Source of the DNA: Macrostomum lignano
Taxonomy: Eukaryota
Direction of reading: 5' to 3'
NCBI GenBank assembly: GCA_002269645.1
Contig: NIVC01001130.1
Location: 1-64,000, forward strand
DNA length: 64,000 nucleotides
In this document: positions 1-64,000 of the stretch, one piece after another
Layout of the letters: each line of letters begins with the position of its first letter
Numbering within the stretch: position 1 is the stretch's first letter
Translations under genes and position numbers: made by a program
Notes under the pieces: generated by a model
The model's input: only the letters and a program-made list of their open reading frames with translations
What the model was told of the DNA's origin: nothing
The model's database searches: none

Positions 1-643
1 CGATAAGTTCCTCCGGCCGGTATCTTCAGTCAGGACCAATCAGAGGCCTCGTATCAACAATGGGATCCCTGCGCCAAACTGCGGTCTAGATTAAGCCTCC
101 TTCTTCTAGCAGTGTGCCTCTATGCACTCTAGGTATAGTCCGGAAACCACTGATAGTCCTCTAAGATCTATCAGGGGCAGTCCTTCTGGAGACTGCAACC
201 AATGGAGTCTAAACAGACTCAAGAGTCTCAACAGACTCAAATAGACTCAAGTCTCAATAGACTTGAGCGAGACGTCTCTAACACAACGGCGCAAATAAGG
301 AAGGCTTACCGCGACGACTCGACCGAGTCTCGATTGACTTGGTATATCAGGAAGTCCTCCTAAGGCTTCCTCTTCGGAGCTTCTCTCTCGTCGGGAGTTG
401 GCTCCTGGTCCGCTTCGGACCGCTTGTATTTATAGGCAAGTTTTTGGTCCGGAATAGTATCATGACAATCCACGTGTTGCGCTAAAAGGGGAAATGGCTC
501 ATTGCGTATCATTTTGGTAACATCTTCTTCTGGTAGCGCAATTCATTCAAAGCTTAGGCGCGCATGCGTGTACTTACTTACTTGTAGTAGCATTATACGA
601 TTATCTTTTTTAACCTTTTTAACGGGAGGTAGAACACTCTACA
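1..643 (-). repeat. LTR (partial, type I)
   Basis: Same sequence as the other LTRs; ends GGTAGAACACTCTACA and is followed by the PPT complement. Confidence 0.9.
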
Positions 644-685
644 AAATCTCCCTTTTTTACGAAAAAACTCGTCCCGAGTTTTAAC
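644..685 (-). promoter_or_regulatory. Polypurine tract with upstream U-tract and hairpin (also beside LTRs ending at 1840, 10278, 13042, 27859, 38906, 49359, 51576)
   Basis: Element sense AAAACTCGGGACGAGTTTTTTCGTAAAAAAGGGAGATTT then TGTAGAG (LTR start). Confidence 0.85.
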
Positions 686-861
686 AATGAAACAAGAAAA
701 TCGGTTGAGTAAATTTTTGTTCACCTTATACGTAAGACTATTTATATTTTTACTCGTAGCGTAATTGCACGTTAATAAGGGTTAGTACTGTTAAGTCTTT
801 GTACAGTTCCTTGGCCGTTACATCGGGAATACCTGTCGTCCTCGCGTTGCTGCCGAGGCAT

Positions 862-987
862 TCAGCCGAAGCTTGTCCTGAGCAGGCTGCTCACCTGATG
901 TGCGGTTCGCGCCACCAGCGATGCCACTGCCCAGTACAGCGACTGAAACTTAGTGAATCGCGGATCCTCGGTCCGCTCCAGCAAAAG
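862..987 (-). pseudogene. RING-B C-terminal remnant cut by an LTR
   Basis: Near-identical to 2084-2209 (LLERTEDPRF...LLRTSFG-stop). Confidence 0.85.
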
Positions 988-1840
988 TGATGTTTCCTTA
1001 TTACCTGACTTTCGATAATCAAGGAACAATCACTTCTAGCTCAGCAGCTAGGCAACCCAGTAACTCAACAGAAGGTATTCAATTACCTTGAGTCCTTTGG
1101 AGATCTCTCGGAGTAGTTCTCGATTTGCTTTAGTTGCAGGTGTAGTCACTTCTGACTTTCGTTTGTAGATCGGGTCCGATTCTTCTTTCTTCTTCAAATA
1201 GTTCCGGCCGGATTCTGTCGCTCGGACCAATGGGAAGCTTCCGAATTAACAATGGGATCCCTGCGCCGAACTGCGGTCTAAATTAAGCCTCCTTCTTCTA
1301 GCAGTGCCTCTATGCACTCTAGGTATAGCTCCGGAAACCACTGATAGTCCTCTAAGATCTATCAGGGGCAGTCCTTCTGGAGACTGCAACCAATGGAGTC
1401 TAAACAGACTCAAGAGTCTATACAGACTCAAATAGACTCAAGTCTCAATAGACTTGAGCGAGACGTCTCTAACACAACGGCGCAAATAAGGAAGGCTTAC
1501 CGCGACGACTCGACCGAGTCTCGATTGACTTGGTATATCAGGAAGTCCTCCTAAGGCTTCCTCTTCGGAGCGCTCCTCTTCCGTGGGGAGAATGGCTCCG
1601 GTACCGCTTCAGATCGCTTGTATTTATAGGCAACTTTTTGTTCCAAAATAGCATCATTACAATTCTCGTGTTGCGCTAAAAGGGGAAAATGGCTCATGGC
1701 GTATTATTCTGGTAACATCTTTTTCTGGTAGCGTGATTCATTCAAAGCTTAGGCGCACATGCGTGTACTTACTTACTTGTAGTAGCATTATACGATTATC
1801 TTCTTTTTTTTTGTTTTTGCGGGAGGCAGAACACTCTACA
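988..1840 (-). repeat. LTR type I (853 bp), 3' LTR of deleted copy 1
   Basis: TG...CA termini; TATA box (plus-strand TATTTATA); PPT adjacent. Confidence 0.92.
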
Positions 1841-2083
1841 AAATCTCCCTTTTTTACGAAAAAAACTCGTCCCGAGTTTTAACAATGAAATAAAAATCTT
1901 GGGTAATTGAATTATTCCACACTTTAACTTTAAATTGGTTACATAATTCTCTTTATTAACATATATGCACGTAATATACATTGTGTGTTAATAAAGGTTA
2001 GTGGTGTTGAGTCCGCGCTCAGTTAAAGTTAATCATATCTTCTGCCGGGGATACCTGCTGTCCTCGCGCTGCTGCCGAGGCAT

Positions 2084-2697
2084 TCAGCCGAAGCTTGTCC
2101 TGAGCAGGCTGCTCACCTGATGCGTGGTTCGCGCCACCAGGGATGCCACTGCCCAGTACAGCGACTGAAACTTAGTGAATCGCTGATCCTCGGTCCGCTC
2201 CAGCAAAAGCAGATAGGCCTCTATGGTCGTAAGCGGTTCTGCTGTACGCACCATAGTCCTGGCGATGTCTAGCAGCCACCGCCAGTCGGCCTGATGCTGA
2301 AGCGGCCATGGCCACGTTCGTACGGCGACGGCCAGCTGTTCCAGGGTTAGCTCATCCGGCTCCGCCAGCGTCAGCTCCGGTACGGCGAGCATCGGCGCCA
2401 GTAGTACGGATGCTGTGTTGGACAGCGGAGCCAGGCACACGGTGCACCGTACCGCTGAAGACAGCTGAAACACACCCAATGCCGATTTGAACAGAGTCGT
2501 ACATTGGGCTGGTCGCCGCAAAGGGCACATTGGACCCGCGGTCTGCGACAGACGGGGCAGGCGGTAAGGATCGTCACGTCGCCAATTTCTCGCGCCCGCC
2601 CGTCGCAGGGGAAGCACTCCTGGTGCCCCCATTCACAAGTCGGGAGCATCGGCTCCCGTGCCTCGAGGCAGCAGGGGCAGGTATCCATCTCGGTCAT
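2084..2697 (-). pseudogene. Accessory gene RING-B (two C3HC4 RING fingers plus helical C-terminal domain), frameshifted
   Basis: ORFs 2371-2697 and 2084-2632 together match intact copies; small deletion near 2450 relative to the 13286 copy. Confidence 0.85.
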
Positions 2698-2767
2698 CTG
2701 TGGGCGATAGGTATAGGTATAGTTAGAACGATTGAGGATTATTCAAGATACGTAACAAGCATATGTT

Positions 2768-3436
2768 CTATCGGTGAGACCTAAAAAGCCAAATAAAATA
2801 GCTACGTGAGAGCACTAATCGTTTAAGCGCGTGGCAGTATACGTGTAGCGTCCAGTGAAATGATTCATGGTCATGCAAAAACTGCCGCAACTGTCGCTCA
2901 ATCTCCAAGGGTGACATATGACGCAAAAATCCTTGATTTCTATGAGCGTATAAGAGTAGCTGTCGTCGCGACCGCTGAACGAAGCGAGGTACTGGCCAAA
3001 ACTCCAGCCGTCGTTCGATACTCATAGCGGTTAAGGTGTGCATAATGTAAACGGATAAACAACGCGCTGGGTCAGGTATAATACGACACCATTTCTTAAA
3101 AATGTTTTCGCGGGGCATACTGTTACATAAGGGGCATCCTATAATGCCCCTACTAGCGGTTTGCTTCAAACAGTGCATGCAAATAAAATGTTGATGGTTA
3201 CAATATTGAAACGTGCGCCAAGAATAACAATAGGCGCATTGTCGCAAACTATCTCTACAGAGGGGACAATTCTGCCATGGCTGAATATAGTGTGAATCAC
3301 TTAAACATTGTCCGCAAACTTTATGTCCATTGATGCAAATAGTCGGTGGCTTGACAGCCAAGTCATCAGTTAAACATATCGGGCAGTCATATAGCTGCTG
3401 AGGCTGGGGCGCCTGTTTTGACAGTGCGTTGCCCAT
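2768..3436 (-). CDS. Accessory gene RING-A: tandem C3HC4 RING protein with N-myristoylation motif (222 aa from ATG)
   Basis: MGNALSK; CPIC-x12-C-x3-H-x2-C-x2-C-x12-CPLC then CAYC-x8-C-x3-H-x2-C-x2-C-x11-CPLC. Confidence 0.88.
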   Translation of the reverse strand: MGNALSKQAPQPQQLYDCPICLTDDLAVKPPTICINGHKVCGQCLSDSHYIQPWQNCPLCRDSLRQCAYCYSWRTFQYCNHQHFICMHCLKQTASRGIIGCPLCNSMPRENIFKKWCRIIPDPARCLSVYIMHTLTAMSIERRLEFWPVPRFVQRSRRQLLLYAHRNQGFLRHMSPLEIERQLRQFLHDHESFHWTLHVYCHALKRLVLSRSYFIWLFRSHR

Positions 3437-3478
3437 AATTGTCGTCAATTTGTCGCTGTCTTTGTGTCGCTCGGATTA

Positions 3479-3541
3479 GTCGCCTTTTACGACAAGCTTG
3501 CGAAGCTGTAGTGCTATTCTTTATCCCGGTCACTACACGGG
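3479..3541 (-). other. Putative H-type RNA pseudoknot plus two small hairpins in the pol/RING-A spacer
   Basis: CCCG/CGGG stem; loop UGUAGUG pairs with downstream CACUACA; compensated to UGUAGAG/CUCUACA in other copies. Confidence 0.65.
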
Positions 3542-3556
3542 GTTGTTCTCGAAACT

Positions 3557-6500
3557 CTAGCGTGGTCGTAGGTTGTAGCCATGTGGCTGGCTCACATCTG
3601 TCGTTTGAGTCTCCTCGTGCTTCGTCGCGATGTGGCGGTTCGTTGATCGCGTGCGATTAGCGTTGTCTAGTGTCGGTAGAAACGTCGCTGTGTCAGTGTT
3701 GATCTTCTTTAGTCGATGAATGTGTACGTAGAACTGGTGCTGATGTGGATCTTGTACATTAGCCAGGCGTGCCGTTGTCGGTGACGTTAGTTGGACCACT
3801 CGATGGGGTCCTTTATACTTCTGTGCATGTTTATGCGTCTGCTGCGGCGGGTAGTGTAGGTAAACGATGTCGCCGGCCGTCAGGGTTGTCGATCTCGCGT
3901 CGTTGCCGGTGGTCAGAGCCACCTGGTTGTCAATGTTGTGCTTAGCGATCTTCCATGCGAGGTGTAGTTGCGTGACGAATTTCTGAATGGAAGTCGGTAC
4001 TTCCACGTACTGTGATGGTAGCAATTGCTGTGCGAGCAGATTCGGCGGTTGGAAGTCTCGTCCAAACATTAGGAAGAATGGCGTATTGTCCGTTGATCGA
4101 TGAATAGCGCTGTTGTAGGCCATTGTTACAGATTGCAGGTAGATGATCCAGTCTTCCGGCTGTTGGTGCGCGAAATGTGTAATCATGTCGTGCAGGTTGC
4201 GGTGAAACCGTTCAACCATGTTTGCCTTCGGATTGTAGGTCGATGTGTAGATCTGCGTAATGTTGAGAATCCTTACGACTTGCTGAAACAGTTGCGATGT
4301 AAACTGCGATCCGTTGTCCGATGTGAGGTTCTTCGGCGTGCCGTACTTGCAAATGATTTCGTTGAAGAAACTCATTGCCACTGTCTGAGCTGTGATGTCC
4401 GGTATCGGTATGGCGATAGCAAACTTCGAGAAGATATCCAAGGCGGTTAGAATGTAGGTGTAGGCGATGCCCTGGAGACAGCTCGGTGGCAGTGGTCCGG
4501 TGATGTCGATGCTTAGACAGTCCATTGTAGTCGACTTCGGAATGGACTGTAGCTGCGGTTTCTGTCGTCGTCCTGTCTTTGATGCAGCACATGAATGGCA
4601 GTTGTTGCAATACTGCTTGATGTCGCCATACATAGTTGGCCAAAAGTAGTATTGTTCCACTCTCGCGATGGTCTTTGCGGCCGACAGGTGTCCAGCTAGT
4701 GGGTTGTCGTGCAGCTCGTTGAGAATTGCTTGCCGAAACGAATATGTTACGTAGATCTTAGGTTTATTGTCGCTCATCCAGTAGAGCCGTGACTTATTGA
4801 TTGTTAGGTGTTGTCGTTGCTTGCGTAGGAATTTTCGTTCCATGGGACTGAGTTTGATGTTCTTGTCGTCGTCTTTAACCGCTTGGTAGAAGTTGTCGCG
4901 CTCGGTTTCATCCACCAACTCCTTGATGTTAGGGATTGGATGAATGGCGTTGACTTCATAGGCTCTTGACAGGGCGTCCGCGGCTTTGTTGGTAATTCCT
5001 GGTTTGTAGACGAGTTTGTAGTTGTAATCCTGGATCTTGAGTGTCATCCTGATGAGTCGGTTGTTGGTCTGTAGTGTAATCATCTTTGGTTTCGTCTGGT
5101 TTGTCTTGAAGTAGCTGCATTTGATGTCGGTTGGTATCTTGTAGATCATCGGTTGGATATGCGCATCCGTTGGACAAATCATTGGCTTTTCCGTTGCCGT
5201 TGCTTTGGCGACTACTGCTATCAGTAGTATCACGATGATCCAGTATAGCCAGTTTTTCCACTTCTTGGACCTTGCCGTTGTCTTTGCTGGCATTGGCCGC
5301 GATGGCCGCGATCGCCATTCGTTATCTTCCATGTCCGCATCATATCCTTCCGGTTGTTCCATTGGCTGTTTCAGGCGGAAGGCTTCTGATTCGCTTTGCT
5401 TTTTGGTTATTTCAGTATCTTCGTCTGCAGCTTCTTCCGATGTTTCAGTTGTTTCACTCCATTGCGTTTGGTATCTTTTCTCTGTCTTGTAGTCGACCGT
5501 TTGAATATAGGCTTCACCATTTCGTTTGTATCGGATCTCGTAGCATTCGTCGCTGTCGGAACTCGGCTTTTCTTTTATCTGTTCTTTTTCCATTTCTTCA
5601 TCTTTCCATTGTATTTCGTAGCCTTGATCGCTGTCGGAGCTTAGATTTTCCGCTCCCAGTTCTTCCTGCATTCCTTCTTCGGCTCGGTATCCGCTCGTGT
5701 CATCATGCACCTCGCAGTCGTGATCGTTGCCGTAACTTATACATTCTTCTTCTTCCTTCATTTCTTTGTCTTTCGTGCTTGTTTTGTCGTCATCCACTGT
5801 TGTCGATTCATAGTTGTTTTCTCTGCCAGTCTTCATCTTTTCTTCGTTGCCGGTGTCGCTCTCCGCCTCCTCCCTTTTCTTGTGATTTACTTTCTTCCTG
5901 TTTTCTCTGCTGTCTCCGGTGGTCTCTTTTAATTTGATCATTTCGGTTTCATTCGTCTCTTCTGTCTTGTCAGTGTTGTCCTCGTGCGTTGTCTTTTTTT
6001 CGATCAGGCTGATGTCAAGTTCCGGGACTGTGAAGTCCATTTCCAAGTCGTCAATTGTGAACACTTGCTGTTCCTGCTGCTCATTTTCCGGTGTGTACGT
6101 GATGGCATTCGCGTATCGTGGCATTGCTTGCGTCGGCTGTCTTTGTGTGTACCTGACGTTGCGTGGCCTGTAGCCATTATTTCTGAAGCGGCCTTCGTTT
6201 CCGAAGCGGCCATCATTTCCGGAGCGGTCATTATTTCCGAAGCGTCTATCATTTCCGAGGCGTCTCATGCCTTGTTGTTGGCGATTTTGATACTGCTGCC
6301 ATGGTTTCTGCGGCTTCTGATTGTTGAATATCTGTCGCGGCTTGTCGTATCTTGTTGACCAATGAGGACAATTAATCTGATAATGTCCTTCTTGTCCGCA
6401 GTAGTAACATCTGGCTGAGGCTTGTTTATTTCGTCTTTTTTGTTCGGCGATAGCAGCTGTCTGGTGCTGCATTAACTTGTTTAATTGCTGCGTCAGTTTC

Positions 6501-7114
6501 TGCACTTCATTGTTGCCTGTCGTCATTAATGGGGCACTGGCTTCCCATTGCATTCCGCACCGCAAAAGGTCTTCTTCGGTTTCGATATTTTCACGCAGAA
6601 GTCTATCCCGAAGTGACGGCTGTGCGTTGTTTATTACGTGCAGGATGAGGTTTTGTTCGCGATCCATCAATCGTTGTCTTTATCTGGCGGCCAATTCTGC
6701 CGCTCCCAGTGGCGGTTGGTCCGCAGCTTGCAGCGGTGGCTGATGCAGTGCCTTAATTATCTGGCGGATATCGTCCACAAAGGCGAGGAAGGATTCTGTT
6801 GCTTGCATCCTTCTGTTATGTAACTTGTGCAGCAGCACTGATCTGTTTGTGCCGCAACGGTTGAAATGCGCGCGCAGTTGAATGATTAGTGCTGGATAAT
6901 TTTGCTGTGTTGCTGCATCCAGCTTGCCGTAAATTTCTCGCGCAGTACCTTGGAGAAGAGGTGGCAGCAGCTGTGCCTTCTCTGGATTTTGTAGGTTGTA
7001 TTCCCTACATACCAGGTCAAAATGGTCGACAAATGTGTTAAAATCTTTCTCCATCGAGAAAGTACCGACCGTTTCTTTGATGTCTCTGTGTACCGTTGGA
7101 TTGCGCCGCCCCAT
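3557..7114 (-). pseudogene. Copy 1 polyprotein: Gag-linker-signal peptide fused in frame to the RNase H end and integrase by a ~3.9 kb internal deletion; frameshift near 6680
   Basis: ORF 6680-7114 (capsid N-half) plus ORF 3557-6670 (CCHC, acidic linker, WLYWIIVILLIAVV, junction TKPKMITL/QTNNRL, HHCC, D-D-E, GPY/F-like). Confidence 0.9.
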
Positions 7115-7810
7115 GTTGTTGATAGGATAGAACGGTAGTTCAAGATCTGGATCGATTTGTAACGGATCGTCCAGTGTGGTGTTTGCCTCGGAATAAACCT
7201 CGACTGTAACGAATTGCCTTGTGGTGTCGATTTGTTATTCGCTGGCCTCGGATGCGGTGTGGCTTGCTGCCACTGGTTGTCCTCAAATGAACTTGTTCTG
7301 TTCGCTTGCTGATTTCGCACTTATGCGGCGTCCCGCAAAGTGTATCTTCAAGTTGGGATGGACTTGTCTTTTGCTTTGCAAAGGCTTTTTCTCGTCTGTG
7401 ATTCTCTCTCTTTGTCAATTAACTCCGCTCTTCACGAAGTTTCAATTAATTTCGGTTTGTTTTAGTTTTTGTGCCGGCAAAGTGTTTCAGTTATTTTTTG
7501 TTTGTTTTGCGTCGACGATTTTTATTTTCGGTTTGTTTTCAGTGTACCGATGAATTTAATTTCGGTTTATTTTAAACTCACACTTGCTCGAGCTCGTCAA
7601 AACAAAAATTTAACACGCGTGCTCAAACTGTACTCAAATTGGACAGGTGCTCAAACCTGTACACCAAATTTTTACTCGAGTTTCACAACGTACGGACTTA
7701 AAAAGTGTTAACTCTAACACGTGCGCGCAAAATTAATGAAGTCGCTCTGTCGTCACGTTACAATAGCTTGATCAGGGCTATTGCTCAAAGTTTGAGTAGT
7801 GCCGAGAGGG

Positions 7811-7821
7811 CGAGATCACCA
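7811..7821 (-). promoter_or_regulatory. Primer binding site (TGGTGATCTCG), possibly tRNA-Trp; also next to LTRs at 22953, 26872, 37563, 48016
   Basis: Starts TGG 2 nt after the LTR end; pairs with a typical eukaryotic tRNA-Trp 3' end (CGGGGUCACCA) using two G-U pairs. Confidence 0.6.
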
Positions 7822-7823
7822 AT

Positions 7824-8693
7824 TGATGTGTTCCTTATTACCCGACTTTCGATAATCAAGGAACAATCACTTCTAGCTCAATAGCTAGGCAACCCAGTAA
7901 GTCAATTAAAGGTACTTCTTACCTTGACGTCGCTTGCAGATATCTCTTCTGTAGTCTTCGAGTAGATCTCGCTTGGATCTCTATGTGATCTCGTAGATCA
8001 GGCGCCTTGATTCTTCAGTTGCTCTGGTCCTGGTTCCTCTTGTACTTCCGATAAGTTCCTCCGGCCGGTATCTTCAGTCAGGACCAATCAGAGGCCTCGT
8101 ATTAACAATGGGTACCCTGCGCCGAACTGCGGTTTGAATTAAGCCTCCTTCTTTTAGTAGTGCCTCGATGCACTCTAGGTATAGCTCCGGAAACCACTGA
8201 TAGTCCTCTAAGATCTATCAGGGGCAGTCCTTCTGGAGACTGCAACCAATGGAGTCTAAACAGACTCAAGAGTCTCAACAGACTCAAATAGACTCAAGTC
8301 TCAATAGACTTGAGCGAGACGTCTCTAACACAACGGGCGCAAATAAGGAAGGCTTACCGCGACGACTCGACCGAGTCTCGATTGACTTGGTGATCAGGAA
8401 GTCCTCCTAAGGCTTCCTCTTCGGAGCTTCTCCTCTCGTCGGGAGTTGGCTCCTGGTCCGCTTCGGACCGCTTGTATTTATAGGCAAGTTTTTGGTCCGG
8501 AATAGTATTATGACAATCCACGTGTTGCGCTAAAAGGGGAAATGGCTCATTGCGTATCATTTTGGTAACATCTTCTTCTGGTAGCGCAATTCATTCAAAG
8601 CTTAGGCGCGCATGCGTGTACTTACTTACTTGTAGTAGCATTATACGATTATCTTTTTTTAACCTTTTTTAACGGGAGGTAGAACACTCTACA
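7824..8693 (-). repeat. LTR type I (870 bp), 5' LTR of copy 1
   Basis: TG...CA termini; PBS adjacent; no PPT on the other side. Confidence 0.92.
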
Positions 8694-9235
8694 GCGGTTC
8701 AGGTAGGACTCAGCAATGGTGAAGGTGAAGTCGGCTACGACATCGAAGCGTCCGTCACAATTGAAGAGATCATAAAGTAGAGAATCAGGAATAGCAGGCT
8801 TAACAGTGCGAGGACACGGAAAGGGCGAAAGATAGGAGGGGTGATAATAAATGAAGTTACGACGATGTGGGCAATAGTACGTTTCACACAGGTAGTTGAA
8901 TAACGGAGTATCATCAAAAGCAGTAAGGCCCTGGATGGCGATGCGCATTTGCCTGAATATGTTCATGTTTAAATTAGAGTAAACGATTAAAAGTATTTAC
9001 TGTATTATGAAGTTTCCGAGACGTCAAAAGCTGGATGTGCGGAGTGTCGGTCCTGCAAGTAGTTTCGATGACGCTGAAGAAATGATTAACCAAATGATGC
9101 TAAATTCTGTAGAATTTGTAATAGTGCAAAGAGTGCCAGTAGGATAATGCAGAGGATGATATCGTCGGGAAGGAGTTGGGGGCAGGGTTGGAAGCGTGTT
9201 AATTGGTTAGTTAGGGAATTCTGAACTATGCCTGA

Positions 9236-10278
9236 TGATGTGTTCCTTATTACCCAACTTCGATAATCAAGGAACAATCACTTCTAGCTCAGTAGCTAGG
9301 CAACCCAGTAAGCCAACAGAAGGTATTCAATTACCTTGAGTCCTTATGAAGTGTCTCTTTAATGTCGATCTCGGGTAAATCTCGTCTGTAGTCTCTTGTG
9401 ACTGTAGTTCGTAGTTCGGGTCCGAGTCTTCTTTCCTTCTTCAAATAATTCCGGCCGGATTCTGTTGCTCGGACCAATGGGAAGCTTCCGAATTAACAAT
9501 GGGATCCCTGCGCCAAACTGCGGTCTTCATTAAGCCTCCTTCTTCTAGCAGTGCCTCTATGCACTCTAGGTATAGCTCCGGAAACCACTGATAATCTCCT
9601 AAGATCTATCAGGGGCAGTCCTTCTGGAGACTGCAACCAGTTGGGTCAAAACAGACTCAAGAGTCTCAACAGACTCAAATAAACTTAAGTTCCACTATAC
9701 TTGAGCGAGACGTCTCTAACACAACGGGCGCAAATAAGGAAGGCTTACCGCAACAACCGACCGAGTCTTGGTCCAGGAAGTCCGACTGTGGCTTCCTCTT
9801 CGGAGCTCTTCTCCTTCCGGAGGAATTGTGGCTCCGGGTCCGCTCCGGACCACTTGTATTTATAGGCAAATGGACCCTCACAATGTCACGTGGGTCCAAC
9901 TCTTCAGCTGTCAAAAAGGTCACGGTTTGGTTGCTGTCAAACTTAGCAGGGTAGAAAGTTACTCCATTGGGTCAGTGTAAAAGCGCGTGATTGGTCATTG
10001 CATTCGAGTTATTTTTATTTACATCTGATTGGGTCACGTGCGTACGGTTGAATGATGCATTTCTCCTGGGGTTTGAGTTTGACAAGTGCAGGTTACACGT
10101 GATTGGGTGATTTCTAAATTTAGCATGTTCGAGGTCTCTCTTTTCCTATTGGTTAGTCCGAATATACTTATAGTTCAAAGCATACCTTTATTCATGCTCT
10201 TCAATTTAATACTAAATAAAATGTGAGTAGTACATTAACACTTTTATGTCTTCTTTACGGGAGGTAGAACACTCTACA
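9236..10278 (-). repeat. LTR type II (1043 bp; different U3 rich in CCAAT and CACGTG motifs)
   Basis: Shared termini and R/U5; U3 segment ~9870-10250 matches 38500-38880; PPT adjacent. Confidence 0.9.
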
Positions 10279-10418
10279 AAATCTCCCATGTTTACAAAAA
10301 ACTCGTCCCGAGTTTTAAAGATGGCAAGGTTTTGGAGGAAGAAAAGTTTCAAGTATCTCGATATATCTGTAGGGAGTATATTTAAATTTGTGAACTTTAC
10401 ATTGTGTACTTGTTAGTA

Positions 10419-10733
10419 TGTCGCGACTTTCCTAGTCATTTCTTAGTTCACCTTCAATTGTCTCTGTTTACTCCGTTTTCTCTCTCTGTCTAGCTCAATC
10501 TTGTTATTCTTATCTCTCTCTCCCTTGCTGCGTTCTGATTGGCTCTCCGTTCTCGCCTCTTTCCTCAGTCGCGCACTCCACCCCCTCTCTTTATTATTCT
10601 GGGCTCAACCCCCCAAAGTTAAATGTTCTATAAATATATCGGTTTGGGCCCTGCGCCCACTTACTGCTCCTCCTGCTCCTTCAATTTAACTCCAATTAAA
10701 TAGTCTGTAGTTTAGTTTAGTATTTTTTCTACA
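10419..10733. mobile_element. Solo LTR (315 bp) of an unrelated family inserted in the 3' UTR
   Basis: TGT...ACA termini; 5-bp TSD TAGTA (10414-10418 and 10734-10738); empty site at ~39040; related sequence at 59147-59314. Confidence 0.85.
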
Positions 10734-10837
10734 TAGTAAGGGTTAATACTGTCCGCGTATATCTACAGTAATGTTCAGTAAATGCATCTGGCCGCATGTA
10801 CACGTACGCCTGCCCGCCGAATGCGCCGCCGAGACGT

Positions 10838-11518
10838 TCAGCCGAAGCTTCAGCCGAAGGAGGGTGCCGATCTGCTGTGCGGTTCGCACAGCTAGGCACG
10901 CCACTGCCCAGTACAACGGCTGAAACCGTACGAAGCGAGGGTCCTCCGTCCGCTCCAGCAGCTGTAAGTAGGCGTCGACGGCGGTGAGACCGGGCTGATA
11001 TCTCGCCAGGTCTCTTGCTATGTCAAGCAAATGCCGCCACGCCGCCTGATGCTGGAGCGGCCACGGCCATGACCGTACGGCGATCGCCAGCTGCTCCAAG
11101 GTCATGTGATCCGGGTCGGTGAGTGACAGCTCCGGCACTACCGCCATAGTAGCCAGCAGCAGCGCCGTGGAGTACATCACCGGCTCCATACACACGGTGC
11201 ACGTTTGAATATCTCGTGCACCGCACCTATGGAGGCAGCCTTCACAGACCCAGTGCCGACTTGCACAGATTTGGTACCGGGGCAGATTTGGTACGGGGAG
11301 CGCCACGAGTAACAATAGGCGCACTGCGTCAGACTACTACATAGGGGGCAGCTTTGCCAGGGTTGGATATGATGCGCGTCACACAAGCACGTTCCGCATA
11401 TGCGATGATTATTTATACAAATGGTTGGTGGTTTTATATGCAGGTCATCTTCCAAACAGACAGGGCATTCATAGAGTTGCCTTGGCTGGGTCGCCAGTCT
11501 AGACTGTGCATTGCCCAT
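10838..11518 (-). pseudogene. Deleted RING cassette: RING-A N-half joined out of frame to RING-B C-half
   Basis: MGNAQSR...CAYCYSWR joined to YQICASRHWVC...TEDPRF; duplicated filler at the junction (~11265-11300). Confidence 0.8.
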
Positions 11519-11665
11519 AGTCGTTAGCCAAGCGTCAGTTGCAGTTATAAAGTCGATTGTAGAGTTCGCTTGTGGAGTCGCTCGGATTAGTCGCCTCTTA
11601 CGACAAGCTTGCGAAGCTGTAGAGCTATTCTGACCCGGTCTCTACACGGGTTTGTTCTCGAAACT

Positions 11666-12168
11666 TTAGCGTGTTCGTAGGTTGTAGCCGTGCGGCTGGC
11701 TCACGTCTGTCGTTTGAGTCCCCTCGTGCTTCGTCGCGATGTGGCGGTTCGTTGAACGCGTGCGATCAGCGTTGTCTAGTGTCGGTAGAAACGTCGCTGT
11801 GTCAGTGTTGATCTTCTTTAGTCGATGAATGTGTACGTAGAACTGGTACTGATGTGGATCTTGTACATTAGCCAGGCGTACCGTTGTTGGTGACGTTAGT
11901 TGGACCACTCGATAGGGTCCTTTGTACTTCTGTGCATGTTTGTGCGTCTGCTGTGGCGGGTAGTGTAGGTAGACGATATCACCGGCCGTCAGGGTTGTTG
12001 ATATCGCGTCGTTGCCGGTGGTCAGAGCCACCTGGTTGTCAATATTGTGCTTGGCGATCTTCCATGCGAGGTGTAGTTGCGTGACGAATTTTTGAATGGA
12101 AGTCGGTACTTCCACGTACTGCGATGGTAGTAGTTGCTATGCCAATAGGTTTGGCGGCTGGAAGTCTC
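11666..12168 (-). pseudogene. Integrase C-terminal remnant truncated by an LTR
   Basis: KYKGPYRVV...HGYNLRTR-stop. Confidence 0.88.
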
Positions 12169-13042
12169 TGATGTGATCCTTATTACCCGACTTTCGATAA
12201 TCAAGGAACAATCACTTCTAGCTCAGTAGCTAGGCAACCCAGTAAGTCAACAGAAGGTATTCAATTACCTTGAGTCCTTGGAGATATCTCTTCGTTGTTG
12301 TTCTCGTGTAGATCTCGTGGTCTTCAATAGACAAGTTGACTTTCGATTGTAGATCGGGTCCGAATTTTCGTTTCTTCTTCTAGTATTTCCGGCCGGATTC
12401 TAACGCTCGGACCAATGGTAAGCTTCCGAATTAACAATGGGTACCCTGCGCCGAACTGCGGTCTGAATTAAGCCTTCTTCATCTAGTAGTGCCTCTCTGC
12501 ACTCTAGGTATGGCTCCGGAAACCACTGATAGTCCTCTAAGATCTATCAGGGGCAGTCCTTCTGGAGACTGCAACCAATGGAGTCTAAACAGACTCAAAA
12601 GTCTCAACAGACTCAAAAGTCTCAACAGACTCAAATAGACTCAAGTCTCAATAGACTTGAGCGAGACGTCTCTAACACAACAGGCGCAAATCAGGAAAGC
12701 TTACCGCAACAACTCGACCGAGTCTCGATTGACTTGGTGATCAGGGAGTCCTCCTAAGGCTTCCTCTTCGGAGCGCTCCTCTTCCGTGGGGAGAATGGCT
12801 CCGGTACCGCTTCAGATCGCTTGTATTTATAGGCAACTTTTTGTTCCAAAATAGCATCATTACAATTCTCGTGTTGCGCTAAAAGGGGAAAATGGCTCAT
12901 GGCGTATTATTCTGGTAACATCTTTTTCTGGTAGCGTGATTCATTCAAAGCTTAGACGCACATGCGTGTACTTACTTACTTATAGTAGTATTATACGATT
13001 ATCTTCTTTTTTCTGTTTTTGCGGGAGGCAGAACACTCTACA
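12169..13042 (-). repeat. LTR type I (874 bp), 3' LTR of copy 2
   Basis: TG...CA termini; PPT adjacent. Confidence 0.92.
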
Positions 13043-13285
13043 AAACCTCCCTTTTTTACGAAAAAACTCGTCCCGAGTTTTACCAATGAAATAAAAATCT
13101 TGGGTAATTGAATTATTCTACACTTTAACTTTTAAATTGGTTACATAATTCTCTTTATTAACATATTTGCACGTAATATACATTGTGTGTTAATAAAGGT
13201 TAGTGGTGTTGAGTCCGCGCTCAGTTAAAGTTAATCATATCTTCTGCCGGGGATACCTGCTGTCCTCGCGCTGCTGCCGAGGCAT

Positions 13286-13917
13286 TCAGCCGAAGCTTGT
13301 CCTGAGCAGGCTGCTCACCTGATGCGTGGTTCGCGCCACCAGGGATGCCACTGCCCTGTACAGCGACTGAAACATAGTGAATCGCGGATTCTCGGTCCGC
13401 TCCAGCAAAAGCAGATAGGCCTCTATGGTCGTAAGCGGTTCTGCTGTACGCACCATAGTCCTGGCGATGTCTAGTAACCACCGCCAGTCGGCCTGATGCT
13501 GAAGCGGCCATGGCCACGATCTTACGGCGACGGCCAGCTGTTCCAGGGTTAGCTCATCCGGCTCCGCCAGCGTTAGCTCCGGTACGGCGAGCATCGGCGC
13601 CAGTAGTACGGATGCTGTGTTGGACAGCGGAGCCAGGCACACGGTGCACGTCATGATGTCTCGTGCACCGTACCGCTGAAGACAGCTGAAACACACCCAA
13701 TGCCGATTTGAACAGAGTCGTACATTGGGCTGGTCGCCGCAAAGGGCACATTGGACCCGCGGTCTGCGACAGACGGGGCAGGCGGTAAGGATCGTCACGT
13801 CGCCAATTTCTCGCGCCCGTTCGTCGCAGGGGAAGCACACCTGGTGCCCCCATTCACAAGTCGGGAGCATCGGCTCCGTGCCTCGAGGCAGCAAGGACAG
13901 GTATCCATCTCGGTCAT
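13286..13917 (-). pseudogene. RING-B with a 1-nt deletion near the start
   Basis: ORF 13286-13894 has both RINGs; ATG at 13917 is out of frame (GGCTCCGTG vs GGCTCCCGTG in copy 1). Confidence 0.82.
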
Positions 13918-13987
13918 CTGTGGGCGATAGGTATAGGTATAGTTAGAACGATTGAGGATTATTCAAGATACGTAACAAGCATATGTT

Positions 13988-14656
13988 CTATCGGTGAGAC
14001 CTAAAAAGCCAAATAAAATAGCTACGTGAGAGCACTAATCGTTTAAGCGCGTGGCAGTATACGTGTAGCGTCCAGTGAAATGATTCATGGTCATGCAAAA
14101 ACTGCCGCAAATGTCGCTCAATCTCCAAGGGTGACATATGACGCAAAAATCCTTGATTTCTATGAGCATATAATAGTAGTTGTCGTCGCGAACGCTGAAA
14201 GAAGCGAGGTACTGGCCAAAACTCCAGCCGTCGTTCGATATTCATAGCGGTTAAGGTGTGCATAGTGTAAACGGATAAACAACGCGCTGGGTCAGGTATA
14301 ATACGACACCATTTCTTAAAAGTGCTTTCGCGGGGCATACTGTTACATAAGGGGCATCCTATAATGCCCCTACTAGCGGTTTGCTTCAAACAGTGCATGC
14401 AAATAAAATTTTGGTGGTTACAATATTGAAACGTGCGCCAAGAATAACAATAGGCGCATTGTCGCAAACTACCTCTACAGAGGGGACAATTCTGCCATGG
14501 CTGAATATAATGAGAATTGCTTAAACATTGTCCGCAAACTTTATGTTCGTTGATGCAAATAGTCGGTGGCTTGACAGCCAAGTCATCAGTTAAACATATC
14601 GGGCAGTCATATAGCTGCTGAGGTTGGGGCGCCTGTTTCGACAGTGCGTTGCCCAT
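13988..14656 (-). CDS. RING-A, intact (222 aa)
   Basis: MGNALSK; two C3HC4 RINGs; nearly identical to 2768-3436. Confidence 0.88.
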   Translation of the reverse strand: MGNALSKQAPQPQQLYDCPICLTDDLAVKPPTICINEHKVCGQCLSNSHYIQPWQNCPLCRGSLRQCAYCYSWRTFQYCNHQNFICMHCLKQTASRGIIGCPLCNSMPRESTFKKWCRIIPDPARCLSVYTMHTLTAMNIERRLEFWPVPRFFQRSRRQLLLYAHRNQGFLRHMSPLEIERHLRQFLHDHESFHWTLHVYCHALKRLVLSRSYFIWLFRSHR

Positions 14657-14776
14657 AATTGTCGTCAATTTGTCGCTGTCTTTGTGTCGCTCGGATTAGT
14701 CGCCTTTTACGACAAGCTTGCGAAGCTGTAGTGCTATTCTTTATCCCGGTCACTACACGGGGTTGTTCTCGAAACT

Positions 14777-17460
14777 CTAGCGTGGTGGTAGGTTGTAGCC
14801 GTGCGGCTGGCTCACGTCTGTCGTTTGAGTCTCCTCGTGCTTCGTCGCGATGTGGCGGTTCGTTGATCGCGTGCGATCAGCGTTGTCTAATGTCGGTAGA
14901 AACGTCGCGGTGTCAGTGTTGATCTTCTTTAGTCGATGAATGTGTACGTAGAACTGGTGCTGATGTGGATCTTGTACATTAGCCAGGCGTGCCGTTGTCG
15001 GTGACGTTAGTTGGACCACTCGATAGGGTCCTTTATACTTCTGTGCATGTTTGTGCGTCTGCTGCGGCGGGTAGTGTAGTAAACGATGTCGCCGGCCGTC
15101 AGGGTTGTCGATCTCGCGTCGTTGCCGGTGGTCAGAGCCACCTGGTTGTCAATGTTGTGCTTGGCGATCTTCCATGCAAGGTGTAGTTGCGGGACGAATT
15201 TTTGAATGGAAGTCGGTACTTCCACGTACTGCGATGGTAGCAATTGCTGTGCGAGCAGATTCGGCGGTTGGAAGTCTCGTCCAAACATTAGGAAGAATGG
15301 CGTATTGTCCGTTGATCGATGAATAGCGCTGTTGTAGGCCATTGTTACAGATTGCAGGTAGATGATCCAGTCTTCCGGCTGTTGGTGCGCGAAATGTGTA
15401 ATCATCTCGTGCAGGTTGCGGTGAAACCGTTCAACCATGTTTGCCTTCGGATTTTAGGTCGATGTGTAGATCTGCGTAATGTTGAGAATCTTCACAACTT
15501 GCTGAAATAGTTAAGACGTAAAGTGCGATCCGTTGTCCGAGGTGAGGTTCTTCGGCGTGCCGTACTTGCAAATGATTTCGTTGAAGAAACTCATTGCTAT
15601 TGTCTGAGCTGTGATGTCCGGTATCGGTATGGCGATAGCAAACTTCGAGAAGATGTCCAAGGCGGTTAGGATGTAGGTGTAGGCGATGCCCTTGAGACAG
15701 CTCGGTGGCAGTGGTCCGGTGATGTCGATGCTTAGACAGTCCATTGTAGTCGACTTCGGAATGGACTGTAGCTGCGGTTTCTGTCGTCGTCCTGTCTTTG
15801 ATGCAGCACATGAATGGCAGTTGTTGCAATACTGCTTGATGTCGCCGTACATAGTTGGCCAAAAGTAGTATTGTTCCACTCTCGCGATGGTCTTTGCGGC
15901 CGACAGGTGTCCAGCGAGTGGGTTGTCGTGCAGCTCGTTGAGAATTGCTTGCCGAAACGAATATGGTACGTAGATCTTAGGTTTATTGTCGCTCATCCAG
16001 TAGAGCCGTGACTTATTGATTGTTAGGTGTTGTCGTTGCTTGCGTAGGAATTTTCGTTCCATGGGACTGAGTTTGATGTTCTTGTCGTCGTCTTTAACCG
16101 CTTGGTAGAAGTTGTCGCGCTCGGTTTCATCCACCAACTCCTTGATGTTAGGGATTGGATGAATGGCGTTGACTTCATAGGCTCTTGACAGGGCGTCCGC
16201 GGCTTTGTTGGTAATTCCTGGTTTGTAGACGAGTTTGTAGTTGTAATCCTGGATCTTGAGTGTCATCCTGATGAGTCGGTTGTTGGTCTGTCCTTTTGTA
16301 GTTACGACGTAGGTCAATGGTGCATGATCCGTGCGTACTATCGTCTGTATTGGAGAACCATAGATGTAGTAATGAAACTGTCGCAGGGCGAACAAGACTC
16401 CTAGTAGCTCTCGTTCCGTAGCTGACCACTTTGTTTCATTTGGTTTGAGTGCTCGACTGACGTAAGCAATAGGTCGTTCCTTCTTGTCCTCGGTTTCCTG
16501 TAGTAGGACTGCTCCGAGTCCCGTTCCTGAGGCGTCTGTCTCGATGATGAAGGGCTTGTCGAAGTCCGGATGCTGTAGCAGTGCGTCTGATGTCAGCTGT
16601 CGTTTGATTTCGTCGAAACTTTCCTGTTGTCTCTGTGTCCAGTTGTCTTGCTTCCATTTGTCGAACTTGAGCAGGTCGTACAGTGGCTTTGCTGTCTTTG
16701 CGAAGTTAGGTAAGAACTTCCTGAAGTATTGCGCAAGTCCAAGGAATGATTGGACCTTCGTTATACTGGTTGGCGTAGGAAACTTCTTCACCTTTTCCAC
16801 GTTGTCTGGGTCCGGTGAGATTCCTTTGGCTGTCACCTGATGTCCCAGGTAACGCACGTTGTCTCGGAAGAATTTGCATTTAGTTGGTTGTAGCTTCAGA
16901 CCTTGGCGTTGAATGAGCGCTAGGGCCTTCTCCGTAGCTTCGTAGAGTCGCTCGAAATCCTCTCCGTAGGCTAAAATGTCGTCGACATAGTGCAGCAGGT
17001 TCGTGCATCCTGCTAGCATGTATGCTGTGAGTCGACTCATCGTTGCTGGGCTGTTGCTAAGTCCCATCGGCGATCGGTTGTACTCATAGACTTGTCCATT
17101 GTAGGTCTTGAAAGCCGTGTACTGTCGTGACTCTTTCTCAATTTCAATTTGCCAAAATCCATGACGTAGGTCGAACACTGTGAACAATTTTGCCGTGTTG
17201 AGCTTTGCTAGTAGTTCGGAGATCTTCGGTAGGCTCTGCTGATCCGTCGGTATGTACTTGTTCAACAGTCTGAAGTCGCATACGAGTCGTCTTTCGTTTG
17301 TCTCCTTCTTCTGTACCAGTAGGCACGGTGAGGAGTAAGCCGAAATAGCTTTGCTGATGATGCCGTGCTTTAGCATTTTATCGATGATTTCGTCAAAGTG
17401 TTGTTGCAGATGCTTGGCGATCGGGTACGGCTTGCACTGAATTGGTTCCGTGTGCGTAGA
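14777..17460 (-). pseudogene. pol: pol (RT-RNase H-IN) of copy 2, disrupted
   Basis: YVDD; ETDASG...ERELL...RTDH; H-H-CxxC; SIDITGP/SDNG/VERFH; stop at 15511, frameshifts near 15080 and 17455. Confidence 0.93.
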
Positions 17461-20400
17461 AGCTTGATTTCCTGTTTAATGTCTTTAGCTCGTCCGATGT
17501 CGTAATCATGATGGCAGAAAGCTTCGTTGTACTTCCACAACAGTTGTCGAACTTTCTTCTTTTGTTGTTCCGTAATCGGGCTGTCGTCCAGGTTGATTTT
17601 CTTTTGGAAATCTTCCTCCGTTATTCGTGGAGCCACGTGCTCAATCAGCATAACTGATGCCTGAGTGTTGAGATGACCGATGCACATTCCTTGTCGTAGA
17701 TGAACCATTTCCGCGTTCGGGTTGAAGATTTGTACTGGCAGCTGTTTATCTTTTGCAACCAGCACTAGTGCCGTAGGCATCATGATTTGATGTTTCGCCG
17801 TGACTCTTCTGTGCGGATCAAATATCATTGCTTCATCTGCCGCGCTGGTCGCTTTCGCTCTGACCCAGCATGCGCTTTCAGGCTGGATGATGACATCCTG
17901 CTGCAGAGTTACTTTCGGTAGTACTCGAATCTGATTGATCAGTGGTTGCTCCACCGTGTCGATCCTAAATGTTTGCTTGTTGAAGTCGAAGGTCAATGGT
18001 AGTCGAAGCTGTTTGAACGTGTCTATTCCAACGATGACGTCTTGGTTTGGTAGTCTGTCGATGATGTACGTCGGGACCGTCAGCTGTTTATTAGCAATTT
18101 TCAAGTCAATATCTGCTTTTCCTAGGATGTTGAGCGAATGTCCTCCTGCTCCTGCAACTGCGATTGCTGCTGGTCGTACCGCGAGTCGTAGCTTGTTGCA
18201 TAATTGTTGCGAGATGACTGTGATCGAGCTGCCTGAATCCAGTAGTGCTCGACATGGCAAGTTGTTGACAATGACCTGAGCCATTGCTTTGCCAATCTCG
18301 GCGTGTAGCGTGCAGACGTAGTTTTCCGGCCATTTTGGCTCGTGTTGTTCAGGCTGATAAGTAGGTGGCTGAATTCTCGGTGCTGTTGGTGTTGTCGGAA
18401 TCGATGGATACATACATCGATGGATGGGTGCATCCTCTGTCAATTCCAAGTTGTTGTCTTCTTCCCTTGGTATCTTCTGCATGATGGCGTTCACTGTTCG
18501 TTTCGCTGTGGGACAAGTGTTGCTGAAGCATCGTACTATAGACGAGATGATAAAGATCGCCGTAACTATCCATACCACACAGGCGCTGTAGAAGATGAAT
18601 CCTTGATATAGACTGCCTCTTCCGTTAAGCAGCTCCAAGAAGCTGTTTGTCCAAAACGATTGGATGGCGTTGTCCATCGATACAAGGACCGGGAAAGTGC
18701 GTGTTCCCGTTCCTTTATTCTTTCGTGTGAAGAGTTGACGAATCATCTTCCGTTGAGTGATGAACGCTTGCAAGAAGTCGTTGATGGTCCATCCTGGTGT
18801 TATTTCATCGAGTTGGATATCGGCGAATGGCGTGTACTTCGTTCTGTTGAACCGTATCTTCAGATCGTCCATATCGTACGTTTCATCGACAATCACCTCT
18901 GGTTCTGTGATGTTCGCTGTCGTTCCTGTCGTTTTAATGACATGTAGTGCATCGTCCAGTTGATAGTAGTTTGCTGCAGTGGTGCAAGGTCTTGGTATTG
19001 CGGTGCCAACGATGATGTTGTGTACCGTGTCCAAGAATCCTTGTATTCTTTTGCCTTCGTAGAATGCCTCAATTCTCGGCTTGTCGTAGCAAGTTGTTGA
19101 AGTGTTCGACGGTAAGATGTTGAAGTGCTGTATCGGCGTACACTTGTATATCAGGAGATGTCCATATATCGGAATTGCCAGAACCTCTCTCATTCCCGTG
19201 ATCTTGCGAAATGTCATCGTAGGGTTGACATAGTAGTTCTGTCTTGCGTAGTTCAAGTTGATTGCGTGCATTTTGCAAGTTAGCTGAACCAGTGACCGGT
19301 GTAAGTGGTTTAGCTGGTTATGCAGGTTGTGATCCAGCGCAGTGATCTTTGCTGACAGTAGTCGGTTCGACACCAGTCGTGGACGTTCTATGTCGCGTCG
19401 TTGCCTTTCTTGTTGTTGATACGTTCCGTTTATGATCGCCAGGAAGGTTCGTTTGTCGTCATCCTTTACATAGACTGGTATTTCTTGCTCCGAAATGAAT
19501 AGCGTCTTGTCCGTATTCTTGCATTTGAGTTTCTGTTCGACCGGCTTCTTTTGGAACGTCAAGGCCAAGTCTCCTGCTTTTGCCAAAAACGTATTCGACA
19601 GTAGTCCTCCTTCCACTGTGTGATACTTTTGAAGCTTGCAGTCAATTTCCGGCTCAACTTCCCATGCGAAGAAATATTGTCGTGACTTGTACGGTTCCTC
19701 ATAGTGTGATTGTGCTCTGTGCTCAATCTGCCATCGATAGTCTTGATGATATGTTGGACTCAGTGGTAGACTGTGTAGTTCTTCCTTCCGTAGAATTGGT
19801 GTTGGACACCAGCCTTCACTGTATCGACATTCGCTTAGTTGCAGCTGTAACGATTCCATTTTCTCGTACGGATTGTAGTAGAATGGAATATTTCTGATCA
19901 AGTAGCTGTTGCGTGCCATATATTCTTTCCATTTTCCGAAGAAGTGAATATATCGACCGTTGGCTGAATTCTTTGTTCTGAACAGCTGTGCGTTGCCGAC
20001 CTTCTCGTCGGGTTCCAATTCACCATCCTTTGAAAATAGTGTTTGGTTCCATTGTAGGCATTCCGCGTGTGACACATGTAGCTCATGTTGTTTAAATCGG
20101 ATCCGGTTCCATTGTCCGCGCCAAACTTTCTCCACCAGGTGCTTGTCTCTGAAGCACACTATTCCGTGTTGTCGATGCTTTTTGATGTTAGCCTTGTAGA
20201 GATCAAGTGTAATCTTCTTTGGTTTTGTCTGGTTTGTCTTGAAGTAGCTGCATTTGATGTCGGTTGGTATCTTGTAAATCATCGGTTGGATATGCGCATC
20301 CGTTGGACAGATCATTGGCTTTTCCGTTGCCGTTGCTTTGGCGACTACTGCTATCAGTAGTATCATGATGATCCAGTATAGCCAGTTTTTCCACTTCTTG

Positions 20401-20486
20401 GACCTTGCCGTTGTCTTTGCTGGCATTGGCCGCGATTGCCATTCGTTATCCTCCATGTCCGCATCGTATTCTTTCGGTTGTTCCAT
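17370..20486 (-). CDS. env: Signal peptide - gB-like Env ectodomain - TM - late-domain tail - aspartic protease - RT start, one open frame (1038 aa)
   Basis: Hydrophobic leader ~20327-20385; N-glycan sequons NQT/NGT/NTS/NIT/NRT; RQRR furin site 19395-19406; TM ~18534-18602; LLDSGSS. Confidence 0.88.
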   Translation of the reverse strand: MEQPKEYDADMEDNEWQSRPMPAKTTARSKKWKNWLYWIIMILLIAVVAKATATEKPMICPTDAHIQPMIYKIPTDIKCSYFKTNQTKPKKITLDLYKANIKKHRQHGIVCFRDKHLVEKVWRGQWNRIRFKQHELHVSHAECLQWNQTLFSKDGELEPDEKVGNAQLFRTKNSANGRYIHFFGKWKEYMARNSYLIRNIPFYYNPYEKMESLQLQLSECRYSEGWCPTPILRKEELHSLPLSPTYHQDYRWQIEHRAQSHYEEPYKSRQYFFAWEVEPEIDCKLQKYHTVEGGLLSNTFLAKAGDLALTFQKKPVEQKLKCKNTDKTLFISEQEIPVYVKDDDKRTFLAIINGTYQQQERQRRDIERPRLVSNRLLSAKITALDHNLHNQLNHLHRSLVQLTCKMHAINLNYARQNYYVNPTMTFRKITGMREVLAIPIYGHLLIYKCTPIQHFNILPSNTSTTCYDKPRIEAFYEGKRIQGFLDTVHNIIVGTAIPRPCTTAANYYQLDDALHVIKTTGTTANITEPEVIVDETYDMDDLKIRFNRTKYTPFADIQLDEITPGWTINDFLQAFITQRKMIRQLFTRKNKGTGTRTFPVLVSMDNAIQSFWTNSFLELLNGRGSLYQGFIFYSACVVWIVTAIFIISSIVRCFSNTCPTAKRTVNAIMQKIPREEDNNLELTEDAPIHRCMYPSIPTTPTAPRIQPPTYQPEQHEPKWPENYVCTLHAEIGKAMAQVIVNNLPCRALLDSGSSITVISQQLCNKLRLAVRPAAIAVAGAGGHSLNILGKADIDLKIANKQLTVPTYIIDRLPNQDVIVGIDTFKQLRLPLTFDFNKQTFRIDTVEQPLINQIRVLPKVTLQQDVIIQPESACWVRAKATSAADEAMIFDPHRRVTAKHQIMMPTALVLVAKDKQLPVQIFNPNAEMVHLRQGMCIGHLNTQASVMLIEHVAPRITEEDFQKKINLDDSPITEQQKKKVRQLLWKYNEAFCHHDYDIGRAKDIKQEIKLLRTRNQFSASRTRSPSICNNTLTKSSIKC

Positions 20487-20529
20487 TGGCTGATTCAGGC
20501 GGAAGGCTTCTGATTCGCTTTGCTTTTTG

Positions 20530-22236
20530 TTATTTCAGTATCTTCGTCTGCGGCTTCTTCCGATGTTTCGGTTGTTTCACTCCATTGCGTTTGGTATCTT
20601 TTCTCTGTCTTGTAGTCGACCGTTTGAATATAGGCTTCACCATTTTGTTTGTATCGGATCTCGTAGCATTCGTCGCTGTCGGAACTCGGCTTTCTTTCAT
20701 CTGTTCTTTTTCCATTTCTTCATCTTTCCATTGTATTTCGTAGCCTTGATCGCTGTCGGAACTTAGATTTTCCGCTCTCAGTTCTTCCTGCATTCCTTCT
20801 TCGGCTCGGTATCCATTCGTATCATCATGCACTTCGCAGTCGTGATCGTTGCCGTAACTTATACATTCTTCTTCTTCCTTCATTTCTTTGTCTTTCGTGC
20901 TTGTTTTGTCGTCATCCACTGTTGTCGATTCATAGTTGATTTCTCTGCCAGTCTTCATCTTTTCTTCGTTGCCGGTGTCGCTCTCCGTCTCCTCCCTTTT
21001 CTTGTGATTTACTTTCTTCCTGTTTTCTCTGCTGTCTCCGGTGGTCTCTTTTAATTCGATCATTTCGGTTTCATTCGCCTCTTCTGTCTTGTCAGTGTTG
21101 TCCTCGTGCGTCGTCTTCTTTTCGATCAAGCTGATGTCAAGTTCCGGGACTGTGAAGTCCATTTCCAAGTCGTTAATTGTGAAGACTTGCTGTTTTTGCT
21201 GCTCATTTTCCGGTGTGTACGTGAATGCATTCGCGTATCGTGGCATTGCTTGCGTTGGCTGTCTTTGTGTGTACCTGGCGTTGCGTGGCCTGTAGCCATT
21301 ATTTCTGAAGCGGCCTTCGTTTCCGAAGCGGCCACCATTTCCGGAGCGGTCATTATTTCCGAAGCGTCTATCATTTCCGAAGCGTCTTATGCCTTGTTGT
21401 TGGCGATTTTGATATTGCTGCCCTGGTTTCTGCGGCTTCTGATTGTTGAATATCTGTCGCGGCTTGTCGTATCTTGTTGACCAATGAGGACAATTAATCT
21501 GATAATGTCCTTCTTGTCCGCAGTAGTAACATCTGGCTGAGGCTTGTTCATTTCGTCTTTTTTGTTCGGCGATAGCAGCTCTCTGGTGCTGCATTAACTT
21601 GTTTAATTGCTGCGTCAGTTTCTGCACTTCATTGTTGCCTGTCGTCATTAATGGGGCACTGGCTTCCCATTGCATTCCGCACCGCAAAAGGTCTTCTTCG
21701 GTTTCGATATTTTCACGCAAAAGTCTATCCCGAAGTGACGGCTGTGCGTTGTTTATTACGTGCAGGATGAGGTTTTGTTCACGATCCATCAATCGTTGTC
21801 TTTCTCTGGCGGCTAATTCTGCCGCTCCCAGTGGCGGTTGGTCTGCAGCTTGCAGCGGTGGCTGATGCAGTGCCTTAATTATCTGGCGGATATCGTCCAC
21901 AAAGGCGAGGAAGGATTCTGTTGCTTGCATCCTTCTATTATGTAACTTGTGCAGCAGCACTGATCTGTTTGTGCCGCAACGGTTGAAATGCGCGCGCAGT
22001 TGAATGATTAGTGCTGGATAATTTTGCTGTGTTGCCGCATCCAGCTTGCCATAAATCTCTCGCGCAGTACCTTGGAGAAGAGGTGGCAGCAGCTGTGCCT
22101 TCTCTGGATTTTGTAGGTTGTATTCCCTACATACCAGGTCAAAATGGTCGACAAATGTGTTAAAATCTTTCTCCATCGAGAAGGTACCGACCGTTTCTTT
22201 GATGTCTCTGTGTACCGTTGGATTGCGCCGCGCCAT
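20530..22236 (-). CDS. gag: Gag (Ty3/Gypsy capsid, CCHC knuckle, FGND repeats) plus acidic linker; frameshifted near 20690 in this copy
   Basis: FNTFVDHFDLVC...ESFLAFVDDIR capsid-like helices; CYYCGQEGHYQINC. Confidence 0.9.
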   Translation of the reverse strand: MARRNPTVHRDIKETVGTFSMEKDFNTFVDHFDLVCREYNLQNPEKAQLLPPLLQGTAREIYGKLDAATQQNYPALIIQLRAHFNRCGTNRSVLLHKLHNRRMQATESFLAFVDDIRQIIKALHQPPLQAADQPPLGAAELAARERQRLMDREQNLILHVINNAQPSLRDRLLRENIETEEDLLRCGMQWEASAPLMTTGNNEVQKLTQQLNKLMQHQRAAIAEQKRRNEQASARCYYCGQEGHYQINCPHWSTRYDKPRQIFNNQKPQKPGQQYQNRQQQGIRRFGNDRRFGNNDRSGNGGRFGNEGRFRNNGYRPRNARYTQRQPTQAMPRYANAFTYTPENEQQKQQVFTINDLEMDFTVPELDISLIEKKTTHEDNTDKTEEANETEMIELKETTGDSRENRKKVNHKKREETESDTGNEEKMKTGREINYESTTVDDDKTSTKDKEMKEEEECISYGNDHDCEVHDDTNGYRAEEGMQEELRAENLSSDSDQGYEIQWKDEEMEKEQMKESRVPTATNATRSDTNKMVKPIFKRSTTRQRKDTKRNGVKQPKHRKKPQTKILK

Positions 22237-22952
22237 GTTGTTGATAGGATAGAACGGTAGTTCAAGATCTGGATCGATTTGTAACGGATCGTCCAGTGTG
22301 GTGTTTGCCTCGGAATAACCCTCGACTGTAACGAATTGCCTTGTGGTGTCGATCTGTTATTTGCTGGCCTCGAATGCGGTGTGGCTTGCTGCCACTGGTT
22401 GTCCTCAAATGAACTTGTTCTGTTCGCTTGCTGATTTCGCACTTAGCTCGTATGCGGCGTCCCGCAAAGTGTATCTTGAAGTGGACTTTGTCTTCTTGCT
22501 TTGCAAAGGCTTTTTTCTCTTCCTTGACTTTTCTCGTTTGTCAATTAACTCCGCTCTCCACGAAGTTTCAATTAATTTCGGTTTTGTTTTAGTTTTTGTG
22601 CCGGCAAAATGTTTCAGTTATTTTTTGTTTGTTTTGCGTCGACGATACTTTTATTTTCGGTTTGTTTTCAGTGTACCGATGAATTTAATTCGGTTTTGTT
22701 TTAAACTCACACTTGCTCGAGCTCGTTAAAACAAAATTTAACACGCCTGCTCAAACTGTACTCAAAATTGTCAGGTGCTCAAACCTGTACACCAAAATTT
22801 TTACTCGAGTTTCAAAACGTTCGGACTTCAAAAGTGTTAACTCTAACACGTGCGCGCAAAATTAATGAAGTCGCTCTGTCGTCACGTTACAATAGCTTGA
22901 TCAGGGCTATTGCTCAAAGTTTGAGTAGTGCCGAGAGGGCGAGATCACCAAT

Positions 22953-23804
22953 TGATGTGTTCCTTATTACCCGACTTTCGATAATCAAGGAACAATCACT
23001 TCTAGCTCAGCAGCTAGGCAACCCAGTAAGTCAACAGAAGGTATTCAATTACCTTGAGTCCTTTGGAGATCTCTCGGAGTAGTTCTCGATTTGCTTTAGT
23101 TGCAGGTGTAGTCACTTCTGACTTTCGTTTGTAGATCGGGTCCGATTCTTCTTTCTTCTTCAAATAGTTCCGGCCGGATTCTGTCGCTCGGACCAATGGG
23201 AAGCTTCCGAATTAACAATGGGATCCCTGCGCCAAACTGCGGTCTAAATTAAGCCTCCTTCTTCTAGCAGTGCCTCTATGCACTCTAGGTATAGCTCCGG
23301 AAACCACTGATAGTCCTCTAAGATCTATCAGGGGCAGTCCTTCTGGAGACTGCAACCAATGGAGTCTAAACAGACTCAAGAGTCTTAACAGACTCAAATA
23401 GACTCAAGTCTCAATAGACTTGAGCGAGACGTCTCTAACACAACGGCGCAAATAAGGAAGGCTTACCGCAACAACTCGACCGAGTCTCGATTGACTTGGT
23501 ATATCAGGAAGTCCTCCTAAGGCTCCCTCTTCGGAGCTTCTCCTCTCGTCGGGAGTTGGCTCCTGGTCCGCTTCGGACCGCTTGTATTTATAGGCAACTT
23601 TTTGATCCAAAATAGCATCATTACAATCCACGTGTTGCGCTAAAAGGGGAAAATGGCTCATGGCGTATCATTTTGGTAACATCTTTTCCTGGTAGCGTGA
23701 TTCATTCAAAGCTTAGGCGCACATGCGTGTACTTACTTACTTATAGTAGCATTATACGATTATCTTCTTTTAACCTTTTTTAACGGGAGGTAGAACACTC
23801 TACA
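22953..23804 (-). repeat. LTR type I (852 bp), 5' LTR of copy 2
   Basis: TG...CA termini; PBS adjacent; outer flank is RING-B sequence. Confidence 0.92.
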
Positions 23805-25027
23805 AATACTCGTGAGTCCAGGGTGCTCGCGAGCCAGGCTCCTGGAAATGCCAAGGACGATACGCCATGACTCCTGATGCCGGTGCGGCCACGGCCACGA
23901 CCGGACGGCGATGGACAATTGTTCAAAGGTCAAGCTGTCCGGCTCCGCCAACGTCAACTCTGGCACTGGTGTTATTGTCGCCAGCATCAGCGCCGTCGAA
24001 TGGTTGACAGGAGCCAGACATTCGGTTCAGATCTCAATATCTCTTGCACCGTACCTCCGGAGACAGTTTGCACAAACCCAATGTCGGTTGGAACACACCT
24101 GAACGTGGGGCTATTCGCCGCATACCACACAGGTAGCCCGCGCGCGACGGCAGACCGGGCAGGTAGATAGCATGGTAACATTGCCATCCACCTGCTGCGC
24201 CATGGCGTCGCAGGAGACACACACGCGGTGTCCCCACTCACACGTCGGAATCATATAGTCCCGATTCTCGAGACAGCAGGGGCATACGTCGTTGTTCTCG
24301 GCCATCTGCGGGTTTTATGTAATCATCGTAATTAAAGCAGTCAGGGTGAAGCATACAGTCTACTGTGTATACCGCAAAAGCCATATAAAATAACTGCGTG
24401 ACAAAATTAGTCTTTTTAGCGCGTGGCAAAAATGTGCAATGTCCAGTGAAACGCGTGATGGGCATGCAAAAATTGTCGTAGATTTCGTTCTATATCCAGG
24501 GGTAACATATGACGCAATATTCCTTGATTGTTATGTGCCTACAGTAGTAATTCATTGCGTGAGCGTCGAGCGAAACGAGGTACTGGCCAAAAGTCTAGCA
24601 ACTGTTCGATACGTATTGCGGGTAGTGTTCGAATATTATCAACATGTAAGCATCGGTTGGCGTCGGGCTTGATGCGACACCACTTCTTAAAGGTGCTGTC
24701 CGTCGGCATACTGTTACAGATAGGGCACCCTATGATGCCCCTACTGGCGGTGCGTTTCAAGCATTGCATGCAGAAAAAATGATTTTGACGACAGTATTGA
24801 AAAGTGCGCCACGAGTAACAATAGGCGCACTGCGTCAGACTACTCCTACATAGGGGGCAGCTTTGCCAGGGTTGGATATGATGCGCGTCACACAAGCACC
24901 TTCCGCATATGCGATGATTATTTGTACAAATGGTTGGTGGTTTTATATGCAGGTCATCTTCCAAAAAGACAGGGCATTCATTGAGTTGCTGTGGCTGGGT
25001 CGCCAGTCTAGACTGTGCATTGCCCAT
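23805..25027 (-). pseudogene. Degraded RING-B (23805-24305) and RING-A (~24418-25027) of deleted copy 3
   Basis: MAENNDVCPCC...; MGNAQSR...FWPVPRF; internal stops and a deletion. Confidence 0.8.
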
Positions 25028-25173
25028 AGTCGTTAGCCCAGCGTCAGTTGCAGTTATGAAGTAGACTGTAGAGTTCGCTTGTGGAGTCGCTCGGATTAGT
25101 CGCCTCTTACGACAAGCTTGCGAAGCTGTAGAGCTATTCTGACCCGGTCTCTACACGGGTTTGTTTTCGCAAC

Positions 25174-26158
25174 TTAACGAGGTCGCAGATTATAGCCGTG
25201 CGGCTGGCTCTCGTTCGTTGTTTGGGTCTCCTCGTGCTTCGTTGCGATGTGGCGGTTTGTCGAACGCGTGCGGTCGGCATTGTCAAGTGACGGTAGAAAT
25301 GTCGCCGTGTCAGTGTTGATCCTTTTCAATCGATGAATGTGCACGTAGAATTGATGCTGATGTGGATCTTGCACATTAGCCAGGCGTACCGTTGTTGGTG
25401 ACGTTAGTTGGACCACTCGATATGGTCATTTGTACTTCTGCGCATGTTTATGCGTCTGCTGTGGCGGGTAGTGCAGGTAGACGATGTCGCCGGCCGTCAG
25501 GGTTGTTGATCTCGTGTCGTTGCCGGTGGTCAGAGCCACCTGATTGTCAATGTTGTGCTTGGCGATCTTCCATGCGAGGTGTAGCTGCGTGACGAATTTT
25601 TGAATGGAAGTCGGTACTTCCACGTACTGCGATGGTAGTAATTGTTGTGCGAGCAGATTCGGCGGCTGGAAGTCTCGTCCAAACATTAGGAAGAATGACG
25701 TGTTGTCCGTTGATCGATGAATAGCGCTGTTGTAGGCCATTGTTACGGATTACAGGTAGATGATCCAGTCTTCCGGCTGTTGATGCGCGAAGTGCGTGAT
25801 CATCTCGTGCAGATTGCGATGAAACCGTTCAACCATGTTAGCTTTTGGATTGTAGGTCGACGTGTAGATCTGCGTGATGTTGAGTATCTTCACAACTTGC
25901 TGAAACAGTTTAGATACAAATTGTGACAACAATTGTGACAATGGATCGAAATCTACGATCCATCAGCTTGCCGTAAATTTTTCGTGCAGTACCTTGGAGA
26001 AGAGGTGGCAGCAGCTGTGCCTTCTCTGGATTTTGTAGGTTGTATTCCCTACATACCAGGTCAAAATGGTCGACAAATGTGTTAAAATCTTTCTCCATCG
26101 AGAAGGTACCGACCGTTTCTTTGATGTCTCTGTGTACCGTTGGATTGCGCCGCGCCAT
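25174..26158 (-). pseudogene. Copy 3 core: Gag N-terminus joined to the integrase C-half by a large deletion
   Basis: MARRNP...IYGKL, filler, then QLFQQVV...GYNLRPR. Confidence 0.85.
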
Positions 26159-26871
26159 GTTGTTGATAGGATAGAACGGTAGTTCAATATCTGGATCGAT
26201 TTGTAACGGATCGTCCAGTGTGGTGTTTGCCTCGGAATAAACCTTGACTGTAACGAATTGCCTTGTGGTGTCGATCTGTTATTCGTTGGCCTCGAAGTTG
26301 CGGCTTGCTTCCACTGGTTGTCCTCAATTGAACTCGTTTTGTTCGCTTGCTGATTTCGCACTTATGCGGCGTCCCGCAAAGTGTATCTTCAAGTTGAAGT
26401 GGACTTGTCTTTTGCTTTGCAAAGGCTTTTTTCTCTTCTTTGACTTTTCTCGTTTGTCAATTAACTCCGCTCTCCACGAAGTTTCAATTAATTTCGGTTT
26501 TGTTTTAGTTTTTGTGCCGGCAAAATGTTTCAGTTATTTTTTGTTTGTTTTGCGTCGACGATACTTTTATTTTCGGTTTGTTTTCAGTGTACCGACGAAG
26601 TTAATTTCGGTTTTGTTTTTAAACTCACACTTGCTCAAGCTCGTTAAAACAAAATTTTCAACACGCGTGCTCAAACTGTACTCAAATTTGACAGGTGCTC
26701 AAACCTGTACACCAAATTTTTACTCGAGTTTTAAAACGTACGGACTTCAAAAGTGTTAACTCTAACACGTGCGCGCAAAACTAATGAAGTCGCTCTTTCG
26801 TCACTTTACAATAGCTTGGCCAGGCTATTGCTCAAAAGTTTGAGTAGTGCCGAGAGGGCGAGATCACCAAT

Positions 26872-27859
26872 TGATGTGTTCCTTATTACCAGTCTTTTGA
26901 TAATCAAGGAACCACCACTTCTAGCTATTTAGCTAGGCAACCCAGTTATCAACAAGGTATTACTTACCTCGACTTTCCTCAGAGATATCTCTTCTTAATT
27001 CGCGCGGTAGATTCTCGTTGATCTCGTCTGTAGATCCTTCGGCGATCGCGTAGACCAGGTTCTGTGTGTCTCCTGTTTCGGGCCCTTTGCTTCTTTGTTA
27101 CTTCCGATGAAGTAACGTCCGGTCGGTAATGTAGTCAGGGCCAATCAGATTCTTCTTGTCGACAATGGGATCCCTGCGCCAAATATAGCGGTTTCTCTTA
27201 AGCCTTCTTCTTCTAGTGGTGCTTCTCTGCACTCTACTAGGTATGCTCCGGATATCGCTAGTAGGTCCTCTACGATCTACTAGGGTAGTCCTTCGGGAGA
27301 CTACGACCACAGGAGTCTCAACAGACTCAAAAGTCTCAATAAACTTAATTAAACGCAAGTCTCAATAGACAAGAGCGAGCCGGCTCTAACAACAATAGGC
27401 GCAATGAAGAAAGGCTTACCGCAACTATCAGACCGTCTTAGTTGACTGGTTACTAGTATGTCGTCCTATCGACGCACTCTTCGGAGCGCTCCTCTTCCGT
27501 GGGGAGAATGACTCCGGTGCCGCTCTGGGCCACTTATATTTATAGGCATTTTGTCCATGAGTCACGTGTTGCGCTGTAAGGTGAAATAAGATTGATTGTG
27601 GTTAAATATAGTAACATGACTCATGCTGTTACTATAAATAGTAACATGAATCATTCTGATGCTATAAATAGTAACATGAATCACTATGTCGCCATATGTT
27701 GCAACATGATTCATCCGCTATAAATAGCCACATGATTAATATGCTATAAATAGCAACTTACATCATTTTCTATCTTAAGTGCGCATGCATGCACTTGCTT
27801 ACTTACAGTAGTATCTATGATTTTTACTTTTTACTTTTATCGGGAGGTAGAACACTACA
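26872..27859 (-). repeat. LTR type III (988 bp), shared between copies 3 and 4
   Basis: PBS on one side and PPT on the other; U3 with repeated AAATAGTAACATGA-like units. Confidence 0.88.
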
Positions 27860-28107
27860 AATTCTCCCTTTTTCACGAAAAAACTCGTCCCGAGTTTAAA
27901 CAATGAAATAAAACAGTGGTTTGTACCATCTAGTAGTAAAAAATGTGCCAAATCTGTATTTATACATAAGGCATCGTGTATAAACTCTACTATTCGTGAC
28001 TGTTAGTGTTCGTTCAGTCATGTTCGTGCGCTGTCCTGGCTCTTCTGGTTGAGTCCAAGTTTCGCCGTAGGCCTACCGCACCTTGTCGCCGTGAGCTGTT
28101 GAGGCAT

Positions 28108-28743
28108 TCAGCCAAAACTGATCTGTAGCGTGTGTGTGACTTGCTGTGCAGCTCGGGCAACCAAGCAGGCCACCGCCCAGAACAGTGGCTGAAACCACAG
28201 GAACCTCGGGTCCTCCGTCCGCTCCAGCAGGATCAGGTAGCAGTCTATCTCTGTGGTCGCTACCATCTCCCTGACCCTTGTCCTGGCAATATCCAATAGG
28301 TGCTGCCAGGCGGCCAAGTGCCGGGACGACCATGGCCAAGACCTGACGGCGACCGCCAGTTGTTCCAGCGTAAGCGCGTCTGGTTCCTTCAGCGCCAACT
28401 CCGGTATCACTGACATTTGATCGAGCAGGAGGGACGCGGGGCCGGTCAGCTGGGCCAGGCAGACGGTACACGTGCGAATGTCACGTGCACCGTAACGCTG
28501 CAAACATGTAAAACACAGCCAGTGCCTGCTTGCACAGGCTTGGATGTTAGGCTGGTCGCCGCAGATGGCACAAAGGACCCTCGGCCTGCGGCAGACCGGA
28601 CAGGCGAAGAGCATTGTTACTTCGCCGTTTACCTCTCGAGCCCGCTGGTCGCATGGGAAGCACACTTGGTGCCCCCATTCACATGTCGGGAGCATCGGCT
28701 CCCGTACTTCCAGACAGCAGGGGCAGGTGTTGTAGTTGTCCAT
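28108..28743 (-). CDS. RING-B, intact (211 aa from the ATG at 28743)
   Basis: CPCC-x10-C-x3-H-x2-C-x2-C...CPVC and CAIC-x8-C-x3-H-x2-C-x2-C-x11-CTVC; CCCGCAG directly before the ATG. Confidence 0.87.
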   Translation of the reverse strand: MDNYNTCPCCLEVREPMLPTCEWGHQVCFPCDQRAREVNGEVTMLFACPVCRRPRVLCAICGDQPNIQACASRHWLCFTCLQRYGARDIRTCTVCLAQLTGPASLLLDQMSVIPELALKEPDALTLEQLAVAVRSWPWSSRHLAAWQHLLDIARTRVREMVATTEIDCYLILLERTEDPRFLWFQPLFWAVACLVARAAQQVTHTLQISFG

Positions 28744-28805
28744 CTGCGGGTGACATACATTATTGTTATTAACCTGAGGACTTGTGGCGTTAACAGTTGA
28801 ATATG

Positions 28806-29474
28806 TTACTGGGGATATCGCAAAAGCCATATAAAATTGCTGCGTGACAAAATAAGCCGTTGAAGCGCGTAACAATAGATTCGCAAGGACCAGTGAAACG
28901 CATTATGTGCACTTAAAAACTGCCTAAGGAGCCTATCTATAGCAAGAGGTGCCATATGACGCAGTAGACCTTGATTTTCATGTGCGTATAAAAACAATTC
29001 ATAGCGCGATCTCTGAGCTGAGCGCGGGACTGGCCAAAACTCCAGTCGTTGCTCAATAGTAATAGCGGGTAAGGTGCAAATAGTATCGAGGGTTAAAATA
29101 CGCATAGGCTCGGGTTGTATGCGACACCACTGCCTGAAGGCGCGTCCGTACGGTATGTCGTTACAAACGGGACACCCGACGATGCCTCGTTTGGTTGTTC
29201 TTTTAAAGCATTGCATGCAAATAAAATGTTCCTGTCTACAAAATTGAAATGTGCGCCAGGAGTAACAATAATCACACTGTCTAAGACTACTTCTACATAA
29301 CGGGCAATTTTGCCAGGGTTGAATATAATGAGCGTTACTTAAACATTGTCCGCATATGCGATGTCCATTTACACAGATAATCGGTGGCTTGACAGCCAAG
29401 TCATCAGTTAAACAAATTGGACAGTCATATCGCTGCTGAGGTTGGAACCCCTGTTTTGACAGTGCGTTGCCCAT
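28806..29474 (-). CDS. RING-A, intact divergent allele (222 aa)
   Basis: MGNALSK; all zinc ligands of both RINGs conserved despite many substitutions. Confidence 0.88.
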   Translation of the reverse strand: MGNALSKQGFQPQQRYDCPICLTDDLAVKPPIICVNGHRICGQCLSNAHYIQPWQNCPLCRSSLRQCDYCYSWRTFQFCRQEHFICMQCFKRTTKRGIVGCPVCNDIPYGRAFRQWCRIQPEPMRILTLDTICTLPAITIEQRLEFWPVPRSAQRSRYELFLYAHENQGLLRHMAPLAIDRLLRQFLSAHNAFHWSLRIYCYALQRLILSRSNFIWLLRYPQ

Positions 29475-29587
29475 AATCGTCTTCAATTAGTTAGTGTCTT
29501 GGTCGCTCAGATTAGTCGCCTTTTACAAGCTTGCGAAGCTGTAGTGCTATTCTTATCCCGGTCACTACACGGGGTCGTTCTCGAAAT

Positions 29588-32500
29588 TTAGCGTCGTCGT
29601 AGGTTATAGCCATGCGGCTGATTCCCACATGTAGTCTGTGTCTCCACGTGCTTCGTTGCTTCGTGGCGATTCGTTGAACGCGTGCGAACCGCGTTGTCCA
29701 GTGACGGCAGAAATGTTGCCGTGTCCGTGTTAATCTTCTTTAGTCGATGAATGTGTACGTAGAACTGGTGCTGATGTGGATCTTGTACATTAGCCAGGCG
29801 TGCCGTTGTTGGTGACGTTAGTTGGACCACTCGATAGGGTCCTTTGTACTTCTGTGCATGTTTGTGCGTCTGTTGTGGCGGGTAGTGTAGGTAGACGATA
29901 TCGCCGGCCGTCAGGGTTGTTGATCTCGCGTCGTTGCCGGTGGTCAGAGCCACCTGGTTGTCAATATTGTGCTTGGCGATCTTCCATGCGAGGTGTAGTT
30001 GCGTGACGAATTTTTAAATGGAAGTCGGTACTTCCACGTACTGTGATGGTACTAATTGCTGTGCGAGCAAATTCGGCGGCTGGAAGTCTCGTCCAAACAT
30101 TAGGAAGAATGGCGTATTGTCCGTTGATCGATGAATAGCGCTGTTGTAAGCCATTGTTACAGATTGCAGGTAGATGATCCAGTCTTCCGGCTGTTGGTGC
30201 GCGAAGTGTGTAATCATCTCGTGCAGGTTGCGGTGAAACCTTTCAACCATTCAACCTTTCAACCGTTCGCCTTCGGATTGTAGGTCGATGTGTAGATTTT
30301 CGTGATGTTGAGAATCTTTACGACTTGCTGAAACAGTTGCGATGTAAACTGCGATCCGTTGTCCGATGTGAGGTTCTTCGGCGTGCCGTACTTGCAAATG
30401 ATTTCGTTGAAGAAACTCATTGCCACTGTCTGAGCTGTGATGTCCGGTATCAGTATTGCGATAGCAAACTTCGAGAAGATATCCAAGGCGGTTAGAATGT
30501 AGGTGTAGGCGATGCCCTGGAGGCAGCTCGGTGGTAGCGGTCCGGTGATGTCGATGCTTAGACAGTCCATTGTAGTCGACTTCGGAATGGACTGTAGCTG
30601 CGCTTTCTGTCGTCGTCCTGTCTTTGATGCTGCGCATGAGTGACAGTTGTTGCAATACTGCTTGATGTCGCCGTACATAGTTGACCAAAAGTAGTATTGT
30701 TCCACTCTCGCGATGGTCTTTGCTGCCGACAGGTGTCCAGCGAGTGGGTTGTCGTGCAGCTCGTTGAGAATTGCTTGCCGAAACGAATATGGTACGTAGA
30801 TCTTGGGTTTATTGTCGACATGAGTCGACAATTGTCGCTCATCCAGTAGAGCCGTGACTTATTGATTGTTAGGTGTTGTCGTTGCTTGCGTAGGAATTTT
30901 CGTTCTATGGGGCTGAGTTTGATGTCGTCGTCTTTAACCGCTTGGTAGAAGTTGTCGCGCTCGGTTTCATCCACCAACTCCTTGATGTTAGGGATTGGAT
31001 GAATGGCGTTGACTTCATAGGCTCTTGACAGGGCGTCCGCGGCTTTGTTGGTAATTCCTGGTTTGTAGACGAGTTTGTAGTTGTAATCCTGGATCTTGAG
31101 TGTCATCCTGATGAGTCGGTTGTTGGTCTGTCCTTTTGTAGTTACGACGTAGGTCAATGGTGCATGATCCGTGCGTACTATCGTCTGTATTGGAGAACCA
31201 TAGATGTAGTAATGAAACTGTCGCAGGGCGAACAAGACTCCTAGTAGCTCTCGTTCCGTAGCTGACCACTTTGTTTCATTTGGTTTGAGTGCTCGACTGA
31301 CGTAAGCAATAGGTCGTTCCTTCTTGTCCTCGGTTTCCTGTAGTAGGACTGCTCCGAGTCCCGTTCCTGAGGCGTCTGTCTCGATGATGAAGGGCTTGTC
31401 GAAGTCCGGATGCTGTAGCAGTGCGTCTGATGTCAGCTGTCGCTTGATTTAGTCGAAACTTTCTTGTTGTCTCTGTGTCCAGTTGTCTTGCTTCCATTTG
31501 TCAAACTTGAGCAAATCGTACAGCGGCTTGGCTGTTTTCGCGAAGTTTGGTAGAAACTTCCGAAAGTATTGCGCAATTCCAAGAAATGATTGTACTTTCG
31601 TTATGCTTTTTGGCGTAGGAAACTTTTTAACTTTCTCCACATTGTCTGGATCCGGCGAGATTCCTTCGGCCGTTACCTGGTGTCCTAGGTAACGCACGTT
31701 GTCTCGGAAGAATTTGCACTTCGTCGGTTGCAGCTTAAGACCTTGGCGTTGAATGAGCGCTAGGGCCTTCTCCGTAGCTTCGTAGAGTCGCTCGAAATCC
31801 TCTCCATAGGCCAAAATGTCGTCGACATAGTGCAGCAGGTTAGTGCATCCTGCAAGCATGTATGCTGTGAGTCGACTCATCGTTGCTGGGCTGTTGCTAA
31901 GTCCCATCGGCGATCGATTGTACTCGTAGACTTGTCCATTTTAGGTCTCGAAGGCTGTGTACTGGCGCGATTCCTTGTCGATTTCTATTTGCCAAAATCC
32001 ATGACGTAGGTCGAATACCGTGAACAGTTTTTCCGTGTTGAGCTTTGCTAGTTCGGAGATCTTCGGTAGGCTTTGCTGATCTGTCCGTATGTACTTGTTC
32101 AATAGTCTGAAGTCGCATACGAGTCGTCTTTCGTTAGTCTCCTTCTTTTGTACCAGTAGGCACGGTGAGGAGTAAGCCGAAATAGCTTTGCTGATGATGC
32201 CGTGCTTTAGCATTTTATCGATAATTTTGTCGAAGTGCTGTTGCAGGTACTTGGCAATCGGGTACGGCTTGCATTGAATTGGTTCCGTGTGCGGTAGAAG
32301 CTTGATCTCTTGTTTAATGTCTTTAGCGCATCCGATGTCGTAATCGTGATGGCAGAAGGCTTCGTTGTACTTCCACAACAGTTGTCGAACTTTCTTCTTT
32401 TGTTGTTTCGTAATCGGGCTGTCTTCCAGGTTGATTTTCTTTTCAAATTCCTCTTCCGTTAATCGTGGAGTTGCGTGCTCAATTAGCATCACTGATGCCT

Positions 32501-35500
32501 GAGTGTTGAGATGACCGATGCACATTCCTTGCCGTAGATGAACCACTTCCGCGTTCGGGTTGAAGATTTGTATTGGCAGTTGCTTATCTTTTGCAACCAG
32601 CACTAGTGCCGTAGGCATCATGATTTTATGTTTTGCCGTGACTCTTCTGTGCGGATCAAATATCATTGCTTCATCTGCCGCGCTGGTCGCTTTCGCTCTG
32701 ACCCAGCATGCGCTTTCAGGCTGGATGATGACATCTTGCTGCAGAGTTACTTTCGGTAGTACTCGAATCTGGTTAATCAGTGGTTGCTCCACCGTGTCGA
32801 TCCTAAATGTTTGCTTGTTGAAGTCGAAGGTCAATGGTAGTCGAAGCTGCTTGAACGTGTCGATTTCAACGATGACGTCTTGGTTTGGTAGTCTGTCGAT
32901 GATGTACGTCGGGACCGTCAGCTGTTTATTAGCAATTTTCAAGTCGATATCTGGTTTTCCTAGGATGTTGAGTGAATGTCCTCCTGCTCCTGCGACTGCG
33001 ATTGCTGCTGGTCGTACCGCGAGTCGTAGCTTGTTGCATAATTGTTGCGAGATGACTGTGATCGAACTGCCTGAATCCAGTAGTGCTCGACATGGCAAGT
33101 TGTTGACAATGACCTGAGCCATTGCTTTGCCAATCTCGGCGTGTAGCGTACAGACGTAGTTTTCCGGCCATTTTGGCTCGTGTTGATCCTGCTGATAACC
33201 AGGTGGCTGAATTCTCGGTGCTGTTGGTGTTTTCGGAATCGATGGATACATTCGCGTTGATGGTGTCGGCTGTCCTTGAGTTTCTTGACGTGCATCCTCT
33301 GTCAATTCCAAGTTGTTGTCTTCTTCCCTTGGTATCTTCTGCATGATGGCGTTCACTGTTCGTTTCGCTGTGGGACAAGTGTTGCTGAAGCATCGTACTA
33401 TCGACGAGATGATTAAGATCGCCGTGACTATCCAAACAACGCAGGCGCTGTAGAAGATGAAGCCTTGATATAGGCTGCCTCTTCCGTTAAGCAGCTCCAA
33501 GAAGCTGTTGGTCCAAAACGATTGGATGGCGTTGTCCATAGACACAAGGACCGGGAAATTGCGTGTTCCCGTTCCTTTATTCTTTCGTGTGAAGAGTTGA
33601 CGAATCATCTTTTGTTGAGTGATGAACGCCTGCCAGTCGTTGATGGTCCATCCTGGTGTCATTTCATCGAGTTGGATATCGGCGAATGGCGTGTACTTCG
33701 TTCTGTTAAATCGTATCTTCAGATCGTCCATATCGTACGTTTCATCGACAATCACCTCTGGTTCTGTGATGTTCGCTGTCGTTCCTGTCGTTTTAATGAC
33801 ATGTAGTGCATCGTCCAGTTGATAGTAGTTTGCTGCAGTGGTGCAAGGTCTTGGTATTGCGGTGCCAACGATGATGTTGTGTACCGTGTCCAAGAATCCC
33901 TGTATCCTTTTGCCTTCGTAGAATGCTTCAATTCTCGGCTTGTCATAGCAAGTTGTTGAAGTGTTCGACGGCAAGATGTTGAAGTGCTCTATCGGCGTGC
34001 ACTTGTATATCAGAAGATGTCCATATATCGGAATTGCCAGAACATCTCTCATTCCAGTGATCTTGCGAAATGTCATCGTAGGGTTGACATAGTAGTTCTG
34101 TCTTGCGTAGTTCAAGTTGATTGCGTGCATTTTGCAAGTTAGCTGAACCAGTGACCGATGTAAGTGGTCTAGCTAATTATGCAGGTTGTGATCCAGCGCC
34201 GTGATCTTTGCTGACAGTAGTCGGTTCGACACCAATCGTGGACGTTCTATGTCGCGTCGTTGCCTTTCTTGTTGTTGATACGTTCCGTTTATGATCGCCA
34301 GGAAGGTTCGTTTGTCGTCATCCTTTACATAGACTGGTATTTCTTGCTCCGAGATGAATAGCGTCTTGTCCGTATCCTTGCATTTGAGTTCCTGTTCAAC
34401 CGGCTTCTTTTGAAACGTCAAGGCCAAGTCTCCTGCTTTTGCCAAAAACGTATTCGACAGTAGTCCTCCTTCCACTGTGTGATACTTTTGAAGCTTGCAG
34501 TCAATTTCCGGCTCTACTTCCCATGCGAAGAAATATTGTCGTGACTTGTACGGTTCCTCATAGTATGAGTGTGCTCTGTGCTCAATCTGCCATCGATAGT
34601 TTTGATGATATGTTGGACTCAGTGGTAGACTGTGTAATTCTTCCTTCCGTAGAATTGGTGTTGGACACCATCCTTCACTGTATCGACATTCGCTTAGTTG
34701 CAGCTGTAACGATTCCATTTTCTCGTATGGATTGTAGTAGAATGGAATATTTCTGATCAAGTAGCTGTTGCGTGCCATATATTCCTTCCATTTTCCGAAG
34801 AAGTGAATGTATCGACCGTTGGCTGAATTCTTTGTTCTGAACAGCTGTGCGTTGCCGACCTTCTCATCTGGTTCCAGTTCACCATCCTTTGAAAACAGTG
34901 TTTGGTTCCATTGTAGGCATTCCGCGTGCGACACATGTAGCTCATGTTGTTTAAATCGGATCCGGTTCCATTGTCCGCGCCAAACTTTTTCTACTAGGTG
35001 CTTGTCTCTGAAGCACACTATTCCGTGTTGTCGATGCTTTTTGATGTTAGCCTTGTAGAGATCGAGTGTAATTTTCTTTGGCTTCGTCTGGTTTGTCTTG
35101 AAGTAGCTGCATTTGATTGGCTGATCCAGGCGGAAGGCTTCTGATTCGCTTTGCTCTTTGGTTATTTCAGTATCTTCGTCTGCGGCTTCTTCCGATGTTT
35201 CCGTTGTTTCACTCCATTGCGTTTAGTATCTTTTCTCTGTCTTGTAGTCGACCGTTTGAATATAGGCTTCTCCATTTCGTTTGTATCGGATCTCGTAGCA
35301 TTCGTCGCTGTCGGAGCTCGGCTTTTCTTTCATCTGTTCTTTTTCCATTTCTTCATCTTTCCATTGTATTTCGTAGCCTTGATCGCTGTCGGAACTTATA
35401 TTTTCCGCTCTCAGTTCTTCCTGCATTCCTTCTTCGGCTCGGTAGCCGTTCGTGTCATCGCGCACCTCGCAGTCGTGATCGTTGCCGTAACTCATACATT

Positions 35501-36847
35501 CTTCTTCTTTTATTTCTTTGTCTTTCATGCTTATCTTGTCGTCATCACTGTTGTCGTTTCATAGTTGTTTTCTTCGCCGCTCTCCATCTTTTCTTCGTTG
35601 CCGATGTTCCTCTCCGCCTCCTCCCTTTTCTTGTGATTTACCTTCCTCCTGTTTTCTCTGCTGTCTTCGGTGGTCTCTTTTAATTCGATCATTTCGGTTT
35701 CATTTGCCTCTTCTGTGTTGTCAGTGTTGTCCTCGTGCGTCGTATTCTTTTCGATCAAGCTGATGTCAAGTTCCGGGACTGTGAAGTCCATTTCCAAGTC
35801 GTCAATTGTGAACACTTGCTGTTCCTGCTGCTAATTTTCCGGTGTGTACGTGATGGCATTCGCGTATCGTGGCATTGCTTGCGTCGACTGTCTTTGTGTA
35901 TACCTGACGTTGCGTGGCCTGTAGCCATTATTTCTGAAGCGGCCGTCATTTCCGTAGCGGTCATTATTTCCGAAGCGTCTATCATTTCCCAAGCGTCTCA
36001 AGCCTTGTTGTTGGCGATTTTGATATTGCTGCCATGGTTTCTGCGGCTTTTGATTGTTGAATGTCTGTCGCGGCTTGTCGTATCTTGTTGACCAATGAGG
36101 ACAATTAATTTGATAATGTCCTTCTTGTCCGCAGTAGTAACATCTGGCTGAGGCTTGTTCATTTCGTCTTTTTTGTTCGGCGATAGCAGCTCTCTGGTGC
36201 TGCATTAACTTGTTTAATTGCTGCGTCAGTTTCTGCACTTCATTGTTGCCTGTCGTCATTAATGGGGCACTGGCTTCCCATTGCATTCCGCACCGCAAAA
36301 GGTCTTCTTCGGTTTCGATATTTTCACGCAAAAGTCTATCCCGAAGTGACGGCTGTGCGTTGTTTATTACGTGCAGGATGAGGTTTTGTTCGCGATCCAT
36401 CAATCGTTGTCTTTCTCTGGCGGCCAATTCTGCCGCTCCCAGCGGCGGTTGGTCTGCAGCTTGCAGCGGTGGCTGATGCAGTGCCTTAATTATCTGGCGG
36501 ATATCGTCCACAAAGGCGAGGAAGGATTCTGTTGCTTGCATCCTTCTATTATGTAACTTGTGCAGCAGCACCGATCTGTTTGTGCCGCAACGGTTGAAAT
36601 GCGCGCGCAGTTGAATGATTAGTGCTGGATAATTTTGCTGTGTTGCCGCATCCAGCTTGCCATAAATCTCTCGCGCAGTACCTTGGAGAAGAGGTGGCAG
36701 CAGCTGTGCCTTCTCTGGATTTTGTAGGTTGTATTCCCTACATACCAGGTCAAAATGGTCGACAAATGTGTTAAAATCTTTCTCCATCGAGAAGGTACCG
36801 ACCGTTTCTTTGATGTCTCTGTGTACCGTTGGATTGCGCCGCGCCAT
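29588..36847 (-). pseudogene. Copy 4 gag-env-pol polyprotein with many stops and small indels; signal peptide deleted near 35117
   Basis: ORF pieces 35831-36847 (Gag), 34173-35018 and 31941-34130 (Env-TM-PR-RT in one frame), 31449-31907 (YVDD), 30259-31235 (RH/IN). Confidence 0.9.
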
Positions 36848-37562
36848 GTTGTTGATAGGATAGAACGGTAGTTCAATATCTGGATCGATTTGTAACGGAT
36901 CGTCCAGTGTGGTGTTTGCCTCGGAATAAACCTCGACTGTAACGAATTGCCTTGTGGTGTCGATCTGTTATTCGTTGGCCTCGAAGTTGCGGCTTGCTGC
37001 CACTGGTTGTCCTCAATTGAACTCGTTTTGTTCGCTTGCTGATTTCGCACTTATGCGGCGTCCCGCAAAGTGTATCTTCAAGTTGAAGTGGACTTTGTCT
37101 TCTTGCTTTGCAAAGGCTTTTTTCTCTTCTTTGACTTCTCTCGTTTGTCAATTAACTCCGCTCTCCACGAAGTTTCAATTAATTTCGGTTTTGTTTTAGT
37201 TTTTGTGCCGGCAAAATGTTTCAGTTATTTTTTGTTTGTTTTGCGTCGACGATTCTTTTATTTTCGGTTTGTATTCAGTGTACCGACGAAGTTAATTTCG
37301 GTTTTGTTTTTAAACTCACACTTGCTCAAGCTCGTTAAAACAAAATTTTCAACACGCGTGCTCAAACTGTACTCAAATTTGACAGGTGCTCAAACCTGTA
37401 CACTAAATTTTTACTCGAGTTTCAAAACGTACGGACTTCAAAAGTGTTAACTCTAACACGTGCGCGCAAAATTAATGAAGTCGCTCTTTCGTCACTTTAC
37501 AATAGCTTGGCCAGGCTATTGCTCAAAAGTTTGAGTAGTGTCGAGAGGGCGAGATCACCAAT

Positions 37563-38906
37563 TGATGTGTTCCTTATTACCAGTCTTTTGATAATCAAGG
37601 AACCACCACTTCTAGCTATTTAGCTAGGCAACCCAGTTATCAACAAGGTATTACTTACCTCGACTTTCCTCAGAGATATCTCTTCTTAATTCGCGCGGTA
37701 GATTCTCGTTGATCTCGTCTGTTGATCCTTCGGCGATCGCGTAGACCAGGTTCTGTGTGTCTCCTGTTTCGGGCCCTTTGCTTCTTTGTTACTTCCGATG
37801 AAGTAACGTCCGGTCGGTAATGTAGTCAGGGCCAATCAGATTCTTCTTTGATGTGTCCCTTATTACCTGCCTTCGATAATCAAGGAACAATCACTTCTAG
37901 CTCTGTAGCTAGGCAACCCAGTAATCAAATGAAGGTATGTATTACCTTGAGTCCTGTCTCGGAGAGCTCTTCCGTGTTCTGTAGTTCTCGGACTTCCTTT
38001 GACCCTCGAACTTCGTTAGACGTCTATGTTCGTAACCAGGTCCGCGTTCCTTTACGTCCACTGAAGTCGTTTCCGGCCGGTATCTGTAGTGCGGACCAAT
38101 GGGAAGCTTCCAAATCAACAATGGGGATCCCTGCGCCAAACTGCGGTTTAATATAAGCCTACTCCTTCTAGTAGTGCCTCTATGCACTCTAGGTATGGCT
38201 CCGGAAACCACTGATAGTCTTCTAAGATCTATCAGGGGCAGTCCTCCTGGAGACTGCAACCAGTAGAGTCTAAACAGACTCAGGAGTCTCAACAGACTCA
38301 CAATAAACTCAAGTCCCTCTTAGACTTGAGCGAGACGTCTCAACCAACAGGCGCAAATGAGTAAGGCTTACCGCAAGAACTCGACCACGTCTTCGAGTTG
38401 CTTCAGGAAGTCTGCTGCAGATCTTCCTCTTCGGAGCTTTCTCTCTCGGAGATTCTTGGCTCCGGGTCCGTTCCGGACCACTTGTATTTATAGGCAAATG
38501 GACCCCCATGAGGTCACGTGGGTCCAACTCTTCAGCTGTCAAAAAGGTCACGGTTTGGTTGCTGTCAAACTTGGCAGGGTAGAAAGTTACTCCATTGGTT
38601 CAGTGTAAAAGCGCGTGATTGGTCATCGCATTCGAGTTATTTTTAGTTACATTTGATTGGTTCACGTGCGTACGGTTGAATGATGCATTTCTCCTGGGGT
38701 TTGAGTTTGACAAGTGCAGGTTACACGTGATTGGGTGATTTCTAAATTTAGCATGCTCGAGGTCTCTCTCTTCCTATTGGTTAGTCCGAATATACTTATA
38801 GTTCAAAGCATACCTTTATTCATGCTCTTTAATTTACTACTAAATAAAATGTGTGAGTAGTACATTAACACTTTTATGTCTTCTTTACGGGAGGTAGAAC
38901 ACTACA
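37563..38906 (-). repeat. Composite LTR: type III end (37563-37848) plus a full type II LTR (37849-38906)
   Basis: Second TGATGTG terminus at 37849; PBS on the left, PPT on the right. Confidence 0.87.
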
Positions 38907-39145
38907 AAATCTCCCATGTTTACAAAAAACTCGTCCCGAGTTTTAAAGATGGCAAGGTTTTGGAGGAAGAAAAGTTTCAAGTATCTCGATATATCTGTAG
39001 GGAGTATATTTAAATTTGTGAACTTTACATTGTGTACTTTTTAGTAAGGGTTAATACTGTCCGCGTATTTCTACAGTAATGTTCAGTAAATGCATCTGGC
39101 CGTCCGGTCACATACGCCTGCCTGCCGAATGCGCCGCCGAGACGT

Positions 39146-39781
39146 TCAGCCGAAGCTTATCTGGAGCAGGGTGCCGATCTGCTGTTCGGTTCGCACAGCT
39201 AGGCACGCCACTGCCCAGTACAACGGCTGAAACCGTACGAAGCGAGGGTCCTCCGTCCGCTCCAGCAGCTGCAAGTAGGCGTCGATGGCGGTGAGACCGG
39301 GTTGATGTCTCGCCAGGTCTCTGGCTATGCCAAGCAGATGCCGCCACGCCGCCTGATGCTGGAGCGGCCACGGCCATGACCGTACGGCGATCGCCAGCTG
39401 CTCCAAGGTTAGGAGGTCCGGTTCGGTGAGCGACAACTCCGGCACTACCGCCATAGTAGCCAGCAGCAGTGCCGTGGAATGCATCACCGGCTCCAGACAC
39501 ACGGTGCACGTTTGGATATCTCGTGCACCGTACCTATGGAGACAGCCGGCACAGGCCCAGTGCCGACTTGGACAGATTTGGTACTGGGGCTGCTCGCCGC
39601 ACAATGCACATGTGACCCTCGCCCTGCGACATGTTGGGCACGCCGACAGCATGGTGATCTCGCCGGTCAGCTGTCGGGCCGCGATGTCGCAAGAGAGACA
39701 CACTTGGTGTCCCCATTCGCAGGTCGGGACCGTTTCGTCCCGCGTCTCCAGGCAGCAGGGGCATGCGTCGTCCGCGTTCAT
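39146..39781 (-). CDS. RING-B, intact divergent allele (211 aa)
   Basis: MNADDACPCC...; two RINGs; TEDPRF...ISFG end; CCCACAG before the ATG. Confidence 0.87.
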   Translation of the reverse strand: MNADDACPCCLETRDETVPTCEWGHQVCLSCDIAARQLTGEITMLSACPTCRRARVTCALCGEQPQYQICPSRHWACAGCLHRYGARDIQTCTVCLEPVMHSTALLLATMAVVPELSLTEPDLLTLEQLAIAVRSWPWPLQHQAAWRHLLGIARDLARHQPGLTAIDAYLQLLERTEDPRFVRFQPLYWAVACLAVRTEQQIGTLLQISFG

Positions 39782-39849
39782 CTGTGGGTTGTAGGGTCAT
39801 AATTTATTCGTACATCCTTTATAGTGCTTGCATTTGTGCGTAACAGAGC

Positions 39850-40518
39850 TCATTGTGGATACCGTAGAAGCCATATGAAGTAACTGCGTGATAAAATAAG
39901 CTGTTTTAACGCATGACAATAAATATGCAGTGTCCAATGATAGGCGTTATGGGCTTGTAAAGTATTTTGCAAATGCCGTGTTATCTCGCGGGGTAGCATA
40001 TGTCGTAATATGCCCTGATGATTATGTGCGTAAAGAATCAATTCGTAGCGCGAGCGCTGAGCACAACGGGGTACTGGCCAAAACTCCAGCAACCGTTCTA
40101 TACTCATGGCTGTCAAGGTATGAATATTATATACAGATTAACAGCGTGATACGTCCGGCTTTATGCGACACCACTTCTTGAAGGTGCTGTCCGTCGGCAT
40201 GGTGTTACAGACAGGGCACCCTATGATGCCTCTGGTAGCGGTGCGTTTCAAGCAATGCATGCAGATAAAATGATTGTGACGACAGTATTGAAAAGTGCGC
40301 CACGAGTAACAATAGGCGCACTGCGTCAGACTACTCCTACATAGGGGGCAGAGTTGCCAAGGTTGAATATAATGCGCGTCACGTAAGCATGTTCCACAGA
40401 TGCGATGATTATTTATACAAATGGTTGGTGGCTTTATCCACAAATCTTCTTCCAGACAGACAGGGCAGTCATGTAGTTGCTGTACTTGGGGCGCCTGCTT
40501 GGACAGTGCGTTGCCCAT
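39850..40518 (-). pseudogene. RING-A with one in-frame nonsense codon at 40138-40140
   Basis: Same 669-nt span as intact copies; TAA where other copies have Leu. Confidence 0.85.
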
Positions 40519-40624
40519 TGTCGTCGTTGCTTGAAGTTTGAAGTCGCTCAGATTAGTCGCCTCTTACGACAAGCTTGCGAAGCTGTAGAGCTATTCTGAC
40601 CCGGTCTCTACACGGGTTGTTTTC

Positions 40625-43600
40625 TTAACGAGGTCGCAGATTGTAGCCATGTTGCTGGTTTTCGGTTGATGTTTGTGTCTCCTCGTGTTTTGTTGCGATG
40701 TGGCGGTTCGCCGAACGCGTGCGATCAGCGTTGTCTAGTGACGGTAAAAACGTTGTCGTGTCAGTGTTGATCTTCTTTAGTCGATGAATGTGCACGTAGA
40801 ATTGGTGCTGATGAGGATCTTGCACATTGGCCAGGCGTGCCGTTGTCGGTGACGTTAGTTGGACCACTCGATATGGTCCTTTGTACTTCTGTGCGTGTTT
40901 GTGCGTCTGTTGCGGCGGATAGTGCAGGTAGACGATGTCGCCGGCTGTCAGAGTTGTCGATCTCGTGTCGGTGCCGGTGGTTAGAGCCACCTGATTGTCG
41001 ATGTTGTGCTTGGCTACTTTCCATGCGAGGTGTAGTTGCGTGACGAACTTTTGAATGGACGTCAGGACTTCCACATATTGCGATGGTAGTAGTTGCTGTG
41101 CCAGTAGGTTTGGCGGCTGGAAGTCTCGCCCAAACATTAGAAAGAATGGCGTATTATCCGTTGATCGATGAATAGCGCTGTTGTAGGCCATTGTTACTGC
41201 TTGCAGATAGATGATCCAGTCGTCCGGTTGTTGATGCGCGAAGTGTGTAATCATCTCGTGTAGGTTGCGGTGAAACCTTTCAACCATGTTCGCCTTCGGA
41301 TTGTAGGTCGATGTGTAGATCTGCGTAATGTTGAGGATCTTCACCACTTGCTGAAAGAGTTGAGACGTAAACTGCGATCCATTGTCCGATGTGAGGTTCT
41401 TTGGCGTACCGTACTTGCAGATGATGTCGTTGAAGAAACCCATTGCCACTGTCTGAGCTGTGATGTCCGGTATTGGTATGGCAATAGCAAACTTTGAGAA
41501 AATGTCCAAGGCTGTTAGGATGTAGGTGTAGGCTATGCCATGGAGACAGCTCGGTGGCAGCGGTCCGGTGATGTCGATGCTGAGACAGTCCATAGTTGTT
41601 GACTTCGGTATCGATTGTAGCTGTGGTTTCTGTCGTCGCCCTGTCTTTGATGCTGCGCATGAGTGGCAGTTGTTGCAATACTGTTTGATGTCGCCATGCA
41701 TGCTTGGCCAAAAGTAGTATTGCTCCACTCTTGCAATGGTTTTGACTGCCGACAGGTGTCCAGCGAGTGGGTTGTCGTGCAGCTCGTTGAGAATGGCCTG
41801 CCTAAACGAATATGGCATGTAGATTTTAGGTTTGTTGTCACTCATCCAGTAGAGTCGTGACTTGTTGATTGTTAAATGTTGTCGCTGCTTGCGCAGGAAT
41901 TTTCGTTCCACGGGGCTGAGCTTGATGTCCTTGTCGTTGTTTTTAATTGCTGCATAGAAGTTGTCGTGTTCAGTCTCATCCACCAATTCCTTGATGTTAG
42001 GGATTGGATGAATGGCGTTGACTTCGTAGGTTCTTGACAGAGCGTCCGCCGCCTTGTTAGTAATTCCTGGTTTGTAGACCAGCTTGTAGTTGTAGTCCTG
42101 GATCTTGAGCGTCATCCTGATGAGTCGGTTATTTGTTTGTCCTTTTGTAGTTACGACGTAGGTCAGCGGTGCGTGATCTGTGCGTACTATCGTCGGTATT
42201 GGAGAACCATAGATGTAGTAATGGAACTGTCGTAGGGCGAACAAGACTCCTAGTAGCTCGCGTTCCGTAGCTGACCACTTTGTTTCATTTGGTTTGAGTG
42301 CTCGACTTACGTAGGCGATAGGTCGCTCCTTCTTGTCCTCGGTTTCCTGTAGTAGGACTGCTCCGAGTCCCGTTCCTGAGGCGTCCGTCTCGACTATGAA
42401 GGGTTTGTCGAAGTCCGGATGCTGTAGTAGTGCGTCTGATGTCAGTTGTCGTTTGATTTCGTCGAAACTCTCTTGCTGCTTTTGCGTCCAGTTCTCTCGT
42501 TTCCACTTGTCGAATTTGAGCAGGTCGTACAGCGGTTTTGCTGTCTTCGCGAAGTTCGGTAAGAACTTTCGGAAGTATTGCGCTAGTCCAAGAAACGATT
42601 GGACCTTCGTTATGCTAGTTGGCGTAGGAAACTTTTTTACTTTCTCCACGTTGTCTGGGTCCGGTGAGATTCCTTTGGCTGTCACTTGGTGTCCTAGGTA
42701 ACGTACGTTGTCTCGGAAGAATTTGCATTTCGTCGGTTGCAGCTTAAGACCTTGGCGTTGAATGAGCGCTAGGGCCTTCTCCGTAGCTTCATAGAGTCGT
42801 TGGAAGTCTTCTCCGTAGGCCAAGATGTCGTCGACATAGTGCAGCAGGTTTGTGCATCCTGCAAGCATGTATGCCGTTAGTCGGCTCATTGTTGCTGGGC
42901 TGTTGCTGAGTCCCATTGGCGATCGATTGTACTCGTAGACTTGTCCATTGTAGGTCTTAAAAGCCGTGTACTGTCGTGATTCTTTCTCGATTTCAATTTG
43001 CCAAAATCCATGACGTAGGTCGAACACCGTGAACAGTTTTTCCGTGTTGAGCTTTGCTACTATCTCGGAGATCTTTGGTAGGCTTTGCTGATCCGTCGGT
43101 ATGTACTTGTTCAGCAGTCTGAAGTCGCATACAAGTCGTCTTTCGTTAGTCTCCTTCTTTTGTACCAGTAGGCACGGTGAGGAATAGGGTGAAATTGCTT
43201 TGCTGATGATGCCATGCTTTAGCATTTTATCAATAATTTCGTCAAAGTGTTGTTGCAGATGCTTGGCAATCGGGTACGGCTTGCACTGAATTGGTTCCGT
43301 GTGCGGTAGAAGCTTGATTTCTTGTTTAATGTCTTTAGCGCGTCCGATGTCGTAATCATGATGGCAGAAGGCTTCGTTGTACTTCCACAACAGTTGGCGA
43401 ACTATCTTCTTTTGTTGTTCCGTGATCGGGCTGTCGTCAAAGTTGATTTTCTTTTGAAATTCTTCTTCTGTTAGTCGTGGTGTCGCTTGCTCAATCAGCA
43501 TAACTGATGCTTGAGTGTTGAAATGACCGATGCACATTCCTTGTCGTAGATGAACCATTTCCGCGTTCGGGTTGAAGATTTGTACTGGCAGCTGCTTATC

Positions 43601-44330
43601 TTTTGCCACCAGCACTAGTGCCGTAGGCATCATGATTTGATGTTTTGCCGTGACTCTCCTGTGTGGATCAAATATCATTGCTTCATCTGCCGCGCTGGTC
43701 GCTTTCGCTCTGACCCAGCATGCGCTTTCAGGCTGGATGATGACATCTTGCTGTAGAGTAACTTTTGGTAGTACTCGAATCTGGTTAATCAGTGGTTGCT
43801 CCACCGTGTCGATCCTAAATGTTTGCTTGTTGAAGTCGAAGGTCAATGGTAGTCGAAGCTGCTTGAACGTGTCGATTCCAACAATGACGTCTTGGTTTGG
43901 TAGTTTGTCGATGATGTACGTCGGGACCGTCAGATGTTTATTAGCAATTTTCAAGTCGATATCTGCTTTTCCTAGGATGTTGAGTGAATGTCCTCCTGCT
44001 CCTGCAACTGCGATTGCTGCTGGTCGTACCGCGAGTCGTAGCTTGTTGCATAATTGTTGCGAGATGACTGTGATCGAACTGCCTGAATCCAGTAGTGCTC
44101 GACATGGCAAGTTGTTGACAATGACCTGAGCCATTGCCTTGCCAATCTCAGCGTGTAGCGTGCAGACGTAGTTTTCTGGCCATTTCGGCTCGTGTTGATC
44201 CTGCTGATAACCAGGTGGCTGCATTCTCGGTGCTGTTGGTGTTGTCGGAATCGATGGATACATTCGCGTTGATAGTGTCGGCTGTCCCTGCGTTTCATGC
44301 TGTACGCACGCTGTGCGTGCGGGCAAGTGT
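40625..44330 (-). CDS. pol: Uninterrupted Env-tail-PR-RT-RNase H-IN frame of copy 5 (~1230 aa)
   Basis: ORF 40625-44383: YPSI/PTAP/PPGY, DSG, YVDD, DASG, HHCC, DDE, GPY, GYNLRPR. Confidence 0.95.
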
Positions 44331-46872
44331 TGCTGAAGCATCGTACTATCGATGAGATGATAAAAATCGCCGTAACTACCCATACGACACAGGCACTGTA
44401 GAAGAGTAAGCCTTGATATAGGCTGCCTCTTCCGTTAAGCAGCTCCAAGAAGCTGTTGGTCCAAAACGATTGGATGGCGTTGTCCATCGATACAAGGACC
44501 GGGAAAGTGCGTGTTCCCGTTCCTTTATTCTTTCGTGTGAAGAGTTGACGAATCATCTTCCGTTGAGTGATGAACGCTTGCAAGAAGTCGTTGATGGTCC
44601 ATCCGGGTGTTATCTCATCGAGTTGGATATCGGCGAATGGCGTGTACTTCGTTCTGTTGAACCGTATCTTCAGATCGTCCATATCGTACGTTTCATCGAC
44701 AATCTCTTCTGGTTCCGTGATGTTCGCTGTCGTTCCTGTCGTTTTAATGACGTGTAGTGCATCGTCCAGTTGATAGTAGTTTGCTGCAGTGGTGCAGGGT
44801 CTTGGTATGGCTGTGCCAACGATGATGTTGTGTACCGTGTCCAAGAATCCTTGTATTCTTTTGCCTTCGTAGAATGCTTCAATTCTCGGCTTGTCGTAGC
44901 AAGTTGTTGAAGTGTTCGACGGCAAGATGTTGAAGTGCTCTATCGGCGTGCACTTGTATATCAGGAGATGTCCATATATCGGAATTGCCAGAACCTCTCT
45001 CATTCCCGTGATCTTGCGAAATGTCATCGTAGGGTTGACATAGTAGTTCTGTCTTGCGTAGTTCAAGTTGATTGCGTGCATTTTGCAAGTTAGCTGAACC
45101 AGTGACCGATGTAAGTGGTTAAGCTGGTTATGCAGGTTGTGATCCAGCGCCGTGATCTTTGCTGACAGTAGTCGGTTTGACACCAATCGTGGACGTTCTA
45201 TGTCGCGTCGTTGTCTCTCTTGTTGCTGATATGTTCCGTTTATGATTGCCAGGAAGGTTTGTTTGTCACCATCCTTCACGTAGACTGGTATTTCTTGTTC
45301 CGAAATGAATAGCGTCTTGTCCGTATCCTTGCATTTGAGTTCCTGTTCGACCGGCTTCTTTTGAAACTTCAAGGCCAAGTCTCCTGCTTTTGCCAAAAAC
45401 GTATTCGACAGTAGTCCTCCTTCCACTGTGTGATACTTTTGAAGCTTGCAGTCAATTTCCGGCTCTACTTCCCATGCGAAGAAATATTGTCGTGACTTGT
45501 ACGGTTCCTCATAGTGTGAGTGTGCTCTGTGCTCAATCTGCCATCGATAGTTTTGATGATATGTTGGACTCAGTGGTAGACTGTGTAGTTCTTCCTTCCG
45601 TAGAATTGGTGTTGGACACCAGCCTTCACTGTATCGACATTCGCTTAGTTGCAGCTGTAACGATTCCATTTTCTCGTATGGATTGTAGTAGAATGGAATA
45701 TTTCTGATCAAGTAGCTGTTGCGTGCCACATATTCTTTCCATTTTCCGAAGAAGTGAATGTATCGACCGTTGGCTGAATTCTTTGTTCTGAACAGCTGTG
45801 CGTTGCCGACCTTCTCATCTGGTTCCAGTTCACCATCCTTTGAAAACAGTGTTTGGTTCCATTGTAGGCATTCCGCGTGCGACACATGTAGCTCATGTTG
45901 TTTAAATCGGATCCGGTTCCATTGTCCGCGCCAAACTTTTTCTACTAGGTGCTTGTCTCTGAAGCACACTATTCCGTGTTGTCGATGCTTTTTGATGTTA
46001 GCCTTGTAGAGATCAAGTGTAATCTTCTTTGGCTTCGTCTGGTTTGTCTTGAAGTAGCTGCATTTGATGTCGGTTGGTATCTTGTAGATCATCGGTTGGA
46101 TATGCGCATCCGTTGGACAGATCATTGGTTTTTCCGTTGCCGTTGCTTTGGCGACTGCTGCTATCAGTAGTATCATGATGATCCAGTATAGCCAGTTTTT
46201 CCACTTCTTGGACCTTGCCGTTGTCTTTGCTGGCATTGGCCGCGATTGCCATTCGTTATCCTCCATGTCCGCATCGTATTCTTTCGGTTGTTCCATTGGC
46301 TGATTCTGGCGGAAGGCATCTGATTTGCTTTGCTCTTTGGTTATTTCAGTATCTTCGTTTACGGCTTCTTCCGATGTTTCCGTTGTTTCACTCCATTGCG
46401 TTTGGTATCTTTTCTCTGTCTTGTAGTCGACTGTTTGAATGTAGGCTTCACCATTTCGTTTGTATTGGATCTCGTAGCATTCGTCGCTGTCGGAACTCGG
46501 CTTTTCTTTCCTCTGCTCTTTTTCCATTTCTTCATCTTTCCATTGTATTTCGTAGCCTTGATCGCTGTCGGAACTTGTATTTTTCGCTCTCAGTTCTTCC
46601 TGCATTCCTTCTTCGGCTCGGTATCCGTTCGTGTCATCGCGCACCTCGCAGTCGTGATCGTTGCCGTAACTCATACATTCTTCTTCTTTTATTTCTTTGT
46701 CTTTCGTGCTTATTTTGTAGTCATCCACTGTTGTCGATTCATAGTTGTTTTCTTCGTCGGTCCCCCTCTTTTCTTCGTTGCCGGTATCGCTCTCTGCCTC
46801 CTTCCTTTTTTTGTGATTTACTTTCTTCCTGTTTTCTCTGCTGTCTCCGGTGGTCTCTTTTAATTCGATCAT
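44320..46872 (-). CDS. env: Acidic linker - signal peptide - complete gB-like ectodomain - TM of copy 5; frame to pol broken by a small deletion after the TM
   Basis: ORF 43972-46872 is open from the linker through the TM. Confidence 0.88.
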
Positions 46873-47302
46873 TTCGGTTTCATTCGCCTCTTCTGTCTTG
46901 TCAGTGTTGTCCTCGTGCGTTGTCTTTTTTCGATCAAGCTGATGTCAAGTTCCGGGACTGTGAAGTCCATTTCCAAGTCATCAATTGTGAACACTTGCTG
47001 TTTTTGCTGCTCATTTTCCGGTGTGTACGTGAATGCATTCGCGTATCGTGGCATTGCTTGCGTTGGCTGTCTTTGTGTGTACCTGGCGTTGCGTGGCCTG
47101 TAGCTATTATTTCTGAAGCGGCCGTCATTTCCGAAGCGGCCATCATTTCCGGAGCGGTCATTATTTCCGAAGCGTCTATCATTTCCGAAGCGTCTCATGC
47201 CTTGTTGTTGGCAATTTTGATACTGCTGCCATGGTTTCTGCGGCTTTTGATTGTTGAATGCTTGCCGCGGCTTGTCGTATCTTGTTGACTAATGAGGACC
47301 AT
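46869..47302 (-). pseudogene. gag: Gag of copy 5 with capsid and zinc knuckle deleted (~0.7 kb)
   Basis: ATG at 47302 joined directly to sequence following the CCHC motif. Confidence 0.85.
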
Positions 47303-48015
47303 GTTGTTGATAGGATAGAACGGTAGTTCAAGATCTGGATCGATTTGTAACGGATCGTCCAGTGTAGTGTTTGCCTCGGAATAAACCTCGACTGTAACGA
47401 ATTGCCTTGTGGTGTCGATCTGTTATTCGTTGGCCTCGAAGTTGCGGCTTGCTGCCACTGGTTGTCCTCAATTGAACTCGTTTTGTTCGCTTGCTGATTT
47501 CGCACTTATGCGGCGTCCCGCAAAGTGTATCTTCAAGTTGAAGTGGACTTGTCTTTTGCTTTGCAAAGGCTTTTTTCTCTTCTTTGACTTCTCTCGTTTG
47601 TCAATTAACTCCGCTCTCCACGAAGTTTCAATTAATTTCGGTTTTGTTTTAGTTTTTGTGCCGGCAAAATGTTTCAGTTATTTTTTGTTTGTTTTGCGTC
47701 GACGATTCTTTTATTTTCGGTTTGTATTCAGTGTACCGACGAAGTTAATTTCGGTTTTGTTTTTAAACTCACACTTGCTCAAGCTCGTTAAAACAAAATT
47801 TTCAACACGCGTGCTCAAACTGTACTCAAATTTGACAGGTGCTCAAACCTGTACACTAAATTTTTACTCGAGTTTCAAAACGTACGGACTTCAAAAGTGT
47901 TAACTCTAACACGTGCGCGCAAAATTAATGAAGTCGCTCTTTCGTCACTTTACAATAGCTTGGCCAGGCTATTGCTCAAAAGTTTGAGTAGTGTCGAGAG
48001 GGCGAGATCACCAAT

Positions 48016-49359
48016 TGATGTGTTCCTTATTACCAGTCTTTTGATAATCAAGGAACCACCACTTCTAGCTATTTAGCTAGGCAACCCAGTTATCAACAAG
48101 GTATTACTTACCTCGACTTTCCTCAGAGATATCTCTTCTTAATTCGCGCGGTAGATTCTCGTTGATCTCGTCTGTTGATCCTTCGGCGATCGCGTAGACC
48201 AGGTTCTGTGTGTCTCCTGTTTCGGGCCCTTTGCTTCTTTGTTACTTCCGATGAAGTAACGTCCGGTCGGTAATGTAGTCAGGGCCAATCAGATTCTTCT
48301 TTGATGTGTCCCTTATTACCTGCCTTCGATAATCAAGGAACAATCACTTCTAGCTCTGTAGCTAGGCAACCCAGTAATCAAATGAAGGTATGTATTACCT
48401 TGAGTCCTGTCTCGGAGAGCTCTTCCGTGTTCTGTAGTTCTCGGACTTCCTTTGACCCTCGAACTTCGTTAGACGTCTATGTTCGTAACCAGGTCCGCGT
48501 TCCTTTACGTCCACTGAAGTCGTTTCCGGCCGGTATCTGTAGTGCGGACCAATGGGAAGCTTCCAAATCAACAATGGGGATCCCTGCGCCAAACTGCGGT
48601 TTAATATAAGCCTACTCCTTCTAGTAGTGCCTCTATGCACTCTAGGTATGGCTCCGGAAACCACTGATAGTCTTCTAAGATCTATCAGGGGCAGTCCTCC
48701 TGGAGACTGCAACCAGTAGAGTCTAAACAGACTCAGGAGTCTCAACAGACTCACAATAAACTCAAGTCCCTCTTAGACTTGAGCGAGACGTCTCAACCAA
48801 CAGGCGCAAATGAGTAAGGCTTACCGCAAGAACTCGACCACGTCTTCGAGTTGCTTCAGGAAGTCTGCTGCAGATCTTCCTCTTCGGAGCTTTCTCTCTC
48901 GGAGATTCTTGGCTCCGGGTCCGTTCCGGACCACTTGTATTTATAGGCAAATGGACCCCCATGAGGTCACGTGGGTCCAACTCTTCAGCTGTCAAAAAGG
49001 TCACGGTTTGGTTGCTGTCAAACTTGGCAGGGTAGAAAGTTACTCCATTGGTTCAGTGTAAAAGCGCGTGATTGGTCATCGCATTCGAGTTATTTTTAGT
49101 TACATTTGATTGGTTCACGTGCGTACGGTTGAATGATGCATTTCTCCTGGGGTTTGAGTTTGACAAGTGCAGGTTACACGTGATTGGGTGATTTCTAAAT
49201 TTAGCATGCTCGAGGTCTCTCTCTTCCTATTGGTTAGTCCGAATATACTTATAGTTCAAAGCATACCTTTATTCATGCTCTTCAATTTACTACTAAATAA
49301 AATGTGTGAGTAGTACATTAACACTTTTATGTCTTCTTTACGGGAGGTAGAACACTACA
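48016..49359 (-). repeat. Composite LTR, near-identical to 37563-38906
   Basis: All boundaries offset by 10,453 nt. Confidence 0.88.
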
Positions 49360-49376
49360 AAATCTCCCATGTTTAC

Positions 49377-49647
49377 ATGAATCACTATGTCGCCATATGT
49401 TGCAACATGATTCATCCGCTATAAATAGCCACATGATTCATATGCTATAAATAGCAACTTGCATCATTTTCTATCTTAAGTGCGCATGCATGCACATGCT
49501 TACTTACAGTAGTATCTATGATTTTTACTTTTTACTTTTATCGGGAGGTAGAACACTCTACACGTGTACTTACTTACTTATAGTAGCATTATACGATTAT
49601 CTTCTTTTATCCTTTTTTAACGGGAGGTAGAACACTCTACATCTACA
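49377..49647 (-). repeat. Stacked U3-end fragments of type III and type I LTRs
   Basis: Extra GGTAGAACACTCTACA termini at 49562 and 49641, then a PPT. Confidence 0.8.
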
Positions 49648-49803
49648 AATTCTCCCACGTTTACGAAAAAACTCGTCCCGAGTTTGAGGTACAAAAATAA
49701 TAACAACCATCAAGGGATTTATTTTCCTGCTGTAACAGTTTGTGACATTGTGTAGTTTGTAAGTGTTAGCAGTGTCACCGAGAGTTAATTGCATATGGCA
49801 CCT

Positions 49804-50767
49804 TCATGCCGTCGCTGTCCGGTCTATCAGCCGAACCCGATTCTGAGCACCGTGTCCACTTGCCGCGCAGACCGCGCAGCCAGGCAGGCCAGTGCCCAGA
49901 ACAATATTTTCATAGTCTGGTTTCTGTGTTGGAGGTGTTTCTGACAGGTCTATATCATCAACTAGGATCTGCAACATTTCAACGCTTTCTTCAAACATGT
50001 CTTGAGAAGTTGCTGGGTCTCTGTCTTCTTCGAGTGTTATCATTTCTTTAAGATCCTGGGACTCGTTATCTCTGTGAGTTTCCGAAAGGTTATCGATCGT
50101 CGGAACTTGAATTAAATTTGTTTGTTTCTTAGGAATAGCCTTTTGTTGTCTTTTATTTTTTCTGAAGACTGGACTTGTTTCGGAAGAGGTAGGAATAGGT
50201 GAATATTCTTCAAACAGAGAATCCATCACGAGGCTGCTTTCGCTGCTTGTGCTATCCTTTTGTTTTTCAAACTCCTCAAGGACATTGATTGTGAAGTCGG
50301 GCATCAGGTCTTCTATCTTGAACTCTGGTTCAATGACTTAGTGTATTCCAGCTCAATAGCTTGAGCATATTGTCTGCAGACCTGAGTAGGCTGTCTTGGA
50401 GGAGGAGGATTTCTTTGTTGTCGTCGATAAGGTACCAAAGCAATTCCTTGTCTATTCTGCTGTGGGTTCCAATAGCGATTTTGAGGACGAGTCGAATTTT
50501 TTCTTGTATTGTCGTTATATTGTCTTGGGTTGCCACGAGATCGGCAGTCTCTGGCGTAATGACCAATTCTTTCACAGGTGTAGCAAGTAGGTGGCAAAGT
50601 GTATCTCGGTCGCTGTAGCATGATCGCAGAAGTTTGATGTTGCTGCATCAGCTTGCTCAATTGTTCTTCCAATTGTGTTGTATCACTACTTCGAGAAGTT
50701 AGTAGTGGGGCACTTGCTTCCCATTGCATGCCGCAACGAATTAGTTGTTCTTTTGTCTCAATGGTTT
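49804..50767 (-). pseudogene. Remnant of an older subfamily: Gag C-half with CCHC, acidic linker and RING-B tail
   Basis: CGMQWEASAP; CYTCERIGHYARDC; acidic ORF 49804-50304; WALACLAAR...IGFG-stop at 49827-49915. Confidence 0.75.
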
Positions 50768-51576
50768 TGATGTGTTCCTTACGACCAAGACCTACTTAGT
50801 AATCAAGGAACAATCACTTCTAGCACTTAGCTAGGCAACCCAGTTATCAATTGAAGGTACTGCTTACCTTGTCTTCTTATGAGAGCTCTCTTCAGTAGTT
50901 CTCGTCTGTTGTTCTCGCTATCGCTAGCGTTCCTGTCCTTCAGGGAATGTAGACGTCTAGTATCAGTTGCCCTGGTCCTGTATCTCCTTGTACTTCCAAT
51001 TGAAGTTAGTTCTGGCCGGTGTCTGCAGTCAGGACCAATCAGAGGCCTCGTATCAAACAATGGGTACCCTGCGCCGAATAGCGGTTTCTCCTTAGCCTTC
51101 TCCTTCTAGTAGTGCCTCTATTCACTCTAGGTAATGCTCCGGTAATCTCTAATAGATCCTCTAAGATCTAGAGTCTCAAGAGACTCAATAGACTCTAACA
51201 CTATAACAACAGAGAGTCGACTCAACAACAACTGGCGCAAATAAAAAAAGGCTTACCGCAACAACTCCACCGAGTCTCGATTGACTTGGTGATCAGGAAG
51301 TCTCGCTAAGGACTTCCTCTTCAGAGCGCTCCTCTTCCGTGGGGAGAATGGCTCCGGTACCACTTTGGACCGCTTGTATTTATAGACGAATTTGCAGTCC
51401 AAAATAGCATTATAACTCATGTGCTGCGCTATAAGGGGTAACATAACTCATTGCGTAATATATAGTAACATGATTCTTTGTTAATATTTAGGTGCGCATG
51501 CGTGCACTTACTTACTTACAGTAGCATCCTATGATTAACTTCTTTTACCCTTTTTTACGGGAGGTAGAACACTACA
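50768..51576 (-). repeat. Divergent LTR (809 bp)
   Basis: TG...CA termini; TATA; PPT adjacent. Confidence 0.85.
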
Positions 51577-51797
51577 AAATCTCCCTTTTTTACGACAAAA
51601 CTCGTCCCGAGTTGTAGCAACGAAATAATAAAATCCTGCTTGGTTAAGTATTTGATTTTTGTATTAGAAACATGTAGTTGCACTGTTTGTTAATAATAGT
51701 TAGTATTGTTAAGCTCTTCGTTCAGTTATAGATAGTAAACCTTATTTCACTTAATTGACAGATGGCACCTGTCGTCATCTCGTTGCTGCCGAGGCAT

Positions 51798-51947
51798 TCA
51801 GCCGAAACTGGTCTTGAGCAGGTTGGACACCTGCTGCGCCGACCACGCCGTCAGGCATGCCACCGCCCAGAACAGCGGCTGAAACTTTGTGAATCGCGGA
51901 TCCTCGGTTTGCTCCAGCAAATACAAATAGGCGTCTATGGCCGTGAG
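51798..51947 (-). pseudogene. RING-B C-terminal remnant at the right edge of the array
   Basis: LTAIDAYLYLLEQTEDPRF...SFG-stop. Confidence 0.8.
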
Positions 51948-52060
51948 TAGTAATAGAAAATTACGTCCATACCCCATTTTTCAATTGCAAAATACGTAAT
52001 AAGGTACCCTTCAGAAATTTTATTACGCACATACCTTTTTTCTATTAAAAATCAAGTAGT

Positions 52061-52302
52061 AAGGTACCGAACCAAATGGTAGGGTATACAACAGCAAGTC
52101 TGACTACACCTCACCGTACCCACAAAGAATTCAAAAGAAGAAAAGATCTCAATTTCGATCAACCAAGCAACTTGTCCAAAAAGGTACCGAACCAAATCGT
52201 CGGGTATTATACAGGAATTCCAACTACACTGCACGGTACCCACAAATAATTCAAAAGAAGAAAATGTCCCAAGTCCGATCAACTGACCAACTAGTCCAAA
52301 AA
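52061..52302. repeat. Two imperfect ~120-bp tandem repeats
   Basis: AAGGTACCGAACCAAAT...TACCCACAAA...TTCAAAAGAAGAAAA twice. Confidence 0.8.
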
Positions 52303-53187
52303 CGCATTTTCAGTATATTTCTAAACCAAGCGAATGAAAATATTCACCGACTCTTCGTCCACGCCCCCCCCCCCTTAAGTTTAAGGATCTCGGCGACGCA
52401 CCCGCGGCGGAGCGCGCATGTATACCATCTTAAAACTATTCGCAGTCTCGTCCACCCGGAATCTGGCCACACTCTCAATGGACACGGAGCCGTCGGACCT
52501 CAAGTGGCGGCAGTAGCCAGCACCGTCCAAAGAAGTGCAGCGGCGGTCGGATGGTAGTCCCCACGCCGTCGCGGGTACCCCCGTCCCGTGTCGTCCGAGT
52601 AGATGAAATCAGGACGGTGTGCCGGGCTGAGGGAATTAATCAATCCGGGCGTTCGTCATCAGCCGCCGCGGCGTATAAGCAGTCGCCACGCACACGGCCC
52701 TGGCCACGGTGTCAAGCACCTGCGTCTGTGGAAGCCCGGCCTGCTATCCATCCAGGCGCATGCGCTGGATCTGCGCGCGAAGCGCAGCAACCGAGGGGTT
52801 CTGGCACCTGTCATACCGTACGTATCGCACCAACGCGTTGAAAATTGCCCTGCGGGAGGAGCAGGGTGCAGCTCCACTCGGGGTCGGCTCATGACGCTCG
52901 TTTGATTCGGCCATTGCAAAGATGTAGGTTCAATCTCACCGTAAAATGTAGGTCTAATCTCACTATCTGTGGGCAACTCTGACTCTGAGCCAACCATCCG
53001 CTCGATTATATGTCAGTGTGGACTCAATGTGGACCCGGGGCGGGGGTGCGGCTCGAGGATGAGGGGGGAAAGTCCACCTGCGCCCCTCCCCGCCCTCATG
53101 CGCCCAAGAAACCGAAACCTGCAGCTACGACCGGCTGGCCCGGCTGAAGGCCCTTTCCTGCCAGTGGGCGACCGGCTGGACTTTCAC

Positions 53188-53465
53188 TTAGCGAGATAGT
53201 AATACAATAGAGCACCCGGCCCCACGTGGGCGGCCTGCGGACTCTCAACTTAGCGAGACAGTATTACAATAGAGCAGAGCTCGCGTGCGTGGGCCGGAAA
53301 GCACCATTATTTTCGCCAAACTGTTCAACTTATTTAATCAGCCTGCCGAACGGATTTGTTTGTCCATGGGGCGCAGGCGTGGGCCCGGAAAGCACCCATC
53401 ATTTTTGCCAGGAACTGCCCAACTTATTTAATCAGCCTGCCAAACGGATTTGTTTGTCCATGGGG
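53188..53465. repeat. Paired direct repeats (~26 bp x2, ~88 bp x2) upstream of a TATA-like CTATAAAAG near 53557
   Basis: CTTAGCGAGA...TACAATAGAGCA twice; GGAAAGCACC...AACTTATTTAATCAGCCTGCC...TTTGTCCATGGGG twice. Confidence 0.75.
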
Positions 53466-53733
53466 CAGCTGTTCCTTCGTAATTCAAGCCCACCCCCGAA
53501 AATGCCACGTGGCACAAAAAGCCAGATGGCGCCCCTCCCCACCAAATCCTGCTCTATAAAAGAAAGTAGGAAAATTCGCTCAAAATCCCAACGAGCCAAG
53601 GACAACAGGAAGCAACCCAAGCGTACGGAGACTAAACCAACCGCCGCCGGAGAACCAGGACTGCCTATCCGGTCGAAGCAGTCCTAAGCTGCGCCAACTC
53701 ATCAACGGAGCAAGACTAAACATTGGCGACGAG

Positions 53734-54246
53734 TCAATCAACGGCGAGTGCTTCTTCCGATCTGTGACGTGGACTCGGCCGGGGGAGAAGAAACGCCACC
53801 CGCTCATACTGCAGACGGAGACGCCTATGGAGCTGCAGCTGATTAACGAGAATTGCTTGCTGGGCACCGTTCAAACGCCCTTGATGTTGTAGATGCATTA
53901 AAAATGCATAGCAGCTGCCCAAGTGGCGGTCTGCCACAATAAACCGATGCGTGCATTTTGCAGCGATTTTTCGGAGCTTCATGTCGCGTCTCGCCATCTC
54001 GTGCGACACATGGACTTGAAATTCGAAAGCGGACAAGTCCCCATCGTAAAACTGCTGCAGTAGATTCTTCTCCGTGTAGCGGTGCTTTCGGTAATATTCC
54101 ACCGGCTCCCGAGCAAACTCGTACCCTCCTTTCCAGCATTCCAGCCGAGCCATCAGAGCCAGATTGCGGACAAGGGAAGACTTCCCCGCCCCAATTAGAC
54201 CTTCGATCACGTAAGTTCGAGTCTGTACACGGACTTGGGCGGCCAT
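53734..54246 (-). CDS. Deoxynucleoside kinase (dNK/TK2-like), intronless, probably C-terminally degraded
   Basis: P-loop IEGLIGAGKSS; REPVEYY; LLQQFY; FEFQ; VADRHLGS..AF in family order; lid region not recognisable. Confidence 0.8.
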   Translation of the reverse strand: MAAQVRVQTRTYVIEGLIGAGKSSLVRNLALMARLECWKGGYEFAREPVEYYRKHRYTEKNLLQQFYDGDLSAFEFQVHVSHEMARRDMKLRKIAAKCTHRFIVADRHLGSCYAFLMHLQHQGRLNGAQQAILVNQLQLHRRLRLQYERVAFLLPRPSPRHRSEEALAVD

Positions 54247-54262
54247 TTGCTGAAATGAATAA

Positions 54263-54622
54263 TTAGAAGGCTGCTTGGGGCAAATGTTGGAAAACCTCCA
54301 ACACTTGCTTTAGTTCCTCGAGATTTTGAGGACCAAAGACTATTTTCCGACTACAGAACTGGTTCAGGAACAGCCTCGGGTTGCACTGAAGCCTGCGAAA
54401 GATTGCCATAGGGAAATTTTCCTTATCCATGCTTAATCGATTTAAGAGAGCGAGAGCGCAACTGTGGGCGGCGACAACCATCGAGAGGATGGACCATTTA
54501 ACCGGAACGAGGGTACTGTGGATGGCAGCAATCAGCGCTGGTACCACCCTTTTCTCGAGCCGGAGCCTAATCCTGCATCTCGCCTTTATGGCCGACATCG
54601 CCACCTTGATGGGTGCGGCCAT
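54263..54622 (-). CDS. Hypothetical 119-aa ORF directly upstream of the dNK
   Basis: ATG start; ends 16 nt before the dNK ATG; no recognisable motif. Confidence 0.35.
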   Translation of the reverse strand: MAAPIKVAMSAIKARCRIRLRLEKRVVPALIAAIHSTLVPVKWSILSMVVAAHSCALALLNRLSMDKENFPMAIFRRLQCNPRLFLNQFCSRKIVFGPQNLEELKQVLEVFQHLPQAAF

Positions 54623-55719
54623 TGGCGGATCCGTCGTAACGGTGAGATGTGGACAATCGTGGCCGAGGAGCCGTCTGTGTATGGGCCTCTAAGAATAATG
54701 GTTCGCGAGAATATGCCTGGACCGCCTATACGACGGGCGGCTTGTAATTCTGACTCGGGCTAAGGTGAATTGTAAGCATTGCGTTCACGCGCTTACCTAA
54801 TAACTAACAACGCTACAGCCCTTACACACAATCCAACCCCAGCATTGAGTGTGTGTGTGTGTGTATGTACGTGAAAAGAAATATTAATCGCTTCAAGTGT
54901 TACTTCAACGCGATGATAATACTGTGTTCTTAATTTGTGCAAAAAATTAAGTTTCTATCCAACGCTTAATGCGAATTGTGCGCACGGCAAGCTTTGAACA
55001 ACGTTTAGATCTTACACTAGAACTAATACGATGAGCTTAAACCTACATGTAGGAATTTGCGCTACGAGCCTTTGAGTGAAAACCAGAGTCCTAAAGACCA
55101 AGACAGAACGAGACTATCAAAATTTAGGTTTCATACAAAAAGTTAGTTGAAGAAAAAAAATACACGTTTATTCAGCACGGGAATGAGATTTAGTGATAAA
55201 ACACCAAAAAGACACTCAAAATTAGAGACACTCCAATTAATGCTGAAAAATAGAAAGATTAAGCTAGACAGAGGGCCTTAGAACCAACACGTAAATAATA
55301 TAAAATTAATCTGTGTTATTGGGAAAGTAAGCAACAATGGCCACAAGCATAAAAGGTTAAAAAATAAAAGGAATGAGCAGGGGTCGAACCATCAGCCATG
55401 CATTTGTACACAACGCGAAAATTAAATTTAAAAGTAAATTTAAGCAGGATAAGCAGTTGCATAACATAGGTAGAGGTCTGCTGATCGCAGATGCAGAAGT
55501 AAAAGCAAAAAAATAAGCACCGTGTGTTAGCACCAGTACATTAGCATTTTGTTCTAGAAATTGCGCGGCTTCCATCACACCAAAGCCTGGGCAGTCAGAC
55601 CATGCATTCGCTGCGACCTGCGATAGGACGGTATCCATTTCTATCATCTCGCCGTATTGGTTTGGGGAATCTCCCTCATTAATGCTTTCCAGGGGAATTG
55701 CGTGCCATTCGAGCCGTGG

Positions 55720-55954
55720 GGTCGATTCCAGAGGTGCAGTGCATGCAGACGACTACAGCGGAGGCGTTGATCCCTCGAATGCACTCGATGTTTGCGCGAT
55801 TTGGCGTTCCACAAGAACTGGTAACCGACAACGGTCCGCCCTTCTCGTCAGCGGAGTTCAAGCGCTTCCTGACCAGCTACGGCGTCAAGCAACGGCTCCC
55901 CCGCTCTATCCAGCGGCCAACGGCATGTCGGAGAGACTCAACCGACTAATGTAA
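55720..55954 (+). pseudogene. Integrase core fragment of another Gypsy family
   Basis: FARFGVPQELVTDNGPPFSSAEF, then frameshift to YPAANGMSER. Confidence 0.85.
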
Positions 55955-55982
55955 TGGATTCATTTCTAATGTCTCATTCTTA

Positions 55983-56175
55983 GGGCCGTATGCAGAAAGC
56001 TTAGTCCAGACTAGCTAGTCCGGACTTGGGTAGTTCAGTCTATGGTCTATGGTCTACCTAACCTAGTTCTGTCTATAGAAGACCGGTCTGACTTGGCATT
56101 TCTGCATACAAATCCAAGTCCAGACTAGCTTTTCAAGACCGGACTACCCTAGACAGAGCTTTCTGCATAGGGCCC
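55983..56175. mobile_element. MITE (193 bp), PIF/Harbinger-like
   Basis: 19-bp TIRs GGGCC(G/C)TATGCAGAAAGCT; flanks TTA and ATA. Confidence 0.7.
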
Positions 56176-56179
56176 ATAG

Positions 56180-56480
56180 TCTATGTCTATTCTCACGCCA
56201 TTTACAATGGTCTCAATAGTCATAGGCGCGTCATAGTTGGCTTCTGAGTTCTTAGCCAGTCTCACAGGGATTCGCAGTGCACTATTAGGCGGGATGACTG
56301 CTCTCTCCTGAGTGTAAACACGGCAAACTTTCACTGGCAAATGAGTGTACTACATGGGAACACAAGTCCTCTCTTTTATAATTAGCATTCCTTTGGCTAA
56401 ATGGACGCTTTCACAGCGTTCCATGAAAAACTCCATGCCTAGGATATTATCGCTATCATGACTGCACAATAGGAATTCAA
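56180..56480 (-). pseudogene. Gypsy protease C-half and post-protease domain remnant
   Basis: DNILGMEFF and RAVIPPNSALRIPVR parallel DVIVGIDTF and VIIQPESACWVR of the main family. Confidence 0.5.
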
Positions 56481-58559
56481 ATTTCTGATTTAACCACATT
56501 TTGGTCGCGGGATCATGTGGGGAAATTTTTCGAAATGTCCGCGATCCCGTTTGACCCACTGGGCAGAGCTGTCGAGACTGGGCCGGGTCCCTGACCAAGT
56601 CAACTGACTCACGCTCTGTTGCGACCCCCTACTGTCTCTGTTCTGTCTCCCACTCAGCCACACTTGCCTTTCCGGAGCCCCCCTTTTTTGTACACCTCGC
56701 CTGCCGCCCCATTCCTCACGCGCCCCACCCCATTTATCATGTACTTCTCATGTTTCCCATCTTTTTGTCATGTTTTAGCATGGTTTCTTGCGCTGTCCCC
56801 TCCTCATCCCGTGCCTACTTACAGTATTGTTTGTGCTCGTCGTCACCCCATCTCCTTTTAGAACCCCAAGTGGTGACGCAAGGCTACTGACCCCTCCCTC
56901 CCCCCTACGACTGATCACCCTCCTCTTGCATAACCTTTCTCATGCTATTGTTCTCTTCCCAAGATTTCTCATGCGACACCCACCCCTCCTCCGCTTCTAT
57001 TATTCTCGCTTTTTATTCTTTTGTTCTCTTTTTCGCACCCAATTAGCACCTTCCTCTCAATGTTTACTTTTCTAGTGTTCTCTGTTCTCCCAAATTCTCC
57101 CCGTTTTCCATTTCCTTTGTTCTCGGTCTGGATCCCATTGTTCTCAATGTTTGCTTGCGCAACACTTTTCCGACCCCCGCTGTGCTCATTTTCCACCCAC
57201 CCCTCCTCCGGATTGCGCAATTCTCCCATTTCTCATGTTGCTCATCCATTCTCAGACTTCTCATCATGACTCATTCTGACTTCTGATCTTCCCGGCAGCC
57301 AATCAGAGATAGGGAGTCATGGAAACGACCTTGGAGCGGCGGCCGTGAGGACTATTTAAGGAAGTGATTTTCGGCGTGAGAACCTCCAACTTTACTTTTT
57401 ACTTGTCTCTACTTTTGGTCTTTGGTCTTCTCCAAGACCTTCGCCCAGCTTGGCTTCTCGTCAGATGCCGATCTGACCCCCATTCGTCTATAGGACGAAC
57501 CTCTGCCGGCCCGCGGTCCGATACCGCCCAGCATCCACAGCATCACCTGAGCTTCATCAGCGCCTCGTCGCTCCAGCGCATCGCCGCTTCTCTATCTGCC
57601 TGTCCGCAGTCTACAGCCACCCTCGGTCACTCCATCGCTCTCTCTCTCTCTCTGTGCAGCTGCCGGTGAGTTCCTGTAAAAAATTTTGCTCTAATTGCCT
57701 TTGCTTATCCGGGGTCTGCTTTTTTCCCATTGCTTGATTAGAGAGCTGAGCCAATTGTGTACCGTACTTTGCTGTATTTTACTCAATAGTGAAGCCGCCT
57801 AATTGCCTGTTTATTTCGCCTAAGGGCCTAATTATTAACCATTACTAAACTTCTCATTTTTCACATTTTTACCATCATTTCACTCATGGCCTGCTGAGCC
57901 TGGATGGCAAGCATCCTTAGTTTGGGTAAGCTAATAGTTTCTCCTCGTACAAAGCCCGCATGTGTGTGCGTGCCGCGGGTCCGAGTGTGCGTGCAGTAGA
58001 GGGGATTAGCGAGTCTTGGCACAGGAAGGTTGCAACCCCATGCTGACGCGTCCCTTCGCCCTGAGCAATCTAAACGATAGACAGTACATGTTCATCTCAC
58101 ACTACTCTTAGTAATTGAAGCTGCAAGCCCGCCTCGCTCACAGCCACAAAGGATCCCCTGCTGAGAAATCCTCCAGATTGAGCCCAGAGTTCCCGATCAT
58201 GCCCCAAGCAAAGTCCCTGTACTCGGCTGCATGTGTCTCCCTGTTAGCCTAAATCCCCTGGTAACCAATCCAGGCGGGGCTCTAGCCTTGAAAGGTCTGG
58301 TCGTAAGATCCAGGTTCGCCAGGTCACATAGAGTGGTGGCAGCCATTCGGTCATGCTATGACCGAGTGACCAATTATTGCACCTTGGATACAGGTGGGGT
58401 CCATGTGGGTCCTTGGCCCTCTGGTCACGAAAGCGCTACTAAAGCTATCAATCATGTGGGCGGGACAGTCTGGTGCTGGAGGTCCGTCAGGTCATTGCCC
58501 GGTCATAGGCAGCCTACGGTCATTGCCCCCTATGGTTATACGCTCCCCTTCCCGTGGAG

Positions 58560-58830
58560 CAGACGGTCATCAAGGGCGGTTACATCATTTCGATTTCTAA
58601 ATCTCCAAACTGCACTGTGGTACTCTTCTTCATCTAGCTGCACTGATGTCCCGTCAAACGTAGAGACTCTTCTACTCGTTTGTCGAATCTGATCCGGCTT
58701 GAATAACTTTGACCATACTAATCTGCTCAGAAAATTATTTTGAGCGCCTGTGTCAAGTAGAAAGTCTACTTCTTGCTTCTCGATGCTTCCTATCGCTCCA
58801 TAGCTCGACTGGTTTACTAATTCAAATTTA
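58560..58830 (-). pseudogene. Retroelement aspartic protease remnant
   Basis: Manual translation GAIGSIEKQEVDFLLDTGAQNNFLS. Confidence 0.75.
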
Positions 58831-59146
58831 GATTTCAGAAAAATTTGCGACTGGTTATTCTTTCCGCTTCGGTTGGCGAGTTACAGGTTCAATTTCTTCT
58901 TCTTCAGCTGATGCAGGGTTTGCAGCAGCAGATGCCCCTACCCTGAGTCTTCACGAATTCAGTCCCTATGTTGAGTCTTCACGACTTCGATCCCTAAAAT
59001 AACTAACGAAGGTAAGCAGAAAGTCTCAAACTTCAAGAGTTGGTTTATTTCGGTCAGGTAGGGCCCTCATATAGTGATTCGAGTATACTGCCATTAGCTG
59101 GCTTAGTTTGAAACATTCAAAAAAATGTTTAATTTTTTGAGGGAAA

Positions 59147-59314
59147 TGTCGCGACTCTGTTAATCATTTCTTCATTTCACCTTCACTTGTCCCCTAATTA
59201 CTCTGTTTTCTCTCTTTCTGTCTAGTTCGATCTTGTTATTACTGCCTCTTTCCCTCGCCGCCTTCTGATTGGCTCTCCAATCTCGCTTCTTTCCTTAGTC
59301 GCGCACTCCACCCC
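59147..59314. repeat. Truncated LTR related to the solo LTR at 10419-10733
   Basis: Starts TGTCGCGAC; shares TTCTGATTGGCTCTCC and AGTCGCGCACTCCACCCC. Confidence 0.7.
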
Positions 59315-59319
59315 AGACT

Positions 59320-59720
59320 AACCTGGCGAGACGACGAGGACTGGCCTGGGCCGTGTTTCGTTCTGTGCGCTCCGTGTGCTCCATTCTGAGGCTCTGGATG
59401 ACGGGCTCAGGGCTCGGCTGTTTCAGGCGGTCGTTGAGACTGTCTTGATCATTGAGACGTTGAGACAACGCCGAGGCCTGGACCCTGACAGACGCCTTGG
59501 AGAGGCAGCTGGACGCTGCGCATGCACAAGGCGCTCTACATAAGGGCACGCTTGATGCGGTCTTCTGACCTGCTACGCGGGCGGCAACTTCGATTGGCTG
59601 GCCACGTCATCCAGTCGGAGGCCCCCGAGCCGCTGCACGCAGGCAAGGCCAAGGGCGAACGGGGAGATATCCGGACAGGCTTTTGACCGATGTTGGCGCC
59701 CCGGACCAAGCTTTCTGAGA
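59320..59720 (+). pseudogene. Non-LTR retrotransposon (RTE-like) RT C-terminal fragment
   Basis: LRARLFQAVVETVL, AWTLTDALERQLD and RQLRLAGHVI motifs across frameshifts. Confidence 0.65.
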
Positions 59721-60979
59721 GCCCAGAGACGCGCTCTCTGACTTCTCCCCCCTTTCTGGCCACTGCGTGGCTGGCGGGTGAAGTACTTTTGCTGTGTTGT
59801 GTTGTTGTTAGCGAGTTAAACAATATGTGCATATTATTAAAACAAATTATAGAAATTCGCTGATTGGCTAACAATTTAATACTGGTATTAGTAGTAACGT
59901 ACGCTAGTTTTATGCCCTATTTCAGTAATAAATAATGATAACAGAACTATAAACGATTTGAAATTGCAAACTTGTGAACATTGAGAAATGTAACCTGTTG
60001 GAGCTTTTTTAAGTCTCAGTAGAATCTGCACAAAATGCTTAGAGAAAGCTGCAGAACTGCTTGGAGATTAGCGGAATTTGCTCAGGGACTGTGCAAAACT
60101 GCTTATACACAAGCACTACACTGCTAAGGAGCCGTCCGGAGGGGGGCGAAATGGCTAGTACTACTTACTATATTCAAATGAGTACTATGCATCGCATGTA
60201 AGCTACGCGCGTTGTTCGTTATTTCTACGAGTATTATCTAATATATCTATCGATCCACCAAGCTATTTATCCGGAGGAGTTGTCAATTTAAAACTGCTAG
60301 AAATTACTCACTGTGTCTGGCTAAGTAGGCTGACTATCCTTAAATGATCATCGCATGTTAATATTTTTTGCAATGATATTTATGTCATTTTTCGCTAATA
60401 TCTACTTTTATGGAGCTGGTCAGTAATAAACGATGGGCACTAAATTATTCTACTTGGAAACGGAATAGCCGCTTATAATCTTTTGACCAAGTTGATCATT
60501 TTTTTAGGCAAAGCTCCCAAACCGGCTTGTAGGGCCTGGGAGAGAAAGGGATTTGCTGAATGTTTAGAATGGAATGTATAAATATTGTACAATAATAAAG
60601 TCTGCGAGTTCAAGCGACTTTGGTATGTTTGCTAAAGCATTGGGGTGGTCGGCTGTCTTCCTCCATTGATTTCTCTGTTTAGGGCGGTAAGATTACGTAA
60701 TTAGTGTGTGCAGTGAGGGCGGGTGCCGATTTCCTTGTCTGCTGCTGCTGCTGCGGTCGCTGCGCGGCTCTCGCCAAATATGCAGACATGTTGGGACAGA
60801 GGGAGGTGTACCAGTAAAGACGGCCGAGTGTGACAATACGAGGGTAAGAGTGACACGAACTGCATAGGCTAACCAGATCATATTCTTTTCCACTTAGGCA
60901 CCAACACCCTGCAGTATCCATCTTATTCCTTCACATACCCCACACTAATCGCTAATATCCGGTCAAGATCCAACACATT

Positions 60980-61765
60980 CTGTTCACACTCACACCCTAC
61001 CCTGCAAGATCCAACCCATATTCTGTCACATATCCCACACCCTACCCTGCAAGATCCAACCCCATATTCTGTCACATATCCCACACCCTACCCTGCAAGA
61101 TCCAACCCCATATTCTGTCACATATCCCACACCCTACCCTGCAAGATCCAACCCCATATTCTGTCACATATCCCACACCCTACCCTGCAAGATCCAACCC
61201 CATATTCTGTCACATATCCCACACCCTACCCTGCAAGATCCAACCCCATATTCTGTCACATATCCCACACCCTACCCTGCAAGATCCAACCCCATATTCT
61301 GTCACATATCCCACCCTACCCTGCAAGATCCAACCCCATATTCTGTCACATATCCCACACCCTACCCTTCACGATCCAACCCATATTCTGTCACATATCC
61401 CACACCCTACCCTTCACGATCCAACCCATATTCTGTCACATATCCCACACCCTACCCTGCAAGATCCAACCCCATATTCTGTCACATATCCCACACCCTA
61501 CCCTTCACGATCCAACCCATATTCTGTCACATATCCCACACCCTACCCTGCAAGATCCAACCCCATATTCTGTCACATATCCCACACCCTACCCTTCACG
61601 ATCCAACCCATATTCTGTCACATATCCCACACCCAACCCTGCAAGATCCAACCCCATATTCTGTCACATATCCCACACCCTACCCTTCACGATCCAACCC
61701 ATATTCTGTCACATATCCCGCACCCAACCCTGCAAGATCCACCCTATGCTCTGTCACACCCCACA
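60980..61765. repeat. 45/46-bp minisatellite, about 17 units
   Basis: CCACACCCTACCCTGCAAGATCCAACCCCATATTCTGTCACATATC and a CTTCACG variant. Confidence 0.95.
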
Positions 61766-62269
61766 CCATGCTGCAGTATCTTGCTTTACTTGAATTTCTG
61801 CTGCAGAAGCAAGCATCTATATAGGCCATGTTTGTAAATACTCGTAACTACATGTAACTTCATCAACTGCATTTAGCCGTAAGTCCCACAGCTATTTACA
61901 AGTAGGCTTTGACTTCAGAGCAGAGCTTGAGAGGCGAAGGATAACAAGGGCTGAGCTTATCCGCATGCAGCTAAGCAAACCTTGCCGTGCCTGGGCTGAC
62001 TGCGCCAAGCCTTTCTCTCTGCACCCTATTTATGCTAATTTGTTTCCCAATCAGGCGGGGCTTCTAAGCTAGTCTATTCCCGGCATAACTGGCGATGCGC
62101 ACCAGCTACCAGCAAACATGCACTCCATCGATTGTAGTTGGTGATAATATTCCTGTCTGGCTAAGCGGCTGGCGCAGAGGGGAGATTGTCGGGAAGACTA
62201 CGATTAAGTGGCTGGAGGGGGGAGAAATTAGGGAAGTTAGAGAAATCTGCGGAGAATGTGAAGAGTGGG

Positions 62270-62810
62270 GGAGAGAATAGAAGAGGGGAGAGGAGAGGAG
62301 AGAATGAGATAGGAGGGGATAAGAGGGAAAGGAGAGGCGAGGCGAAGAGAGGAAAGGAGGGGTAAGGTACTCGTAAGAGGGAAGAGGAGAGGAGAGGAGA
62401 GGAGGCGGTAAAGGTATGAGGGGACCGCTATGAGGTGAAGACGGCATGACTTGTTTTACATGTCATGCAGCCAAAAAAGCTCTGATGAAAGCCACCCAGA
62501 TCCCTCAGATCCTCAGAGTAGAATCCCGGGTCCTATTCTCTCCTCACCTCTCTTTTCTCTCCTCACATCTCCTCTTTTCTCTTACCCCCTCGTCTCCTCT
62601 ACTCTCCTCTCCTCTCCTCTCCTCTCCTCTCCTCTCCTCTCCTCTCCTCTCCTCTCCTCTCCTCTCCTCTCCTCTCCTCTCCTCTCCTCTCCTCTCTTCT
62701 CCTCTCCTATCCTCTACTCTCCTCTCCTCTCCTTTCCTCTCCTATCCTATCCTATCCTCTCCTCTTCCCTCATACCTTAACCCCTCCTCTTCTCTCGTCT
62801 CCTCACCTCT
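62270..62810. repeat. Purine-rich (GGAGA-like) tract and (CTCCT)n microsatellite
   Basis: 62270-62405 and ~62590-62760. Confidence 0.9.
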
Positions 62811-63734
62811 CCCTAAAGAGAGGCGAGAGGCTAAGGAGATAGATGCTTACAGAAGACAATCGCAGAAAAATAGCAGCTCGAAAAATGAAGCAGAGAAGAA
62901 GTGATGAAAGATCAGAGTAGGAGATCAATATTCTAGCTCGTAGTACCCTCTTATTTCGAATTTTTCATCTGGTCGGGACTTGAATTGGGACACCTTCGCT
63001 CTGGATGATGAGAAAGAAGCTGGGATCGTAGCAAGGAGTTTTGTTGGGGAGGATTTGTGATTTTTTGTTTGCCAAGACGGCGCTCACCTCTCTCAGGCCC
63101 TCCCGAGCTGGTGCAGACCGCGGACTGCAGGATTTGCATATACAAGCTTAGGACGAGGCTCTTGTGCTTCGTGGAGCGGAATCTGATGCTCAGTTAATGA
63201 GAGCTGCACCTCCTCGTGTGCCCCCTGCCTCCGATCTGATGTTGGACTTCTTTTCTGGCACAGTGGCATCGCTATATTGGGATTGCTTGCCAGGGTGTCC
63301 GACAGGGGGCGGTGGGGTCACGGCTATTCTATACACGAGCTGAGCACTTGTCTGCTGGCGGCTTGACACTTCTCTGTTTCATTCGATCGATTCCGCAGAG
63401 TTGACAAGGTCATGGAGCCCGCCTTGCGGTTTCCTGTTTCCAGTTAATCTTCATCGAAATTAAACTCTCCAGTTCTGACCAACCTCACCCCCACCCCCCA
63501 GGCGTCATCCTCTGCAGAGCTGCAGGTTCGATCTGAGCTCTTCTCAGAATATGACGACCTCTGCGTTATGGAATATCGCTTGCTTCAGCTTCAGGATTTT
63601 TATACCAGTACTTGTAAAGAGTACATACAGCACCCTTAACTGTTAGGGGGTTTGGACTTTTATCTGTAAATTTTCTTAAAATTTTCACATGGGAAATTGA
63701 GACTCTGGTTTATAATTTTAAATGACCAGGTGAT

Positions 63735-64000
63735 CTTGTGTTGGATGCATGCAGGTGATTGTGTGGGGATGAATCCAGGTGATCTGTGTGGGGATGAATC
63801 CAGGTGATCTGTGTGGGGATGAATCCAGGTGATCTGTGTGGGGATGAATCCAGGTGATCTGTGTGGGGATGAATCCAGGTGATCTGTGTGGGGATGAATC
63901 CAGGTGATCTGTGTGGGGATGAATCCAGGTGATCTGTGTGGGGATGAATCCAGGTGATCTTGTGTTGGATGCATGCAGGTGATTGTGTGGGGATGAATCC
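63735..64000. repeat. 25-bp minisatellite running off the window edge
   Basis: GTGTGGGGATGAATCCAGGTGATCT repeated, flanked by longer variant units. Confidence 0.95.

Follow-up and report, generated by a model that had tools for sequence, protein, structure and literature searches.

A predicted tandem-RING accessory gene family 3' of pol in a flatworm gag-env-pol errantivirus lineage

Introduction

Errantiviruses with a gag-env-pol gene order and an HSV gB-type Env have been published for nematodes, bryozoans and flatworms (PMC13524379). Other LTR elements carry accessory ORFs, including the DEDDy and GDSL ORF3s of bdelloid elements (PMC5408684), sORF1/2 of MDG1 (PMC11952523) and CERV of Cer1, a 3' ORF on which RNA export depends (PMC10309623). 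In the planarian giant gypsy element Burro, cargo tied to ubiquitination or apoptosis comprises MATH, SUMO-like, BIR, BCL2 and AIR1 RING-type motif domains (PMC6431247). Among the 3' accessory ORFs in the accessible parts of PMC5408684, PMC10309623 and PMC11952523 there is no RING protein, and the words 'RING' and 'ubiquitin' are absent from PMC5408684. Counter-defence by LTR retrotransposons is poorly known.

Virus-coded RING ligases are known, and retroviral accessory proteins borrow host ligases. Here we analyse a stretch of 64,000 nucleotides from the 764-Mb genome of Macrostomum lignano (contig NIVC01001130.1, positions 1 to 64,000; hereafter the window), where the original prediction, made from the letters of the sequence, had placed RING-A, a tandem-RING accessory gene with a myristoylation motif, downstream of pol.

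Results

The element that carries RING-A

On the minus strand of the window LTR elements are piled up, some nested and others in tandem, and at least six of one lineage, all in this orientation, lie between positions 1 and 51900. Comparable piles occur at G000:C2121, C87 and C272, and together with the window they suggest insertion into relatives. The unit runs LTR, gag (with a CCHC knuckle), env, protease, RT, RNase H, integrase, RING genes, polypurine tract and 3' LTR. Its LTRs, primer-binding site (PBS), polypurine tract, PR-RT-RH-IN order and env between gag and pol are all present, making it a Ty3/gypsy GAG-ENV-POL errantivirus. The elements of PMC13524379 have a class III-like Env, and the window Env, with two hydrophobic segments, matches PF24664 weakly (E 3.3e-4 and 1.9e-5, both under the cut-off). 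The row 1445 element of that paper shares with the window element its gene order, its 12-nt PBS and an LTR of ~864 nt (PMC13524379), and the body of the element is therefore already known. The 3' RING cassette, present in the window element, is undescribed in the accessible parts of the same source: 'RING', 'ubiquitin' and 'zinc' are absent from its text, and 'RING' from the cell text of seven supplements, with long cells covered in part (PMC13524379).

Features of the window are collected in Table 1. A RING-B fragment comes after the LTR that ends at 988; a shortened deoxynucleoside kinase-like ORF (53734-54246, minus strand; PF01712, E 3e-9) lies immediately outside the array, and a tandem repeat of ~45-bp period and low-complexity repeats (60960-61770 and 62100-64000) occupy the window end.

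Table 1. Features of the RING-A unit and related copies in the window.
Feature	Position	Strand	Remarks
3' LTR of the RING-A 2768..3436 unit	988..1840	-	TG...CA
Polypurine tract	1844..1855	-	
RING-B paralogue	2084..2697	-	frameshifted in the unit of RING-A 2768..3436; ATG right after CAG splice-acceptor-like site
RING-A ORF	2768..3436	-	intact, 222 aa; AlphaFold mean pLDDT 91
C-terminal helical domain	2783..3109	-	conserved Trp147-Pro148; fold matches nothing recognised
RING2	3125..3238	-	residues 67-104; eight ligands kept, without conserved Arg after last Cys
RING1	3254..3385	-	residues 18-61; Siah-like C3HC4; P58 and R61 invariant
MGNALSK leader	3416..3436	-	predicted N-myristoylation site; one of three RING-A clades only
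Non-coding conserved element	3479..3541	-	between pol stop and RING-A ATG; predicted H-type pseudoknot, then two short hairpins; compensatory changes
gag and pol remains of the RING-A 2768..3436 unit	3557..7114	-	env, PR and RT mostly removed by internal deletion
Primer-binding site	7810..7821	-	12 nt identical to row 1445 element, Supplementary file 1, PMC13524379
5' LTR	7824..8693	-	AG/GTAA splice-donor-like site ~100 nt before PBS; exon end 7923
RING-A copy	11282..11518	-	homology ends near residue 79, where RING-B fragment starts; stop at 114
RING-A copy 2	13988..14656	-	intact, 95%
PTAP and PPxY late-domain-like motifs	18357..18389	-	Env cytoplasmic tail before protease
RING-A copy	24372..25027	-	stop at codon 163 and later frameshift
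RING-B	28108..28743	-	intact
RING-A copy	28806..29474	-	intact, diverged sublineage, 69%
RING-B	39146..39781	-	intact
RING-A copy	39862..40518	-	stop at codon 127

Six RING-A copies starting MGNALSK or MGNAQSR, three of them intact, had been predicted, and an ORF check of the window bore this out: four start MGNALSK and two MGNAQSR, and the frames opening at 3436, 14656 and 29474 first stop at codon 223. Because the six descend from four sublineages, the motif has not been seen six times independently. MGxxx[ST] fits 7 of the 62 long ATG ORFs in the window, several of these being RING-A copies.

Two RING fingers and a helical domain

We aligned 22 proteins of 20-74% identity, drawn from 42 distinct intact ORFs and including five from outside the genome's loci, and found all 16 zinc ligands invariant. 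They map the two predicted C3HC4-type fingers with C-x3-H spacing as C18-x2-C21-x12-C34-x3-H38-x2-C41-x2-C44-x12-C57-x2-C60 and C67-x2-C70-x8-C79-x3-H83-x2-C86-x2-C89-x11-C101-x2-C104. By its C3HC4 ligands and RING fold RING1 is a RING-HC, with model residues 13-64 aligning to RING domains at an rmsd of ~2 A. Its predicted resemblance to Siah/SINA finds support in Pfam Sina_RING (PF21362), which matches 20 of the 22 members (best E 3e-7), although the query itself scores 18.5 bits versus a cut-off of 29.3, and in a PDB profile search headed by RING E3s (TRIM5, SIAH1, RING1B), in which SIAH1 is the second-best match (E 1.2e-5).

RINGs that bind an E2 share a hydrophobic residue (L22-type), a Pro, and an Arg after the last Cys. 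In RING1 a hydrophobic residue 22, P58 and R61 each occur in 22 of 22 proteins. RING2 does not show these hallmarks: position 105 varies, and Pro102 is present in 15 of 22. Its first loop has just 8 residues, and profile matches over it are weak (BRE1, RNF213 and CBL-B RINGs, E 0.001-0.05). Given these rules and the invariant hallmarks of RING1, RING1 would be the E2-binding finger and RING2 structural. An RBR ligase was ruled out, as only six residues separate C60 from C67 and there is no IBR domain.

AlphaFold predicts an all-helical C-terminal half (pLDDT >90) in which W147-P148 is nearly invariant across the alignment; the SINA zinc fingers and the TRAF-like beta-sandwich substrate domain are absent from the RING-A model. 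Fold searches give weak matches, with a Foldseek E of 0.006 or worse and a VIA Z <5, and these cover RING1 only; most of the top ones are RING proteins. The nearest ESM Atlas clusters are virus-type RINGs (0.91, 157 shared features), and BFVD rows are of the same kind. Since the likeness extends to a single RING only, at E 0.006 or worse, and there is no full-length homologue, no donor was identified. Searched alone, the helical domain gave a best VIA Z of 6.0 to the ATP synthase delta N-domain (rmsd 3.1, 84 aligned), which is within helical-bundle noise, no BFVD match at E <0.9, an Atlas value of 0.76 and, in the PDB profile search, a designed protein only. These failed matches do not show a new fold. 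The domain diverges between paralogues, at 12-19% identity.

A cassette of paralogues and its relatives

Two or three paralogous genes, in the order RING-A, -C and -B, lie between integrase and the 3' LTR, with RING-A in front. RING-B is a full-length paralogue of RING-A (27% identity, E 4e-11), and the cassette takes the forms A-B, A-C and A-C-B in elements with ~70% pol identity. When 150 of 240 candidates from a genome search with RING-A were scored, all 150 matched. Among 33 large RING-bearing loci, 22 hold gag, env or pol of the lineage, the number rises to 30 when an LTR piece of at least 100 nt also counts, and three show neither in view; no host gene with the tandem-RING architecture was found in the 33.

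A full HMMER search returned eight matches. P0001, P0002, P0004 and P0005 are tandem-RING relatives of the full-length type, of 20-34% identity, on short contigs from other sequencing runs, and would make the RING cassette wider than one host. P0003 is a gene model of the window element; P0006-7 look like repeated Siah-type RINGs, and P0008 is a repeat. Word-indexed homologue searches with RING-A, alignment A1 and longer forms gave no match, and no RING-related locus was found in the viral contigs or metagenomes searched.

Two further configurations were seen. L101 and L104 hold a RING-C/RING-B pair of a further variant, almost without known LTR or pol in view, which may represent a fourth family or a copy left stranded. 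At L013:4504-9979 and L014:1742-5837 a three-RING cassette is abutted by ORFs in which we see, by eye, a likeness to the capsid, ATPase and DNA polymerase genes of Mavericks/Polintons, a likeness that no Pfam match confirmed; the junction falls inside the integrase end, and a weak Eco47II-type nuclease match lies at L013:4504-5163. For the L013 cassette a Maverick origin was rejected because the integrase tail intervenes.

Loss of the cassette in young subfamilies

The genome search also returned at least 23 matches covering only residues 1-162/170 and at least 20 covering only residues 1-90, compared to at least ~19 stop-free full-length MG matches, counts that assembly redundancy may have inflated. 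The 1-162/170 type ends at codon 124 or 144, and both types have lost RING-B in the copies examined. All four translated copies of the short type end at codon 70 and lack RING1 ligands 44 and 60. In five of five dated deletion elements (C717 left out; the C669 pair belongs to a longer duplication) the LTRs are 99.8-100% identical and flanks differ, with two of the dated elements sharing theirs; open frames of 2480-2538 aa run over RT in four of the five. The RING cassette is dispensable for copying in cis. At L131-L142, intronless host E2 genes lie mostly on 2-4 contigs each, a sign that the assembly is duplicated or redundant.

Candidate routes of expression

RING-B and RING-C ATGs lie mostly directly after a CAG or within 2 nt of one, and an LTR AG/GTAA lies ~100 nt before the PBS at 12 of the 13 true PBS sites found. 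Gene model P0003, a prediction of unstated basis, joins the LTR donor to the CAG before the RING ATG. RING-B and RING-C are probably made by a splice of this kind. Contigs of four runs, guessed to be RNA, all cover the RING region, and the predicted LTR-to-RING splice is absent among 15 of the 24 joints in them. No adjacent CAG acceptor was found for RING-A, and read-through of the pol stop into it was rejected, as pol closes with TAG or TAA and the frame has a stop 13 codons ahead of the RING-A ATG.

All three clades have a conserved element of 63 nt upstream of RING-A, 10-19 nt past the pol stop. Its pattern is that of a pseudoknot: the loop of a 4-bp stem forms 6-7 nt of pairing with a strand that lies 9-11 nt further downstream, and two hairpins come next. 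There are three loop types, each fully paired through changes on both sides, and 108 of 108 pattern matches in the loci (overlapping and related) pair over 6 or 7 positions; the search pattern fixes the first stem, so the loop pairing alone is tested by this count. The element is retained in deletion subfamilies, also where RING-A is dead. Rfam has no match at 3479..3541, and nested folding of the region gives a z of -0.13, by a method that cannot show a pseudoknot. One viral match to the pattern has its partner strand missing and was taken as chance, and a literature search found no paper on the pseudoknot. Expression of RING-A may depend on this element, for which an exonuclease block, internal initiation and a replication signal are candidate jobs.

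A candidate ligase and two alternatives

We give somewhat better than an even chance to RING-A being a trans-acting accessory E3 ligase directed against host factors. The errantivirus lineage encodes two or three paralogous RING accessory proteins 3' of pol, which would be made from separate messages, RING-B and RING-C by splicing from the LTR donor and RING-A perhaps by way of the pseudoknot. RING1 would recruit a host E2, with RING2 structural, and the helical domain would bind a host target, whose ubiquitination and removal or rerouting would ease host restriction. The protein would diffuse and act in trans, and in the MG clade the added MGNAxS[KR] leader would take it to membranes.

Ligase activity is lacking in many RINGs. 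An adaptor or decoy made of zinc fingers and without such activity, binding a host protein or an E2 or helping the element's RNA in export, stability or translation, is unlikely but a serious alternative: the fully conserved RING2 lacks the E2 hallmarks, a structured RNA stands directly before RING-A, such a factor could act in trans as well, and CERV of Cer1 is a precedent (PMC10309623). However, a pure scaffold need not keep P58 and R61 in 22 of 22 proteins and all paralogues, and the modular gain and loss of paralogues (A-B, A-C, A-C-B) suits changing targets better than a core RNA function.

Improbable, in our estimate, is that a ligase or adaptor would act on rival elements or on the fate of the host cell, through superinfection exclusion or an apoptosis block, instead of on restriction factors. 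Burro elements do hold BIR and BCL2-like domains beside ubiquitin-related ones (PMC6431247). The elements in the window pile into each other, but the repeated nesting of relatives in one locus argues against strong exclusion.

The N-terminal leader and the matrix question

The NMT consensus is Gly2 with Ser or Thr at position 6. It fits the MG clade only (four of seven RING-A rows, none of ten RING-B/C rows); other RING-A clades start MANTFEC, MAKKFEC or MDCPIC, and Gly2 is missing at the leader position in the RING-B/C paralogues and in the four outside relatives of the alignment. MGNAxS[KR] is kept in four diverged sublineages with silent changes in its Asn and Ser codons, and the leader is probably myristoylated and brings MG-clade RING-A to membranes. 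In the tree, whose long branches are flagged, the MG clade is nested among rows without a leader, which makes the leader a gain; as a late addition in one clade, it does not make a membrane-bound state a core property of the family.

Arenavirus Z is a myristoylated RING matrix protein, and the original prediction had offered a matrix-like adaptor as one option. On this reading, which we hold to be very improbable, RING-A would link Gag to the membrane and drive budding. It can draw on the conservation of MGNAxS[KR] in four sublineages with silent sites close to saturation and on the Gag start, MARRNP, which has no Gly2. But the MANT/MAKK and MDC clades, also without Gly2, have the same gag-env-pol body and include young elements with LTRs 99-100% identical, and so copy without the leader; young elements that lost most of the cassette have multiplied as well. 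PTAP and PPxY late domains are absent from two RING-A copies and from RING-B, and PTAP is found instead in eight of nine distinct Env-tail stretches in all three clades. Gag also reads in frame into the hydrophobic signal segment of Env, which could tether Gag to the membrane and would then account for the absent MA without RING-A. The Env tails of L015, L022, L025, L028 and L107 contain PTAP and YPxI, plus PPxY in one clade.

Selection on the RING genes

We estimated dN/dS by the Nei-Gojobori method for 15 sequences, with broken copies and ORFs under 216 aa dropped, and give ratios for pairs with dS above 0.03. For RING-A the ratio is 0.11-0.18 between MG sublineages (dS 0.8-1.8; saturated pairs give no ratio) and 0.16-0.19 between MAKK and MANT sequences, and it is low, far below 1, within each domain; for RING-B it is 0.18-0.29 in six of six pairs. 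These ratios support RING-A as a genuine accessory gene under purifying selection downstream of pol, as had been predicted. A neutral captured host fragment, for which the original prediction had named a dN/dS near 1 and loss of ligands as signs, is scarcely credible: many copies are broken, two subfamilies have lost most of the cassette and RING1 resembles host Siah, but the 16 invariant ligands, lost in none of the intact diverged lineages, and ratios far under 1 in every domain refute it for the long-term history of the gene, and the loci examined hold no host gene of RING-A architecture (3 of 33 have no element part in view).

Discussion

Of the original prediction, the accessory gene, the Siah-like RING1, which carries E3 hallmarks, and the leader stand; its matrix role is not supported, and it had missed the cassette of paralogues. 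Long-term selection on the RING genes together with the recent success of deletion forms would be expected of a diffusible, trans-acting product, and elements lacking the cassette would then ride on those that keep it. The dispensability of the cassette would also fit if its genes served only in rare horizontal spread or had no role at present. More tentatively, the lineage would encode its own small arsenal of RING ligases, with paralogues swapped against changing targets, one of them membrane-targeted, the whole serving as a public good for deletion 'cheaters', and a first gene expressed through a new pseudoknot element.

If the cassette is truly a ligase, it would point to host proteins that limit elements in an invertebrate. 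The genome holds a natural comparison in young elements with three, two or no working RING genes, and the conserved pseudoknot offers a clue of its own to how a retroelement expresses a gene behind pol.

Siah/SINA proteins share with RING1 the C-x3-H spacing and a final CPxCR but have SINA zinc fingers and a TRAF-like domain where RING-A has a second finger and the helical domain. Arenavirus Z and RING-A both combine a leader with a RING, although RING-A does so in one clade only; RING-A further differs in having two fingers and 222 aa, in lacking late domains, in a leader that is not family-wide and in being dispensable in cis. Large DNA virus RINGs (ICP0, NCLDV RINGs and adintovirus Oncoid) are likewise virus-coded and resemble RING-A in one RING alone, with E values of 0.006 or worse.

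No paper describing a free-standing cassette of tandem-RING genes in such elements turned up in a literature search that covered subscription papers and Repbase thinly. Burro, like the window element, has its Env in frame between gag and pol and shares the idea of meddling with the host, but its domains sit in the polyprotein or an upstream ORF, whereas the RINGs of the window are free-standing and 3' of pol (PMC6431247). The bdelloid ORF3s, CERV of Cer1 and the sORFs of MDG1 resemble the RING cassette as family-specific extra ORFs that are under selection, often spliced and lost in some members (PMC5408684, PMC10309623, PMC11952523). Accessory ORFs in LTR elements, ubiquitin-related cargo and virus RING ligases are known; the 3' tandem-RING cassette appears to be new.

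Follow-up and report, generated by a model that had tools for sequence, protein, structure and literature searches.

The window, by which we mean the whole stretch of 64,000 nucleotides analysed here, contains six copies of a Ty3/Gypsy LTR retrotransposon, all on the minus strand. The assignment to this group rests on the LTRs and on the order protease, reverse transcriptase (RT), RNase H and integrase. The element runs LTR, gag, glycoprotein, protease-RT-RNaseH-integrase, the RNA motif described in this report, RING-A, RING-B, purine tract and LTR. The clade has gag, env and pol in a single reading frame, behind which come two or three RING ORFs, and several genomic copies have this frame open over 2,378 to 2,546 codons. 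The genome searched was a 764-Mb eukaryote assembly (G000); the names RING-A and RING-B and the subfamily labels A to E are working labels. Relatives of the integrase among proteins include two at 94 to 95% identity (one of them named, a 95% fragment from Macrostomum lignano), and the others are at most 40% identical. The features of copy 1 around the motif, and the motif in the remaining copies, are as follows.

2084..2697, minus strand: RING-B, frameshifted in copy 1
2695..2730, minus strand: RING-B 3' splice-acceptor-like site, an AG-free tract with CAG directly before the ATG
2768..3436, minus strand: RING-A ORF, 222 aa
3437..3478, minus strand: leader, A/C-rich, weakly structured and AUG-free; 32 to 70 nt across subfamilies
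3557..3559, minus strand: stop codon of the gag-env-pol frame, copy 1
3557..6679, minus strand: polyprotein remnant of copy 1, in which an internal deletion fuses the gag end and env start to integrase
11590..11650, minus strand: motif copy 2, A-U state
14699..14761, minus strand: motif copy 3, U-A state
25099..25159, minus strand: motif copy 4, A-U state; probably recombinant, since its integrase groups with the A lineage
29515..29573, minus strand: motif copy 5, U-A state
40556..40616, minus strand: motif copy 6, A-U state; spacer of 8 nt

The env gene lies between gag and pol in the same frame (window 40625-47300, minus strand, and locus L090) and encodes a glycoprotein with a signal peptide and a transmembrane segment, whose ectodomain is similar to class III viral fusion proteins (PF24664, E 6.6e-5, below the cut-off; atlas 0.89). 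At least six diverged copies are arranged head to tail on one strand between window positions 1 and 52000, and similar clusters occur on G000 contigs C87 and C2121; we take this one-strand arrangement to recall a piRNA source locus. RING-B codon 199 has been rearranged to about 14 nt upstream of the knot, duplicating the knot and RING-A (L039; G000:C87:230435, C2121:64290), a single event seen at two sites. An ORF with a deoxynucleoside kinase match (window 53737-54309, minus strand; PF01712, E 4e-9) lies outside the element copies, and tandem arrays of 45-46-nt and 5-10-nt units are found at window positions 60970-61788 and 62507-62831.

The pseudoknot and its conservation

The motif of copy 1 occupies positions 3479-3541 exactly, from stem 1 through the end of the last hairpin, as originally predicted. 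Its parts, listed from the stop codon toward RING-A, are as follows.

3542..3556, minus strand: spacer of 15 nt, unconserved (8 to 18 nt across copies)
3525..3541, minus strand: stem 1 (CCCG/CGGG, 4 G-C pairs) and a 9-nt loop supplying the 5' strand of stem 2
3515..3524, minus strand: loop 3, A-rich, 8 to 10 nt, ending in a near-invariant AGAAUA
3507..3514, minus strand: 3' strand of stem 2, which has 8 pairs, one bulged A and three covarying states, and ends in CAG
3495..3507, minus strand: middle hairpin, with two G-C pairs common to all subfamilies and a hypervariable loop
3479..3493, minus strand: last hairpin, 5 bp with a purine pentaloop, within a near-invariant 20-mer

All six window copies (6/6) contain the hairpin with 0 mismatches to a W-degenerate pattern, for which the chance mean is 0.12 and which 0/100 shuffles match six times. 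The original prediction had noted a compensatory U-A to A-U swap in the helix between loop and downstream strand, and the copies bear this out: the partner strand switches in step with the loop, the knots starting at 3541, 14761 and 29573 being in the U-A state and those at 11650, 25159 and 40616 in the A-U state (all minus strand). The helix itself is present with 8 pairs and one bulged A in place of the 7 pairs first described, and the spacer put at about 15 nt measures 15, 15, 15, 14 and 14 nt in five copies and 8 nt in one. Two small hairpins had also been proposed. The middle one (AGCUU/AAGCU) does not hold as a conserved feature, as the divergent D subfamily has an alternative fold in its place and one decayed copy has lost it by deletion; the last one (GUCG/CGAC) keeps its sequence but shows no compensatory change, and a 3-nt deletion breaks it in the 29573 copy. 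Because the window copies amount to one covariation event (rough chance estimate 0.009), the stronger structural support comes from other genomic subfamilies.

A RING-A search of G000 recovered subfamilies down to about 40% identity. A census of 110 loci, 6 of them lacking a site, covered 105 distinct sites; the 105 sites are not independent and represent about five lineages. Stem 2, with its 8 pairs and bulged A, is complete at 105/105 sites, and stem 1 (4/4 pairs) at 104/105. The last hairpin is complete at 102/105, one of the three misses being merely shifted by a deletion. Stem 2 occurs in three sequence states, at 58, 38 and 9 sites, and no site is mixed. The further covariation in relatives on which the prediction had depended was found in the D subfamily, which adds two compensatory pairs and a shifted bulge. 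Seven differences separate D from B in the loop and partner strand, and all seven are absorbed: A-U becomes G-C, C-G becomes U-A, the bulged A moves by one, and a C-G pair is gained. When seven substitutions were placed at random, all 8 pairs survived in 0.033% of 200,000 trials, a post hoc figure for one lineage. Across the family three stem-2 pairs vary on both sides. In an 11-row alignment 96.6% of cells pair, compared with 32 to 42% for slid partners, a control that favors a structure derived from the same sequences. On the integrase tree the U-A/A-U pair needs two changes, or recombination.

Conservation is higher in the 62-65-nt core than in the integrase codons next to it. Among seven subfamily representatives pairwise identity is 0.73 to 1.00 in the core, 0.62 to 0.94 in the last 300 integrase nucleotides and 0.31 to 0.76 in the leader; between A and E the core reaches 0.95, against 0.66 for integrase, 0.50 for the leader and 0.48 for RING-A. 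The folding energies are unremarkable (z of -1.25 to +0.72 over 11 folds, from a folding tool that ignores knots). Stem 1 changes on both sides in just one decayed copy, L071, and we discounted this double change as CpG-type decay. The loop thus pairs with a downstream strand in a covarying helix, the defining property of an H-type pseudoknot, and on these sequence comparisons the structure is real and well supported. We infer a minor-groove contact between loop 3 and stem 1, and the first U of the 9-nt loop probably spans the groove unpaired, as in classical H-type knots. No conserved long-range partner for the motif loops was found.

Allowing up to 2 mismatches, the genome contains 104 matches to the 20-mer over the last hairpin, compared with 2 for a reversed control, and 99 of the 100 matches listed are exact. 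The hairpin shows no covariation anywhere in the family; its pairing is therefore putative, and what is conserved is its sequence. In the D subfamily (L061-L067) a different 5-bp hairpin can sequester the 3' strand of stem 2, and five variants differ only in its loop; this hairpin is a possible conformational switch.

Start sites of the RING ORFs

The motif begins 8 to 18 nt after the pol stop at 92/105 sites, these being the sites at which the stop was located by script. At 99/105 sites the first AUG behind the motif, 95 to 134 nt from the knot start, opens a RING-type N-terminus, and 95 of these 99 starts have A at -3 and G at +4. Predicted folding of the intervening leader is 0 to -1.8 kcal/mol in 6/7 representatives and -8.5 in one. 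The RING-A N-terminus carries an MGxxxS myristoylation-like motif in subfamilies A, B and C only, not in D or E.

The two RING ORFs differ in what precedes their start codons. RING-B has a CAG 0 to 2 nt before its ATG, behind a 20-70-nt AG-free zone, in 6/6 subfamilies tested. RING-A is without such an acceptor, as had been predicted: the nearest AG lies 6 to 55 nt upstream and in no fixed place, and subfamily E has no AG within 55 nt. A sister family, whose pol is 34 to 38% identical and stands in the same kind of single frame, has a different 3' ORF preceded by the same CAG and AG-free kind of acceptor in 4 loci tested, and a model of the motif gave 0 matches for the knot in the 13 sister loci searched. 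The acceptors of RING-B and of the sister family are presumably in use. In the sister loci (L136-L150) the purine tract directly follows the pol stop, and the ORF behind the CAG-ATG acceptor is unrelated and 250 to 260 aa long. We saw no genomic copy joining the hairpin to the RING-B start, in that none of 94 short-pattern matches fell at the listed RING-B positions when compared by eye.

The RING ORFs are cysteine-rich paralogs with 20 to 27% identity to each other (window 2084-3436, minus strand; L061-L067). A structure model of RING-A (pLDDT 89) matches only RING domains, none at E < 0.001. Searches of protein databases for RING-protein homologs of near length found 0, and 10 accessory proteins, 2 sister-family controls included, were all absent from the protein collection, an outcome that carries no information.

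Comparison with known systems

The intergenic (type 6) IRES of dicistroviruses directs a non-AUG start that immediately follows the knot and is in frame with the ORF. In the present motif, subfamilies differ in the frame that follows stem 2, and this frame often runs into a stop. The ORF2 type IV IRES of megrivirus E is also a structured pseudoknot RNA between a polyprotein stop and a small accessory ORF, and some of these accessory ORFs begin with MGxxxS/T, as RING-A can; the intergenic region there is 267 to 283 nt with a double pseudoknot and a GGG loop (PMC13034579, PMC13431491). The motif, in contrast, has about 65 nt, one knot and no GGG loop, and a variable leader follows it. Type IV IRESs as a class are given 235 to 400 nt, a double pseudoknot and an apical GGG loop in PMC13431491, compared with 62 to 65 nt, one knot and a loop of AARAG here.

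Calicivirus TURBS and the SART1 retrotransposon also gain access to a second ORF after a long one (PMC10275272, PMC13431491). TURBS lie upstream of the stop-restart site and pair with 18S h26 through a UGGGA core (PMC13431491), whereas this motif follows the stop, has its GGG paired within stem 1, and shows a longest complementarity to 18S rRNA of 7 to 8 nt, which is not above chance (6 to 13 nt in shuffles). In SART1 the stop and start codons overlap (PMC10275272), whereas the RING-A AUG comes more than 100 nt after the stop. Drosophila MDG1-group elements likewise express extra ORFs, some of them myristoylated, on unspliced Ty3/Gypsy RNA; their sORF2 product is a transmembrane fusogen-like protein in contrast to the RING-type protein here, and the term IRES does not occur in that report (bioRxiv 10.1101/2025.03.14.642691). 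The motif may work like an IRES, TURBS, an exonuclease-resistant RNA (xrRNA) or a readthrough knot even though it fails the defining features of these.

A search of the window against Rfam gave no match at gathering level, and at E up to 10 only chance-level matches appeared, among them 16/17 nt to part of mir-7964 (E 6.4). The hairpin pattern had 5 matches in viral contigs, none with the partner strand; the downstream pattern had 0 matches outside this genome, the full pattern 0 in metagenomes, and the integrase 0 confirmed loci in both collections searched. No description of the motif was found in the literature searched, and the main text of a survey of Macrostomum lignano LTR elements is without the terms RING, envelope, splic-, pseudoknot and IRES (PMC12801592). 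The motif is apparently undescribed and so far confined to one retrotransposon clade in one genome.

Possible roles of the motif

The explanation that we prefer, tentatively and at a probability of roughly 0.35, is that the motif serves RING-A as an element of translational entry or reinitiation. On the dicistronic, unspliced RNA of the element, a compact RNA made of an H-type pseudoknot and a sequence-invariant hairpin would start RING-A translation. Since gag-env-pol is one long frame, every finishing ribosome would stop 8 to 18 nt before the knot, and elongation would leave the knot folded. The motif would then hold the post-termination 40S subunit or recruit a new one, and the subunit would reach the RING-A AUG by scanning the A/C-rich leader of 32 to 70 nt. 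This explanation draws on features that are observed, namely the conserved structure, the place where it stands and the strong context of the first AUG, and a variable, AUG-free leader followed by a strong start fits scanning after entry. The original prediction had likewise proposed a cis element for RING-A expression, and to the extent that sequence can speak to this, the position close to the stop, the strong first AUG and the presence of acceptors only at the other accessory ORFs agree with it. In the simplest reading, the motif would do for RING-A what a splice acceptor does for the other ORFs; either internal entry or reinitiation would fit the evidence. There are precedents: ORFs that follow picornavirus polyproteins are reached through compact IRES or reinitiation signals (PMC13431491, PMC13034579), and SART1 reinitiation requires RNA structure downstream of the stop (PMC10275272). 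The small size, about 65 nt only, and the position after rather than before the stop, unlike TURBS, count against an entry element, as do the chance-level complementarity to 18S rRNA and the persistence of the motif in the amplified lineages with truncated RING-A described below.

The motif might instead itself contain a gated acceptor, a reading that we consider improbable. The CAG that ends stem 2 would accept the host spliced leader or an LTR donor, with the knot limiting its use so that full-length RNA survives, and the strand of the last hairpin would pair with the leader RNA and open its donor stem. The host trans-splices about 30% of its genes, with YTNCAG as the top trans-acceptor motif (PMC8629364). 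Stem 2 ends in CUACAG, and thereby in this hexamer, at 95/105 sites (background 2 to 3 per kb), yet the hexamer is absent in D; moreover, another AG lies 7 to 8 nt upstream of the CAG, with 32 to 40% pyrimidines, against 20 to 71 nt and 44 to 80% at the other acceptors, so that the AG-free, pyrimidine-rich tract expected upstream of a splice-acceptor YAG is not found. The invariant strand can pair over 13/14 nt with the leader exon of this genome (dG about -17), a value that for subfamilies B, D and E ranks within the best 0.5% of 20-nt windows, and another LTR family in this genome carries a leader copy in both LTRs. However, the idea is post hoc, the pairing is borderline under whole-motif controls, which equal it in 6 to 29 of 150 shuffled leaders and in 3 to 24 of about 155 element windows, and A and C carry a mismatch (dG about -11). 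As observations in their own right, we note that the Gypsy element L200 (G000:C108:360900-369400) has spliced-leader exon copies at its positions 349 and 8042 and a DnaJ-domain ORF after pol, that several leader matches are paired 7 to 8 kb apart, suggesting a family of leader-carrying elements, and that genes for 18S rRNA, U1 snRNA and spliced-leader RNA are repeated together on the same contigs (G000:C1211-C1214).

Other explanations remove the motif from RING-A or let it act on RNA ends or decoding. Rous sarcoma virus has a stability element downstream of a retroviral stop codon, and the motif could similarly serve the genomic RNA, a possibility of appreciable though minor weight: it would protect an RNA whose 3' region measures 1.5-3 kb from nonsense-mediated decay, or have a part in export, packaging or reverse transcription, and it would stand after the stop simply because non-coding room first becomes available there. 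The motif is indeed kept intact in the two most amplified lineages, which have lost RING-B and retain only 124 or 70 aa of RING-A, and in non-autonomous lineages with hardly any pol left; the amplified lineages show 0 to 4 of about 300 integrase differences, however, and because they are so young the retention is no test and has no statistical power. The sister family also has a long 3' region yet no knot, and a genomic-RNA role leaves RING-A translation and the conserved start context unexplained. An exonuclease block, also raised in the original prediction, appears unlikely. Xrn1 or Xrn2, after decapping or cleavage near the pol stop, would halt at stem 1 and leave a 3'-coterminal RING-A RNA that is translated with the hairpin's help. 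The knot does lie at the 5' edge of the module with nearly its whole loop paired, and class 3 xrRNAs and coremin also combine a small pseudoknot with a long loop-downstream helix, stand between genes in some viruses and, in coremin, are followed by a second hairpin as in the motif (PMC6299227, PMC12397905, PMC10321173); plant-virus intergenic xrRNAs precede coding subgenomic RNAs (PMC6299227). We rate this reading low because the features that anchor class 3 xrRNAs (stacked P1/P2, J1/2 bulge, L2B T-loop and AGY anchor; PMC12397905) are replaced by a single 4-bp stem and a 9-nt loop, and because four H-type frameshift knots, with or without a following hairpin, failed to stall Xrn1 (PMC10321173). 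The product would also be uncapped, and the host of the motif, in contrast to those of xrRNAs, is a nuclear-transcribed retrotransposon. None of the sequencing runs that contain the element is recorded as RNA. Assembled contigs from four presumed RNA runs cover copy 3 in 30/30 bins with no evident depth step at the knot; of 29 joints the 15 listed include no splice joint, and of 143 loose ends the 24 listed include none resembling the leader. Since contigs cannot show RNA ends or levels, this is evidence neither way.

Self-cleavage and recoding are less probable still. The pistol ribozyme has a stem-loop-knot with an A-rich linker, loosely like the motif, and a second helix that the motif lacks; HDV-like ribozymes have nested P3/P4, which are absent from it. 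A self-cleaving ribozyme of a new class that frees RING-A RNA, left open by the original prediction, would account for the many invariant unpaired nucleotides and is compatible with the supported knot, but it is very improbable: two subfamilies gave no Rfam ribozyme match at E up to 10 (best matches at chance level, E 3.7 to 6.4), and cleavage would cut the genomic RNA, which is the reverse-transcription template. Murine leukaemia virus has a readthrough pseudoknot, an H-type knot just behind a retroelement stop codon, and the motif shares this placement, with one copy having an 8-nt spacer. In contrast to the viral knot, however, its spacer has anything from 8 to 18 nt and changes the frame, the stop is UAG in some copies and UAA in others, no slippery heptamer was seen, and no open reading frame through the motif is common to the subfamilies. 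Readthrough and frameshifting are thus unsupported, and a stimulator of either kind can scarcely be entertained.

Returning to translational entry or reinitiation, a bolder conjecture, which we hold to be doubtful, is that the 65-nt pseudoknot-hairpin represents a new minimal class of element that catches ribosomes after the stop and restarts them downstream or, bolder again, that it pairs with spliced-leader RNA and so caps a subgenomic mRNA at an acceptor gated by the knot. Little is known of how ORFs behind pol are expressed in LTR retrotransposons when splicing is not used. The motif is small, supported by covariation and available in three natural states, it offers a built-in contrast with an acceptor-bearing neighbor and with sister ORFs, and its host is genetically tractable. 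As a 65-nt signal for ribosome entry or reinitiation, should it prove to be one, it would be much smaller than type IV IRESs and a useful tool. Either form, ribosome catching or leader-RNA pairing, would if true give LTR elements a new means of running a polycistronic genome.

Follow-up and report, generated by a model that had tools for sequence, protein, structure and literature searches.

The gag-env-pol order is one polyprotein frame in a flatworm genome. In the 64-kb stretch of Macrostomum lignano DNA analysed here (the window), Gag, a class III Env and PR-RT-RH-IN share a single frame of ~2,490 codons, and nine of the 80 env matches in the element's own genome run in one stop-free frame from the Gag start to the integrase C-terminus. 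Stop to stop, five of these frames have 2,535–2,538 codons, two have 2,480 and two have 2,502–2,503, the last pair representing a sister family whose Env is 65% identical. These whole genomic frames, together with the tiling of junctions in the window, bear out the gag-env-pol ORF of ~2,500 codons proposed in a preliminary description of this DNA. We consider it likely that the element is a recently multiplying Ty3/gypsy GAG-ENV-POL errantivirus of M. lignano that operates by the mechanism proposed below.

The window is an array of Ty3/gypsy LTR elements, with every copy on the minus strand. Apart from copy B, they are the following:

988..8693, minus strand: copy A, with LTR-PBS-Gag-linker-signal, RH-IN, both RING ORFs and LTR; most of env/PR/RT is deleted and the second RING ORF is frameshifted
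23805..26869, minus strand: copy E, with PBS, Gag start, a large deletion, the IN end and broken RING ORFs
26872..37563, minus strand: copy C, with signal peptide and Env N-terminus deleted and several stops; both RING ORFs are open
37849..48016, minus strand: copy D, with most of Gag deleted; linker-Env is open, followed by a frame change in the tail, and PR-RT-RH-IN is open

Copy B was preliminarily placed at 14777–22236, but it reaches beyond both ends of this interval, where two LTRs, a PBS, a polypurine tract and two more ORFs (13286–14656) are found. Its features, in the order of the element, are as follows:

22953..23804, minus strand: 5' LTR, TGTAG...CATCA, 852 nt, doubling as the LTR that closes the deleted copy E, which lies upstream
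22939..22950, minus strand: PBS, 12 nt, 2 nt past the LTR
21400..22236, minus strand: Gag, start ATG at 22236, capsid-like region
21490–21531, minus strand: CCHC knuckle of Gag
20400..21399, minus strand: acidic linker, with two frame changes here and open in copy A
20325..20396, minus strand: internal signal-like segment, with basic n-region, hydrophobic core (KD 2.07) and small-residue end
18603..20324, minus strand: Env ectodomain, class III, gB/mononegavirus G-like
19395–19406, minus strand: furin-type RQRR in the ectodomain
18546..18602, minus strand: transmembrane segment (KD 2.39)
18282..18545, minus strand: putative cytosolic tail, directly before PR
18399–18410, minus strand: YPSI in the tail, late-domain-like (YPxI)
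18378–18389, minus strand: PTAP in the tail, late-domain-like
18357–18368, minus strand: PPxY in the tail, late-domain-like
18021..18281, minus strand: aspartic protease, catalytic motif at 18228–18245
14777..17475, minus strand: RT-RNase H-integrase, with frame changes and two stops
16978–16989, minus strand: YVDD of RT
13988..14656, minus strand: accessory ORF 1, 222 aa, two RING-like Cys/His arrays and a C-terminal region
13286..13917, minus strand: accessory ORF 2, ~211 aa, two RING-like arrays
13046..13057, minus strand: polypurine tract
12169..13042, minus strand: 3' LTR, 874 nt

The two LTRs of copy B are 92% identical, and its flanks carry no target-site duplication. Hallmarks of Ty3/gypsy elements (Metaviridae) are present, namely TG...CA LTRs with PBS and PPT and the Pol order PR-RT-RH-IN; the integrase has H2C2 plus core, and pol stops at 14777. 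By similarity only, RT is nearest to Ty3 (E 1e-66), followed by the 'Enzymatic polyprotein' 8r0s (1e-45), foamy-type Pr125Pol (1e-40) and MLV-type enzymes (about 1e-34).

Copy B itself is broken: its reading frame changes near 20690, 20528, 17457 and 15078, and stop codons lie near 15513 and 15456. Copies free of the breaks at 15078, 17457, 20528 and 20690 occur, however, in the contigs of 4/4, 4/4, 4/4 and 3/4 public runs, respectively. For each domain junction, two or more copies of the window stay in frame across it: A and B from CCHC to linker, A and D from linker to signal, B and D over signal-ectodomain-TM, B and C from TM to PR, and C and D from PR to RT. The five open frames on which the preliminary description had built its case are all present as described, on the minus strand; the one at 3557–6679 is indeed open, but it is a large internal deletion at ~5073 that carries it on into RH/IN. 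The breaks lie at differing homologous coordinates from copy to copy, and the nine genomic frames are stop-free. Public proteins of the same family agree with this, one (P0068; 1,914 aa) spanning signal to IN and another (P0001), 94% identical in Env, spanning ectodomain to IN. The same layout, when sought beyond the family, was also found in distant relatives: CCHC-Env-PR-RT stands in a single chain in 7 of the 25 long proteins examined, from five unrelated clusters. A single-protein metagenome scan for related loci returned zero relatives.

Env is, at the level of sequence, under strong purifying selection (dN/dS 0.06–0.08). Its ectodomain has 12 Cys and six N-glycosylation sequons, and an alignment-based AlphaFold model (mean pLDDT 79; a single-sequence fold with pLDDT 29.5 was set aside) matches KSHV gB with E 1.8e-22 and Nyavirus G with E 3.6e-24 in Foldseek, while a profile match to EBV gB has E 1e-17. 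Exactly two strongly hydrophobic segments (Kyte-Doolittle above 2, 19-residue window) are present in the polyprotein, one on either side of the gB-like ectodomain. They fit the two-pass topology suggested earlier, in which the membrane placement itself is inferred. We infer that the internal signal-like segment is cleaved. The linker that precedes it is acidic (30% D/E, measured in copy A; dN/dS 0.33–0.44), and Gag lacks Gly2.

Late-domain-like motifs of the YPxI, PTAP and PPxY types seem undescribed in the Env tail of such elements, as we did not find them in print. A post hoc, alignment-anchored test on 28 of 53 alignment rows, the window protein among them, found such motifs in 10 of the 28 tails, against a mean of 1.8 and a maximum of 7 in 1,000 shuffles; the other 18 are without any. 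When the closest sequences were dropped (17 tails), P[TS]AP alone clearly exceeded the shuffles. YPSI would fit a YxxPhi sorting signal just as well as a late domain.

The two RING ORFs probably encode accessory ubiquitin ligases or adaptors. ORF 1 starts with a sequence that fits MGxxxS (myristoylation-type) and is open in copies A, B and C, with one stop in D. Its paralogue ORF 2 (24–31% identical) has a frame change near its start in copy B and is open in C (28108–28743) and D (39146–39781). Nine Cys and one His are invariant over both paralogues, and dN/dS of 0.12–0.26 points to purifying selection, with two RING1 pairs giving no ratio because dS is saturated. All scores against Pfam RING models fall below the curated cut-off (best E 7.5e-6, 26.4 bits versus 29.3), and the best match in an Atlas search was RING-type (score 0.91, low recognition). 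A search among proteins of 106–389 aa, a weak one, found no homologues beyond the own genome. Accessory ORFs of this kind are not mentioned in the available main text of PMC13524379 or in the main text of PMC5408684; a double-RING gene pair in such an element seems undescribed, no description having been found in the literature. Many dispersed copies have their RING ORFs cut short, and the ORFs would therefore be dispensable for intragenomic copying. Contig depth is lower over the RING region; depth cannot rank genes and divergent cassettes fall under the 85% cut-off, and the difference is given no weight here.

In the mechanism we propose, translation would begin in the cytosol, and the internal signal would thread the ectodomain into the ER, to be cut on the lumenal side, with Gag and linker staying held by the signal anchor. 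Because Gag lacks Gly2, this anchor may take the place of a myristoylated matrix. The TM would halt transfer, leaving tail and Pol cytosolic; furin would cleave at RQRR within the ectodomain, and release of capsid, NC and enzymes would fall to the protease of the element. Gag and Pol would thus begin on the membrane of the Env trimer, and assembly would therefore be coupled to envelopment. The 1:1:1 ratio of Gag, Env and Pol and the membrane-tethered Pol suggested in the preliminary description may both be altered by splicing or fast proteolysis. The YPxI/PTAP/PPxY cluster of the tail, placed before PR as in HIV p6, may recruit ESCRT for budding. Only tentatively do we extend this to a 'complex' flatworm gypsy virus organised like an enveloped RNA virus, in which the internal signal, in place of a matrix domain, anchors Gag, the Env tail is a p6-like ESCRT late domain and the conserved double-RING pair (one myristoylated, Z-like) serves as matrix adaptor or anti-silencing ubiquitin ligase; copies spreading only within the genome would then shed the RING pair. 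On this tentative reading, the p6-like tail would suggest that env entered an ancestral Gag-Pol at a point between NC and its late domain.

Several alternatives have to be weighed. Since the window holds zero whole copies, one might suspect that tiling decayed or chimeric copies has produced the single ORF artificially, but nine individual genomic places carry everything from Gag start through Env to IN end in a stop-free frame and unrelated relatives have the same single-chain layout. The chance of such an artefact is negligible, and the nine frames rule it out. A less drastic reading, to which we give a minor but real share, accepts the single ORF but has most Gag or Gag-Pol made from RNAs, spliced or subgenomic, in which env is skipped or the message ends early; the ratio would then depart from 1:1:1 and most Pol would be free of the membrane. 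Capsids are generally known to need far more Gag than Pol, and the 3' RING ORFs would require a subgenomic or spliced RNA regardless. Against this, minus-strand intron ends cross env in 0 of the 15 joints listed, out of 57, the contigs being mute on levels; no slippery site is shared from CCHC to signal or within the tail, B and C having none and A and D a single A-run apiece; and single-ORF Gag-Pol elements such as Cer1 are known (PMC3315495, the available part of which has no passage on env in Cer1).

It is more doubtful still that Env makes no free virions and acts instead in membrane anchoring or cell-cell fusion, with capsids passing to neighbour cells or assembly held on the ER. Gag would be covalently joined to a membrane anchor from its synthesis, and particles are unreported in the accessible portions of the literature consulted. 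Four features of Env speak against this reading: its gB-like fold is complete, it has a furin site, it is under strong purifying selection, and its tail carries budding-type motifs.

The results provide direct genomic proof that the GAG-ENV-POL order is one polyprotein in a flatworm and supply specific, testable signals, namely an internal signal anchor, a furin site and a late-domain cluster ahead of PR. M. lignano permits RNAi and transgenesis, so frameshift-free assembly and movement of an env-bearing gypsy element can be studied in vivo. Among viral proteins, arenavirus Z combines a RING with myristoylation in a small protein; its likeness to ORF 1, which has two RING arrays, is a functional analogy, and homology is not claimed. 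HIV-1 p6 has PTAP and YPxL directly before PR, again a functional analogy; late-like motifs sit in Gag there and in the Env tail here. The nematode NERVs of Sacco et al. 2022 reportedly have a continuous gag-env-pro-pol ORF, an Env said to resemble Nyamiviridae glycoproteins and extra ORFs for a small hypothetical protein or an Upf1-like helicase, and are said to be monophyletic within chromadorean nematodes. The continuous ORF is found here too, and nyamivirus G proteins are among the nearest viral folds, but NERVs have nematode hosts and are not reported to carry a RING pair, while the nearest named proteins of our RING-bearing element are from a flatworm, outside the NERV nematode clade. 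The window element works like a NERV and is not classed as one.

The preliminary description knew of no element with this layout and gave env a place after pol, as a separate ORF, in retroviruses and errantiviruses. Taken as a rule without exception, the latter is too strong: Atlas virus (Belpaoviridae) has Env in a single stop-free polyprotein of 2,828 aa, differing from our element in its Gag-Pol-Env order, class II phlebovirus-like Gn/Gc and Bel/Pao RT (PMC9094657, as far as available). The env in the accessible part of 10.1101/825315 is likewise phlebovirus-type, and the available portions of PMC12801592 and PMC4604429 do not mention the env or layout of this element. Novelty fails because GAG-ENV-POL errantiviruses are already catalogued in nematodes, bryozoans and flatworms (Chary and Hayashi, PMC13524379), one of them from M. 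lignano and sharing our PBS; the architecture is not new. Although the available text of that paper does not state that gag, env and pol form one reading frame, our element shares with its gB-type errantiviruses gene order, gB-type Env, Ty3/gypsy Pol and multicopy state, and has the HSV/gB-type ectodomain between signal/TM and TM by which they are recognised. The element listed there, Platyhelminthes_Rhabditophora_Mlig_errantivirus_2, comes from the same species as the nearest named proteins of ours and has an identical 12-nt PBS, also 2 nt after the LTR, and an LTR of 863 nt (852–874 here). Its span from LTR start to pol stop, worked out from the table of PMC13524379 together with the 3,000-nt extension rule used there, is about 9,046 nt, compared with 9,028 here. 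The derived distance between pol stop and 3' LTR is about 680 nt, against about 1,735 in our element, and fits a copy with a shortened RING cassette. Judged by PBS, LTR length, spacing and species, the window family is very probably Mlig_errantivirus_2.

The single gag-env-pol ORF put forward in the preliminary description is real and was correctly read. All five open frames on which it was built were found, on the minus strand. The whole polyprotein ORF is present in none of the window copies; every junction is read through in frame by at least two of them, and the positions of the frame breaks differ from copy to copy. In public sequencing runs the four frame breaks of copy B are not common to other copies (in 4, 4, 4 and 3 of 4 runs, respectively). 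In the M. lignano genome, a stop-free frame that also spans the Gag start and the integrase end was found for 9 of the 80 env matches, a lower bound with scoring limited to the best candidates. These frames have 2,535–2,538 (five), 2,480 (two) or 2,502–2,503 codons (two, from a sister family whose Env is 65% identical), and they bear out the single ORF without the need of a consensus. Among related public proteins, P0068 spans signal to integrase and P0001 ectodomain to integrase. A search of the whole protein library with the ectodomain gave 55 matches, and CCHC, Env, protease (PR) and RT share one chain in 7 of the 25 long proteins examined. These seven fall into 5 unrelated clusters, and one of them is a 2,852-aa protein of M. 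lignano whose Env is ∼30% identical; some of these relatives are gene models, in which introns may go unseen, a caveat of which the own-genome frames are free.

By self-alignment, one LTR element family accounts for ≥93% of the window's first 52 kb, on a single strand; its copies A–F are arranged head-to-tail and nested, and LTRs contribute 12 starts and 10 ends. Copy B, which also has a PPT, is delimited as follows; no target-site duplication was found around its LTRs.

Features of copy B
22953-23804 and 12169-13042, (-), LTRs, 92% identical to each other
22939-22950, (-), PBS

Pfam matches follow the order CCHC, a weak Monjiviricetes fusion protein, protease, RT, RNase H, then integrase; among solved structures, Ty3 is the one closest to RT-RH. 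The unistrand array over 1-52000, with shared LTRs and nested insertions, resembles a piRNA-cluster-like or self-targeting array. A 2.1-kb repeat (36844-38924 versus 47299-49377, 99.8% identity; also 25961-27157, at 98.6%) reflects either recent tandem duplication or duplication in the assembly. In copies B, C and D, dS climbs along the element, from 0.04–0.07 in Gag through 0.12 in env and 0.47–0.56 in RT-IN to 1.0–1.9 in the RING ORFs, a gradient indicative of recombination between subfamilies, by which the 5' half is homogenised. A diverged subfamily remnant lies at 49804-51950 (-), with an LTR (∼70% identity), fragments of the Gag CCHC and of the linker, and the end of RING ORF 2. RING ORF 2 of copy D contains, on the other strand (39652-39663, +), a sixth exact PBS-like 12-mer, which is probably due to chance.

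The alignment-based structure model of Env (mean pLDDT 79) matches herpesvirus gB (Foldseek E 1.8e–22, TM ∼0.41) and also mononegavirus glycoproteins, nyamiviruses included, and the Env profile matched EBV gB (E 1e–17). Scanning of the copy B and copy D frames gave two strongly hydrophobic segments, signal-like (20325-20381) and TM (18546-18602), and borderline hydrophobicity (1.51) in one integrase stretch. The ectodomain carries six sequons and an RQRR site. Between copies, dN/dS of env (0.06–0.08) is as low as that of Pol (0.04–0.06), with the linker at 0.33–0.44. The relatives P0046 and P0010 have a NADAR domain upstream of Env in the chain, to which P0046 adds a poly(A) polymerase-like palm.

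The tail between TM and PR (18282..18545 (-) in copy B) holds YPSI, PTAP and PPxY within ∼18 residues directly before PR; copies B, C and D retain every one of these motifs, as do P0001 and P0068, the x of PPxY being variable. P[TS]AP, YPx[LI] or PPxY occurs in 10 of 28 relatives' tails (shuffled mean 1.8, maximum 7 in 1,000 shuffles), in a post hoc test that includes the query and the 28 of 53 alignment rows that passed the filter. Motif density in tails is ∼10 times that in the rest of the proteins; in an earlier version with 17 tails, P[TS]AP alone was clearly above shuffles. The papers listed by a literature query on late domains in the tails of gypsy elements were all retrovirus-centred.

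Sequence and standard membrane-protein biogenesis suggest how such a chain might be made. Gag and linker would be synthesised first, in the cytosol; the internal signal would then open translocation, leaving Gag on a membrane anchor after cleavage, and the TM would end transfer, keeping tail and Pol in the cytosol. Maturation would be completed by furin together with the protease that the element encodes. Output of Gag, Env and Pol would be equal only if splicing is absent.

The preliminary description had missed two paralogous ORFs located after the pol stop and before the 3' LTR, ORF 1 (∼222 aa; 13988..14656 (-) in copy B) and ORF 2 (∼211 aa; 13286..13917), each with two RING-like Cys/His arrays that score below the Pfam RING cut-off. 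Between subfamilies they are far more diverged than pol (64–74% amino-acid identity, dS 1.0–1.9 or saturated) and clearly under purifying selection (dN/dS 0.12–0.26, P from 1e–3 to 1e–28). ORF 1 starts with MGNALSKQ, which is of the myristoylation type, in all four full window copies. The genome listing for ORF 1 holds 150 matches, among them 25 almost complete ones with ≥60% identity (18 stop-free), ∼24 ending near codon 162 and ∼21 ending near codon 90. At the nine open-polyprotein places, both RING ORFs are open in five, the first alone in one, and the cassette is cut short in three; the sister family has ORF 1 homologues of ∼40% identity. The cassette is thus older than the split of the two families, yet dispensable for recent copying. 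No homologues outside the own genome were found among proteins of 106–389 aa, and literature searches turned up no description of the pair. A role as ubiquitin ligase or membrane adaptor is our guess.

Elsewhere in the window, an ORF at 53734-54309 (-), intronless over the stretch, is deoxynucleoside kinase-like (Pfam dNK E 4e–9, above cut-off); it adjoins a 141-aa ORF without a match and possibly belongs to another viral or mobile element. At 58536-58880 (-), an unrelated element is represented by a fragment of its retroviral-type aspartic protease. Long ORFs over 60963-61767, 62260-62815 and 63726-64000 are artefacts of repeated sequence: ∼45-nt tandem repeats, a simple repeat rich in pyrimidines, and one with a unit of 25 nt.

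M. lignano is the source of the nearest named proteins (88–99% identity). Sacco et al. 2022 reportedly described nematode elements in which gag, env, pro and pol form one continuous ORF. That work is cited in PMC13524379, whose accessible text places gB-type Env, in the order GAG-ENV-POL, in errantiviruses of Nematoda, Bryozoa and Platyhelminthes and tabulates 9 flatworm and 10 bryozoan elements. One of these is from M. lignano (16 copies, 863-nt LTR, PBS starting 2 nt after the LTR), and its PBS matches exactly at all five LTR-PBS junctions of the window, so the catalogued layout very probably extends down to this element's own family. No statement that gag, env and pol share a frame was found in that text; the figures, bioRxiv supplements or code repository may already annotate the single ORF. 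What seems new goes no further than the two RING ORFs, the motifs in the tail and the explicit proof, for a flatworm, of a single frame. The layout, proposed as novel, is not: GAG-ENV-POL is catalogued (PMC13524379), and Atlas virus likewise holds Env inside a single polyprotein, but in the order Gag-Pol-Env (PMC9094657, in the part accessible).

Follow-up and report, generated by a model that had tools for sequence, protein, structure and literature searches.

How does a retroelement that carries its Env between Gag and Pol leave the cell, and could short motifs in the Env tail serve as its budding signal? This question is raised by a stretch of 64,000 nucleotides of Macrostomum lignano DNA (the window), in which an initial annotation described three ESCRT late-domain motifs clustered in the tail of an Env protein and proposed that the element buds as an enveloped particle, its budding signal having moved from Gag to the cytosolic side of Env.

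The element is a Ty3/gypsy LTR retrotransposon in which Gag, Env and PR-RT-IN belong to one polyprotein. Five damaged copies and fragments of this one LTR element, 84-89% identical in DNA, lie in the window, every one of them on the minus strand; because these copies represent a single family, agreement among them alone says little. Same-strand copies, LTRs and fragments of the family occupy about 50 kb (12-51578), no copy being undamaged, which may reflect a hotspot for nested insertion or an array resembling a piRNA cluster. The Pfam order was CCHC, protease, RT, RNase H and integrase (Ty3/gypsy), followed by two RING-like ORFs. In several genomic copies Gag-Env-PR-RT-IN forms a single stop-free frame of 2,480-2,538 codons, and in copy 1 of the window Gag and the Env N-terminus also share one frame. 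Copy 2 has a frame of 1,054 codons (17370-20534) that takes in the glycoprotein with a hydrophobic helix on either side, the 68-residue tail and the aspartic protease, and its frame is broken in the Gag linker, at the RT start and in the integrase. The features of copy 2, and the clusters of two further copies, are as follows.

22953..23804, minus strand: 5' LTR of copy 2, about 852 bp, TG...CA
22939..22950, minus strand: primer-binding site, the same site behind five LTRs of the window
20385..22236, minus strand: Gag (capsid, one CCHC knuckle) and acidic linker, frame broken at ~20720-20530
20328..20384, minus strand: TM1, predicted internal signal/anchor helix joining the Gag linker to Env (hydrophobic stretch)
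18603..20327, minus strand: Env ectodomain, predicted class III fusogen of the herpesvirus gB fold (Foldseek on a model)
18534..18602, minus strand: TM2, predicted Env C-terminal membrane helix (hydrophobicity; matching helix called in P0001)
18330..18533, minus strand: predicted cytosolic Env tail, 68 aa in copy 2, ending at W|P
18399..18413, minus strand: (M/L)YPSI, ALIX-type motif ending in I, with Y, P and I invariant in 20 haplotypes
18378..18389, minus strand: PTAP, TSG101-type motif, invariant, with silent changes at T and the last P
18357..18368, minus strand: PPxY (PPTY), NEDD4/WW-type motif, its P, P and Y changing silently only
17940..18329, minus strand: aspartic protease (PF13650, E 6e-10), C-terminal boundary approximate
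14780..17454, minus strand: RT, RNase H and integrase, frame broken near 17455 and 15079 in copy 2
13988..14695, minus strand: accessory RING-finger ORF 1, 235 aa (PF13639, E 9e-4, below cut-off)
13286..13942, minus strand: accessory RING-like ORF 2, 218 aa (weak PF21362, E 0.03)
12169..13042, minus strand: 3' LTR of copy 2, 89% identical to its 5' LTR
33195..33251, minus strand: motif cluster of copy 4
44207..44263, minus strand: motif cluster of copy 5

A helix was found at the place of TM1 in 43 relatives, and TM1 itself appears to end in a signal-peptidase-like A-x-A. The ectodomain has a furin-like RQRR at 19395-19406 and matched PF24664 weakly (E 3.4e-4, below cut-off). Its structural model (pLDDT 63.7, pTM 0.36) had HSV-1 gB as the best match (Foldseek E 8e-20), and Env is assigned on this model, at a pLDDT of ~64 and a low TM-score of about 0.28, to the herpesvirus gB (class III) fold. 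The tail is 76 aa long in most copies, copy 2 having a 24-nt deletion. The W|P at its end, 31 residues ahead of the catalytic aspartate of the protease (18240-18242), may be the protease N-terminus, W|P being read as a cleavage site by the cleavage preference of the protease. A universal W|P protease site was rejected, since WP stands ahead of the protease in only 6 of 18 relatives. RING-finger ORF 1 has equal length in L012, L015, L016 and L028, the counterpart of ORF 2 in a sister family matches PF13920 (E 5e-7), and the two ORFs are kept behind pol in both local families (window 13286-14695; L059:7907-9320). They are possible ubiquitin ligases that could act with the tail motifs. A search for tRNA genes found none, and heat-shock elements (26 matches vs 20.6 expected) were rejected. 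Of 24 sequencing runs listed, 20 contain part of the window and none of these is recorded as RNA; contigs from four runs indicate its presence only. Tandem repeats at 60906-61767, 62260-62812 and 63726-64000 of the window are unrelated to the element.

The gag-env-pol layout is already published, and what appears to be new, against the literature searched, is the late-domain cluster in the Env tail. GAG-ENV-POL errantiviruses with an HSV/gB-type Env are described from Nematoda, Bryozoa and Platyhelminthes (Chary and Hayashi 2026, PMC13524379, where Sacco et al. 2022 is cited for such elements); like the M. lignano element they are multi-copy and have a Ty3/gypsy Pol, with a gB-type Env between gag and pol. 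The catalogued M. lignano errantivirus_2 shares its 12-nt primer-binding site with the element in the window, and its LTR measures 863 bp vs about 852 here (PMC13524379). A named M. lignano protein, P0066, is 94% identical to the element and carries the motif cluster. Compared by primer-binding site, LTR length, Env type and this 94% protein identity, the element is probably of the same family as errantivirus_2. The available main text of PMC13524379 contains no "late domain", "PTAP" or "budding", and its seven supplementary files returned no PTAP; the PSAP rows that they returned are ectodomain alignments, where tails may go unseen. A model of Gag and Pol tethered to the membrane through Env was likewise not found in this source.

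A six-frame scan showed that 18357-18410 on the minus strand reads exactly YPSIPTTPTAPRIQPPTY, the peptide named in the initial annotation, with YPSI starting at 18410, PTAP at 18389 and PPTY at 18368. The codon ahead of YPSIPTTPTAPRIQPPTY is M (18411-18413, minus strand), so that the cluster with this residue spans 18357-18413. The peptides quoted for copies 4 and 5 also matched letter by letter (33195-33251 and 44207-44263), and the placement in the Env tail ahead of the protease was borne out, the cluster lying between the Env C-terminal membrane helix and the protease. The motif peptides of copies 2, 4 and 5 are all in the protease frame, and those of copies 2 and 4 are in the Env frame too; in copy 5 the Env frame is broken by an indel just upstream of the cluster. 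Copies 1 and 3 have lost the motif region through internal deletions. When the 68-residue tail of copy 2 was shuffled, all three motif classes occurred together in 8 of 200,000 shuffles. The final residue of the YP motif is I, vs the canonical L.

Conservation was then scored over the family at large. The whole cluster was present in 44 of 48 fetched loci; two of the exceptions stop short of it, and two keep YPSI and PTAP and are broken behind them. The 41 in-frame tails make up 25 haplotypes, many copies being near-identical, and residue-level conservation was scored on 20 equal-length haplotypes. PTAP, which had been called invariant, showed no amino-acid change in these, and PPxY varied, as claimed, only at its wildcard (T, N, G or I); the residue before YPSI was L or M only. 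The ten fixed motif residues had no amino-acid changes and silent variants at six, whereas 32 of 70 other tail columns vary; by our own arithmetic, ten invariant columns would arise by chance with a probability of ~0.002. Five non-motif residues within the block were also invariant. Silent changes were about as frequent within the block (12 extra codons in 19) as elsewhere in the tail (35 in 52), and the constraint is therefore on the peptide; conservation of the motifs at the protein level is supported by these sequences. P0001, a gene model of the family, is without the motif block, and it may be a modelling artefact because other internal stretches are missing from it as well.

The same data bear on the quite improbable explanation that the block is a proline-rich spacer before the protease, either resembling late domains by chance or kept because of protease processing or an RNA element. 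The low-complexity tails are rich in proline, the entire 19-codon block is well conserved beyond the motif residues, and the family is young, 14 of the 41 tails sharing one haplotype, all of which would fit a spacer. Since silent changes are not suppressed there, an RNA element or an overlapping frame is disfavored.

A sister family in M. lignano is 83% identical in RT, 69% in protease, 63% in ectodomain and 32% in the tail. Its tail reads PTAP and then IYPKI, which is the reverse of the order in the query family, and this swap also speaks against a spacer. Among the five sister-family loci that reach the tail, PTAP was found in four (L059, L061, L064 and L067), and L060, an uninterrupted copy of 2,502 codons, has PNAP in its place; IYP(K/R)I was kept in all five. 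There is no PPxY in this tail, and PPPY stands just before TM1 instead. In P0003, which represents a third M. lignano family with an Env identity of 28%, the motifs read PSAPP and LYPTL. In an RT tree (FastTree, midpoint root, 58 rows) the three local families formed a clade with P0075 and P0076 (support 0.995), four of the five having motifs: P0075 has PPLY overlapping LYPTI, and P0076 has none of the motifs. The PPPY, seen at residue 590 of the long frame in L059 and L060, lies on the other cytosolic side of Env, and a second PSAP was seen just before TM1 at residue 566 of P0003; these are single cases because enrichment before TM1 was not significant among 36 relatives. P0003 also has a long threonine-rich, mucin-like insert in its Env ectodomain (residues ~990-1190).

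A full-library search returned 65 Env relatives, 34 of which had a usable tail. Twenty that ended before TM2 and six without an automatic TM call were excluded, and five were removed by hand: P0001 (same family, no motifs), the mis-anchored P0013, P0044 and P0049, and P0062, which had six residues. P0004, one without an automatic TM call, ends in PSAP and was left uncounted. In the 34 distant tails, P(T/S)AP occurred 5 times vs 0.27 expected (0/1000 composition-matched shuffles), YPx(L/I) 6 times vs 1.14 (2/1000) and PPxY 3 times vs 0.76 (37/1000), the last being marginal. Any motif was seen 14 times, in 12 of the 34 tails, vs 2.17 expected; without two tails whose match overlapped the query motif, this became 11 vs 1.79 and PPxY was no longer significant. 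Longer forms of the motifs were also in excess, [LMI]YPx[LI] with 3 vs 0.18 and PTAPP/PSAPP with 3 vs 0.03. The YP motif ends in L in P0003, P0018 and P0022 and in I in P0075 and both local families, and two YPxL matches near the membrane may be chance. Pairwise identity among the motif-bearing relatives is mostly 19-37%, with a single pair at 47%; one of these relatives is a protein named from Haemonchus contortus, a nematode.

Absence from more divergent relatives had been named as the outcome that would speak against the motifs. Because P(T/S)AP and (L/I/M)YPx(L/I) recur where Env is 19-28% identical, this check was passed for these two classes. PPxY is strongly conserved within the query family, but the evidence for it elsewhere is weak: it is absent from the sister-family tail and marginal in distant tails (3 vs 0.76). 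None of the strict motifs was found in 22 of the 34 distant tails, nor in four of the five env-bearing elements found via Pol, nor in P0067. That most distant tails are without motifs would again fit a spacer, but P(T/S)AP occurred 5 times vs 0-1 for 10 of its 11 anagrams, and the eleventh, (T/S)APP, had 3 occurrences, all overlapping PTAPP/PSAPP. Other parts of the proteins showed no enrichment, with 3 motifs vs 1.63 expected in Gag-side linkers (n=36) and 5 vs 3.98 in ectodomains (n=20). Taken together, the motifs are, at the level of sequence, real, under selection and recurrent across divergent gag-env-pol elements. Among these relatives, P0025, P0033 and P0038 have two protease-like motifs in one polyprotein, and P0133 has two Env-matching stretches.

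The proposal that the budding signal had moved from Gag did not find support. Of 111 proteins found via Pol, 49 were set aside for want of a usable RT/protease anchor or of sequence upstream; the remainder comprised 57 env-less and 5 env-bearing proteins. At the equivalent place, a stretch of 113 residues ahead of the protease, no motif of any class occurred in the 57 env-less Gag-Pol proteins. The difference between 12 of 34 Env tails and 0 of 57 env-less segments gave a Fisher p of 1.7e-6, which is overstated because the rows are related. These numbers weigh on a very unlikely account in which the block is the ancestral p6-like end of Gag, env having been inserted between the nucleocapsid and this peptide, so that the signal never moved. 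The position before the protease is that of HIV-1 p6 and EIAV p9 (PMC8402826), and a gag-env-pol order needs an insertion into the Gag-Pol frame. The 0 of 57 count goes against this account, although the control proteins are not the nearest env-less kin and the RT tree gives the sisters a weak placement. This account concerns origin and is compatible with a budding function. We favor instead the view that the motifs would have originated within the Env tail, with continuing turnover at that place, and are not a relocated piece of Gag.

The Gag of the motif-bearing family has no PTAP and no PPxY, and it has no N-terminal glycine; because of this, the Env tail would be the obvious handle for ESCRT. 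A YPAL in the capsid region was rejected as a Gag late domain, the sister family having HTL there. In known systems PTAP binds ESCRT-I, YPDL-like motifs bind ALIX and PPxY binds NEDD4-like ligases; one late domain can stand in for another, and their position is flexible (PMC2958808, PMC8402826). It is quite likely that the tail motifs are real ESCRT-pathway ligands.

Among the proteins encoded by the host genome are HECT ligases, an ALIX V domain and a TSG101 UEV domain, the last of which matches the human structure at E 1e-44. In an alignment, the host UEV keeps human Y68, N69, I70, T92, M95, V141, S143 and R144, and it has H at the position of human TSG101 Y63 and V at that of F142 (L077-L079). 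We take all of these residues, including Y63 and F142, to line the PTAP pocket of TSG101, and the H and V may alter PTAP recognition. The host ALIX V domain keeps the phenylalanine that we take to be the ALIX pocket residue. At the host TSG101 locus a tandem repeat, probably intronic, reads YPSIPPDP many times in translation (L078:2091-2606), which is likely a coincidence.

We lean toward a mechanism in which the Env tail provides TSG101- and ALIX-recruiting late domains while Gag and Pol are tethered to the membrane by the two helices of Env. This mechanism rests on Gag, Env and Pol being in one reading frame, a point absent from the initial annotation. The polyprotein would be ordered Gag, linker, TM1, gB-type ectodomain, TM2, tail, PR, RT, RH and IN. 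Judging from hydrophobicity and this order, TM1 would bring the ectodomain into the ER lumen and TM2 would return the chain, so that Gag hangs from TM1 and Pol from TM2, both on the cytosolic face; this tethering would replace a matrix domain and carry Pol into the particle. By the rules of viral late domains, the tail PTAP would bind TSG101, (L/M)YPxI would bind ALIX and, in the query family only, PPxY would bind a NEDD4-type ligase. The motifs would bring ESCRT to the bud neck, and an enveloped particle would be released at the plasma membrane or into an endosome. The protease may release itself at the W|P behind the motifs, which would thus remain on Env.

The same ESCRT and NEDD4 ligands might instead sort Env and Pol into multivesicular bodies and have no part in particle scission, either limiting the exposed fusogen at the surface or exporting protein in exosome-like vesicles. 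We regard this as possible but rather unlikely. The conservation and enrichment results fit it equally well, the Env tail has three lysines, and many relatives are without the motifs; moreover, the PPRY of bluetongue virus NS3 affects both distribution and release (PMC4452911), and retroviral Env tails bear trafficking motifs (PMC1592117). Against sorting, the Gag of the family has no other late domain, and PTAPP/PSAPP and (L/I)YPxL are the viral forms. AP-2-type YxxPhi signals with a non-proline residue were not enriched in the tails (17 vs 17.6 expected), nor were dileucine signals, whereas YPxPhi occurred 7 times vs 1.9. The packing of two to three motif classes also resembles Gag late-domain clusters (PMC8402826).

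Release by late domains on the Env tail, the reading we prefer, has partial parallels. Retroviral Gag proteins cluster the same three classes (HIV-1 p6 with PTAP and YPXnL; MLV with PSAP, LYPAL and PPPY; PMC8402826, PMC2958808), whereas the M. lignano motifs, known from sequence, lie on the tail of a fusion glycoprotein and the YP motif ends in I. Bluetongue NS3 has PSAP and PPRY on a viral membrane protein and needs them for release, but it is non-structural and not a fusogen, and the virus is non-enveloped and not a retroelement (PMC4452911). The planarian element Burro, also from a flatworm, likewise makes a single polyprotein in which Env is placed in frame after Gag and ahead of the protease, and it too has RING/ubiquitin-related extras; it differs in being twice as long (4,873-5,140 aa), its Env is likened to gypsy Env and mononegavirus fusion proteins, and the available text mentions no late domains (PMC6431247). 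The Drosophila errantiviruses gypsy and ZAM are Env-bearing Ty3/gypsy elements with a non-myristoylated Gag, as here, but have the order gag-pol-env and a sorting motif proposed in Gag (PMC3383448). A late-domain cluster in the Env tail of a gag-env-pol element was not found in the literature searched (PMC5834213, PMC10309623 and PMC12801592 included), which left most subscription journals outside.

More broadly, we tentatively suggest, from the sequences compared here, that in GAG-ENV-POL errantiviruses a membrane-spanning polyprotein may tether Gag and Pol through the Env helices while the fusogen tail recruits ESCRT, that late domains may have appeared, disappeared and changed their arrangement from one flatworm or nematode lineage to another, and that the RING proteins may supply ubiquitin. 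Such an assembly route, if true, is not described for retroelements. In 2012, ESCRT use was reported as unknown in env-bearing invertebrate retrotransposons (PMC3383448), and a 2026 survey called transmission elusive outside Drosophila (PMC13524379). The present data offer sequence-level evidence of selection for ESCRT ligands on the fusogen, not on Gag, in such elements. A peptide of 20 residues and three host proteins make the proposal directly testable, and M. lignano transgenesis is published (PMC12801592). If true, the mechanism would explain the gag-env-pol order, since the Env helices would carry Gag and Pol to the membrane, and the placement of the motifs suggests how a little-studied group of elements may leave the cell.
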